A stretch of DNA of 64,000 bases from Takakia lepidozioides (lineage: Eukaryota; Plantae; Bryophyta). Within the stretch, counting starts at the first letter, position 1. Every line of letters starts with the position of its first letter. Made by a program: the position numbers and the translations under genes. Where the stretch lies: NCBI GenBank assembly GCA_030704615.1, contig CM060734.1, positions 39,122,001 to 39,186,000 on the forward strand. Reading direction: 5' to 3'. Below, in pieces: positions 1-64,000 of this stretch. The notes beneath the pieces are model-generated. The model did no database searches, was not told the DNA's origin, and was given only the letters and a program-made list of their open reading frames with translations.

Positions 1-2380
1 TGTAGCCCAATCCCATGATCGGAAGAGGGTGCAATTGTGGAGTAGGGGCGTTGAATGAAGCACGCACCCTGTCACACACCATGCACCTAGCCACAAATTG
101 TTGCACCTCTGTGTGCATATCACGCCACCAATACTGCCCCTGCAGTAGACTATGAGTGCGTCGCACCCCAAAATGCCCCAACTCCTCATGGGCATGCCGC
201 ACTAACCGTGCCCGCTGTGTTGGGTGAGGCACAATCCTCACTTGACCATCCTCCCACACTCGAAGCAGGTGTGTCCCCTCCCACTTGAACCTCTTGGCTC
301 GTTGTAGGATCCGATCCCTCTCCTTGGCAGTCACAGTGGCTGCAGTGTCTCCAGTGCGGAGGTAGTCCAACACAACTGAATCCTCATGTATATCTTTGGC
401 GCCACCTTGCTCATTGTTGGCCTCAGGGTCCTTAGACACTTGATCTACAGTCATCCCTGTTGTAGGTCCAACCTGGCCTTCCGCTGCCAAGATACACAGA
501 AATGCAGATGCATGCCATCCGGGCACCATCTCCTCGTCCGTCTCACCATGCCACCGAGCTCCAGTGTCATCCTGCTGGCTCGTGCATGGATTGCGACTCA
601 ACCCATCTGCATTGTGATTGACCAAACCCGGTCGATGCACCACCTGAAAGTCATACTCTTGAAGGATAAGTGCCCACCGTGCAAGCTTCCCCGTAAGCTT
701 GTCTGACTCCATCAACCACTTGAGTGGTTGGTGATCCGTGACAAGGGTGAAGAGATTGCCATATAGATAGCACCTGAAGTGTGCCACGGCCCACACTGCA
801 GCTAAGCATTCTCCCTCATGTGAGCTATACTTAGACTCAGCAGCATTGTTCGAGCGGCTAGCGTAAGCCACTACGAACTCTCTTCCCTCATCATCCACCT
901 GTGTGAGCACCGCTCCAAGCCCCAGCATGCTCCAATCTGTATGCAGCTGAAAAGGACGCCCCCTAATAGGTCGTCTCAAGATGGGCGCCGAGGTCAACCT
1001 CGCCTTGAGCTCTTGAAAAGCTTGTTCTTGCTCATCTTCCCACTGCCACTCCTGGTCCACCTTGGTCAGCTTGGTTAGAGCCTTTGCAATGGCACTAAAT
1101 CCCTTAACAAACCGTCTGTAATAGTTTGCTAACCCCATGAAAGCTCGAACTCGGCTCACATCCGTGGGGCGTGGAACCTGTGCAATGGATTCTACCTTAG
1201 TCTGCTGTACCCCCAATCCTCCAGGATATATCATGTGACCCAGATACTCAATCTGGTTGTGGAAAAACTTGCGCTTTCTCGGATGGAACTTCAATCCGTG
1301 CGTCCTCAAGTGCTCAAATACCTCCTGAAGGTGTCTCTCATGCTCCTCCACCGTAGCACTAAAGATGATGATGTCATCTATGTAGCACCGAGCAAACTCC
1401 ACCCCTGCTAGAATCATGTCCATGACCCTTTGAAACTCAGCAGGAGCGTTTTTAAGCCCAAATGGTAAGAACCGCCACTGGTATAGGCAATCATTCCCGT
1501 GCTCATTGATCCCCCAGAATGTCGTCTTTTGCTTATCCGCCTCCTTGATCGGCAACTGGTGATATCCGGATCGTAAATCCAACGTGCTAAAGACCTTGGA
1601 ATGCCCAATGGCATCAAAGATCTCCTCTTCGGCATGGCATACCTATCGGACTTGGTCTGACGATTTACAGGCCGGTAATCACCGCACATACGTCTCTCCG
1701 TCCATTTGCCATAGACATCCTTCTTGGCTGGCATCACTGTGGCTGAAGCATACTCTCCACCAGAGAGCTCCACCAAACCTGCCTCCCAAAGATCCTGAGT
1801 TCTCATCTGAATCAAGGACCTCTCCATGTCACTGATCTATAGGGTCTCCGAAAGATTGGCGTGTCAGTAGCCAATTCATTGCGAATCTCTTGACCCTTCA
1901 GTGCTCCCAAGTCCTTCAAACTGAAGGCAAAGCAATTCCTGTAAGCCCTCAGGAACCGCCGCATACGTCGTCTCTCTCCTCCGGTGACAATGGGTCCAAT
2001 GTCAAGCTCCCAATTGTCCTCCGTAACTGCAACCTTAAGTCCAGTGGGCTTAGAGGTAGAGGACGCGTCCCGTGGTTGCTATGCTGCAACCTCTGGAGTA
2101 GTACTCCCTTCCTGCTCAGTCAATGACAAGGCCTCATCCTGTCCCATCATCTCATCCTTGAGGACCTCCTCAACCCGAGAAGATTCCCCAACCTCATCCA
2201 TCACAGCCGCCTTGGCTGCCAACTCCCTCTGAACCTCGAGCACCTCCCACGTGTGCCATGGATGCATGCACCCCGTGGTCCTCACATGCTCGCCCCGACT
2301 CACTGCCTGTACCGTCTCGGTAGGTAGAGAGACCATTGAGGGAAGTGTATTCCGCACTTTGCGTTGCTCAGCCAGAGCCA
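1..2380 (-). pseudogene. pol RT / RNase H / integrase N-terminus of copy 1
   Basis: RMCGDYRPVN, DLRSGYHQ, PFGLKNAP, CYIDD, EGECLA, TDHQPL motifs across frameshifts; colinear with 16820-19200. Confidence 0.93.
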
Positions 2381-2389
2381 AGCTGATAA

Positions 2390-3325
2390 TCCAGGTCAAG
2401 CAATTGAGATCCATTGCTTGCCCCAACACTTGACGACGTGATGCCTCAGAAAGAGACGACACCGCCGTGGTACCAGTGGTAAAACCCATTGCCCGCTCAC
2501 GCTCGTCAGCATTAGGCTCCACTAACTGCTGCAACTGAGCATCCCACAGGAGGCCAGGTCCACTATCCCGGAAAGCATGCGATCCTGGGAAGCTGAGCAG
2601 TGTAGGTAATGCTGCTCGTGGTTGAGCCACCTTGTTGACCACTACCAAAGGCGAACGGTCATCGTGTCTCACATGCTAAGACTGCCTCCCTGTGTCCAGA
2701 ATGTTATCCACTGTGAGATGTGCTGGCCGCTCCACCCCATCAAATGCACGCTTGAGTAGTGCGGGTGGCATCAAGTTAGTCCACCATAGCCGTGGACGAT
2801 GAGCCCGTGACTCCACTGTAGCTGCATCTAGCAACACTGCTGACCCAAGCCACGATCGGACTTGATGCACACTGGCCATCACCCTGGCCCGAGAATCGCC
2901 CATCAGTGGCACATTCTCCAAGATGTATGCTGGAGATACAGCTTGATGAAGCTGCAAGTGGCGCAAAACCCGCACCATCTCCCAAAACAGACCCGACCTC
3001 GAGTCTCGCAATCCATTGCCATGCCCGGCTGATGAATGCCTTTGGCAGGGCCAACCTGCCACTACCAGATCAATGGAGCCAACCCGCTCCAAATCCTGCG
3101 CCCCCAGCAACAAAATATCTGCTGGCAAGGCCTGCTAATATCCACGAATTGCAGACACCGACAACAACTCAGGGTACCGCTGCACCAACTGAGCAACATG
3201 GCGAAGTGAAATGCGTCGTGCAGTCTCATCCCTCTCCACATACAGGTAACGCCGAACTCGTACACCTGCTTGTAACACAGCAGCCAATCCGGTGCTGATC
3301 CCGCCAAACAAGTCCAGAAGGCAAA
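2390..3325 (-). pseudogene. DNMT3-like C5 cytosine methyltransferase domain inside retroelement pol
   Basis: Motif I LLDLFGGISTGLAAVLQAG, acidic motif II YLYVERD, motif IV DLVVAGWPCQ, GLFWEM, motif VI YILENV, motif VIII RAHRPRLWWTN, motif IX ERERAMGF, motif X RRQVLGQAM; frameshift near 3328, in-frame TAG at 2676. Confidence 0.93.
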
Positions 3326-3759
3326 TGCTTCATCCGGATACTGCCACACAATAGGTGTGGTATCCAATGGTGACAACTGAGGTGGTCCTGGTGCAATACC
3401 CGCGCTCTCCTCCTCTCCTGACGGTACAAAAGCCTCTACCCAGGCTTGTTGCACCCGTCGATCAGCAACCTGCTGCAAATCCTTGCTCATACCCCACAAT
3501 GGAGTGTGAGCAACCATGGCAGGCAACTCCGCCACACCATGCATGTCATCCTGCTCTGCTGGAGGTGGCACATCCTCTGCATGGGCATTGCCTTCCAGCA
3601 ACTCTCCAGGCCAACTAACTGCAGCTGTAAAGGCGGCTAGTGTTGGCATCTTGCCCCGTTGGGCAGCCGCAATACCCCCAATGAATGTCACAGGGAGCTG
3701 TGCATGACGACCATCCCCTGACTGCCATCCAGGCCTGTAGAATGCTGACTCCTCCCAAA

Positions 3760-4725
3760 AGTCCAGGGTGAAGCCCATGGGGTATAACACTGCCCCACCA
3801 ACGAGGACATCGTAAGAGACCGCGTCTGTCACAATGGCCTTGGCTCGCATTACTGAGCCATCGATAGGATGATCCGGCTGCAGTCTAATGGCCAACTGAT
3901 GCCGTGTCATGCCCCGAGCCTGCTCTGATCCTCCCAGAGATGTCTGTATCTGGAAAGGACAAGGCTCCATATCCGCCTCCATGAGGCCCAAACCTGCAAT
4001 AGCAGCTCTGCCCAACATCAGTGGCTAAGCTCCCGAGTCCAACAAGACCCGCAGTGGCCGGTACTTCTTGCCTGCCGGTCCACTCAAAGAGAAAATGCCA
4101 TCCTGGTTGTCTAACAAGACAACTCCAGGTGTCACCATGGCGCGCTCAAAGGCTGGCCTAGCTGGTAGCTCCGTCAACCTGGTAGCTGCAGCTTGCCATG
4201 GCGCGGCCGTAGCAGTCTTGACCCTCAAATCTGAGGATCCCTCTGCCACTACACCTTCCAGTAACTCCGCAGAAGATGAAGTGACCTCCCCACTCTCACA
4301 GAGTGTTGCTGCTAGTCTGAACACTGCAGCTGGTCTTACCCCCGGCGACGCAATCATGGTTGCCAAGAACAGTGGGGCTTGACACACAGAGGTGGCTGCC
4401 CCCAACAACACACCGGCTGCACTAGCCTTGGCAGCAAGTGTCAGTGCTGCACGTGTAGCTCTCCCCAATGGCATAGAAACCTCCGCCTCGGTAACAGTCG
4501 GGCGAGAACTAGGTGCCATGGATGGCGTTGCCACTGTCTCCGCCAAGGTGAATGACTAAGGCAGCCTCGCCTAACGGCTTGCCTCCCCACGTTGTGGATC
4601 CAACTCCACCTCTGCACCTCGTGGCTCAGGAACTCGTGCTGCTCCTCGAGTCACGGCTGCAGCAGACTCCACCTGCTCTAGTGGTAGTGCTGCTCCGCAT
4701 ATGAATCCCATGCCTCCCATATCAC
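3760..4725 (-). pseudogene. Aspartic protease and gag-pol spacer of copy 1
   Basis: LLDSGA*PLMLG and YDVLVGG retropepsin motifs; near-identical to 15850-16818. Confidence 0.88.
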
Positions 4726-5110
4726 TCATAGTGGCCTGGTGAATGAAGTTGTCACGTTTGGGATCGCAAACCATCATCTTCAAAAATATGAAATACAAAT
4801 GTTTGCAGGATATGAATTTACCTTTCTTGCCCAAACTGGTTGATAGCATATTCACAAAATCAGGACATGTGCAATTGGGGAAATTGGAAACCGTGATGTC
4901 GTAGCTCCTGTCATGAACAGCAGATGTGGAAGTGATGATTGTGAATACCCGACCATATCCTGGATCGGGTACTTCCGTGGTGCTTCCAACACGAGCTTGG
5001 AGCATTCTTGCGGACTCCACTTTGCCAAAGTGTTCAGCGGTTGGAGGGAAACGCTAAACGAGCTTTCCATCTCGTTTGGTTGGCACAAGTCAGGATTTGT
5101 CGGGGGGACC
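4725..5110 (-). pseudogene. SWIM zinc-finger fragment (MULE-like) replacing most of gag
   Basis: CTCPDF...SCKHLYFIF (CxC-xn-CxH); homologous to 28160-28460. Confidence 0.8.
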
Positions 5111-5806
5111 CGGGAGGACGCAGAAGTAGTAGCACATGCAGCACTAGTTGAGGATGGAGGTGAAGGTGGTCTAAAACGAACACCTCGTCTGGTGAACCCA
5201 CTCTCACTGCTACTGCCTGTAGCCGTACTCCCCTCAGAACCCCTGGGTAACTCCGTGATGACACTCACAATGTGCACCTCCCCCACGTGACACTATAAGG
5301 CTCTATTATTAATTCTAATAGTGACACGGGTAGGCACCTGTTGCAGTTTAAGGGTCATATCCCAGTGGCTCAGGGCACCTGCACCTGCATCCACCGCAAG
5401 AACTCCTATGGTTGGCTGGTCATCAACCCAGTCTCACCATAGAAGAAACACTGGTGGTCTTGCTAGTCATCACTCCAGCCTCACCACCGACAACATACTC
5501 CAGGATTGACCGGTGATCAAATCCGGCCTAATCCCTATGAAAGCAAGCGCCCACACAAAACCAACATGGCACACAGTCAAGCATGCAGGTGTTGGGGGGG
5601 ATCCAAACACAAGAAATCAAAACATCAACACCCCCACACCAAAATCCATCTGAAATGCGGATCCTGCAGAATATCCCAGCCCAAAACCCCGGACTGACTG
5701 GCCTCCACCAAGAGAGGCTTTGGCAACTACAAGTACAAAGTAATGAAAATAGTAAAGAGATGGAGGGGAGGAATAGAAGCCCGACCAAGCAAGATCTAAT
5801 CCTGAT

Positions 5807-6556
5807 CTATGCTATCAACTGCCAGACTTCTCTCAAAGTGCCTCGCTCTGCATGATGGTAAGGTGTAGGCGGTATATCTATGTCCAGAAACCTGCCACTA
5901 ACCTTGTCCCAAGCTACAGTAGCTCGCTCTAACCAACCCTCCTCCTCTTTCTGCCAGGTAGAGACAAAGCAATACTCCCCTATCTCCCGCTCACTGAACA
6001 CTAAAGAAAATAAAGGTAGGGTGTGACAGTCTCTCAACTCGAAAGCTTTGAGACGGTTGCGGGTGTCCTCATTGTGAATGACTGCATCTCCTTCAAGTAG
6101 AACAAACTTGTCATTGCTAATGAACCCCCGCTCGTGGTTGCCTTGTGTAGAGCGTGTCCGGCTGCAACCATGTCTGATTGCACAAACTTGTGTAGCTCCT
6201 GCTCCTCTACTCCAATACACCACGGCCTTGTGGCTGAACACCTTGGTCCCCGGGGCTGTCTTTGGCTGTGTTCCAAGCCTAGCTTTCACCCACTTTGGTA
6301 TTCCACCTAAAGCTGCAGAACTGCTGGCTCCAACAAGGTTCTGACTGTCCAAAGCAATATTGAGGCCCTCAACGCCAACTACAACAGTTTGTTGTCCACT
6401 GCTAATGCCTGACTCCCAGTATGCAATCAACTCGTCCAACTGTTCTCCACTCAAATCAGTCTGAGTTCCTTGGGAAACATAAATCTTGTCCCCTTGGGTG
6501 CACACGCTAAGAGAAGAGACCTGCCCTTCAATTACGTCCTCATTTCCCCCAGCCAT
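5807..6556 (-). CDS. Uninterrupted 249-aa orphan ORF in the leader of copy 1
   Basis: ATG-initiated, no stops, globular-like composition, same strand as pol; no recognised motif. Confidence 0.5.
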   Translation of the reverse strand: MAGGNEDVIEGQVSSLSVCTQGDKIYVSQGTQTDLSGEQLDELIAYWESGISSGQQTVVVGVEGLNIALDSQNLVGASSSAALGGIPKWVKARLGTQPKTAPGTKVFSHKAVVYWSRGAGATQVCAIRHGCSRTRSTQGNHERGFISNDKFVLLEGDAVIHNEDTRNRLKAFELRDCHTLPLFSLVFSEREIGEYCFVSTWQKEEEGWLERATVAWDKVSGRFLDIDIPPTPYHHAERGTLREVWQLIA

Positions 6557-7029
6557 ACAAGGAGTACATCCCCAGATTTATCTCTCATGTAGATCAGAAC
6601 AGGTTCTAGAAACAGGATTGTGGATCTTTCATGGCACACTCACACTCTAAAAATTCCATAGATTTTTAGCAGAGTCCCAAAAACAAAAACCAGGTCTAGA
6701 TAGGTAGATTTCCCTTTTCTGTAGGTCCCTGCGCAAGTTTTGGGTCCAACAGCCTTGGTAGGCCAAAGTTATGGCCAAACAGGCTCTATCTAATTTAAAT
6801 TAGATCAAAGAACGATTTTTTTTTAATAAAATACTTGTCTTGGTTCCTGTTCCCTGGTTATCTACGGGTTCCCGAGGCCGTTCCCCTCGCACTGTGAGCA
6901 CACTACTGCCCCATTTCCAAGCGCACTCCATAGCAGCAGTCTTCCGTGAGAGAGAGAGAGAGAGCTATGGCGGGACTTACAACAACAGCACAGGGCATCA
7001 CCGCGTCCTTGGCATCAGCGGCATGGGGG

Positions 7030-7205
7030 CATCTCCTATTTGAGGTATTCGGATTGACCTAACCCTGATCTTCACAAACCGCAGTCCATCAGCGTTGGTT
7101 GTCAACAGAACCTGATCAATCATGCCACTTTCATTGTGGCGCAAGCATGTGCTCTGGTCACGCTTGGTGTAGCGCTGTGCTTGACTGGCATTGTCATCCT
7201 CCACA
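7030..7205 (-). pseudogene. RPB2: Captured fragment of RNA polymerase II second-largest subunit
   Basis: [48 protein letters not shown], the conserved RPB2 segment just before the KFSSRHGQKG motif. Confidence 0.9.
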
Positions 7206-7554
7206 TGTTCATATCATGCCTGCGATCACCACCCAAGTCGACCCCAACCAGTATTGACAGTGAGTGCAACTCGGTTGTTCTCCACACGCTCCATCATGCC
7301 TGCGATCAGCTTCCACACAAGGTGGTCCATTTCCGATGCCTGGCCTCCGCCCTCAATGTAGATGATATGACTCTTAACTCCCCAAATGTATCCAGCTATC
7401 CATTTCACTCCAGGCACTTTGTATTCATCCTAGGGACGTTGTGGTAGTGCAGATATCAACGTTCACAGCTTGCCAGCCCCTCCCTTGCGAACTGCGGTTA
7501 TCCAACTCATGCCAGCGCTGCTCCATGCTGCACGGTAGAGCTTTCTTTGTGAAG

Positions 7555-8035
7555 GATCTTGAAATAAACCTGGCAGGTTTGAATCTTTCTTACAGTAGTC
7601 ACATTGTAACAGAGCCATCAAGCAACAAATTGCAGTGGCAGTCGTTTACTGGATCCTCGCAACAGCCTTCCTTGCAGGATTCTTTACCTAGTTGGTTCAC
7701 ATTAGCAAATGAATCAGCATCTTCATCTCGTCAAGTGGTTGGAATGCCTGAGCGGTCACTGCCCATCAATCAAACTCAGACGGAGAACGGTTTGCTTGGT
7801 CTGCAAGGACACTCTTTGTCAGTAGGTGTTTGCCCCAAACAGCCAGAGCTGCAGCAAGTCTGCACACCCAGCCCGCAGGTGGAGCAAGACTGCAAGATAT
7901 TTGGGTTCACGTTGACAAACAAGCGGACATGGCCAGTCTCCAGTCCCCAGATCACTCAAGGTGAGGATTCTGAAAGCTCAGGGCATTGCCCAGTGGCAGA
8001 AATAGCTAAGCCTTCTACCTATGGCAGCTTGGGGA
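7555..8035 (+). pseudogene. Captured fragment resembling the middle region of an auxin response factor
   Basis: S/Q/P-rich open frame with CKIFGFTLT, resembling the (R/K)LFG repression motif of B-class ARFs; the motif is short and not unique to ARFs. Confidence 0.5.
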
Positions 8036-8134
8036 CAAGAGCATCACTTGTCATGGTTGAGCAAGAGATAACCCCACAATCCACGGGCCCCAACACCAAT
8101 CTTGGAGGGCACGGACGACACTCGCAAGGCCTGA

Positions 8135-8358
8135 CCACTCAACTGGGTGCACTAAAGGCTGGCAATGAAAGAGCACAGAAAGCAGCACTTGAGGCTTTGT
8201 TCCTACTACGTCAAGCCTGGTCCTCCAGTCCTGCTGAGGTGGGAAAAGCACAAGCCATGGCAGCGGCAAAAGCCATCCCTATGCTACAACTGTTGATGAG
8301 GACATGCCCCCCACGCTTTCAGAACAAGGCAGACAGCCTGCTGCAGTGCCTGCCAGGA
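8135..8358 (+). pseudogene. CSI1: Captured fragment of CELLULOSE SYNTHASE INTERACTIVE 1-like gene
   Basis: [62 protein letters not shown], the ARM segment preceding the C2 domain of CSI1/POM2. Confidence 0.88.
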
Positions 8359-8559
8359 GGACGAGAATATTGTTGGCTTTGAACTGCTGCAGCGACACTT
8401 CGAGTGGTTCCCGCCTTCCTGTTATGCTCCACTAGGCACACATAGTCAGTCTACCTGCAGGCTCTCGTAACCAAGCTATATTATAATAGTGCTTAAAAAC
8501 AGGAACGTCACATCTAGCTTAGCACTAGAAAACTAGATACAGTTTCATCTCTCTCTCGT

Positions 8560-8916
8560 GATAAACAAAAGCTAAAAGGACACACACTCTCAACACAAGA
8601 AATATGAAATCCATCGCTATCACTCTTTAAAATAGAAGTCGAGCCAGGGGCACCCCAAGCTATGGGGACTCCACCCCACAACAACCTACACTCCCATCAT
8701 AAGCACACTCAGATCTAAACGCATGAAGGAGCTCGGTTGCGCAGGCTCAACTCGAGAGAGATGAGTTGCGCGACTGCCGCTCTCGTGAAGATAAGGCGGT
8801 TCAGGTGTCAAACTAAACTTGACACCTGATTTAACACTTGACCTAAATCCAAGTGTTAAATACAAATAACTAGCTTTATTCTAGTTGTTTTCACACCGTG
8901 CTTATTTAACTTGACA
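8560..8916 (-). repeat. 5' terminal repeat A of copy 1 (diverged homologue of A1/A2)
   Basis: Reverse complement shares blocks TGTCAAGTTA, TTATCTTCACG, CTCATCTyTCTCGAGTTGAGCCT and TCCCCAT..TGGGGTGC with 10987-11300 / 20614-20929. Confidence 0.8.
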
Positions 8917-9664
8917 GCAGCCCCGAGGCTGAGGCATAAGGTTTTTTTGCCAACTGTTTTTGAGAAATGAAAGTGTTGGTGGTGTGTGTTAATTAGGATG
9001 GGATGGTGAGGAAACATCGACCCGTCTCCCTCGAGGATGCGGAGGTAGTACCACATATCGATTGTGGCCCTAGAGCGACCATTTTTCGTGGCAAGGAGGC
9101 ACCCATTGCACCTAATCCAATATAGGCTGCCGGACACAATCGTAGAAGGGACTGAGGCCAAATTTCAGGTGATGCGGAGGATGTTGACACTCTGAGATCG
9201 AGTCGGGCGCGCCGCGGGTTGCCTCCTTGCGGGCCACCCCGTCCAACCACGTCAACCTTTGACCCTCCCGACAGGATTGAGTGTTGGTGCACTAAGTATT
9301 GGGAACGGATACCGCCGGGTGGCACCAGACCACCGAGGCGGCGACCGCATGTTGTCGAAAAACATTACAAGAAGAACAAGATTGCGGATGCGGCAAAGGT
9401 GAGTGTTTTTCCCACCCCTCTCATTAACATTCATTTAAGGTATATTTAGGTTTATCTAATAATATAGTATGATTGGTAAGCATACATGAATCAAAATTAC
9501 GACATAAGTATTGATGCGTCGTTCACTACACACATTGCAGCCACGACTTGATGCCCAAGCTCGCAATCACATTGCACATGAGGCATTTTGCGCCGGTCTA
9601 CTTACAGAATTTGTGCCAGAGCATGTGCCCGATGTGACTAGTTGGTTCCCCTAGCAGCACGTAG

Positions 9665-10520
9665 ATGAGATACGTAGGGTCGAGGGGTATCGTAGGTGTC
9701 GTAGGCGTTATGGCCGGGGACGAGCAGGCCCACCCCCCCCCCCCCCCCCCCCCCCTTCCAGTTTCCTCAGGCGGTCCCCCTGATTGTGGCCTCCCCCCGT
9801 CTGTTTCTTTGCCTGATCCACCTCCGGTTGTACCTGATCCGGACGTTGTACCCCCGGTTGCACCTCCAACATTACATCCTCAACCACCTCCACTTTCATC
9901 TCCTCCGCCAGCAGTGCCACCTCCACCTCCACCTCCACCACCACCACCACCTCTACCTCCACCTCCACCTCCACATGCATGTGCCCCCCGAACCCCTAGG
10001 AGGGGTCGGCTTCGCCCTAGGTTTCCTCCCCTTCGGCTTGGGCGGCCTGAGCCGGATCCTCGCCCCCAATGGGAAGCGCATAGGACTATGTTACTGACGA
10101 CCGTCCAACCTCGTTGTTGGGGGAATCATCTCAACCCTCCCACCCCCATCCGAGAAAATGTGGAGTTCGAGTATTGGGGGAGACGGTATGTTGTGAGAGC
10201 CGCTACAGACCCTGCTATGGGTCGGGGTTTATTCACGGTCAATGATATTGTGGTTCATCCTCGGAGAAACAGCATGGTGGACTTGTTTCCCTACTACGGT
10301 CCATACTACACCTCCGCGGAGTTCCGTACATTACGCCTCGAAACCCCATACATCCTACCCTACATTTTGTCTGTCAACGGACATGATGCACGTAGATGGG
10401 GTTGTCTCCCATTGAGATCAAATTTTGTGATGGTGACCCCGACATCTTTGGCAATGTTGCTGGGCTGGTCAATAGTTCTTTTGGTCATCCTAGGAGAACC
10501 AATGTAGTATGGGACGAGCG
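9665..10520 (+). pseudogene. Pro-rich region followed by SET-domain-like sequence (frameshifted)
   Basis: MGRGLFTVNDI...LFPYYG...DGDPDIFGNVAGLVNSS...TNV follows the SET pattern GxGLF...YxG...NxARFxNHS...PN. Confidence 0.6.
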
Positions 10521-10559
10521 AAGCGATGGGCATGAGAGCTTTTGTGAACGTCAGTATAC

Positions 10560-10902
10560 TGTGAGGGGATGCACATGTTTGGTTCACCAAGGGTACTCTA
10601 CTTGTCCAGCATGTGGACCTCAAGTCGATTCCAGATATTCCCCAGCTTGCAAGAAATTGATATTCCAGGGGCATCGACGGTATCTTCCCCACAATCATGC
10701 CTATAGAAGATCCAGACTTTTTAATGGGGCGCGAGACATGAGACCTGCTCCACATACAGTGACAGCCACCGAAATCAAGGAGCGTGCACGACATTACAAA
10801 CAATGGATTGATGATGGTGGGACTGTAGGCGCACAGAACGATCCCTCCAAGCTCCATGGCGTAAAATGATTGTCCATTCTGTTTGACTTGCCTTACTGGG
10901 AG
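10560..10902 (+). pseudogene. CACTA/En-Spm transposase fragment
   Basis: HQGYSTCPACG...KKLIFQGHRRYLPHNHAYRR...SILFDLPYWE followed by a GT donor. Confidence 0.85.
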
Positions 10903-10986
10903 GTGCGATTACCACACCTGTGTTTTGGGAACATAACAGTGCATTGGTTTTCATTGTGCATGATTGTTTGTTTACTGAACCTGTGC

Positions 10987-11300
10987 TGTTCAGATCACAC
11001 CACTAGTGTGAAACTAGCTAGGAAATAGCTAGCTTTTACATATTGACATTTGGGATTGGCCCAAGTGTCAATCCAAGGGTCAAGGCAGATTTAGGCCCTG
11101 GAGTGGTTATCTTCACGGCAAGCGCGGAAGGCTCATCTTTCTCGAGTTGAGCCTCACCGCGCCTAGCTATGGTGCCGTAGTGTGGATTCCCCATGGCGTG
11201 GGGTGCACTTGGCTTGACTTGTATTTGAGTGATGAGGTTATATATGCATGAGTTTATGCTTCAGATTTGTGAGCTCGTGCTTGTATTCCTCTTCTTTATC
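10987..11300 (+). repeat. Repeat A1
   Basis: 10999-11300 is near-identical to 20628-20929. Confidence 0.95.
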
Positions 11301-11317
11301 ACTCGAGAAAGATGAGC
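11301..11317 (+). promoter_or_regulatory. Putative self-priming primer-binding site
   Basis: ACTCGAGAAAGATGAGC is the exact reverse complement of 11131-11147 inside A1; no TGG tRNA-type PBS here. Confidence 0.65.
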
Positions 11318-12827
11318 TCGTATCTGTGAGTGCCAAATACGAGTTAGTTGTAGCACTTGTGGTTTTTGCTTGAGAATGAGAGAAACCAAGTTGTTATGCA
11401 AGGAGCACCGTGGAGCTCTTGGTTGTTAGAAGCGGAGGCGATGTGGGTTACGAGGTGGTAGACCTTGGCATTCGATCTTCAGCTTCAGAGATGAAAGCAC
11501 CATGCTGCAGGTAATTCCAGAGCACCTTGATGGTTTCAGATTGTGTACATGCATGAGCAAGCACGATTGGGAAGAGGACCAGTCAAGAGCAGGTTATAGT
11601 GGCTTTGGTGGCAAAGCTGAGAACTGGACTTGGGAATGCGAGCTTTCATTGTGTGAAGGATTGCAAGACCAAGCGAAAGGGCTGATTTGGCTTGGGGCAA
11701 ATCAGTGCACTTTGTGGAGTATGGTGAGATAGGGTTTCAATCTCGAGCTTCAGCATTGAGAGGGCTCTTGTCATGGCAAGAGCAGGGCTGGAACAGGAGC
11801 TAAGAGGTGCGACAAGGCCATGGAATGTGCACCTAGGGTTTCAGAGCTTGGAAGAAGAGCTCTTGTACCACAAGAGAAGTGTCTTGTGGTTGGAAATGTA
11901 AGCCTTAGGGTTTCAGGAGCTTGGCAAAGGCTGTGGAGTGCTTAGTCTTGTCTTAGAGAGCATCAAGGAGCCAAGGAGCCAAGATAGGGGGCTGATATCT
12001 CTTGTGTGAAGAGGTTGCATGTGTGGAGCATGTATTCAGCTCATTGAAGCTTCCATCTTCAAGCTTGGAGGGCAAGCAAGGAAGAGGGAAGGGCTGACTT
12101 CCCTTATGTGAGGGCAATGCATGTGTGGAGCATGCTATCAGCCTGGTGAAGGCTTGCACTTTCAGGTGTGGGAGTGCAAGAAAGGAAGGAAGGGGCTGGT
12201 TTCCCTGTAGGGCATGTGGAGCATGCTTTCAGCCTGCTGAAGCTTGTATTTTCAGGTTTGTGGGTGCAAGAAATGAAGCAAAGGAGCTAATTCTCTTATG
12301 GTGAGAGTGGGGCATGTGTGGAGCATGCCTTCAGCCCATTAAGGCTCTTGTTTTCAAGCTTTAGAGAGCTAGAATGAAAGGACTAGGGCTGGTTTCCACT
12401 TGGAGTGAAAGAAAAGCACTTGTAGGGCCTATGTGAGTTGGGGTTTCAACTTCAAGCTTGAAGGGAGCGCAACTCTTGAAGCAGCAGGTGTAGGGGGCTG
12501 GAATAAGCTCTAAGATAGATGCTATGGCCAAGGAGAGTGCTTGAATGAGTGCTCACAAGGGCTGGGAACCAGCAGGGCTTGGTTATTTGCCATTGAGTTT
12601 AGTGGCGTGTTTGGGGAGGCTAAGTGAGAAAGAAGGCTTGGTTTGTGGCAACCACCTCATGGCTTAGGGCTACTATGGTGGTGTGTGGGAGCCAAAAGAG
12701 CAATGCTGATTTCCTCACAGCCGCCATAGCTCGGTGGAAAGAAGCCTAGAGTCCAAGAGACACAAACCCTAGCTTGGCGTGGCTAAACCCCTTGGAGAAA
12801 TGGCTAAATTGCCAGAGCGGCCATGGA

Positions 12828-13745
12828 TGGGGCTGTGACGGGCTGTCCCTGTGGCCTTGGGGGCTGTGACGGGCTGTGATGGGCTACAACAGGTCGTGCC
12901 TGAGGCCTTTGGGGCTGTGAGGGGCTGTGGCGAGCTGTGACGGGCTGTGATGGGCTGTGAGGGGTTGTGACAGGCCGTGCCTGAGGCCTTTGGGGCTGTG
13001 AGGGGCTGTGAGGGGCTGTGACATGCCGTGCCTGAGGCTTTGGGGCTGTGAGGGGCTGTGTCAGGCCGTGCCTGAGGCCTTTGGGGCTGTGAGGGCTGTG
13101 CCGAGCTGCGCTGGTGGCCTTCGGGGCTGTGACAGGCTGCGAGGGGCTGTGTTGGGCTGCGCCGGTGGCCTTCGGGGCTGTGATGGTCTGTGACGGGCTA
13201 CGCCGGTGGCCTTGGGGGCTGTGATGGGCTGTGAGGGGTGTGCCGGTGGCCTTTTGGGGCTGTGACAGGCTGTGCCCGTGGCCTTTAGGGCTGTGATAGG
13301 CTGTGAGGGGATGTGACAGGCCGTGCCTGAGGCCTTTGGGGCTGTGACGGGCTGTGTCAGGCCGTGCTTGAGGCCTTTGGGGCTGTGAGGGGCTTGTGGC
13401 GAGCTGTGACGGGCTGTGAGGGGCTGTAACAGGCTGTGCCCAGTGGCCTGTGGGGCTGTGACGGGCTGTGCGGGGCTGTGACAGGCTGTGCCCAGTGGCC
13501 TGTGGGCTGTGACGGGCTGTGACAGGCCGTGGCGAGGTGTGACGGGCTGTGCGGGGCTGTGACAGGCTGTGGCGGAATGTGGCTTGTGGGGCTGTGACGG
13601 GCTGTGGCGAGCTGTGACGGCTATGAGGGGCTGTGACAGGTTGTGCCCAGTGGCCTGTGGGACTGTGACGGCTGTGACCAGTGAGCTGTGTGGGCCTGTG
13701 CTGGTCTGTGGTGGCCCGTGTTGACCTGTGGACGGCCTGTGCTGA
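12828..13745 (+). repeat. GC-rich minisatellite (10-bp GGGCTGTGAC-type unit, higher-order ~40-60 bp) in the leader of copy 2
   Basis: Dozens of gggctgtga(c/g/t) units interleaved with gtgcctgaggccttt / gtggcctt. Confidence 0.95.
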
Positions 13746-14415
13746 CTCGTGGAGGCACTGGTGGACTGCCTAAGGACTGGCATGTGGTCTTGAAGGCTGA
13801 ATTTTGAAGCTCGTGGAGGGCGGTTTGAGGAGTATCTTCATGATATTCCCATGGTCATGCAAGTGAGGGAAGAGAGGAGAGGAAGAGTGTTGGGATGAGG
13901 GCATGCTGGGGTTAGGCATTGTTTTAGCTTCTCTTCCTCGTAGTTTCCACCCTCTCATTAGGCCAAGACCTTTCCGTAGGTGGAGGCAAGAGTCAGTCCG
14001 GGTTTGGGCTGGGATGTCCTTGCAGGAGCAACACCGTGGAGTTGTTTTTGGTGTGGGGGAGTTGTCGTTCTGATTTCTTATGTTTGGATCCCCTCCATAC
14101 CTGCATGCTTGACTGTGCGCCATGCTAGTTTTGTGTGGGCGCTTGTTTTTATAGGTGATTGGTCCGGATTTGATCACCGGCCAGTCCTAGAGCATGCTGT
14201 CGATGGTGAGGCTAAGGTGATGACCAACCAGACCATCATTGTTTCTCATGTGGTGAGGTTGGAGGTGATGACCAGCCAACCATAGGAGTGCTTGCGGTGG
14301 ATACAGGTACAGGTGTAGGCTATGTTAGGAACTTAGTATTCCAAACCATAAGCCGCAACAGGTTCTCTACTCGGTTACCTTGTGGAGAGGGGGTTAGGGA
14401 CATGTTCATGACCGG

Positions 14416-16819
14416 TTGAGTGTCAACACGGAGGTGCCACTAGTTGATGGGGACAGTGCCGGTTCGAGCACTAGCGATACTAGTGGATACACGAGACGAG
14501 GTGTGCGGTTTAGGCCACCTTCACCTCCTGTGTCTTCTACAGAAGGTTCTGATTCGGATTGTGAATCAGGAGGACTCATACCGGCGGTGCAAGTTGTTTC
14601 TTTGCCATTGTTGTGGGACACAATGGAGGAGATGTATGGAGCTACCAAGGGGCCACGAAGGTACTCTGGGGCGGTGGGCACCCTCGAGTTGGATGATTTT
14701 ATCCAAGAGTGATTTGCAGCAAATGCGCAATCCACAACTATTTACGCCTTTCATGGCATAGAAGGGGCTGTTTCAACACCTTGAGGGGCCGCCTATGGAT
14801 GATTACCATGAGTTCAGGCGGGGGCATGAGGTTGAGATCGAGGAGTGGAGGATGTACTGGTCACCCGACTATGTCTCCATCACTAGGGGCACTAGAGCCA
14901 CGAGGGCAGTGGCTACACGTGCCGCTGCACCGGCAGCTTCAGCAAGTAGCAGTGGGACTGGTGGTACAGTAGCTACGACGTCCACCCAAGCCACTACCGC
15001 ACCAGCACTAGCACCCGTGCCTGACTTCAACCCTGTTGTGGAGTTCTTCGAAGAGTTGAGAGGGAACTACCAAGGGGTGAGGACAGAGAAGTTGCGGAGC
15101 TTGCAAGAGTTCCAACGGAAGCCGACCGAGAGCTTGAGGGAGGCTTTCACTCGCATGAGGCGCTTGATAAATGTAACCCAAGGGGTTACGGAAGCTCAGG
15201 CAGTCCAATTCTGGTATGGGATATTGGACAAGGAGCTGAGGAGAAGGGTGCGGGATGCAACTCTCCTACAAGCGGCCCAACCCACCTTAGCAAATGTGTT
15301 TTTGCTGGCAGAGCGGATAGAGCTCAACATGGTGGAGGAACGAGTGGTCACGGTGGGATTTGCTAAGGAGACACCACGGGGTAGTGGTGCTCCTAGCCAA
15401 CCACTACTCCCTTCATTTGCTGGCCAACAACGGGCGGATGTGGTGTGCTGGACATGTGGAGGACCCCATGTCAAGAAGGATTGCCCAGAGGGAGGCAAAG
15501 GGCCGGCACATGCACAGCCAGCACAGTTGCAGTGTGGGCATTGTGGCAAGCACGGGCATGCAGAGGCCCAGTGTTATGGTTTGCATCCTGAGTTGTGCCC
15601 AGGCCAGTTCCAAAGAAACAATGGTGGCCGGGGGTGAGGTGGAGCAGCCCACAGAGGACGAGGTGGCCAGCCACGAGGTGCAGGCCAAGGGCAAGCTCAA
15701 CATGGCCAAGGACGCGGAGGTCAAGGTGTTGACCAAGGCATGGCCAACCGGCTTCAGCAGCTAGAGCAGAGGCTTGCTGCCATGGCTACAGCTGAGGTGG
15801 TACCGGCTCTAAGGCCGGATGGTCCACCTCCTGCTCCTGAGGGAGGAGATATGGGAGGCATGGGATTCATGTGTGGAGCAGCACTACCACTACTGCAGGT
15901 GGAGTCTGCTGCAGCCGTGACTCGAGGAGCAGCACGAGTTCCTGAGCCACGAGGTGCAGAGGTGGAGTTGGATCCACAGCGTGGGGAGGCAAGCCGTCAG
16001 GCTAGGTTTCCTCAGTCATTCACATTGGCGGAGACAGTGTCGACGCCATCCATGGCACCTAGTTCTCGCCCGACTGTTACCGAGGCGGAGTTAACTATGC
16101 CATTGGGGAGAGCTACACGGGTAGCACCACTACCTAGTGTCACCAAGGCTACGACAGCTAGTGTGCTGCTAGGAGCGGCCACATCTGTGTGCCAGGCTCC
16201 ATTGTTCTCGGCTACCATGATTGTGACGCCGGGGGTAAGACCAGCTGAGGTGTTCAGGCTGGCAGCTACACTCTGTGAGAGTGGGGAGGTTACTTCATCT
16301 TCTGCGGAGATACTGGGAGGTGTAGTGCCGGAGGGATCCTCGGATTCGAGGGTCAAAACTACCACGGCGGCGCCATGGCAAGCTGCAGCTGTCAGGTTGA
16401 TGGAGCTGCCAGCTAGGCCAGCCATTGAGCGCGCCATGGTGACACCTGGAGTTGTCATGTTAGACAACCAAGATGGCATTTTCTGTTTGAGTGGACCGGC
16501 AGGCAAGAGGTACCGGCCACTGCGGGTCTTGTTGGACTCGGGAGCTCAGCCACTGATGCTGGGCAGAGCTGCTATTGCAGGCTTGGGCCTCACGGAGGCG
16601 GATATGGAGCCTTGTCCTTTCCAGATACAGACGTCTCTGGGAGGATCGGAGCAAGTTCGGGGCATGACACGGCGTGAGTTGGCTATCAGACTACGGTTGG
16701 ATCACCCTACAGATGGCTCAATGATGCGAGCCAAGGCCATTGTGACAGACGCGGTCTCATACAATGTCCTAGTTGGTGGGGCAGTGTTGTACCCCATGGG
16801 CTTCACCCTGGATTTTTGA
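14416..16819 (+). pseudogene. gag (two Zn knuckles) and protease of copy 2
   Basis: FQRKPTESLREAFTRM gag core, CWTCGGPHVKKDC, CGHCGKHGHAEAQC, RGG-rich tract, LLDSGAQPL; stops near 14710 and 15635. Confidence 0.9.
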
Positions 16820-19800
16820 TATCAGCTTGGCTCTGGCTGAGCAACGCAGAGTGCGGAGTACACTTCCCTCAATGGTCTCTCTACCTACCGAGACGGTACA
16901 GGCAGTGAGTGGGGGCGAGCATGTGAGGACCACGGGGTGCATGCATCCATGGCACACGTGGGAGGTGCTTGAGGTTCAGAGGGAGTTGGCAGCCAAGGCG
17001 GCTGTGATGGATGAGGTTGGGGAATCTTCTCGGGTTGAGGAGGTCCTCAAGGATGAGATGATGGGGCAAGATGAGGCCTTGTCATTGACTGAGCAAGCAG
17101 GGAGTACTGCTCAAGGTTGCAACATAGCAACCACTGGACGCGTCCTCTACCTCTAAGCCCACTGGACTTAAGGTTGCAGTTACGGAGGACAATTGGGAGC
17201 CTGACATTGGACCCATTGTCACCGGAGGAGAGAGACGACGTATACGGCGGTTCCTGAGGGCTTACAGGAATTGCTTTGCCTTCAGTTTGAAGGACTTGGG
17301 AGCACTGAAGGGTCAAGAGATCCGTATTGAGTTGGCCACTGACACGCCATCTTTCGGAGACCCTATAGATACAGTGACATGGAGAGGTCTTTGATTCAGG
17401 ACTCAAGATCCTAGGAGGCAGGTTTGGTGGAGCTCTCTTGTGGAGAGTATGCTTCAGCCATAGTGATGCCAGCCAAGAAGGATGTCTATGGCAATTGGAC
17501 AGAGAGACGTATGTGCGGTGATTACCGGCCTGTGAATCGTCAGACCAAGTCCGATAAGTATGCCATGCCAACACCAGAGGAGATCTTTGATGCCATCGGG
17601 CATGCTAAGGCCTTTAGCACGTTGGATTTACGATCCGGATATCACCAGTTGCCAATCAAGGAGGCGGACAAGCAGAAAACGGCATTCTGGGGGATCAATG
17701 AGCACGGCAAGGATTGCCTATATCAGTGGCGGTTCTTACCATTTGGGCTAAGAATGCTCCTGCAGAGTTTCAGAGAGTCGTGGATAGGATTCTAGCAGGG
17801 GTGGACTTTGCTCGGTGCTACATAGATGACATCTTTATCTTTAGTGTTACGATGGAGGAGCATGAGAGACACCTTCAGGTGGTATTGGAGCGCTTGAGAG
17901 CGCACGGATTGAAGTTGCATCTGGGGAAGTGCAAGTTTTTCCACAACCAGATTGAGTATTTGGGTCACATGATATATCCTGGAGGATTGGGGGTACAGCA
18001 GACTAAGGTAGAGGCCATTGCACAAATTTCACGCCCCACGGATGTGAGCCGAGTTCGAGCTTTCATGGGGTTGGCAAACTATTATAGACGGTTTGTCAAG
18101 GAATTTAGTACCATTGCAAAGGCTCTAACCAAGCTGACCAAGGTGGACCAGTGGCAGTGGCAGTGGGAAGATGAGCAAGAATGAGCTTTTCAAGAGCTCA
18201 AGGCGAGGTTGACCTCGACGCCTATCCTGAGACGACCTATCAGGGGCGTCCCTTTCAGCTACATACGGATTGGAGCATGCTGGGGCTTGGAGCGGTGCTC
18301 ACACAGGTGGATGATGAGGGAAGAGAGTTCGTAGTGGCTTATGCTAGCCGCTTGAACAACGCTGCAGAGGCTAAGTACAGCTCATATGAGGGAGAGTGCT
18401 TAGCTGCAGTGTGGGCCGTGGCACACTTCAAGTGCTATCTATACGGCAATCGTTTCACCCTTGTCACGGATCACCAGCCACTCAAGTGGTTGATGGAGTC
18501 AGACAAGCTTACGGGGAAGCTTGCACGGTGGGCACTCATACTCCAGGAGTATGATTTTCAGGTGTGCATCGACCAGGTTTGGTCAATCGGGATGCGGATG
18601 GATTGAGTCGCAATCCATGCATGAGCCAGCAAGATGACACTGGAGCTCGGTGGCATGGTGAGACGGACGAGGAGATGGTGCCGGGATGGCACGCATCTGC
18701 ATTTTTGTGTATCTTGGCATCGGGAGGTCAAGTTGGACCTACAACAAGGATGACTGTAAACGGAGTGTCTGAGGACCCTGAGGCTAGTGATGAGCAAGGT
18801 GGTGCCAGAGATATACATGAGGATTCGGCTGTGTTGGACTACCTCCGCACGAGAGACACGACAGCCACTGTGACTGCCAGGGAGAGGGGATCGGATCCTG
18901 CAACGAGCCAAGAGGTTCAAGTGGGAGGGGATACACCTACTTCGAGTGTGGGAGGATGGTCGGGTGAGGATTGTGCCTCACCCCACACAGCGTGCACGGT
19001 TAGTGCGGCATGCCCATTAGAAGTTGGGGCATTTTGGAGTACGACGCACTCACAGTTTACTCCAAGGGCAGTATTGGTGGCGTGGTATGCATACAGAGGT
19101 GCAACAGTTCGTGGCTAGGTGCATGGTGTGTGACAGGGTGCGTGCTTCATTCAACGCCCCTACACCACAGTTGCATCCTTTACCAATCATGGGATTGGGC
19201 TACAGGTGGAGTCTTGACTTCGCAGGACCGTTGCCACTGACTATGCGCCACCACAGATATGTGTTGGTGATGGTGGAGCACTTCTCCAAGTGGATTGAGT
19301 TGGTTCCATTGCCTGACAAGGCTAGTGAGGGGAGTTTCAGGCTTTGTGTGATAAAGCCTTGATAGACCACCGCACCACTTCTCGGGATCATCCTGAGGCC
19401 AATGGCTTAGCAGAGAGAGTTGTTCAGACGGTGAAGAGGGGTTTGCGCAAGTATGGCTTGCAGAAGGGACACCTAGGAGATTGGGATCTTCAGGTTCCTT
19501 GGTTAGCCATGGGCTACAGGTTCAGCAAACAAGCATCACTTGTCTCCTTCTCACCATATTTCCTTCTCTTTGGCCGAGAGCCGGATTTGCCTGCAGCCAT
19601 TCGTAGGGACACTGCTCAAGTCCTTAACCTTGACGATCCGGACGTGTGGGTACGTGCATGTGATCAGCGTGCAGAGTTGTTCAAGAAAGTCATGCCCATG
19701 GCTTTTGAGAACCTTGCCATTGCACAGCACCGTGATACGTTGAGGTATGCCACTATACGTGGTGGAGGATATCGTCCTGGGGTTCGGAGGTTTAGCCCTG

Positions 19801-20020
19801 GTGACTATGTTTATTTGCATCAGACTGCTCCTACGACTCTGGATGTTACTGCAGGGCGTGTTATTCTGAGGGTTCGAGAGGTGTTTTCCTCAGGGGTCCT
19901 GATCTAAGAGGGTCGGGATGGCATGACTTGGAAGGACCACGTGCGTAATTGTGCGCCATGTCACCTTCCCAATGTCGATGGCAGAGTTGACCCAAACTTG
20001 GCAGTGGTACCTGCAGGTTT
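16820..20020 (+). pseudogene. RT - RNase H - DDE integrase of copy 2
   Basis: CYIDD, LHTDWS, H..GHFG...CMVC, WSLDFAGP, HPEANGLAER; a deletion near 19330 removes the second catalytic Asp region. Confidence 0.93.
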
Positions 20021-20024
20021 GAGG

Positions 20025-20159
20025 TGCATGCTCTGTGGGTCTGCCAAAGGGGCAGCCACCATGCTGGTGTGTGATCGATGCTCAAGGGGTTGGCATATGG
20101 GATGCTTGACACCACCTCTTGAGAAGGTTCCTGACGGAGATTGGTTGTGTCCACACTGC
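20025..20159 (+). pseudogene. PHD finger (C4HC3) at the C-terminus of integrase
   Basis: CMLC...MLVCDRCSRGWHMGCLTPPLEKVPDGDWLCPHC. Confidence 0.93.
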
Positions 20160-20422
20160 TTGGGAAAGTGGCAGTGGACATGACTGGAGGCAGCTAACAA
20201 GACATGGGAGGCCAAGCTCATAGGAGTCAATACATGAGATCCCAAGCTCAAGTTCACAGGTTGCAAGACGGCGACTAACGATGGGGCAACTCTTGCACCC
20301 AGCCTCTTGATCTATCGAGTTTGAGTGTAGTAGGGATAGTGGTGGAGGACTTAGTGAGGCTATGGTCACTATCACATCTTGTGGCTACCTGGACTTAGAG
20401 GGACCTAAGCACCAGCTAGCGA

Positions 20423-20612
20423 TTGTGTGGACTAGTGACTGCCATAGTGGGCAGCATAGTGACAGACTAGTGACTGACTAGTTGTAGCTTAATGGTTGGA
20501 CTAGTGGCTGGACTAGTGGTGGACTAGTGGTATACTAGTGTGTGGTGTGCACATGTATTGTGTTGTTTTGGACAGCGATGTAGTTGTGTAGCGATATGTA
20601 TGCGCACGACAG
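20423..20612 (+). repeat. Repeat B1 (contains short GGACTAGTGGT-like units)
   Basis: Near-identical to 20931-21121. Confidence 0.95.
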
Positions 20613-21121
20613 CTGTCAAGTTATTTTACCACTAGTGTGAAACTAGCTAGGAAATAGCTAGCTTTTACATATTGACATTTGGGATTGGCCCAAGTGTCAA
20701 TCCAGGGGTCAAGGCAGATTTAGGCCCTGGAGTGGTTATCTTCACGGCAAGCGCGGAAGGCTCATCTTTCTCGAGTTGAGCCTCATCGCGCCTAGCTATG
20801 GCGCCGTAGTGTGGATTCCCCATGGCGTGGGGTGCACTTGGCTTGACTTGTATTTGAGTGATGAGGTTATATATGCATGAGTTTATGCTTCAGATTTGTG
20901 AGCTCGTGCTTGTATTCCTCTTCTTTATCTATTGTGTGGACTAGTGACTGCCATAGTGGGCAGCATAGTGGCAACCTAGTGACTGACTAGTTGTAGCCTA
21001 GTGGTTGGACTAGTGGCTGGACTAGTGGTGGACTAGTGGTATACTAGTGTGTGGTGTGCACATGTGTTGTGTGGTTTTGGACAGCGATGTAGTTGTGTAG
21101 CGATATGTATGCGCATGACAG
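20613..21121 (+). repeat. Repeats A2+B2 (together an LTR-like TGTCA...TGACA unit)
   Basis: A2 20614-20929 and B2 20931-21121. Confidence 0.95.
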
Positions 21122-22289
21122 TGATGACATGTGCTAGTAGGACTATTAGGGCTGGCAGCGAACTATTTGCATCATATGAGTTCTCCCGGGATGATTGGGA
21201 CCTCTGATTACAGCGTGAGTGGGATGTGTATGATAGAAATAGGGTTCCTTTGAGACAGGGAATGCATAGAAGGGCATTGTAGATATTCTCATGATGTACT
21301 TTGTATACATCCGATTAATCGATTGATGTCGTGTGAGTTGCAACTTTGCACATGTGATCTAGACATACTTATGGACATGTGGACCAAATATGAGCTCGAA
21401 CCAAGTTGATTCAATGGGTCATTCTAGTGTTGAACGCAGCTCCGTGTCATAGAGACGGAAAATTGTGTTTCGCCTGCAGATGATTTTTTTTTTATTCCAT
21501 TTTCAAGCCATATGCTTAATGATAGCATATGCAATGTGCGTGCAAAATTTGGGAGTAAACAAAAGTCATTTGGACCTATAACCAGATTTTGTTCTCTCAC
21601 TTGCATTCCAAAAATGAGTTATCTTCAACTTCATGCACTCTTCATAGGAGAGTGCTACAAAAGTAACCCTAGAAACACACTTATTTTTTTTCCATTTTGT
21701 TTTGTCCCATTTTTTGTATGGATGTAGTCCCGATGTCACAGAACAAAATAGAGCTAAAAATAAAATCATTACGCCCCTCAAAACCGTAATCATATATTTT
21801 CTAAATGCAAATATTTATTTTAAATTCATTTACATTCGATTTAATTCAAAATTGGTGCAAGGGTGAGTGCGTCGTTGGGGAGGCAATTTTTTTTTTTTTA
21901 TTTTTATTTTTCCGGCCCTGCCGGATCTTTGTACAGGTGTTGCACACATATTTAAGCACATGTAGGAAAAAATGAAGCTTGAGCTACATCCGTTAGTTGG
22001 GTGCAATGGCATGAGAGGATTTTCTTTCACATTAATAAACAAAAATTGGTTGATAGGGTGAATGCGTCATTGGGGGGACAAATGATTTTGTTTGGGTTTG
22101 AAACTTTGCATGCGTGTACGTTGCGCACATACATGTAATTATTGAATGACATATTTGATGCACACACACATTGAAGGTTGTTGTTTGCATTTCGCTTATA
22201 ATGAAGTGTATGGTTGTAAGGACACATTATAATATATGTCCCTATGTTCATTTGTTCGTATCAGCACTTTGTCCATCCCTTCCCGGTCT

Positions 22290-25200
22290 TTTCTCTTGGC
22301 ACCCCATCCGAAAACAACCCAAGTACATCAGGCGGGAGCCGTGGGCGAGACGCCGCCCCCACGGTACCGGACGATGATGACGATGACAGTGATAGTGACA
22401 GTGACAACAACAATGAGCATGGAATTAACCAGGAGGATGTGCAAGCCATGGAGGATCTTTTAATGCATCATGTGGGCGCCGATGCATCCCATGAAGAGGG
22501 AACCCGGCCAATCGATGATCCTGAAATGGCCCCCTCAAATGACATGAAGAGGGTGGCAATAACTCCCTTGTACGAAGGGGCGAAAGTGAGTCGACTTTCA
22601 ACAATCTTATTTTTGCTCAATCTTCAAATTCGATTTGGCACAAGTAATGTTGGGATGTCTGCCATAATGTGAACTATTGCAGACTATATCCTTGCTCCAC
22701 ATTTGAAACCCAAGATGCCACGGTCGCGGAAAGAGGCCCGCGAAGTCTTGGACTCTGTGGGGATGGGCTATAAGATTTTTCATGCATGTCTATGTGATAA
22801 AACCCTATACTACGGAGAGGATTCGCATCTCACCAAGTGCCCAAAGTGCAAGAAAGACCGATATCGGGATGATGTCCAAGGGAAAAAAGTACCACGCAAG
22901 GTATAAGCGCCATTCCCCCTCGCATGGAGATTACTTTCTTTAATCTTCTCAATGTATGTAAAGTGTATTCCACAAAGTTTAGGGTTTAGAGAATAGTACT
23001 CATGCAAGATCTGATTGTGGTTTTGGAAGGAGCGACGTTCGGTTTTGACCATTCACACCCAAATGAGGGAGAGACTGCATAAAGGGAAAGGCATAAAGGT
23101 GTTGTATTATGTGTGCTAATGGGATGATTACATGTGGGGGGCGTGGGGTATTTCATCCTAGAAAATGTATTACTTTCTGATCATCCCGCGATTGAGGGCA
23201 CAGTACCGAAGCCCCGAATTGGCCAGACTCATAAGATGACACGCCTCGCATCGGAGCCCCCCGGGAAAGGTGTGCGGGCCACAAGATTCACAAGCATGGA
23301 GACATATTGAAGAGATGTGGCCTTTTCTCTTGGAGGACCCACGACATGTCCACCTCGGCTTCTCTTCGGATGGGGTCAACCCATTCTCTGTCCAGTCATG
23401 TAGTCATTCCACTTGGCCGGTGACCATGGTGAATTACAACATCCCTCCGTATCTTTCAATTAAAAAAGACCATATCATGTTGGCTGCCATTGTGCCAGGT
23501 GAGTGTACTCATTTCATGTTTATTATTGCCTACATTAAACTTCTGATCTCTGACGCAATTTGGATACAAGATTGATGAGTGACATAATCATGAAGTAAGA
23601 CGTGTAATTCATTTTGTAGTATAATTTGCATATTGGTGGAGCATTGAAACAATGATGTGAATGTCTCATAGGGAAAAAAACAAGTGGCAAACATGGACAC
23701 GTACTTGCGACCTGTTGTTGATGAACTTAAGGAGCTATGGAGGGGGGTCTTGACATTGGATGCTTCACTTGACCCTATGGCCGGACAATCTTTTCAGATG
23801 AGAGACATCTTGCTTTGGACAATGCATGATTATCTAGGTATATTATGTTCCCCATGAACAACCCGTGTACATTCACTTGTCAATGCCGGATAATATCGAT
23901 GAGGATTGGGATTAATTGAAGTAGCGGCGACAGTCTTGTGCATCGTAGTGGGGTAGATGACATTATGGGCCGTGCACATGACAACTTTTTGTTTTTGCTA
24001 ATGTGGCGGGATGTGTAGTACATAACTAACTGTTTGCTCGGGGCTAAGCACCAAAGGGTACCATGCATGTTTGCATTGTGGTGATGATCTTGATGCACAT
24101 AGCTCCCGCCATCTTCACAAGATGGTGTATCCCAACTACCGCAAATTTCTTCCTATGAGCCATCGATGGAGAAGAAGAGAGAAACACTTGTTTGGTGACA
24201 AAGAGGAAGTACGTCCCCCCCTATGACACCGTCCGGGCAGTTTTGGGAGGACCGATGGAAGGAGGCCTATGCGGGCACGGACGGTGAAGTGGACGTGCCC
24301 GACATGAAACGACTTTCAATTTTCTACGAGTTGCCATATTGGGCGGTACATATTCCACAAAAACACCGTCAATATCCCTATGCTTGCATGTGATATTGCA
24401 CATTTGGTATGGGATATATGTAGGACCTGAAGATTCGTCATCTTCTAGATCTTATGCATATTGAGAAGAATGTCTGCTCGTCCCTTTTTCGGGTTCTTCA
24501 TGGTACGCCGGCAAAGAAGGGAGTGGCTGCAAAAGGAGATTCTCCTAGTGTTAGAAAGGAGCTTGAGGAGCAAGGTCGCATGCGCCATCTATGGGCCGAA
24601 CAAAATGGTGTGGACCCAAAGGGTGTTGTACGGTGGAAGTATAGGCGCGCACCTTGACAATGGACAAAGGAGGAATACAAGAAAGTGATAGCCACCATAA
24701 GTGCTGTCCGAACACCAACTGGTTATGGGTCATCCCTCCGTACGAAGTTCAACGAAGAAGACGGGGTCCATGGTTTGAAGTCTCATGACTACCACACTCT
24801 ATTGCAAGACATTTTGCCCATTGCAGTACGTGGGACATTGACTCCCGAGGTTCGTGAGACAATCTATAGTTTGGGAGGCTTGTTCCGGTGGATTTGCTCC
24901 AAAGAGTTGGAAGAAGCAGATTTTCCACGCATGAAGAAGGAGGCGGCGGAGGTAATGTGTATGTTGGAGATGCACCTTCCTTCCTCCTTCTTTGACATCC
25001 AAGATCACTTGGTAGTGCACTTAGTGGAAGAGGCTTTGATTGCCGGCCCCGTTCATTCTCGGTGGATGTACTTCCTTGAGCGTTATATGAAGACTTTGAA
25101 AGGATTTGTAAGACAAATGGCGCACCCGGAGGGTAACATGGCGGAGGGGTATATGTTGCAAGAAGCTATGTTCTATTGCACGGAGTACATGGCAAGGGTG

Positions 25201-25440
25201 GATGATGAAGCCCCTTGGATGTGGAAGGAAGAGGAGGATGCACGAACTAATGACATCGTTTTGCCCAAAAAATCAAAGAGGGTAAAATTGCCGACCTTGG
25301 TGATTGAGCAAGCGCATGACTTCATACTGAAGAACACCCCATCCATACATGAGTGGGAGGCAAGATACAATAATCTTGTTCAGCAACAAGAGAAGGAGAC
25401 GCTTGCATGGAGGCGGAACCATCCAGGCCAGTTACTGCCA
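22290..25440 (+). pseudogene. Spliced CACTA/En-Spm TnpD-like transposase, 5' part
   Basis: HACLCDK..CPKC, SDGVNPF, STWPV, MHDY, DLMHIEKNV, LKSHD, RWMYFLERYMKTLKGFV; GT-AG introns; several stops. Confidence 0.92.
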
Positions 25441-26185
25441 TATCGTCCGGGCAAAACTAGAATTTGTGCGTCTTCCACTCCTTCGACATATATGGCCGAA
25501 TCAAACCTGTGAACGTCGGAGCTGGAGTACCCGCTGAGCCTTTGGCTATCCTGGACTTATACTTTTCATAACTAATGGCCCTCACTGCCGCGCAGCCAAC
25601 TCTAAACCCTGGAGTAGTTCGCTCAATGTGCCATTCGAAGTCAGCACAAGGTGACTCTTGCACTGCCCCCATGTGGTCCTGCTGGAAATCCGCAATTACA
25701 GGGGTTGTAGGTAGAGGACAGGTCTCTGTGGAAGAGGATGCACCAGCAGCCTCTTTCCTACTGGACGCCATACTTTGTAGTGGAGAAATCTTGGGTATAG
25801 AGAAGTTGTCTCTGTCATGGCAATGTGAATCCCCATCTGATCCTGGAGGTGTATTTAGCTTGCGTTTGCAAGTCCTGAGCCTTTCCTCTCCTTCTGGATG
25901 GGGCTCCCTTGATTGGAGAGGCGAGCCCATTGTGCACCTGTTCACTGCCTTTGCCATCATCATTGGATCCCCGGACCTTCTTGCAGCCCTCAACATCAAC
26001 TCTGCTGTATCTGGTCCCTTGCCCCCAGATCGCCCCCTGAGGAAGTCACGATATCTTGTTTGCTGGCTTAGAACTCGTACCAGATCATCTGTTGTAGCAA
26101 TGTACAGCTCTCTTCCTGCTTTGCCAGATTGCAGGCGGCGTGAACGCTTTCCGCCAGGTTGCAGGACGACATGTCTGCAATGTCC
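25441..26185 (-). pseudogene. MULE-like/SWIM protein, middle part (inside inverted segment)
   Basis: CNLAESVH (resembles the Mutator NxxESxH catalytic Glu motif)...WHIER...F*FCPDD; continues at 27907 on the plus strand. Confidence 0.6.
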
Positions 26186-26579
26186 TCAAGGGACATGTCC
26201 TGTGAAAGGAAAATGAAAGAGCGTCATTCAAGCAAGCGCGGACCGTTCTGGGAATAAAGAAAAAAATTGGGCACATACAAGGGATTGCAGAGGTGAAAGC
26301 ACTACAGCAAATTGGGGGGGGGTTGCAACGCCAGCCGCGCCCCCACGCCCCGCGCGGCGCCGAGCATGCGACGCCAACCCCGCGGAGCGTGTTTGCGACG
26401 TCGGGCCGTCGCAGCCAAACCCCGCGGGTCGCCACCTGGCGCCGGGGCCAGGCGGCAACGCCTGGCCGTCGCACGGAGTGATGAAGGGCAAATGGCAGCC
26501 CTTTTGTGAGACGCCCAAGCATCGCCCCCAGCGAAGGGCAGAAGGCAGCCCTTTCTAAACGGCCGGTCGTCGCACGCCG

Positions 26580-26612
<33 letters not shown>

Positions 26613-26954
26613 TCTTGCCATTTCTTTCATCTCAGCCCTTTCTTGCGACGCCAGGCCGTTGCATGGTGGCATGAAGGGAAAAAGGCCCCTGCGCGGCCGG
26701 GCGTCGCAAATTGCCCGGCTGCCCTATTCTTTAAAAAAAAATCGGGTCACAGTGTGTGACGGCTGGCCGTCGCCGATTGCGACCCCCGGCCTCATAAATC
26801 CATTCAAAAAAACAGGTCACAGTTGGCGACGGTTGGCCGTCGCCGTTTGCAACCCCCGGCCTCATAAATCCTAAAAACCACCTCGCAGTTACAATCAATC
26901 GAAGGGATGGGTCCAGTTCGGTGCGAGAATTGTTATGTAGCTTTGATTTTGTGT

Positions 26955-27905
26955 CTAATCAACTTGAACATCATCATCCGGAGCCTCTTCATCCTCATCA
27001 AGCTGCAAGTCTTCTTGGTCATCGGAGTCATCGTCATAAATGGTCCGGCCCTCAAAAGGCACCTCCGAATCATCCTCCACCTCGTTGTCAATGGTCGTGT
27101 CTTCGTCTCCTTCTCCAACATCCGTATCTTCTAGAGCTTCATCATATAGGGTCCATGATGCATTGTCCGGGGTGTCATCATCCTCTTCTACCCCCTCTAC
27201 CCAACCTCCATCATCAGCATCATTATGACCAGTCTCTCCGTCCACTGCAATTGCCTCACCCCTTGGAGATCCGAGACCATGATAGATACGTCTTCCTCTT
27301 GGCTGAGCATGCACAACGACCTTCCAATTCCCCCCTCTTGTTTTGTCATCGGAGAAGAAAACTTGCTCCATGTCTGAAGGCCGTGAAAAAGGCTCATCGG
27401 AGGGACGATGAGTAGGGTTGAGTCTATCTGCATTGACGCGCATGAAACCACAATCATCTTGCACTAGTGTTGCGGAGGGCCCCACAAGATGTGACTGGAA
27501 CCATCTTCCCTTGAAGAGAAGAGGCCGGTACCTTGTATACTGAAGTTGGAGTATGCTCTCAAGCTCTCCAATGTACTCAAGTTTGCTCAGGTCGTGTATC
27601 TCCCTTGCCCCACACGGAGTCTTGCCAATATGTGGCACACAAGCCATAATCAAAGGTTGTTTTGCGCTTCATGTCAAGAGCACGAATGCGGAAATGACGA
27701 CCGTGAACCCAAACCGCCGTGTATGAGGTCGCGAATTGAGAGGGGCCCCTTGCAATGTCTTGCACCAAATCTGAAACCACCTCTCTTTGAGCAACAACGT
27801 CATAAACTAAAGTCCGAAGCCATTGTTGGAATGAACTTAGAGGTTGCAATTCCATGGGAAAATTTTGTGAATGAACATTCCGGCGGCCCGCTCCTCGTCG
27901 TGGGC
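26955..27905 (-). pseudogene. CACTA transposase 3' part (DUF4216-like, acidic tail), inside inverted segment
   Basis: HGRHFRI, YIGELESILQLQY, LFKGRWF, DEPF...QVFFSDD...WKVV. Confidence 0.88.
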
Positions 27906-27906
27906 G

Positions 27907-28520
27907 TCTCGCTGTGTGAATGGTACTGTCCGCGACTCCTGCATTGCTAAGCCTCCCCCACCCACCATGTGGCCAGTGTGGGTGGGAACCTCCCTAACAG
28001 CACTGGAGATTGACAAGTTGGAGGACGCCGGCTTTTATCTGCACCGATCTGTGGCAGCGACTCTTGGTGGTCTTGCTGCTATGGTGCCTCCTCTAGACGA
28101 TACTTCGCATCGCACGAAAATAAATGGCAAAACAGTGCATCGGGTGGCTTCGGGGCCTGATCACGATGCGAAGGTGGAATCGGCCAAACTACTTCAGGCT
28201 CGGGTAACAGGAATTATGGAAGTACCTTCATCTGGGTATAGACGGGTTTATACTTTGGTCACATCTGGGTCTGTTTTGCACGACAGGGCCTACCAGGTGA
28301 CGGTGGGAAATTTTCCGGGGTGTACTTGTCCCAACTTCGTGTGCATGCGTGAGGAAGCTCTAGGAAAGAGAGGGAAATGAGTTCCCTGCAAGCATATTTA
28401 CTACATCTTTTTGCGCAGGATGTATTGTGATCCCAAAAGAGACCAAATCATTCACTAGGCGACACTTGGTCCTAGTGAGGTACGGACACTTTTGCAGCGA
28501 GACATTGGCAATATCGAATA
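27907..28520 (+). pseudogene. MULE-like/SWIM protein, C-terminal part
   Basis: SRCVNG...WPV...CTCPNF...PCKHIYYIF. Confidence 0.8.
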
Positions 28521-28859
28521 GTGTTGCATATGTTGTGATTTTTTGCAATGTCGGAAATGGTTGCCTTGTTTGTAGAACATGTATACACAGTTCTTAAGTC
28601 AGGACAAACAGACGATGTCTCATTATGAAAGGTAGTTTTTTTTTTCATCGGGTTTGGTTTACGAGCCTCTAAAAGTGTGTACGTCAACGCACACCACTTC
28701 TGCACCCACCCCCACCTCCAACATTGCCCCGGGAACCCCAAAAAAAAAAAAAAAAAAAAAAAACTTTGTTTTGTTCGCGGGGCTGCGAAACATGGACAAG
28801 TGTCAGTATGAAAGCTCATTTTATTTTTTGATGGCCTCTACAGAAGCATTGCGTAAATG

Positions 28860-30275
28860 AGCTTCATGATGACCATCTGTTTTTTTTTCCACTTCTTCTT
28901 GAATAACAGGCACCTGAACAAGTTTCACAATGACAGCTCATTTGTTTTCCACGTCCTCTACACAAAAAAACCCTAAATAAGCATTCATGATGACCATATG
29001 ATTTTTTTTTTCACCTCTTCTTCAATAACAGAAACCTGAAGAAGTTTGACAATGATAGAGCTCAAGTTTTTCTTTCACCTCTTCTTCACAAACAAACCCT
29101 AATTTATACATGATGACCATCTGATTTTTTTTTCACCTCTTTTTCAACAACAGAAACCTGAACAAGGTTGACAATGATAGAGCTCAATTTTTTTCACCTC
29201 TTCTTCACAAACAAACCCTAAATAAGCATTCATGATGACCATCTGGTTTTTTTTGCACCTCTTCTTCAATAACAGAAACCTGAAGAAGTTTGACAATGAT
29301 AGCGCTCAAGTTTTTTTTTCACCTCTTTTTCAACAACAGAAACCTGAACAAGATTGACAATGATAGAGCTCCTCTTCTTCACAAACAAACCCTAAATAAG
29401 CATTCATGATGACCATCTGGTTTTTTTTGCACCTCTTCTTCAATAACAAAACCTGAAGAAGTTTGACAATGATAGAGCTCAAGTTTTTTTTTCCACCTCT
29501 TCTTCACAAACAAACCCTAAATAAGCATTCATGATGACCATCTGATATTTTTTTCACCTCTTCTTCAATAACAAAAACCTTAACAAGTTTGAGAATGAGA
29601 GCTCAATTTTTTCACCTCTTCTTCACAAACAAACCCTAAATAAACATTCATAATGACCATCTGATTTCTTTTTTCACCTCTTCTTCAATAACAAAAACCT
29701 GAACAAGTTTGACAATGATAGAGCTTAATTTTTTTTTTTCACCTCTTCTTCAATAACAGAATCCTAAACAAGTTTCACAATGATAGCTCAATGCTTTTTT
29801 TTTTAACCTCTTCTTCACAAAGAAACCCTAAATAAGCATTCACAATGACCATGTTTTTTTTTTTTTCACCTCATCTTCAATAACAAAAACCTGAACCACA
29901 ATAAACCGCTCATTTTGTTACACATCTTCTTCACAAACAAAGCCTAAATAAGCTTGAAGATGACCATCTGTTTAATTTTCACCTCATCTACATTAATAAA
30001 AACCATTGTCTGTTTCACAATGAGAGGTCATATTTTGGGGCTTGTTCTTGCCCATCCTCATTATTTTTAATCTCTCCTTCAATATTTCATCCATCCATCA
30101 TCCATCCACCATAGATGAAATATTGGAAACGTCAGATAGCTTGACAATGAGCATCCAAATTTTTTTTTGCCTCTTGTTCATGCAAGAATCCCTAAGTAAG
30201 ATTCATGATGACTCACCCAACCTTTTTTTTTCACCTCTTCTTCAATAAGAAAACCTCAGTAAATTTCACAATGAC
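28860..30275 (+). repeat. AT-rich tandem array, ~120-bp dimer of two ~60-bp subunits
   Basis: Repeated TTTTTCACCTCTTCTTCA followed alternately by ATAACAGAAACCTGAA...AATGATAGAGCTC or CAAACAAACCCTAAATAAGCATTCATGATGACCATC. Confidence 0.93.
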
Positions 30276-30515
30276 CATTCCATTCTTTCTATACCTTTTT
30301 TTTAAGCGCTATAACTGCTTCCACGACAATAGGACCCTCTCTAAACAAATGACTCGGGTATGGGGCCTGTTTCTTCCTCCACTAAACCCCTGGGCTCACG
30401 CTTAGAGGGCAAAGCGTGAGCCGAGCTCCTGGGCTCACGCGGCTAGGCTCACGCCGTAGCTACGCTCCGGATTCTCTTAGGCATCTCTTGACTTCTAACT
30501 CTGAGATTCAGGGGC

Positions 30516-30790
30516 TTAAGGTTCTTTTCTCCTTGCAGCTGTCTCCTTTGTTCTCTTGTTGGGGAAATTTAATGCTATGTGATCTTCTTCTCCGCAATAG
30601 AGACATAAACCATTTGAGTGCCGTTGTTGTTTTTCTTGTTGCGTCAATGGCTTGAATTGGACAGCATCAATCTGCATATGATCACTATCGGATGTGTGAT
30701 GGATTTTTGTGTTTGGTGCCGTGGTAGCAGCGGCATGGTGTGTCGTCGGCCATCCAGATCGTTTTTCTTGATGTCTTTCGAACAAACTAT
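30516..30790 (-). pseudogene. Ty3/gypsy gag C-terminal fragment
   Basis: MQIDAVQFKPLTQQEKQQR..NGLCLYCGEEDHIA zinc-knuckle region. Confidence 0.8.
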
Positions 30791-31156
30791 TATTGCAGAT
30801 TTCGCATCTTTGTCTCTACAACTATTTATTTATTTATTTATATTCAAAAATTGTAGTGAACTCGGACATGAACGCTTCAAAATTGTATAGTAAATGTGAA
30901 TTTTTTTCTAACAGCGGTGCAAACTAAGATAGGGTAGTGCCTGATAGAAAGGTGCCCACGAATCACATTTGAATCCCTTCATCGGGGTAGCGTTGTTATA
31001 AAAATCACCTTGATTTTTCTTTACCCATCATGTATTCGGCCACGCCGACCTTGACTTCTTGTATAGTCTTATACCTCTAGTCTGATCTCTTGTTTATATT
31101 CAGTCATGTTCTCGTCCCTAACAGTTTGGAGATACTAAAGTTTGTCCTTAGTTAAG

Positions 31157-31435
31157 ATGAAAGACATATTTGCGGAAATGGTCGCTATCTTGCAGAGTCT
31201 CCAGCTCCAGATGCAAGAATTTCGCACCTTTACTGCCCAATTACAAGCTGATCAGTTTCAAGATCTTGGCAACGCTCTCAACAATCTGCAACAACAAATT
31301 TTAGAGTTAAGAGAGTCGAACAGTGGAGCTTCAACCATACGAGTCTCTACTGCGACATCTCCTACTACAACGGTTCCTCCATATCTTCAAAAGATTACGA
31401 GAGAACCAAAGGTCAGCATGCCTGAGAAATTTGAT
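31157..31435 (+). pseudogene. Ty3/gypsy gag N-terminal fragment interrupted by the L1
   Basis: Coiled-coil then REPKVSMPEKFD. Confidence 0.7.
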
Positions 31436-33995
31436 GCCAGAAGTACGTGGTTAATAACGAGAGCTATACCAGCAATGGACAGATGAAGGGAGCTCCAGTA
31501 TGTGAGTTTTCTTTTGAGTTTAGCTAACAACCCCACATCGTTGTTGATCGGAAAGATCATGCCCAAGAAGGTGGCCCAAAAGGTTATGCGCTTGACCAAC
31601 ATTCAACCAACGGAGCCCAAAATCCTGACCCCATGGGTCGCAGTGAGACAACGAAGCAGTTGGCAGTATTTTGGAGAGGATCGCGACCAATTTAGATCAA
31701 TTCACCTTAAGACCAGAGGCCGTGTAAAAGGAGCCAAGGGCATCAAGAGCACAGCGGATATTGGAGGAGGAAGAATTGTCAACAAGAAAGACCACGTCAT
31801 CCGCGTAAATAAAAGATTTAATACACCTCTTTGGTTCACCGCTTCTATATGGTCTTCAGGCTCCTTGATCATCACAAATAAAGGCCTGGTGCGGAGCTTC
31901 CTCTGGGGAGCAACTTCAGCCTCCCCCAAGCGTCACGCGCTTGTGAGCTGGGCTCAAATCACTCAAAAGAAGAAAAATGGGGGTTTGGGGATCATTGATC
32001 CTTTCTCGCAGATCACGGGTCTCTTGGCGAAATGGGTCCTGCAAGTTCTCACTCATATTTTTGCCCCTTGGATTATGCTTGTCTGGAATCACATTCTCTT
32101 TGCCTTTCCAGGCTCTGGCCTTGGTCTCCTTCCCTTCGTTGGATCGTTTAAGGTTGTAAGTTAAGTAAGGGCAGGGCTTCTTGGTCTTGTGCTTGGCAGT
32201 CTGTTTGGGCCGCTTGGACCAAACTCAGGCCGGCCCTGTTTAGCACTCCCCTGCAACCCTTGATGAAGTGCTTAGGCAACCTATTTTTGCTAACTACAAT
32301 TCTGATTCAGAGGCTCTTGTTCAATGTCACAAGAAATAGGCATTTTGGGAGCAAGGTGGTTTTTCTCATTTCTCTAATCATATCTAGAACTTGGGCGACT
32401 TTATCTCCATTTCGGATGTCTGCGTCTCTCTTTCGGCCGCAGAGCCCTTTCCTGGGATAGTATCATATCTCAACTTCTTTCTTCTTGCAGGCTCTCATTC
32501 TGCTCCTCCCTGCTAACCTTTGCTCCCTCCCTATTTGGCTTGCAGGGACTGTTGATTCTTCCACCTTTGCGTTGTATGCCATTCTCAGATATGATCTCCA
32601 GGCCAGTGGCTGGAAATTCTCTGCGGATCCTTCTGGTACTCTATTTTTTCTGTTGTGGTTCTCTTTTCCTGAATTAGAGCTTTACGCTATCAGGGTCTTT
32701 TGCTTGGAATCTTGAACTTATCGACCCTGATCCCCCTAGTATTATCTCTCACTATGCCGCCACCTTTCGTTGGTTTCTCTCTGCCCCCTTGCAGCTGCTT
32801 CAGTTCGACCCCACAGAATGGCAATGGATGTCCAAAAAACACAGCCTTTTTTTGGCTACTGCATTGTCAAACTTGGGTACTCCTTGCTCAATCCTCCAAT
32901 CATTTTCAATTCCAAATGGAAAGGTAAATGGGCTTATCTCAGTGATGCCCCCCTCGACTGGGAGCCCATTTGGAATGATGTGTGGCGGAAGGATAGAGCG
33001 ATTAAGGTAAGTGGCTTTCTCTGGAAAGTGGTGGACAAGATTCTTCATGTCTTTATTTTCATCTCTGACCTCTCCCCCCCTTGCTCCATATACTCTTCAC
33101 AATGCTGCGAGACTATTGAGCACTGTCTTATCAGCTGCCCACTGGCTTCTTCAGTCTGGTTTGCTGCCGCTACCTTCTATGCTCATTGGAAATCTGATTT
33201 ATCTCTTAATCCCTCCATTCTACTTCTGAATTTTCATAGGGGCAGCATTTGGTCCTCATGCCCGGTGTGGGCAGCCCTGAAGAGCCATGTTTTGTGGAAT
33301 ATATGGAAGTGTAGATGCTCCTGGGTCTTCTTGGGCACTCAGCTGTGTGTTAGAGTAGTGATGTTTAGGGTTCACTCAGACATTATGTTTGAAGCTCGTA
33401 AGGCTTGGCGAGTTCTTTGTGCAGCTTTTTCCAGAAGCTAAGAAAGATCACAAATGCAGCTACTCCTTGATCTTGACAACTCCTGGGGAAAAGGGGGAAG
33501 GCTTTGCTCCATAACTTCACATTCAACGATTCTTTGGAATGACAGCCTCACGACAGTTTGGGAGTTCCATTAGCGCTCAACATTCCCCAGCAGAGGGTGA
33601 GGAGTCTGATGTCAACTAGAGACATAAGCGTAGCTTTAGAAAAGGCAGATCCAAAGCTCAGCTTTCTTTTGACACCTCCAAGCATAAAAGGGCCAGTCAA
33701 TGAGGATATCTTCTTTCTAGCTATCCTATCCTTCTCGTGAGCTTTTCAGGTTCTTAGAGCTCCTTTTTGAATTACTTCTCTTCTCCGCAGCAGGCCTTCG
33801 GCCTTCCTATCTTCTTATCTTTTCCCTCCCCCAGCTTGTAGGAATCCTTTCTACACTCTGGTCTTTCGTGTTTTAGGTTACGGGGCAGTGTCCCCTTTCT
33901 CATCCTCATGGTTGTATCTGAGGTTATCTTTTCCTCATATTTTATTAATAAAATTTTGCCAGGGCCTCTGTCCCCTGTTCTCTAAAAAATAATTA
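31432..33995 (+). mobile_element. 5'-truncated L1-type LINE with 5' inversion
   Basis: 31432-31822 minus: YADD...LSIAGIALVINHVLLAS; 31829 onward plus: LWFTASIW...FLW...GGLGI...ETIEHCLISC (zf-RVT-like); A-rich end near 33985. Confidence 0.85.
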
Positions 33996-33999
33996 AAAC

Positions 34000-34890
34000 T
34001 ATGACCCAAGCATAAAGTCAACAGCGCTTACTTGTCCTATCTTTGAAACTCTTAGAAGTAGCACTATGTGGCATTTGTGGAAAGCAAGATGCACTAAGAC
34101 TTTCTCAGGGGAAACTACCTCTACTTACCTCTTCTCTCCTCACTTGCGTTTTCTATGATCTCAGTATTGAAGCCAGGAAAGCTTGGGCAAAGCTGTGTGC
34201 AGAGATCCAACGGAAACCCCTATGCACTGCTACCAGTCATCATAAATTCTGCTCCACTTGGGGGAATCAGGGGCTCAGCGAAACACCAGACTCCTGTACC
34301 TGGACCGAGCTGCCTCCCCCTTCCTGGAGAGGGCTTCGAGCGACACTCCACCGCACCCACCGTATCCCCAGAGTTTGAAAAGGATGTTAATTGGGAACAC
34401 CTTAAGGGTTCCACAAAAGCCTCACTGCTTACTTACACTCAGGGGTAGGCTACTTAGACAAAATCGCTTCCTTCAAGTAATCAAGGTGCCTTGATTACCT
34501 CTCGATAGATTCATTCCTCTTTCTTGGATCATGGTCCATATGAAGATTACGTCCATTGCCAGTTCGGACTCACAGAAAGTTCGAGAAGAACTAGGGTTCA
34601 AACCCACTTTAGTCAATTCAACCTATTTCAGGGGTCAAGATCTTTATTCACTGAATACGGTGTGTGTGCCTCATGGCATAAAATGGGTTTTAATTGTTTT
34701 CCCCGAATAAATAGGAATAACTTGTACGGTGGCTTTTTCGCCGGAACAAAACATTTTATAATAAAGTTAAACAGGGATACAATCCCCCTGTTGTCAAAAA
34801 TAAATAAATAAATAAATAAATTCCAAAATAAAGTTTTCCACGGCCTCTGTCCCCTGTTATTTAAATTTAAATTAAAAAAAAAAAAAAAAC
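34000..34890 (+). mobile_element. Further L1-type 3' fragments with A-rich tails
   Basis: LWHLWKARC...IEARKAW parallels 33290-33410; tails at ~34795 and ~34875, each preceded by CCCCTGTT. Confidence 0.6.
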
Positions 34891-35006
34891 AGACTGTTTC
34901 CCCTGTGACAAAACTGCTTGGGTTTGATTTTTGACCTCAACTATATCGGTGCAAATTGCCATGGTTGAATTTTCTGAGGTGCCACTAACTTTCTAACGGT
35001 CCATTT

Positions 35007-35247
35007 TTTTATTTTTTATTTTTTCAAAGGGAAATACCTAAGAGCTACAGCTCACAAATCAGGCTTGTTGGGAGGGGAGAAAATAACCCCTTTCACAGTA
35101 GCCTCACTGGGAAGGCTTTCGCACGGGACACCGCCCAAGGGAAGGGGGAGAAGAAAATACCACACTCGTCAATGGAGCAGGATTTGACCCCAGAACCATC
35201 TGGGTGGCTCTTAGTGCACTATCCAACTGAGCTACAGACTATTGGTG
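35007..35247 (-). mobile_element. tRNA-derived SINE
   Basis: A box TAGCTCAGTTGG, B box GGTCAAATCC, A-rich tail, TSD CGGTCCATTT (34997-35006 / 35248-35257). Confidence 0.85.
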
Positions 35248-36140
35248 CGGTCCATTTCCATGGATATTAGTTGGCCTCTGGAGCTGGAAGATCAATTTTT
35301 TTTTTGCAGTTTTGCCAGTTTTAATGATATATATACCAATTAAAATTTGGTAACTTTAGCATGTACATATATGAGTGCCATACAGCCAACATACTTCTAG
35401 TTTTCAAGGTGTGAAAATTCACTAGTGGGGGGTAGTTCCTATTGGGTAGGCAATGAAAATTCAGTAGGTGACAGGAGCAATGTTCCTATTGGGTAGGCAA
35501 TGAAAATCGAACTCTGAAAACTCTGGAGGAATGCCGCCTGCGAAGGGGATGAAAAAGAGCAAATTTGATGATAGGAATGAATAGGAAGAATGTTGGGCTT
35601 GAAATCTCAAAGGGGATTGCCAAGCTCTAGTAGATTGTAGATAGCTAGTATTGAAAGAGGGTATGAATTTTTTCTGGAATATCTACAATTGTTTGAAGTA
35701 TTGTTCAGTGAGAATAAGAATCCTTTAAATAGGTGGCATAAAAGAAAATGGTATCAATTAAGTGGAATGGGAGCTCACAAGCCCTGCAAACAACAAAGTC
35801 CACCAAAAAACATTGAGGCTGTCAGTTCAACAGGATTCAATATTTGACGTTGACTTGGATCTAAGCATCAAGAACAGAAACAGTGAGACCTAGCGATTAC
35901 ATTTCAACACTCTGCAAGTTGAGGACCATCATGCACACCTGGATCATTTAAGCCAGCGTGTGCCACAATTTGAGGATGAAGTCACTGGACTGAGGTAGTT
36001 ATGACACAGCTCAGTACCTTCTTTTTTTCCATCTTTTAAGCAGGAAAAGCCTCTTCAACTGGGGATCACTATACCAAATTTGAATTTAATAGAAACACTA
36101 CCAAGGTATGCACATTGGACGCACTTACCCCAAAATTCCC

Positions 36141-39100
36141 TCAGGCAAGAGGCTCAATAACGGAGGCGTCTTTGATACTCCTCCTTGCTGAGTGCCGGAA
36201 AGAGGACCGCCATGAATGTTGAGGTACACCCTCAGGGTCAGACTCCAAGGGTTGTGACAAAGGTGTCAAATCTGAATGCCCTGAAATGCGCAACGCCCCC
36301 ACCTCGTCTTGTTGCCAAAACACTTCCACCATCATGCCATATGGAGCCTCTTCTGAATTAGTATTAGGCACTGCAATGTGCTGAGCCCCAATTGGCACCT
36401 GCCAATTCACACCAATGTCATCATTGTAGAAATTTTATACTCTCAAATTAAGTACTCTTAAGGCTGTAATTAGTGTAATTGGGTCCCCCAGATGACGTGC
36501 AAAACACAAACTCTATAAGTATTTCAGTTAGATATGTATAAGAGAAAAGGAAAAAACGTGGAGCATCATCTTACTCTGATGGAAGTGTCTGCAATGGTCA
36601 ACAACTCAAAACGCCCTTCAGCAGCAGCATTCTCAAGTTCAGCTTGCCTGGATATTGTTAGAAAAACCTCCTCTAATGTGGTTAGGCCCAACTGCAAGTC
36701 TGACACCCCAAGCTCTGTCTTCCTCTCTTCCAACAGCATGAAGAAACCCTGCACCAAAAAGAATGATGAATGAATGCAAAATCTTAACCTTCATTTGATG
36801 GTGGTACACTATGTTTGATAGCAGCCACATCAAACATATTCTGCAATGATGTAACCTGTGTGAGTCTACAACCATACTTAGGCTCCAATTCATAAAGTAC
36901 AGAGCTGAACATATAGAGTGTACATAGCACAGTTTTACCTAGCAATACATGCCAGTACCCGTTTCCCAATACACTAATTTTCCTATGCAATTTTACATTG
37001 CAAGATTTTTCTTTATTCTTTATAGGTGCATACAAAAACATTGAAGAAGCTCAACAGCAAACTGCATATGCAGGTGATTCTCTTTAAGAGGACAAGAGAG
37101 GGACAGACCGGTAGTTGTTTTTCTTTTGAGAGAGGAATGACAAAAGTGATGTATGCCTTATTTTCCACTTTGGGCAACAGCTCCAGTTGCTGCACAGAGC
37201 GAGACACCATTGATGAATCACTACGAATCCCAAAATCTTGTCTGGCCAGGTCTTTGACATTGTCAACAATGGAAAATCACCAGACAAAACGTAAGAATGG
37301 AAGCAAAAGAAGCAAAGAAAAGAAGCCAAGGAGCTTTTACAGAGGAAGATCTTCAAATACATGAGATTTTTTCTTACAAAAGCAGCAGAAGGGCTATCCT
37401 GAATTCACCTGACTTTCACATGATCCCAGATTGTGCAGTAAAAAAGGCACAACGGTAAAAGTTCGGTCCTTCATTCATAGTAATGTTCTGATGGCTGAAG
37501 AGCTCACGGAAAGTCACCATAATAGACAAGCAAAAAGCAGGTAAGTTTGCTTTGCCAACCATGCCGGTTCCCTATTTTGGCCACTCTAAACACCTTAGCA
37601 GGTCTGGTTTTGCTGTCCAATGGTGCATCTTGGATTTGTATAAAACTCTTGATAACTCCTTTGTTAATACTTTTGTGGATGAGAGATTACCTCATTGAAA
37701 AATTGTTTCACCTTCACCCTCCGTAGCTCTTCCTCAGCAGCTTGTCCAGGATCCCGACTACCATCTTCACTCCTGACACTCACATTCACAACGTAGCCAG
37801 CTCCAAACTGAGTTTTCAACCGAATGGGTGTCCCAATGCATCGCAACCTTCCCCGAGCCATGATTGCGACCCGATCAGCCAATATATCAGCTTCCTCCAT
37901 CGAGTGGGTAGTCAAAACTATGGCACGTCCCCTTTTAGATGCCTCAATTATGTCCCATACATGTCTTCGCGTGACTGGGTCCATGCCAGTTGTCTGAATA
38001 CCATTGTAGAGCGACTATATTAGAGAGAATACCACAGCAAAAGATCCAGATTTGTGTGGGAAACTCTCATCTGGTTGTGATGAAGAGATACAAGAGGTCG
38101 AGGGGAGGAAGAGGGAACAGTATATGATAACCGGTGCACATGATAATACATGCCAGACTAGAAAGAAATAGAGAGCACTCACAGATAATTGATCATCAAC
38201 TTTTTCAGAGAAAAGATTTGCCCTCTACAGTACTCCATGGGCTTTTTGGGCCTCCCATTTCTCCAGTGGACATTAAGATACTTTCTCTCTCCTCTCCTGT
38301 GGACTTCCCAAAGATGTTGTAAGTTTCATTCATTTCCATTCTTTTCTTTGGATTCTCTCTCACTCTCTCTCCTATGTCATTGATGCTTGTGTGAAGGGAT
38401 TTCTAGAGGATATCTGGAAAACCCGGATTAATTCTTTATATGGAGGTAAGTCTTACTACCAACGTCAGCCCCTGACAGAGGTAGGTTCTGTCCCTTTTGT
38501 TCCCGCTCAAACTGGGCGCGGGGTCAATGGCCACAAGGCTACGGCAAACAACGTCTTATGAGTACAATCTCTCTCCTATGTCATTGTGTGCCCTGTTGGG
38601 GTCTAATTGCTGGGCATTGATGCTTGTGTGAAGGGCTTTCTAAAGGATATCCAGAAAATCCAAACTAATTGTCTCTATCAAGGTAAGTGTTCCGCTCAAA
38701 CTGGGCACGGGGTCAATGGCCACAAGGCTACGGCAAACGTCTTATGAGTACATTCTATCAAGGTAAGTCACACTACTGGAGCGACCCCACAAACATAGTA
38801 TCTGTTCCCTTGTCTTCTGCCCAAACTGGGTTTGCGGTCTACAGCCACAAGGCTACTGCAAACGTCATCTTATGAGTACATTCTCTTTTTTGTGTCACTT
38901 ACGCCCATAGGGTCTCCCATGGATTGATAATTTCCTTCTTGCCTGCATACTACAAGAACTGAGGCAGATACTATTGTCTCTTTCAGGACTCCCAGTCTCC
39001 CATGTGCACCAAGGGCTCCCTATGGATGTTATGAAGTTTCTTTAAAGGTTAAAGTACCATCTCATTTCTATCGTTCTTTCTCTACCAGCCCTTATGTTTG

Positions 39101-42100
39101 CGGATGACTTCGCAGGCATAGGGGAGACTCCAACCAATCTCCAGGAGTTGATTGATTGCGCGAAGAGATACTTTGATCTTTGGGGGCTAGAGGCTAATGT
39201 CAGCAAATGTACAGTGGTAGCATTCAACGACAGAGGAGAGGGAGGAAGTGATCTTAAGTGGCAGTGGGGTAGCCAAGAGATCCCGGTCCTCCCTTCCTAC
39301 ATTTACCTGGGCGTTGAGTTTTCCTCCAATTGTAATTGGGATGCACATATCCGGAAAGTTGTTCAAACTGGCAAGGGCAAAGCTCTGGGGCTCACTAAAT
39401 TTTTCCACTGCACAGGGGTCAACTCTGAGGTTAAGAAAACCATGCTTTGTCGCGTTATTAGACCCGCCTTGGAGTACGGATCTGCTTTATGGGTTGATAA
39501 CTCCAACCAGGCTAAGTCTCTAGAATCCATTCAAGTGGGGGTGCTTAAGGAGTGTATGTCAGCATGCTCCAAAACAGCCAATGTGGCTGTTCGGGGTGAG
39601 TTTGGCATTCCGTCCTTAAGCTCCTGACGAGATGAATTCAAGGTCAGATGGTGGGGTCAGCTGCAACATATGCCCAACACCAGATATCCTAAGTTAATCG
39701 ACTCTATATCTTGGAAACAGGACCGCCCTGTCAAACAGGCTAAGTCCTGGCAGAAGAGAGTAGAAGAGATTCTCAAGGACCTGGACCTGGATCCGCAAGT
39801 CTTGACCCTGCTGGATAAATCTGACTTAGAGGCTGTAGTGTCCAAAGCCATGTCTGTTGCCATGAGATTGTCTGATGAAAATGAAGTTAGGCAGAAAACT
39901 TCCCTGAACTTGTTTCCAGTCAGTGACATGGGGGAGGACATTTTGGATGACCTCAAGGGTCTACCCACTCTTGGCACTAGACTGAAATTTAAACTCAGGG
40001 CAGGAAGCCTACCTTTGAACAGCAAACAGAAGCAGAGAGGAAAGGGAGGGCAATCTGAAGACAGTATTCATTTTCTGATACACTGTCCGGGGTTCTCTCA
40101 CCAAAGAGACGCTCTCTTCAAATCTATCAAGGGAATTGTGCCTGTACCCCTGTTTACCAACTTTGAAAGTCTCGAGGCTGAGCCAAAAGCCCAGGCCCTC
40201 CTGAGGCCTAGTTTTTGGGCAAATCACACACAGATTGATGCTTGTGTGAAGGGATTTCTAGAGGATATCTGGAAAACCCGGATTAATACTATATATGAAG
40301 GTAAGTCTTACTACCAACGTCAGCCCCTGACAGAGGTAGGTTCTGTCCCTTTTGTTCCCGCTCAAACTGGGCGCGGGGTCAATGGCCACAAGGCTACGGC
40401 AAACAACGTCTTATGAGTACAATCTCTCAAACCTGCAGCGGGAGAACCGTCTATGTCCAGCTTGCACAGGGCGAAACCAGGAAATTGAGACTGAAGAACA
40501 TTTCTTCTTCTATTGCCCTCTATACTATGAGATCCGTGGGAGATTTCACTGTCTATTCCGTGGAACCCAATCTCTCACTGAAGTCTTCCACTATGAAGAT
40601 CAGAAATGCTTGGCAGCTTACCTGCACGAGGCACTCACCCTTAGACAATCACTCAAACAATAGTTTTTATCTCTGGCTCTGGTTTTTGTTTCCTCTCTCA
40701 TGTTTTCTTCCATTTTGTCCCATAAGCTCTATGAGCTTTCCGCGGACAGTATAAAGCACCATTTCATGTCATTTCTCATAGCTAGCCCGAACTGATGGTC
40801 TATATCAAGGTAAGTCCCACTACTGGAGTGAGCCCTCACAAAGTAGCCACTGCAGGATATAAGCATGTCAACCATTTTGCACATCAAATTCCCTATAACA
40901 AGATTCGGCATGAGCATTGTGACAATTATCGGAAGAGTCTCCCATAACCTGAAGGGCTAAACCGCAGAAGCAGCTCTGGGGGGATTATAATTGAGAGGGA
41001 GGGAGAGAGGGAATAATGCCTCAATTGTATTATACAGCCAATATGGCCAGGGAACATTCAATGTGTACCTACCGGCTCATCTAGGTAGACAACTTTGGGA
41101 TCGCCAATAAGAGCAATTGCCACACTGAGACGCCGTTTCATTCCTCCACTGAAGCTTCCCGCCCTTACACTAGCAGCTTCTGTCAGTTTCACTTGTGACA
41201 GAAGATCCTCAGTTCCCTGCTCATGAACACATCATATGTTTGACTTGTCAGTACTTGGAGTTCCCATGCTTCTATATCTTGCCCTGCCATCAGAAAGTTC
41301 CAATACTATGTTTATCTCAGTGAGTGTAGTGTCAACAAGTTTCACAACCCAACATTATCTACCCTTCCCTGTGACAAACACTTACGTTTTGAAACATTAC
41401 ACAACATTTACCCTATAATAGAAAGAACTTTCAGACTGAATTCTGCTGAAAAGGTGATAAAATTACAGACATCAGATTTATAGATACGTGATGGTCAATC
41501 TTACTGTATTGATGTCCGATGGCGATAAGCCCTTGATGCTCCCAAACAAGCGCAAATGTTCACGTGCCGACAATGCTTCCCACAAAACATCAAACTGATC
41601 AAAGGACCCAGTAGTTAGCCGGGGCAAATGCTTGAGGTGAAGTTGTAGTAGAAGACTCAAGCAAAAAGACTGGTATACTCTCCATACTGTACACTAAGTA
41701 TTAGAAAAAGACAATTAGAAGACAGAAGAGAAGAAGTTTGAGGTGAAGCGAATTTACAGAGCCCACCGTTCTATGAACAACCCCATCAAGGTTTCTATTT
41801 TAGTTCGATATGGAATGTTTCCCAGTTCGTGATGCTCCCTCTAGTCTCCCTGTCCCGCTACTTTCCTTCAATTGACTTCTGCCCCCCTCAAAAACCCTGG
41901 TACACACCTCTTCCTTGTGGCATCCTCTGATGTGTATGCATTGTTGGACATGAAAATAACAAGTACCTGGGGGCACACACCCATGTAGTTGCGGATACGA
42001 GCCATGCCAGAGGTGCTCCTTATAGAATCTCCATAAACTAAAGCTGCCACAACATAGATAGTTTAACCAAAAAGTGGAGTTTCAAAAGTTCTCTTCACCC

Positions 42101-45100
42101 AAGCTCATGGAGATTGCTCAGATTCTTCTCAATATAAACAGTATGACATAGTGCCTCAAGCAGGTAAGCCCCAAGATAGAGTTGACAGAAAAGTGGGGAC
42201 CCCAACAACCAGTCATGATCATTCAACCTCAAGTGATTCCCTTATTTGCAGAGACAGAATTTATTCAGAAGACATTGTTTGCTGTAGCCTTGTGGCTATA
42301 GACCCCGCCCAGTTTGGGTGGAACTAAATGGAACAGACACTACCTTTGTGAGCCACTCACTACAAAAGTGGGACTTACTTTGGTATAAACAACTGGTTCA
42401 GGCTTTCCAGATTTCCTCTAGAAAACCCTTCATACAAGCATCAATCTGCTGTGTGTGAGCTGCCAACAATTTGACCACAAAAAGACCAAGGCTTTAGGCT
42501 CAGCCTCGACATTTTGAAAGTTGGTGAACAGAGGTGCAGGGATGGTCCTGAAGAGGGTCGCTCTCTGATGACAATACCCTGGACATTGTATCAGAGAGTG
42601 GATATTGTTTCAGGCTGCCCGCACATTGGGCATTGACAATCTCCCTTGCACTTCTGCCTCCAAGTCAGCTTCATCTAGCAGGGTCAGTTCTTCCTGCCTA
42701 ATATTCAGGTTCTTGAGAAGCTCCTTTTTCCGTTTAACAGGACGGTCTTGCTTCCAAGAAATAGAGTTGATCATCCTAGGGTATCTGGTATGAGGCACGT
42801 GATTCAACTGACCCCACCATCTGACCTTGAACTCATCACGTTGAGAGCTCAAGGGTGGCATGCCAAACTCGCCCCGAACAGCGAGGTTAGCTGTTATAGA
42901 GGATGCTGTTTAAGCGAAGTGCTGGGGCAGCACTACTCCATTAAAACCTTCTCTTAACACCACTCCTTTTTGTTAGAGTAGGTCTAATGACGTTGCAAAG
43001 CATGGTCCTAGAGAGGTGTCGTGTATAGAATGTACTCATAAGATTTTCCGTAGCCTTGTGGCCACGGGCCCCGTGCCCAGTTTGGGCAGAACTAAAGGGA
43101 ACAGACACTACCTTTGTGAGGGGCTCACTCCGGTAGTGGGACTTGCCTTGGTAAGACAATTGGTTCGGGCTTTCCAGATATCCTCTCGAAAGACCTTCAC
43201 ACAAGCATCACTCTGATGTGTGTGAGCTGCCCAGTAATTAGACCCCAACAGGGCCATGGCTTAGGCTCAGCCTCAAGGATTTCGAAGTTGGTGAACAAGG
43301 TGCAGGGACAATGTTCTCGATGAACCTGAAGACAGTCACTCTCAAGTGAAAATATCCCGGACAATGTATCAGTAAATGGATATTGGCTGCCTGCACATCG
43401 GGAGAGAGGGAGAGAAAGAATGTACTCATAAGACGTTGTTTGCCCTAGCCTTGTGGCCATAGACCCCGCCTCCAGTTTGGGTGGAACGAAAGGGAGCAAA
43501 AACTACCTTTGTGAGGGGCTCACTCAAGCATCCACAGGACGTCCAGAAGGCATATGTGACACAGCAAAAGAACAATGAAAAACCAAAAGATTATTCTAGT
43601 AGACAATTTCAAGGAGGAAAAAAAGAAGCATACCATCACCAGCAGTAGTAGGGATTATGCCAGTTAGACAGTTGATGGTTGTGGTCTTGCCTGCACCATT
43701 GGGTCCCAGCAAACAGAAGAGTTTGTCCTTCTCTATGTTGAACCATGGCTCCTGGATTGGGACAGGAAAGTCATATAATGCTGACAGTCAGATGTGTGTG
43801 GGGTCCATAGCCCATGTGTACACAACATGCCTTTGGTGGCACTCTCTCTTCTCTTTGTGCCCGGATCAAGATAAGTTGGTATCCATCTCCATAGAGCCAT
43901 CCTCACACATAGATCAACGCTGCACTAAATTGATATGGTGACAAGACGAGTGTGAGAACAACCTTGACAGCGTGATATGGTGCGGTCTTCACCCACTGGC
44001 AGCACCCAACATTTTTCCGCATGCCTGGATATGTTTTCACCAAGCCTTGCACCCTCACCGCCACAGCTGGGTCCTATACATTCAAAAGTCTGTATCAATA
44101 TCCCATCTGAAGCTTGCAGCCAACCCAGCTATAAAAGGGGGGTCCCGGTCAACCTGTGACTTAATCTGTGGGTACCTGAGGACTTTCAAGTCCTTGGGGG
44201 AGGTTTGGGCAACCGTGTTGCCCGGGTTACGGCCGTCAGACGGTGTCCACCTTCCAAATGGAAGGCAGTAAACGTTGGGGTACGTAGTAGATGACCTTCA
44301 CTAGCACTTCTGTTGGTTGAATTAACTCTCTTTCCTTTCCCCTTTTCATGAAGGCCACAGGTCAACTCTCTTCTAGCTGATGGTGGATGTTCCTTCCCTT
44401 CACCAGATTGTAACTGACAATGCAACCACGCTGACATGTGTGATGTATGTGTAAAGGAGAGGCGATGCAGGATTAAGCCTTCTGGTATGGTATGCCAGCT
44501 CTTGGATCAAGGGTCAGAGAGACATGTACCAGATTGGCTGTGGACACAAGTGTTAGAACAAAATCCATTGCTCTGGCTGGGTGGTAAGACTCACGGCCAC
44601 ATGAGCATTAGCAACTTGCAGGCATAGTGACCTAAAGGGTGCGATGCTAATGAGAATATCAGTTGTACACAACCAATTCTTAATGAGGATTGGTTTAACT
44701 TATTAAATTACCGTGTACTCTGATGCTTTTTGCTCCTTGACCAAATGTTCTTCAGCAGCCACATCTGGATCATCAACGCCTTCCCTCACTGGAAGCGGTG
44801 GCAAGGAACCTGTGCAACTGCAAAAACCGCCCCCTGAAGCATGCCATGCAAATTTCAGAGTGATGAATAACTCTACTTCAGCAGCCACATCTGGATCATC
44901 AGCATCTTCCCTAACTGGAAGCGGGGAACAGGAGCCTGTGCAACTGTAAGAATGTCCCCCTGAAGTGTGCCAAGCAAATTTCAGAGTGATGAATGGAAAA
45001 TGTTTCCTTTTAGAATCCACTCAATTCTGGGCTGTTTTGAAATCAAATATCTGAGTACAGAAAGCCACATACAAGAGAAGTATACCTTCAGATGACTCTG

Positions 45101-48100
45101 TCCCTTGTCCACTCCAGTAAGATGGGAACAGAAAGTAGAGCCAGGGCTTGCGCACACCATTGACATCGGGGAGTGTGTTATCAAAATAGATTGCCAGAAG
45201 AAACCATAGAAAGAAGGTGCCTGTGAGCCACGAGTAGATGCCGTTCTACATGCCCCACAACCAAGACATCAGGCTGTAGATTACCCTGTCATGGGTCAAT
45301 ATCGGGGGAGTTTGCGTGAAACATGAGGAATAAGGACACAAGATGTGAAACATGAACTCAGACAGAGTGGAAGCACACCAAGTAAATCCACCCAGTTTGA
45401 TTGAATTCACACCACCAAGAGGAGAGAAACTCACCATAGTCAAAACACAATCACTATCCTGCGTTGAACATTTATTTCGATTGGACCAGCTGATGCCTGA
45501 GTCTTGTTTAGTGGCTGTGGCATCGCCCAAATACTGAAGGCCTAGCGCAAGTAGGTTGGGTGGGAATATAGACCACACAGAGCGAATGCCAACGGAGAAG
45601 GACTTGGAATAAGGAAACCCAAAGGTAGTGACCAGCTGCCAGGATAACCCACATGCTTAGCTTCTACACTGATGTTTAGATGGTCTGTCAGACAAAAAAT
45701 TCATATTAAATCTTCACTGTGGTGCAAGAGCAAAGTATGCAGGAACATACTCACCATCATCAAGTTCACAGACACCAAAAATTCGTAGGTCTGTCACAAT
45801 TGAAACATGTATAACTTCCAATTGCAGCATCCTAGCAATAGACATTGATGATCTGAACTTGCCAAGAAACTGATTTTGATGTGTTCAACAGACCTGTGTG
45901 AGGAAGCCAATGATAAAGACAAAGAACCCAATGGTTGTAGCAGATGAAGCTTTGCTCACAAAAGTGGACAGCATGAACCCAAACCCGATCTGCAATCACC
46001 CTGGCTTAAAGGTCAAAACTCTGCTTTGGTTGCAATAAAAGGTGGCTGAAAGTCTCAAAGTACTACATATGATCGGAAGCTGTCTTACCATGTTGAACTG
46101 GAATAGAAAGAACATGAAGAAAAGAACGCCGAAGTTGTTGTTAAGGAAGAAGTAAAATTGGAAGAGCATGCCAAAGCAGACAAGCAGGAGGGATGACACC
46201 AGGACCAACAGAACTTCCCACAGGAGCCATGTCAGCCAATACGCAGAATCAACCAGTCCCATGGTCGTCATCATCTGCCATAGCCAATCCTCACATGTCA
46301 GATCAGACTCCCATGGCTCCCTTGTTGAGACTGACAGCAAGACAACACGTACTGTCGTCAGGAGAGAAACACCCTCCATGAGCACCCTGCCTAAGAAAGC
46401 CGAAAGGAACAGGCTGGGGCGAGAAGTTTAAAAACAACATGATGTGAAAATTCAGACCTGCTTGTCAGAGATAGCAGCAACCTCTAGAAGAGTCATTGAG
46501 TAGATAATGGTACGAAGACATCTACCTGTCGCAGCCTAAGCTCCTTCTCAACCACCAGATTGCTCATTTGAATGACAAAGCCAAACATGGCTGCAGCCAG
46601 CAGGAACGTAGGCCCGATAGTTCCTACTGTTGAGGATGTGCTTATGGCTGGATGCGAAAACTCAGTAAAAGCAACATCCCATTCCAGGCTTGGATCTGCA
46701 CCACAAAAAAACTAAACGACTAAATCAATACATATGGCTTGCAATCTTCATGTTCATTGAAAAAACTCCTGTCCAACTCTGTTCCTCTGCAACATCTTGT
46801 CCCCTGAGCACCTTTCTTACTTTTAAGAGAGGAGCAAAGTAAGATGAAACTCACACTACCGTTCCAACAGAGGGTGGGAACATCATGTCAAACCCCACAC
46901 AGCAAAGCTGCTTTGGCCCCTATAGCAGACGTGCATTTGACTGAGACAAACCATGCCACTTCATGGGAGAAGCCAAACAATCACAATACCAGCACCTGAA
47001 CACAGGCAAGAGCAAATTTGACTGTGAAGATACCTCCCAAAATAACACGTGCAATCTCTCGCTCTGCAGCTGCCTGTAAGGGTATTTGATATGCAAAATT
47101 GGGGTTTTGATATCTTCCATGATCAGACTTCGAGGTTGAGTTAGTCTGGACCCCATATGCAATAACAGAGGCATCCCTCTCCTGAAAGTGCAAGGCACCT
47201 GGACACCTCATGGGGTTCGCAAGCAACCAACTATCCACGTCATTACGCGTACCAAATGCAAGAACCTGTCCACAACCACTTGGATTAGTTTAATGTAGTG
47301 CATACATGCATCTATGCAACACTTTTGGAGAAATAAGATAGTCTGGCCCAGAGCTTATGCATACCTTGCTGGTTGGGATTGGTCGATTGGGATTATTTGT
47401 CCTTATGCTGTCAACTAAGGATTGAATTCGAGAGCTATTTCCGCCACTCCAGACAAAATCATAGCAAGGCTTTTTCATGTAGAAGCCATTCTCACACGCA
47501 GGGATAGGGGGCACAGGTGTTGGCTGTGGCTCATAGAGATTCTTGTAGTTTGTTGTAGTTCGTTCTTGAGCCTTTGTGGCCTCGTCCACACAAAAGATGA
47601 GAAATATGAAGAAGAAGGAAGAGGCCAGCTGGAGCACTGTCACACACCAACGGTGAAGAAGAGTCAGAAGTGCAAGACCATATGACCCCTCTCCTCGAAG
47701 ACCCTATAGCTCTCTCTCTCTGAAATTTCAGAGAACCTGCAAGAAGGGAAAGGTCATGATACAAACTACAGGGGAAAGAGAGAGATGGGGGACAACAGTG
47801 AGGCGATCCATGAGGATTTGCTAAGCTAGTCCACCTTCTGTTATCATATCAATCAGTGTATGCATAATTATGAGCTCAAAAACTGTTACCCCTTGTATGC
47901 AAGACTCCCCCAAAGGAGACACTGTATGCCCCTATCAGCACCAGTACTGCTCCCATCAGAGCCAATGTGAAAAGATGTACCATCAACAAATCTCGAGGTG
48001 CACAAATTGCAAAGCCTGATGTTATCCGTAGTGAGCCTCAAGAAGCCTACGTTTTAAGAAAACTTTCAGCAGGCCTTACATCATAACCTGTGCGTGAAAA

Positions 48101-48525
48101 CAGTAAATGTACTCGAACGTATTGCAGCTGCTTTTGGAGGGAGCAGGGGATCCCTATGTCAAGTGCTCATCGTGACTAGCAAATATGCATTCAGTGCCGT
48201 CTAGTGTCTCTCTGCTAACAGATCGGGTGCGAATTATGCTTCACATCTGCTACATCGTTGCACTACTGTCTAGATTCCTTGTTGCGACTGCCCAGACTTT
48301 CAGGCTAGGTTAACTCAATCCTGGTGGATATGGCGTACTACAGCTTAGTGTACAAATGTAGACTAAATTTTGCGCCGAGCAAAGCATACCTGTGGCTCGC
48401 TTGTTGCGCAACGACAGCAGCGCATTCTTGCGTAACAGAGCCCTGCATTGCTGAAAGAAAAGGGGCAATCCTTTCCTGAGTGTCTTACCCCCACCCTGCC
48501 AGAGCTCCTGGCTCCTGTCCGCCAT
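36141..48525 (-). CDS. ABC transporter A family protein (plant ABCA2/ATH-like), ~18 exons
   Basis: Approximate exons 48525-48390, 47636-47365, 47266-47034, 46696-46528, 46275-46089, 45989-45894, 45636-45435, 45246-45088, 44834-44714, 44073-43964, 43753-43635 (Walker A GPNGAGKT), 42045-41967, 41596-41505, 41217-41070 (FSGGMKRRLS, YLDEP), 37993-37691 (TTHSMEEAD), 37188-37109, 36749-36575, 36398-36141; GT-AG borders where checked. Confidence 0.93.
38381..38880 (+). mobile_element. Short 3' copies of an RTEX/RTE-like LINE, one nested in another
   Basis: Ends ...GTCTTATGAGTACA; 19-bp TSD TCTCTCTCCTATGTCATTG (38364-38382 / 38568-38586); nested copy flanked by TCTATCAAGGTAAGT. Confidence 0.85.
39040..40420 (+). 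mobile_element. 5'-truncated RTEX/RTE-like LINE (RT C-terminal half) in an ABCA intron
   Basis: MFADD, YIYLGV, RPALEYG, VRGEFG, HFLIHCP; one stop near 39626; ORF ends a few nt before the element end. Confidence 0.88.
40425..40750 (+). mobile_element. 3' fragment of a second LINE family
   Basis: RENRLCPAC...ETEEHFFFYCPLY zinc motif. Confidence 0.7.
42265..43525 (-). mobile_element. Three degenerate copies of the same RTEX/RTE-like LINE in an ABCA intron
   Basis: Reverse-complement matches to 39430-40420 (RDEFKVRWWGQL, GHKAT, TTATGAGTACA). Confidence 0.85.
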
Positions 48526-49130
48526 ATCCGTTGGTAATTGGATACAGGAATGAAGACACAGAGGTTGAGAAGTAGTACTGGCTGTACAATAGCAGTGGTG
48601 CACAGGTCAATGACCTGTAAAGTCAGCATCGCTAGCACGAGAATAATCTGCCACCGTCAAATGACGCGATCTGTAATAAGAGTAAGAGTCCTTGTGCTCA
48701 TCCCACCCCGGATTGCAGGGAGAGAGGAAAAAGAGAAAGAAATTGAAACAGGACTGTGCCAAGACGTCATCGCTAGCATCCCTCCCCCTTCGTATTTCAA
48801 AACGTCAACGCTAGCAGCTTCGCGGGAGGCGGAAGAACATCTAAATAAAACGAATTCTCCTTGATTTCTCTTGTACCGGGACTTCATGCAAAACCCGAGG
48901 ACTTCATGCAAGCCCGCGTGCTGTGCAAACCTTGGACAATACTCAAAGTTTTCTATTGAAAGCCCATGTCTGATCCTTCGACAATCTTCCACTCCACTCC
49001 AACATTCGAGACAAAATCTTATTGCATCGTTTTGACGTTGCAGAGTCGATTCACACGCTTTGTGAAGCACCTCAGAACAACACTTGGTGAAGCACCTGAG
49101 AATTCAGCACTTGGGTTGTTGAGTTGGGCT

Positions 49131-51349
49131 ATGGCAAGGGTGGAGGACCTAGGGCAGGGGAGCACTCTTAGCAATGCAGACGACGGGACGCCCTTGGTGC
49201 ATGTGTATTGGAACGATGGAATGCTGGCGCATAGCCCGGGATGCGGTGTTTTTGACGGGCTAGAAGACCCTGGTTTCTTGGCCGTGCTAGACACCCACCC
49301 TGAGAATGCTGACAGGGTGAGGAACATTAGATCCATACTAGAGAAGGGCCCAATTGCTCCCTTTATTTGTTGGCATGAAGGGCGCAGCGCAACCGTTGAG
49401 GAGCTCTATGGCTTTCATACCCCAGGTTGGTCTCAGCCAAACCGAGAGTGTATATGTGCAACGAAAACTGGCGGTAGGATGGCTGGGTTTCATGTCCAAG
49501 TTGTGTCCAGGAGAGCTAGAGCTTGCTTGGCAGCAGAATTCTGAGGTGAAGTTTGCACACTATGAATGAAGCGGATGAGAGAAAAGTAAGGTTTGTTTGA
49601 CGTCCAGCGGATTCACAGAGCCTACTGCTCAAGGCACAGGAGAGAGAAATTTGTTGGCAAAAGCAGGAAAACATGCTTGGTGTATGGAAAAAGTCATAAA
49701 CGAACAATTCTTTGAGCTTTCTCACGTGAATAGCAGAAGAATCTAGGCTCATCATACTTGTTCTAGGAGGAGTACTGCGTGGAAGAGAATGAAATTCGCT
49801 ATGTGTAACGCCCACCATCTTCAGATAGTGCCGCAGCTGGAAGCTGCGTTCACTTATCACAATTCGTAGCTGGATTCTGGTAGTGGTAGTGTAGGATCAA
49901 GGATCCGAGTACGTCTTTCTAAAGGGCCTGCCTTCCAGGTGACATGCATGTCATTGAACTGCAGAGTATGTGAACGAGCTCATTGCTGCCGATGCTGCTG
50001 GTGGCAAGCTTTTCTGCGATGGAACGTTCTTGCGATCGGGCTCCTGGGGGGCAGTCCTTTTAGCTGCCGGGTCAACACGGCAGGCAATGCAACACATTCT
50101 GGATGGCCACGGGCCATTGGCGTATGCATTGGTGCGACCTCCAGGCCACCATGCCCAGCCAACACAGCCTGATGGTTATTGCTTTATTAATAATGCCGGG
50201 CTGGCAGTGCAGCTGGCTCTTGATCAGGTAGTCTATGGCCACTCCAATCTCAGAGTGTGAGAAAGGGATTAACCTGCAGTTCTAATCAGGATATCGCCTG
50301 TAGCCATGTGCTATAGTTCACCATGCAATACTCATGGATCCTTTTTCAATGTCGTCCACACCAATGGGAAGAAACATCTATATAAACATCCCCCAGCTTA
50401 AGTTGGGGGCCACCCCAAAAGAACTATCCTCAAAAGGAGGACATCAGAAACTGGGAAAATGGGAGTACAGTGTGACAGCAAATTTGGTCACTGACAGTAC
50501 TGTTTTTCTTATATCCTCTCTTCATTGTACTAGGGCTGTGAGCGTGTGGTCGTCATTGACATTGATGCCCACTATGGAAATGGCACAGCGGAAGGTTTCT
50601 ATGATAGAAATGACGTGCTCACCATCTCTCTTCACATGAACCATGGCTCATGGGGCTCCTCGCACCCCCAGACTGGACAACCAGATGAAGTGGGTCGAGG
50701 GCAAGGCATTGGTTTCAACCTCAACGTGCCACTCCCAAACGGGACAGGAAACAAGGGCTATGAGTACGCCATGGCACAATTGGTTGTTCCAGCTGTCTCT
50801 GCATTCAAGCCCCAGATGTTTGTTTTGACCTTTGGTCAAGACTCAAGTGCTGTGAGCAAACCCAACCTCTGCTATTATTATCTTCATACGTTCTTTCCTA
50901 CCTATCATTGTGCTGGTCCTCCTTTGCCTTCTCTCAAAAATATTCCTGGTTTTCATATGGTGCAAGGACAGCTCAAATAATGGTCAGCAGTAATTATGGA
51001 CTACTCATTCTGAATTGGTGGCCTGTATTGGTGCCTGCAGTTTGATCCCAATGGGAGGATGTGTTTGACAATGGAGGGATATCGACGGCTGGGCCAGATG
51101 GTGAGAGAGCTAGCCAATGTGCACACCGGTGGCCGTGTGCTGGTTGTGCAGGAGGGAGGGTACCACATCACATATTCAGCCTATTGTGTCCATGCTACTC
51201 TTGAAGGCCTCCTCAATCTCCCCCACCCTCTTCTCTCTGACCCCTTAGGTCCTTATCCTGAGGAGATGAAATCTGCAATAGACAGAGTTGCAGAGATTAG
51301 AGACACTGTGGTCACCTCCACCTCCATTGCTCTGCACTCTAGGAATTGA
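49131..51349 (+). CDS. HDA8: Histone deacetylase, HDA8-like, 4 exons
   Basis: Exons ~49131-49425, 49964-50227, 50533-50851, 51041-51349; HPEN, RPPGHHA, GYCFINN, DIDAHYGNGT, GQDS, QEGGY. Confidence 0.93.
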
Positions 51350-51943
51350 TAATCCTCGAGTCTGTTGATTGACCCATTTCCCTTCATGTGCACAGCTTAT
51401 TGCTTCACCTCTACACAATTTTAAGTAGGAAGTCACATTGAAGATGCATTTTGTTGGCAGGTCTATGAAACCATGGTTGATGTATATGACCTACACCGTG
51501 AAAAAGAAGTGTGACAAGGATGGAGATTCCCTAGAGAAAAGAAGTGGAAGAGTAGAGAGAAGGAAGATTCTGACTGCTTGCACCGGCCAAAGACCTCCTC
51601 AGGTGATCCTGAAATCAGAATCCTGCTACCTAGTTGTGTGTGATATTATATAGTCTTCCCCTTTCTTTCCCTTGGGCGGTGATGTCCCTTGTGCTTCAGT
51701 GGCACTGCAGGTTTGTTTGAAAGAGGTTATTTTCTCTTCTCACTGTAGTTAAAGGTTCTGCTTAAGCCGCAAGTGACCCCTCCGGTGTTTCTCTACTAAT
51801 AATTAATTGAAAATAAAAGTAATTGTTGTTGAACGTCTATATGATTGTATTATCCAACCTTGTGTAAACAGTCTTCTTTTAAATCGTTTAAATGACTCAA
51901 AAAAATTTCTCATTTGATTTGTAGGCTTGCGTGTTGTGAAGCC

Positions 51944-52465
51944 TGATTCCGGCGCTATGGGCCGGACTTGACCCTATCTGGGGAATGTAGTCGGTAGAAG
52001 GGCCTGGTAGAGAAGACGGAATCTTGCTAAGTGGACGCCACAGACTTAGACCTCCAAATACTTTCATCCAACCACTCAAGCACACCGTTACGCCCAACAT
52101 ACGTTCGCGTAAGATTCAAAAGCCACCACCCCCACTGCCACGGCAGTGAGGCTTAAATAGTATTAGGTCATAATCTAATCCTAGTGCCGTGTGGCACTTA
52201 CATATGTCCACCAGATGTCCTTCCAGCATAGCCATAGAAAGAAGCCAGATCGCCCAGTCCCATCCTAATCTAATCCTAAACTAGCTATTAGAATAAGACA
52301 GCCCCTAATAAAGCCATCAGCTGTTGCCAGCTCATCCTCATGCGCAAGGTGTAAGTCCATCCAGCCTTCATCTTGGCTTCATCCATCCATTAAATCATCC
52401 GGAGCGCATCCCTCCTCCATCCATCCATGTCGAAAAGTAAGGTGAGAAGAAATCCTAGCTCCACA
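51944..52465 (-). repeat. 3' repeat (A2) of element 3
   Basis: Highly similar to 59031-59572 with a ~20-bp indel. Confidence 0.95.
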
Positions 52466-52694
52466 TATGTGAAGCCTGTTGGGGCCAGAAGAAACTGCGA
52501 GCTCCTGCGAGTGATGAGCTTAGGGAGAACAAAATGAAGCCTAGCCAAAACAAGCTACACACTCTGCACACAAGGGATGAAAAAACCTAGGGAAGAAAAT
52601 CTCACCCTGCAAGCTGGGTGGAGGACAAAACATCCCATAGGAAAAACCCCGAGTGCTACAAACGGTGCAAAAAACTAGCACGAAAGTCAAAACA

Positions 52695-55600
52695 CTACTT
52701 TAAAGAAGAGGATGTCATGTGTTGAGTGCGAGCTGTCCGAGCTGTGGGAGTGAAGATCACCTGACGGTTCTCAACATTCAAACAGGTTAGATCAAAGGTA
52801 AGAATACATGGAACAAATAGTGAAACATGAATGGAGCTAGCTAAGTGAGGAGTAGAGGCATGTTGAGGGAGCAAGACATACTGCCTGCCAGGAAGAATAT
52901 CAGAGATAAGGTAAGGGCCATCAATTCGTCGTTTAGCCTTGGAAATCTGCTTACCAGGCTGGAGTCTCACACAAACAGACTGGCCTACCTTGAATGACTC
53001 AGAATATACAACACGGCGGTTGTAATTCTTTGCCTGAGCAGCTTGAGCAAACACAATATTAGATTTGGCAGTTTCCCTCAAACGTCTTCTTCTAGCTTCC
53101 ATGGAAAGAAAAAAGACTTCCCAATTTTCAGGCTCAGTTGCCAAGACCTGCAGCCAGGAGATATGCAAAGGAGTTCTACATTTTCTATCATACAAAAGTT
53201 CAAAATGTGAGATTTTGGTACTGGCATGGATAGAAGTCTTGTAGGCAAAGAGCAGAATAAACATAGCAATATCCCATTCATCAATGAGTGTCTCATTCTT
53301 CTCGAGCATCTGGCATATAGTTTTGTTAAATCGTTCTGTCAAACCATTGCATTGGGGATTGTAGGGAGCAGTAACGACATGCTTAGTGTTGAGATTAAAC
53401 AAGACAATCTCCATAAGTTGGTTGCAGAACTCTGTACCTTGATCCGTGAGGATTTCCAGAGGGCAACCATGATGAAGAATCACCTTATCAAAGAAGAATT
53501 GCACCACTTCATCACTATCCTTAGCAACCAGAGGTCGGAGCTCAACCCATTTCGTCAGGTAGTCCGTTGCAACCGCAAGGTATGCATGGCCCTTGGACGT
53601 GGATTTAAGGGGTCCGACTAGATCTAAGCCAACCCTAGCAAATGGTTCAGTCACCGGGATTGGCTGTAAAGGCAAGGGAGCTTCGGAGCAGCTTGGATAT
53701 GTCACTAAGGTAGGTGCCGGTTTCGCACCTATGGAGAAGAGCATTGTATAATGGATCATCCATGCCTACATCATTCATGGTCACACAACAGCAGGTTAGT
53801 GTAGGCGAGAAGAAAGTGACAGCCCCCGTTCTCTTCCTTTCGTAGTCCTGACTTCATTTTCAGTTGGTTGCCAATGAGGAGGCAAGCAGGCTGTAAGGCG
53901 CAGCTCAATCCCTCGGTCAGGAAACAAACCAAGGCAGGCACAAGACAAGATGGGCAATGCTAAGGTAAGGGATAGTACCAGACCAATCTGCAGGATATCA
54001 GACCAAAATTCATGCCAATACCAGGGGAATTTCAACCAACATCAAACTGTAGAAGATCCCAAGTGTCAAACAAATCTGGAGGAACATAAGGATAATCCAG
54101 CAAATGACACAAGACATAAGGATCTGAAACAGGTACGGTAGGTGAGGGAGATCGTTCAGCAGGGGAGACAAGATCACTTAAGGTAATGTAAGGTGCAGGG
54201 ATTTTGGATTCGCCTCGAGTCAAAGCATCTACATTAACATTATCCTTCCCACGCTTGTATGAGATGGTGAAGTCATAGCCTTGCAAAATGAGAGCCCACC
54301 TAGCTAACCTACCAGTGAGTTCACGAGGAGTTAGCAAGGCTTTTAAAGGGAGATGGCCAGTTTCAATGGTAAAATGACAGCAATGTAAATACTGCCTAAA
54401 ATATTTGACGCCAAAGATAACGGCAAGGCCTTCCTTGTCAGTGATGGAGTAATTGCGCTCATGTTTATCAAGGCGGCGAGAGGCGTAGACGATAGCATGC
54501 TCATGACCATCTTGAATGTGGCTCAACACAGCAGAGATAGCTAGATCACTGGCATCAGTTTGCAAGAGAAGTGGCAAGGTAAAATCAGGATAGGCACGCA
54601 CAGGAGTAGAAGTTAGTGCAATTTTGAGCTTCTCAAATGCTGACGTTTCTGCAGTACCCCAGACAAAATGAGCATCCTTGGATAACAAGCGAGTGAGGGG
54701 AGCAGTTAACTTGGCAAACTGAAAAATGAAGCGACGATAGTAAGAACCCAAGCCTAAGAAGGCTTTAACGCATGTTTTATCCCGAGGGGCTGGATAGTTC
54801 CACACAGCTTGGATCTTTGCAGGGTCAGGACTGATGCCAGCAGCAGAAAGCAGATGGCCCAAGAAATGGAGCTGTTCCATACAGAAAACACACTTCTTGG
54901 CCTTAACCTTAAGCCCGGCTGCACGAAGTCTACACACAACCCGCTATAAATCCAATAGATGAGCATCAAACGTTGTAGAGTAAATGTTGATGTCATCTAT
55001 GTAAACCAAGGCACATTCCCGACGAAGGTTTCCTAAAACGATATCCATTAGGCGTTGAAATGTGGCAGTGGCGTTGCAAAGGCCAAAAGGCATGGTTTCA
55101 AATTGAAATAGGCCCATCCTGCAGGTGAAGGCAGTTTTCTCCTTAGCAGCAACAGTTAAATGAACTTGCCAAAAGCCAGAGGCTAAATCTAAGGAAGAGA
55201 AGATAGTGGCCCCATTAAGTTGATCGAGCGTTTCATTGATGCGTGGCAAAGGGTAAACATCCATCTTAGTGATGGCATTTAAATACCGAAAATCAACGCA
55301 AAAACGGGTTGAGCCATTCTTCTTACCCACCAAGACAATGGGACTGGCCTAAGGGGATATGGAGGGGGTGATTACACCAGCATCAAGCATTTTTGTAATC
55401 TCATCTTGAATGACCTTGCGTTCACGTACACTCTCCCTGTAGGCATGTTGTTTGATAGGCTTACTATCCGTGATGATGTCATGATCCAGAAGGGTGGTGC
55501 GGCCCAAGTCATGAAGCCATTGACTAAAGATGTCGAGATTGTCACGGAAAAACTGGTGCAGGCGATTAATCTGCTGGGGAGCAAGGTGATCACCCACCTT

Positions 55601-56700
55601 GATATCCTTTAATACTTGATGGAAATGTTGCTCTGCCTCAAGAGTAAGCGGGCCTTTGTCAGTGGAACGAGAGTGAGAGGCAAAGGCCTGGAGTTGGTCC
55701 ACATGGGAGTCCACCAGCCCAATATCATGAAGACTGAGACTTTCTGAACAGAGGTCAGCTCAGACAAATGAGTAGCAATGAGTCTAGCAAGGACCTGACC
55801 CCTACGTATACTGATGCTGATGCGTTCAGGATTACCAAGAAGTAACCTGACTTCACCTTTGAAACCTCGGTCTAAAACGCAATCAGATAGTGCTTTTGGA
55901 GGGTAAGTTTCTTCCAGCCCTCAATCTCAAGGAAATGACCTGCAGGGCAAACAAAAGCTAGACCTGTAGGTACTATGCGCTGAGAAAAAGCAGGGATGAT
56001 GAAGTCAACAGGAGAACGTAGCAAAAGAGAGTTCTTTGCCACGGGCAGTGGAGTCCAGACTTCTTACCTGGTGGAGGGAAATGCCATTGATGCAAGGTAT
56101 CACCAAGTGGGTGGAACTGGCTGAACCTGGCCCAATTATAATGCAAACCCACCTGCTCCTTCATCTGCTCAGCTTGAAGCTTGAGACGAGAATAGTTGGC
56201 CATAGAGGTCCCAGCAGCAATGGTAACATGGTTTAGATTCACCTTGTAGGGTTGCTCTTCACCATTGTGAAGACACATAACGTTATTCATGATGTCTATG
56301 CTGGCCTCTGCACCCTTCATCCAATCCAGACCCAGCAAAACTTGCTCACCCATGGTGACAATGCAGGTCAGCAAGACTGTTTTCCCACTAATGCGGATAG
56401 GTGACGAACCCAATAGGTTCATAAGCCATGCCATCAGCTATGGTAACCACAAGGCCATGAGCAGAGCCAATCTTTAATCCAAGAATGCGAACTGTACTAA
56501 GTGGAATGGCAGACATGGTACAGCCCGTATCAATAACACATGGAAAGGAAAGGTGGCCTACATGGCATTGTGTCATCAACGGGTGGATACGGTCCCGACT
56601 GACACATTTATAGGCTTCACAGTGCATAAGTTTGAAATCACGAGAAAGAACAGCACTTACCAACGTGTTGGGGTTCTTACCATGGTCATCTGGCACCCTC
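52695..56700 (-). pseudogene. pol of element 3
   Basis: VIDTGC (PR), FCVDFR / YIDD (RT), QTDAS (RH), GLDLVGP / LTDQG / NGLTER (IN); stops and frameshifts. Confidence 0.93.
55775..56030 (-). pseudogene. dUTPase-like domain between PR and RT
   Basis: LRSPVDFIIPAFSQRIVPTGLAFVCPAGHFLEI, frameshift, then CVLDRGFKGEVRLLLGN...IRRGQVLARLI. Confidence 0.72.
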
Positions 56701-56779
56701 ACAGACGACCTGGTTCGTGTAAAGTACCCTGCTGTTTCTTATCCCTTTGTAACTGTTCAATCAGGGCAAACAAGTCAGA

Positions 56780-57892
56780 TTAATAAGGGCACCACCTGGT
56801 GTAATGTTTGATGGACTTGCAAATCATGCAAGCCACCACTGAGGTCCTAGTGTCATGATGTATGCCAGCATGGGCTTTACCTTGAGTCCCGGATCTGGCA
56901 GGGACTGCAGGGTTCCAGCCTACTTCAGCCTTAAAGGCTTGCAGTTCTTCCTGGACGAAAAGAGGATAATTCATGCACAAATGGAAGGGACCAGATCTGC
57001 TGCAATACCTTTCACCCCAGGGTCCCCATCAGTAGGCTCTACACAGTGACTCTCACTAGCTAGATGAGTGTATTTCGTGTTGGCAACTTTAGACAGGCCT
57101 GCCTTAGCAGCTTTGAGACGTAACCTTTCTTCAATCAATTCCACCATCTCATCTTCAGTGGTGTAAGACTATTTTTGCAAAAATACTTTCTCAGGAGGGG
57201 GCAAGCCTTTTACAAAACATGTTTCAAAATAGCAGGTCTCTCTGATGTAATCAAAACCGACTTACAAATTGCAGTTCGTAAATCAGTGTAGTATTTCCAC
57301 ACACTGTCGCCATAGTGAAATTTTAAATCTGGTGTGGTGTAAGCTATGGGTTTTTCTTCACAAAAGAGCTTGCGCCAACTCTCTAGCTTCGACCCACGTA
57401 AGATCATTTTTTTCCTTAATGTTGGACTCAAACAGTTGCCTAGCCTCTCCCTTGAGACAAATCCGAAAGGACTTGACTTGGAATCATGGGGGAACTCCAT
57501 TCATTTTAGTGTTGATTTCAAAAAATTCCAAGAAGGACTCAAAATCCTCTCCTAAGTTGTACTCAGGGTATTGCTGCTTGTGCATTCGCTCTCCATGATC
57601 AGATTTTCGTGGAGTAGTGTCTGGAACCTCAGATTGTTTCAGCAACATCTTCAAAAGGGGGGAGGCAATTTGAAATCACCCCCATGGCTTCACACAACTC
57701 GTCCAAATCAAATGTGGGCTGAGGCACAGTCGCCGGATCTTTGTGATCTCCGGACGACTCTCCCTTTTCCATATTATTCTTTTCATTAGTTGTTGTCTCT
57801 TCCCTCTCCTCCGCTGCACGTTTGTCCAACTCACTTAGTCCCATTGTTTCTTCCGCTTCCCTTTCTAGCATAGATCTTGTAAATACAGGCAT
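56780..57892 (-). pseudogene. gag of element 3
   Basis: MPVFTRS start, PEYNLGEDFESFL, knuckle CMICKSIKHYTRWC. Confidence 0.8.
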
Positions 57893-57910
57893 GAGAAGAG
57901 AAGGACACGA

Positions 57911-58820
57911 CTACCTGTCCGAAGGAGCACTAAGCTGCGAGTCCCACCCAAACACACAGTGGGAGGTGATGAAGCGGTGCTTGTGCAGCAGATACACTCC
58001 CTCTCCCAAGAATGCCCACAGTTCTTCTTCTCCCTTGAGCCAAAAAGCCACGCGCACAATGTTGCGCACCACTTTCTCTTTCACCAACAGCGTGTGTGCA
58101 TGATATGTTTGAGCTTCTTCAGCCTTGTAGAGACCTACCGTTTCACGCCGAAAACACACCCCCGGAAAGATCAATACATCATTGGGACAGAAAGGAAATT
58201 AAGAGTTAGGGATACCCGTGATGAGCTCTTCCCAAGTGGGATCCCGAGTAGGGGCTGGCGGACTCGAGGTCTTAAATTAGCAAGCAGGATAGATGTTCCT
58301 CCCTTAACCAGTTCCCATAAGCGTAGAGGGCTCGGCTTGTGAGGAGGCATGAAGCTCTCAAGCTCCACACCCAATTCTCGACTCACAGAGAATTGTGGAA
58401 TGCCCAAGACAGCCCAGCTAAGCTTCTCACCACTCTCCAACTGCTCGTTGGCACTAGCAAGGGGGATTTGTAGAGTGACTTCCCTGGAGTGAAGTTTGAG
58501 AAGCAGGCGCACAACATAGGCCCCCTGAAGAGATTCGCGAATGCGACTGCTCTGCTCCGCTTTGGTGCGTATGGGTTTGCAGGCTTCCTTATGCGCGGTT
58601 TCCTCAAAGGTTTTGGCCCATAACTCCAAAGGCGTGTCCAGTGGGAGCTCAGGGTGTGGAATAGGTTCTCCCTCCGGGTAATCAACAAAACCAACTGCTC
58701 AGGCAACAGGTTGCGCGCAAGCTCGCAAATATAGCGAGATTCCAACGCTAGAGTTTGCTTCAAGCGCGTGACTTCGAATTGATCAAGTTCAAACCAACCA
58801 CGCTCAGAACTGGAAGCCAT
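57911..58820 (-). pseudogene. Extra ~300-aa ORF upstream of gag, disrupted, unknown function
   Basis: Three consecutive ORF pieces between PBS and gag. Confidence 0.5.
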
Positions 58821-59012
58821 GGTGTTTGTGTGCTAAACTCTCAAAACACAGAAGAACACGAGCAGGCAAACTTTCTCTCTCTCGCCTTGCGCGCAAGACA
58901 CCAGCCGTCATTTTGCCACTTCCTCTCCCTCCAATCATGCAGGATCCCCCGTACCCAATCTACTGTTCTCAATTGTTCCGTACCCACTAAATCCTTTGTC
59001 AACGATTTTAGT

Positions 59013-59030
59013 TACCCCGCATCTCCACCA
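59013..59030 (-). promoter_or_regulatory. Primer-binding site for tRNA-Ala
   Basis: TGGTGGAGATGCGGGGTA abuts the 5' repeat; complementary to the plant tRNA-Ala 3' end TACCCCGCATCTCCACCA. Confidence 0.85.
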
Positions 59031-59572
59031 TGATTCCGGTGCTATGGGTTTGTTCCCCTTCCTCTACCGGACTTGACCCTATCTGGGGAATGTAGTCGGT
59101 AGAAGGGCCTGGCAGAGAAGACGGAATCTTGCTAAGAGGACGCCACAGACTCAGACCTCCAAATATTTTCATCCAACCACTCAAGCACACCGTTACACCC
59201 AACGTACACTCGCGTAAGACTCAAAGGCCACCACCCCCACTGCCACGGCAGTGAGGCTTAAATAGTATTAGGTCATAATCTAATCCTAGTGTCGTGTGGC
59301 ACTTACACATAGGTCCACCAGATGTCCTTCCAGCATAGCCATAGAAAGAAGCCAGATCACCCAGTCCCATCCTAATCTGATCCTAAACTAGCTGTTAGAA
59401 TAAGACAACCCCTAATAAAGCCATCAGCTGTTGCCAGCTCATCCTCATGCGCAAGGTGTAAGTCCATCCAGCCTTCATCCTGGCTTCGTCCATCCCTTAA
59501 ATCATCCGGAGTGCATCCCTCCTCCATCCATCCATGTCGAAAAGTAAGGTGAGAAGGAATCCCAGCTCCACA
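59031..59572 (-). repeat. 5' repeat (A1) of element 3
   Basis: TGTGGAG...GGAATCA on the minus strand. Confidence 0.95.
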
Positions 59573-61258
59573 GTGTGTGTATTTTATTTTAAGCCAATCT
59601 TTCTTATGTGAAGCACTGAGTGGTGACCCGAAATAGGGAATTTGTATAGGAAACACCGTGACAGCAAAACTGGTACCTGCATCTGTGAGGGGCAATCCCT
59701 ACGAACCAGACATATTAGACACCCCAAGGGAAGATATTAGAAACAATAAAGAGACCAAAAGGACCCTAGCACAAACCATCATCACTGGCCAGTAGAGGGG
59801 CCAGAGCCAAACAAAAAGGCCAGCCAGCTACCAATAATCCTAAGAAAAGATGAATATTTCACCCCCATGTAAAAACTAGTGTTGTACTCGTATGTGCCAA
59901 TTGACCTGAGGTTGGGTAGCATGTGAGCACAAGCGCACATTCCAAATATTCTTAAGATGCCTTTAGCATATTCGATAACGAAACGAAAAATGAGAAACTA
60001 AAAAATTTGCGAAACTCTTTCTGACTGCTCACATAGTAGGCCCTCACAGCAACACTTAAGAAACAAGTAACCCCTATACATGATAAACATGTTGCCCTAT
60101 AGGTGTGGGATTTCCTCCCGCTATGCTCACCCGATACTAGGCCCTTTCCATGATAGACTTGAGAAAAGGGCGCTGAGACTCCAAGAGACCTTAAAGGTTG
60201 TCACGTCCCATGGATAATTTATCGAGACGAAACTCTCACTCCCGAAATTACTATTTTTTTAATTTAATTCCTCAATGCAAAATTGAAAAATTGCAAGGCT
60301 TAAACGCATGTTTGTGGCTATCTGACCAAAGCTGTCTCATTGCGATACCCTACTGCCGCCTCTCCTACCTGTTTAGGGTTTCTGGATATTGTTTCGTTTT
60401 GCGAAATTCCGGTTGATTTCATTTCTTAATGCGAAATCCGCCGCCTCTCATGTTTGTGGCTATATGACCAAAGCTTTCTCATTGCGATACCCCGCTGCCG
60501 CATGTTTAGGGTTCACGACTATAGTTTCGTTTTGCGAATTGTCGTCGAATTAGGGTTTATAGATGATTTTTTAGTTTTTCGTTAGGTGGTGAATCACACA
60601 TAATAGTTTAATATTAAAATGATTCCCTTAGTATATTACGTTTTGGCTTACAAGTAATGATTTGAAATGTATCAAATGTTCATGAATGTATAGATAGATC
60701 AGATAGTTTATTGTTTTGGTGCAACTATACCCTATAAATGCACCGTGCCTCAAAACATATAACTCCTACGACCGCGGTTTAAGAACACACAACCCCCATG
60801 AGCGTGAGTTGTGCTCACGTGAGCATGCTCACGTTATGCTCACAGGATACCAACCCCCATTGACCTGGGTAAGTGCCCGGGTCTGAGTAAAGATAGTGAA
60901 GGACCAACCAGTCTGTGGTGTCATTGAGCAAATACCTGATTGTTTGTTGAACTTAGGGTTTAAGAAAAATGACCTAACCACCTGCAAACCATACCAAACG
61001 CATAATGCTGCTGGCGACGTTGTGATTGAGACCAAGAGAGAGAGAGAAGACTCCGGCTGAAGCCGGCGTAACTAAGAGCCACTTCGATTGAGACCAATAC
61101 TAAGGGGCGAGCAATGGGAGATGGGAGGGGTAGGCATTATGACCTATGCTGCTTGTAATTTTTAATTTATTTACTGAAACCTATTTTTATGTTTTGTTTT
61201 TCTTCCTCTTTTGAGTGCATATGATGGATGTGGGGCTCAAACATAGCCGTATACATAC

Positions 61259-61914
61259 GGCTCTCATTTTAAGATAATAGCGTCCTCAATGCGCCTATGG
61301 GCCCTGCCAGTATGGCCCATGGGGTCAGCTCATAAGCCCATCGCCCATCCACCGGGTCCGCCAGGGTCCTTTGGATAGTCTAGTATCTTCTGGAGAGTCT
61401 GCTGGAGGGTCCACGTACTGACTCTGCAGAGTTCGCTAGAGAGGGTCCACTATGCAGAGATCCACCCTACAGGAGTCGACATGTAGAGTCTGTTGGTGCC
61501 CAGTCCGTTGGAAGGCTCGCCGCCGTAGAAGAACGAGGGCTTAAAAAATTCAGAAAGAACTAGTATACAAAATGAATAATTAATAACACATTACCACCTG
61601 ACCAGAATTGAACACCGAACCTTCTGCTCATTACTCGTTACTCTTAACTACCACATTACCACATTACCACATCACCTTTATACTTTCTTTTGTATGTGCA
61701 TTACCAGAGCCTATAGGCAGGTCATGGGCCCCTCTTGGTTGGGACCTATCGCAGCAGACCTCCTTGCCCGACAGACCCAACATCAACTGAGCCGCAACAG
61801 ACCCTCCGTCCGGTAGAGGCGCTCCCACCCTTCGCGACCCTCTCTGCTACACGTGGGCCCCTCCATAGGCACTTGTGTGCGCATTGAAGACACTATTATC
61901 TTATAATGAGAAGC
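61259..61914. mobile_element. Mutator-like MITE
   Basis: ~35-bp imperfect TIRs (CTCATTTTAAGATAATAGCGTCCTCAATGCGC); 9-bp TSD TATACATAC (61250-61258 / 61915-61923). Confidence 0.75.
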
Positions 61915-63050
61915 TATACATACCACCCCATACGTGAATTCATTATCTTATCTATTGAAGGCCCCCGAATAATTTACTAGGTTCTTATGAGTGTTGTATT
62001 GGTCTATCCAAGTGTAGATCCGGCGTGGGTAGGGTAAGTGGCTGGTATGAATATTGACATGTGGGACGTACCCGGATTCTAGGTAGGAGTAGGTATGAAT
62101 TCCTTTAACGTCCAGTGAATTTACAGAGCTCACAACTCAACACACATCCCATCGAGGGGCCAATGGATGGTTGAAGGTACATGTTGAAGGATTGAACCCA
62201 AGATCACCCAGGTTATGCATAGACAAGGCACAAATACCCAGCCACTGTGCCCCTACGGGAGTCGACATGTAGAGTCTGTTGGTGCCCAGTCCGTTGGAAG
62301 GCCCGCCGCCGTAGAAGAACGAGGACTTAAAAAATTCAGAAAGAACCAGTACACAAAATAAATAATTAATAACACATTACCACCTGAACAGAATTGAACA
62401 CCGAACCTTCTGCTCATTACTCGTTACTCTTAACTACCACATTACCACATTACCACATCACCTTTATACTTTCTTTTGTATGTGCATTACCATAGCCTAT
62501 AGGTAGGTCATGGGCCCCTCTTGGTTGGGACCTATCACAGCAGACCTCCTTGCCCCACAGACCCAACATCAACTGAGCTGCAACAGACCCTCCGTCCGGT
62601 AGAGGCGCTCCCACCCTTCACGACCCTCTCTGCTACACGTGGGCCCCGCCGTAGGCACTTGTGTGCGCATTGAAGACGCTATTATCTTATAATGAGAAGC
62701 TATACATACCACCCCATACGTGAATTCAATTTCATACCTACTCCTACCTGGAATCCGGGTACATCCCACATGTCAATATTCATACCAGCCACTTACCCTA
62801 CCCACGTCGGATCTACACTTGGACATACCAGTACAACACTGGTAAGAACCTAGTAAATTATTCAGGGGCCTTCAATAGATGAAATAATGATAAAGTTCCT
62901 TTAACGTCCAGTGAATTTACAAAGCTTACAGCTCAACACACATCCCATCGAGGGGCCAATGGATGGTTGAAGGTACATGTTGAAGGATTGAACCCAAGAT
63001 CACCCGGGTTATGCATAGACAAGGCACAAATACCCAGCCACTGGGCTACC
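61472..63050. repeat. ~790-bp tandem duplication (right part of the MITE plus a tRNA-headed SINE-like sequence on the minus strand)
   Basis: 61472-62247 matches 62259-63043; minus-strand A box TAGCCCAGTGG and B box GGTTCAATCC at 62985-63050. Confidence 0.85.
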
Positions 63051-64000
63051 TGCTCAAGAGTATTTTTCATGCTATGCCACTGCCATGGGCTGAGATTGCT
63101 AAGATTGCACATACATAGGCAAGTAAGATATTGTTAGATAAAAGAGAAGTATGACACTTTCTGAAGAAATCGTAAATTATGGTGTCTCTTGACACGGAAG
63201 GGGCTACAACTTGTTAGATACTTTTATTGACCAAAGATGCATATGAAGGGTCTGAGTGTTTATGAGAGGTAAACTAGTCTTACATATTTTACGTTATCAA
63301 TATCCCAGCTACCCCGGCGAGTTCGACTCTGAAAGCTCGAATCACTTAAAATAATCCTCGCAAGGTGACGCCAAACGAAGGTAGCGTAACTAAGAGCCTC
63401 TTCCCCTTGCCGTACTGCCGCATTTTGAGGGAGGGCTCTATCCAAATCGGACCTATCTACGGGGTTAGGTTGACCACTCCAATTTGGCGTTTGCGTAGAG
63501 ATCTAATAGTAGTAAAATGCATGGCACGAGCAAATTGTGGCATAGGTGTGGGATAGTTTTTGGTTTTGTTTCAAAATATTCATAATATGAGCTATGGACC
63601 CCACCTCAGACACCGGCCATGAAAAAGTCACCGGTGGTGATAAAGTGTGCTGCCCTAGCATGGGCTAGTACAAGAAGTGGTTCATATTTGTGATGTTTGT
63701 TAAAGATTAATTGGTCTGGGTAGTGGTCATGACAAAAGATAAATTCGATTATATGGATGGTGAGGGTGAGGGCTGTTGGTATTACCGAGGAAATATAAAG
63801 TCCTACATATAAGCAATATATCCGAGCATAGTCATGCTAGGCAATGACATGGGTGGATGAAGCATGTGCATGGTTGGGGAATTATGTGGTCCGGTGGCCT
63901 ACCTTGAAATGTGCCATTGTAAAGGGAACTCTAAAGAGGTAGGATAATCAGTGCATAACTAGACAACAAACGTAACAAAGACATCTTAAGACGATATGAG

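Follow-up and report, generated by a model that had tools for sequence, protein, structure and literature searches.

A DNMT3-Like Methyltransferase Domain Upstream of a Conserved Stop, Predicted to Be Leaky, in a Ty3/Gypsy Element of a Bryophyte

Organization of the Locus

The window, i.e., the whole stretch of 64,000 nucleotides that was analysed, holds two copies of a retroelement that are 90-92% identical to each other (Table 1). Copy 1 shows the Ty3/Gypsy order of protease, reverse transcriptase (RT), RNase H and integrase, with the methyltransferase between protease and RT. The retroelement context between protease and RT, proposed by the initial annotation of this DNA, is thus borne out by the domain order. 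The same annotation described the methyltransferase as embedded in pol: its location between protease and RT stands, but not its inclusion in a continuous pol, since a conserved stop precedes the RT. Membership of the DIRS group, whose elements rely on a tyrosine recombinase, was ruled out by the H2C2 and rve integrase domains and by the 4-bp target duplications found in relatives.

Table 1. Features of the two copies of the element (positions in the window)
Feature	Copy	Position	Strand	Remarks
DNMT3-like C5 cytosine methyltransferase domain	1	2391..3329	minus	motifs, PF00145, fold
Motif I, LLDLFGG	1	from 3320	minus	copy 1 translation
Motif IV, PC	1	3050-3045	minus	copy 1 translation
Motif VI, ENV	1	2918-2910	minus	copy 1 translation
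Motif VIII, RAHRPR	1	2807-2790	minus	copy 1 translation
Motif X, GQAMD	1	to 2409	minus	copy 1 translation
Internal TAG stops in methyltransferase	1	3137-3135 and 2678-2676	minus	
Frameshift at 5' edge of methyltransferase	1	~3327	minus	
Aspartic protease region	1	3719..4150	minus	LLDSGA at 4045-4028
Stop directly after LLDSGA	1	4027-4025	minus	
Reverse transcriptase	1	1229..1746	minus	frameshifts near 1834 and 1630
RNase H	1	647..1045	minus	
Integrase start (H2C2 zinc finger)	1	1..238	minus	element continues past window edge
Foreign repeat fragment in place of gag	1	4724..5140	minus	CxC..CxH motif
Probable 5' terminal A repeat	1	8619..8916	minus	begins TGTCA; 69-80% like copy 2 A repeat
In-frame stop TAG CAA CCA	1	2073..2081 (stop 2081-2079)	minus	103 codons past methyltransferase
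Predicted long stem-loop 3' of stop	1	1959..2078	minus	z -2.7; suggestive only
Repeat A1	2	10999..11300	plus	first 14 nt absent
gag and protease	2	14632..16818	plus	ended by deletion
Same TAG CAA CCA stop	2	17125..17133	plus	
RT, RNase H, integrase, C-terminal PHD finger	2	17454..20159	plus	PHD 20025-20159
B1	2	20422-20612	plus	
Palindromic B1-A2 junction GACAGCTGTC	2	20609-20618	plus	
A2	2	to 20929	plus	
B2	2	20931-21121	plus	3' end of split-direct-repeat array 20422..21121

Copy 1 is dead: it carries stops in the methyltransferase domain and in the protease region as well as frameshifts near 3327 and in the RT, and its gag has been swapped for a foreign repeat of 417 nt. One frameshift and a single stop had been reported for this copy; the frameshift is confirmed, but two internal TAGs are present in the domain, the second of which is a sense codon in an 89%-identical relative. 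The CxC..CxH fragment that replaces gag, which we take to be SWIM-like, has a kindred fragment at 28157-28463 (65% alike).

Copy 2 extends from 10999 to 21121 on the plus strand. It has undergone a deletion of 1,367 nt, corresponding to positions 3755-2389 of copy 1, that removed the end of the protease and the entire methyltransferase. The loss of protease sequence along with the domain, and the stop at which the gap ends, show that this deletion is secondary. The 3.3-kb leader of this copy contains two tandem repeat arrays (11989-13741). Pieces of a CACTA-type transposase surround copy 2 (10396-10869, PF02992, and 22000-28000), which may be nested in a CACTA-type element.

The host genes of the window (45000-51400) are a divergent pair, an ABC-transporter-like gene on the minus strand and an HDA8-type histone deacetylase gene on the plus strand, both of them spliced in run X12. 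The introns of the latter, at 49-51 kb, are confirmed by spliced X12 contigs. In a tree of 26 rows without hornwort or Sphagnum, the histone deacetylase falls with Ceratodon and Physcomitrium (95/91); its best identity, 75%, sets it apart from all the annotated bryophytes listed. As far as this tree goes, the host appears to be a bryophyte of the moss side, in agreement with the land-plant host that had been proposed. The window also includes LINE-like fragments, so labelled from their translations, and short repeats at 31487-33441 and 38379-43523.

The Methyltransferase Domain

On the minus strand, positions 3329 to 2391 form a single frame of 313 codons without intron. The translation gives motifs I, IV, VI, VIII and X in canonical order, with Pro-Cys, Glu-Asn-Val and Arg-x-Arg all intact, and so supports the earlier description of C5-methyltransferase motifs in canonical order with the catalytic Cys. 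A search for PF00145, which had been suggested as a check, gave a match over the Pfam cut-off (E 4e-12), and this is the sole Pfam family in the domain. An atlas look-up with the domain returned generic PF00145 clusters only.

Among solved structures, the nearest by sequence is DNMT3A (E 2e-11, and 1e-21 in a profile search). The solved sequences of DNMT3A, DNMT3B and DNMT3C gave profile E-values of 1e-21 to 3e-15, and plant DRM (9e-10), then HhaI (6e-8), rank below DNMT3A. An AlphaFold model of the domain, built from 17 sequences, reached a pLDDT of 83.7 and a pTM of 0.86; compared by Foldseek, it matches DNMT3A/B with an E-value of 3e-16 (TM 0.65 for DNMT3A). These sequence and fold matches, together with the unpermuted motifs, uphold a DNMT3-like rather than a DRM-like domain. 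A DRM identity is ruled out by the circularly permuted motifs of DRM, which differ from the order I-IV-VI-VIII-X of copy 1. In the same way, a host plant DNMT3 gene is ruled out: only PF00145 was found, with no C-terminal DUF3444, and the domain sits in a retroelement.

Terminal Repeats

The ends of copy 2 are split direct repeats of the form A1 ... B1-A2-B2 (A..B-A-B). The 3' end of copy 1 lies beyond the window, and the arrangement was judged on copy 2 and on four metagenome loci that also have the complete set (L041, L047, L048 and L053). The ends of these loci read TGTCA...GACA, and a 4-bp target duplication flanks three of the four. Six loci share the palindrome of the B1-A2 junction with the window, and five further loci differ from it by one base. 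This junction may represent a pair of integrase attachment ends linked through a GC dinucleotide.

Relatives, Layouts and Selection

Among 7,991 candidates scored, 67 longer proteins match the domain at E 1e-10 or better. Named relatives belong to Marchantia, Calypogeia, Sphagnum, Closterium, Chromochloris and Monoraphidium, and Scenedesmus and Hariotina are also among them (10 looked up). The highest identities are those of Calypogeia (74%) and Marchantia (up to 73% across the whole domain). No Klebsormidium-named match was found among the protein relatives, and a term search in the supplement of PMC5890265 yielded no sequence.

A metagenome scan confirmed 304 stretches, of which 80 loci were kept. 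With the relatives from liverworts, Sphagnum and algae, they establish that the domain is multi-copy and show it to be no recent host-gene fragment confined to this copy. When the window is included, a near-full domain in one frame is present in 60 of 81 loci, and 12 of these are stop-free. An additional retroelement domain is present in 104 of the best 150 representatives. Furthermore, run X2 gave 54,697 contig records over positions 1-6000 of the window versus 1 over the host-gene stretch, and the summed contig depth in run X5 is about 660-910 on the domain versus 2-3 on host-gene pieces; this contrast is a rough sign of many copies and is not convertible to a copy number.

In the best 150 representatives, the catalytic Cys is retained in 149/149 and the Glu of ENV in 150/150, and the Args of motif VIII are retained in 149 and 148 of 149. 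The Pro of the PC motif is replaced by Glu in 88/149, EC being the commonest form. A loss of catalysis in the family, which the count of 51 PC among 150 could have indicated, was rejected, as this low count is due to the EC variant, in which the Cys is kept.

Two layouts occur in the family. The first is that of the window (protease-DNMT-RT-RNase H-integrase-PHD). The second is RT-RNase H-DNMT-integrase-PHD, sometimes with a G-patch, and its named members are chlorophytes (loci L039, L045, L054, L055, L059 and L060; proteins P0045 and P0060). This suggests either a shift of the domain within the element or two gains. A sister subfamily (L040-L079, e.g., L048:10001-10933), in which WECQ and ENT replace WPCQ and ENV, has the same A..B-A-B ends and a continuous methyltransferase-RT frame without stop.

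The selection analysis covered 35 sequences having both methyltransferase and RT. Between the window and its 11 closest loci, dN is 0.21-0.26 and dS 2.3-3.0, with a ratio of 0.07-0.11 that is rough because dS is saturated. The open copies L026 and L033 give 0.12. Young pairs show ratios of 0.38-0.52 for the methyltransferase and 0.39-0.47 for the RT, an elevation expected from decay after insertion. The domain is thus under purifying selection, with a between-lineage dN/dS of about 0.1, a rough estimate given the saturated dS. The dN/dS comparison proposed by the initial annotation therefore points to constraint, and this ratio as well as the invariant Cys and Glu speak against neutral evolution of the domain.

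In FastTree phylogenies built without host DNMT3, DRM or Klebsormidium sequences, the methyltransferase of the window falls in a clade with elements of Calypogeia, Marchantia and Sphagnum (support 1.0), and its RT joins the same elements (support 0.92), so that both trees are concordant for this clade. These values are local supports, and some architecture tags on partial proteins are unreliable.

A Conserved Stop between Methyltransferase and RT

In 23 of 27 loci, RT and methyltransferase share one frame, with a stop at a fixed place between them. Counted by a relaxed pattern, a stop followed by a CAR-type context occupies the homologous site in 34 of the 39 loci of the window's clade with enough sequence (35/39 before L020, an off-site match, was dropped), these loci being copies from about five lineages and not independent cases. 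The stop is absent from the sister types (0/25 in the WECQ subfamily and 0/6 in the second layout). The linker that flanks it is barely alignable between lineages, but the stop and the Gln codon persist. Gene models of Marchantia and Calypogeia terminate 88-92 residues past motif X, matching the site of the stop.

UAG-CAR-YYA, which in tobacco mosaic virus is the consensus for readthrough, also works with UAA (PMC3159437, PMC3542737). An exact CAR-YYA follows no more than 5 of the 34 stops at the homologous site. The full consensus is found in both window copies and in L026 (TAG CAA TCA), L030 (TAG CAA CCA), L031 and L033 (both TAG CAG TTA). Sphagnum-like copies have TAG or TAA with CAA-CCC or CAA-CCT and differ at the sixth base. 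A single host RNA contig (286-2453) crosses the stop without a joint; run X12, which behaves as host RNA, gives no cover over 2601-3000.

The stem-loop predicted 3' of the stop begins about 10 nt past it and has z-values of -2.7, -3.1, -2.3, -2.5 and -0.1 in five sequences. Complementarity over the whole arms is seen in both sub-lineages, and 30 of 35 loci have at least 8 long-range pairs. Over these 35 loci, its stability is no better than that of an upstream control (median z -1.24 vs -1.48).

Taken as a whole, the TAG CAA CCA stop is predicted to be a likely leaky stop that ends ORF1. As the methyltransferase lies upstream of it, the enzyme should be produced at the level of Gag, and the RT-integrase part by readthrough only. 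Such Gag-level expression would not be required in all elements of this kind, since the WECQ/ENT subfamily has no stop.

Relation to Known Elements

De Mendoza et al. (2018; PMC5890265), in a survey of 96 proteomes, described KnitGypsy-Dnmt3 from Klebsormidium nitens. The element of the window resembles it by its Ty3/Gypsy domain set, by an intronless and non-permuted Dnmt3-like domain within a polyprotein, by DIRS-like repeats and by purifying selection, for which a Ka/Ks below 0.2 was taken as the mark. A..B-A-B repeats were reported for SymbioDIRS-Dnmt3, and KnitGypsy-Dnmt3 is said in that text to share the arrangement. The presence of these repeats in copy 2 marks the element as the same known kind, here in a bryophyte. 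As judged by domain set and repeats from the text of the paper, the element is of the KnitGypsy-Dnmt3 type, and its assignment to the kind reported in 2018 holds for domain set, repeats and selection alike. However, its host is a land plant, and its methyltransferase precedes a conserved stop whereas the text of PMC5890265 places that of KnitGypsy-Dnmt3 in the Pol ORF. The same text mentions neither stop, readthrough nor PHD finger for KnitGypsy-Dnmt3; in the element of the window, the stop and the PHD finger are present and readthrough is predicted.

Other retrotransposons carrying a cytosine methyltransferase are SymbioDIRS-Dnmt3 and SymbioLINE-Dnmt (PMC5890265) and EpiLTRs (bioRxiv 10.64898/2026.05.21.726589). 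Their machinery is of the tyrosine recombinase or LINE kind, or else they combine a DNMT4-related domain with DAM and chromo domains, whereas the integrase of the window's element is of DDE type, with 4-bp target duplications in relatives and a PHD finger. PHD fingers are known in green-algal Gypsy elements (10.1101/2022.06.16.496473, PMC8557442).

The in-frame UAG, the CAA CCA context and the polymerase downstream in the same frame recall tobamovirus Type I readthrough and the gag-pol of murine leukemia virus (PMC3159437, PMC3542737). Unlike in these viruses, the stop follows protease and methyltransferase instead of coming directly after Gag, and readthrough is a prediction. The catalytic domain is of DNMT3 type like that of the host enzymes PpDNMT3a/b, but host DNMT3 has a C-terminal DUF3444 and DRM has permuted motifs (PMC6453930), neither of which is seen in the domain of the window; host DNMT3 is also described in PMC10952607.

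The preprint 10.64898/2026.05.21.726589 and PMC12344493 call the Klebsormidium-type element streptophyte, and a search for the term Marchantia found nothing in the text of PMC5890265 on the 96 proteomes. In the literature covered, which leaves aside subscription journals and the supplements of the preprint and of PMC12344493, in which land-plant copies may occur, there was no land-plant report of the element and none of the stop. The new points would be a further bryophyte lineage and a methyltransferase upstream of a conserved readthrough-type stop, hence predicted to be Gag-side.

Possible Role of the Enzyme

Why a transposon carries the class of enzyme that silences it has been an open question since 2018. 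The sole plant-lineage example, from Klebsormidium, was inactive in yeast (PMC5890265); the authors consider this absence of methylation by KnitGypsy-Dnmt3 inconclusive, and SymbioDIRS-Dnmt3 methylates CG in the same host.

For CG observed/expected, the element gives 0.46-0.62, against 0.46 for a methyltransferase-free Gypsy element of the window (51962-59572, with ordinary LTRs that are 95% alike) and 0.35 for a LINE of the window. C-to-T differences between copies 1 and 2 amount to 0.15-0.20 in CG, 0.16-0.18 in CHG and 0.06 in CHH, and those between the LTRs of the methyltransferase-free Gypsy to 0.17, 0.17 and 0.03, respectively. No self-methylation signature was found in CG depletion, in the mutation spectrum or by comparison of the elements of the window. 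The element and the methyltransferase-free Gypsy bear similar traces, which methylation by the host explains for both; seed-free plants have MET1, CMT and DNMT3 (PMC6453930).

The reading that we favour, and hold to be rather probable, is that copy 1 is a dead copy of a Ty3/Gypsy element whose active copies make Gag, protease and methyltransferase up to a likely leaky UAG, package the enzyme at Gag level and methylate new cDNA. ORF1 would thus encode Gag-protease-methyltransferase, and a few percent of ribosomes would read past the stop to produce RT-RNase H-integrase-PHD. The protease would free the methyltransferase within the particle, of which it would be an abundant component, packaged at Gag level. 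There it could mark cytosines of the cDNA before or at integration, most likely those in CG given the example of SymbioDIRS-Dnmt3. A new insertion would thereby arrive pre-marked and be tolerated or damped by the host.

It is unlikely, although conceivable, that the enzyme acts instead in trans: once released from Gag-protease-methyltransferase, it would enter the nucleus and there methylate other copies, rival elements or sites of insertion. This would amount to self-limiting control of copy number or to niche construction, and the integrase with its PHD finger may take part in the guidance. Such an action would suit the Gag-side position, which predicts enzyme in large excess over the needs of a single cDNA, as well as the PHD finger at the end of the integrase and the lack of extra CG loss in the element itself. 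However, neither a targeting domain nor a localisation signal was identified in the enzyme, and the methylation of the element is like that of neighbouring sequences, for which MET1, CMT and DNMT3 of the host suffice (PMC6453930).

We regard as quite improbable that the domain serves mainly to bind nucleic acid or to build the particle, or works on RNA, DNA methylation being incidental. A binding role would fit the predicted structural stoichiometry, the frequent replacement of the Pro of PC by Glu (88/149) and the inactivity of the Klebsormidium domain in yeast (PMC5890265), but a pure scaffold would not need the Cys, the Glu and both Args of motif VIII, which are near-invariant. More improbable still is an absence of readthrough, with RT-integrase translated from a message that is spliced or has its own start, and the CAR context merely reflecting a conserved Gln codon: most Sphagnum-like copies indeed lack the last A of the motif, but in 23/27 loci the sequences on both sides of the stop stay in one frame, the stop and the Gln codon outlast a linker that is unalignable between lineages and the sole RNA contig over the site has no joint. 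Recent capture of a host DNMT3 or DRM gene fragment that decays neutrally, which the broken copy 1 and the lack of the domain in copy 2 might evoke, is scarcely credible and was rejected, since the domain has the same position in dozens of loci and in liverworts, mosses and algae, a dN/dS of about 0.1, no intron and no DUF3444, the gap in copy 2 is secondary and the 89%-identical relative is open at the second internal stop.

Packaging at Gag level with methylation of the cDNA, the favoured reading, could be taken further, in a form that we put forward tentatively and judge somewhat less probable than its opposite. The element would belong to an old Gypsy lineage of green plants, abundant in bryophytes, that uses a leaky stop of plant-virus type to place DNMT3 at capsid stoichiometry, with many de novo enzymes per particle, and rebuilds integrase-ready ends from the palindromic internal B-A junction; it would be a self-methylating element, in Marchantia as well. 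The Gag-side position gives a concrete prediction, namely that the enzyme is an abundant component of the particle. As gene models of Marchantia polymorpha, a transformable model, hold open-frame relatives at 73% identity, the question is directly testable.

Counts of 'DNMT3 genes' in bryophytes can include transposon ORFs. Several Marchantia models annotated as hypothetical proteins (P0004, P0005, P0009, P0016 and P0034) are ORFs of this element. Another relative, P0189, is filed under a bacterial MAG and is probably carried-over plant or algal DNA.
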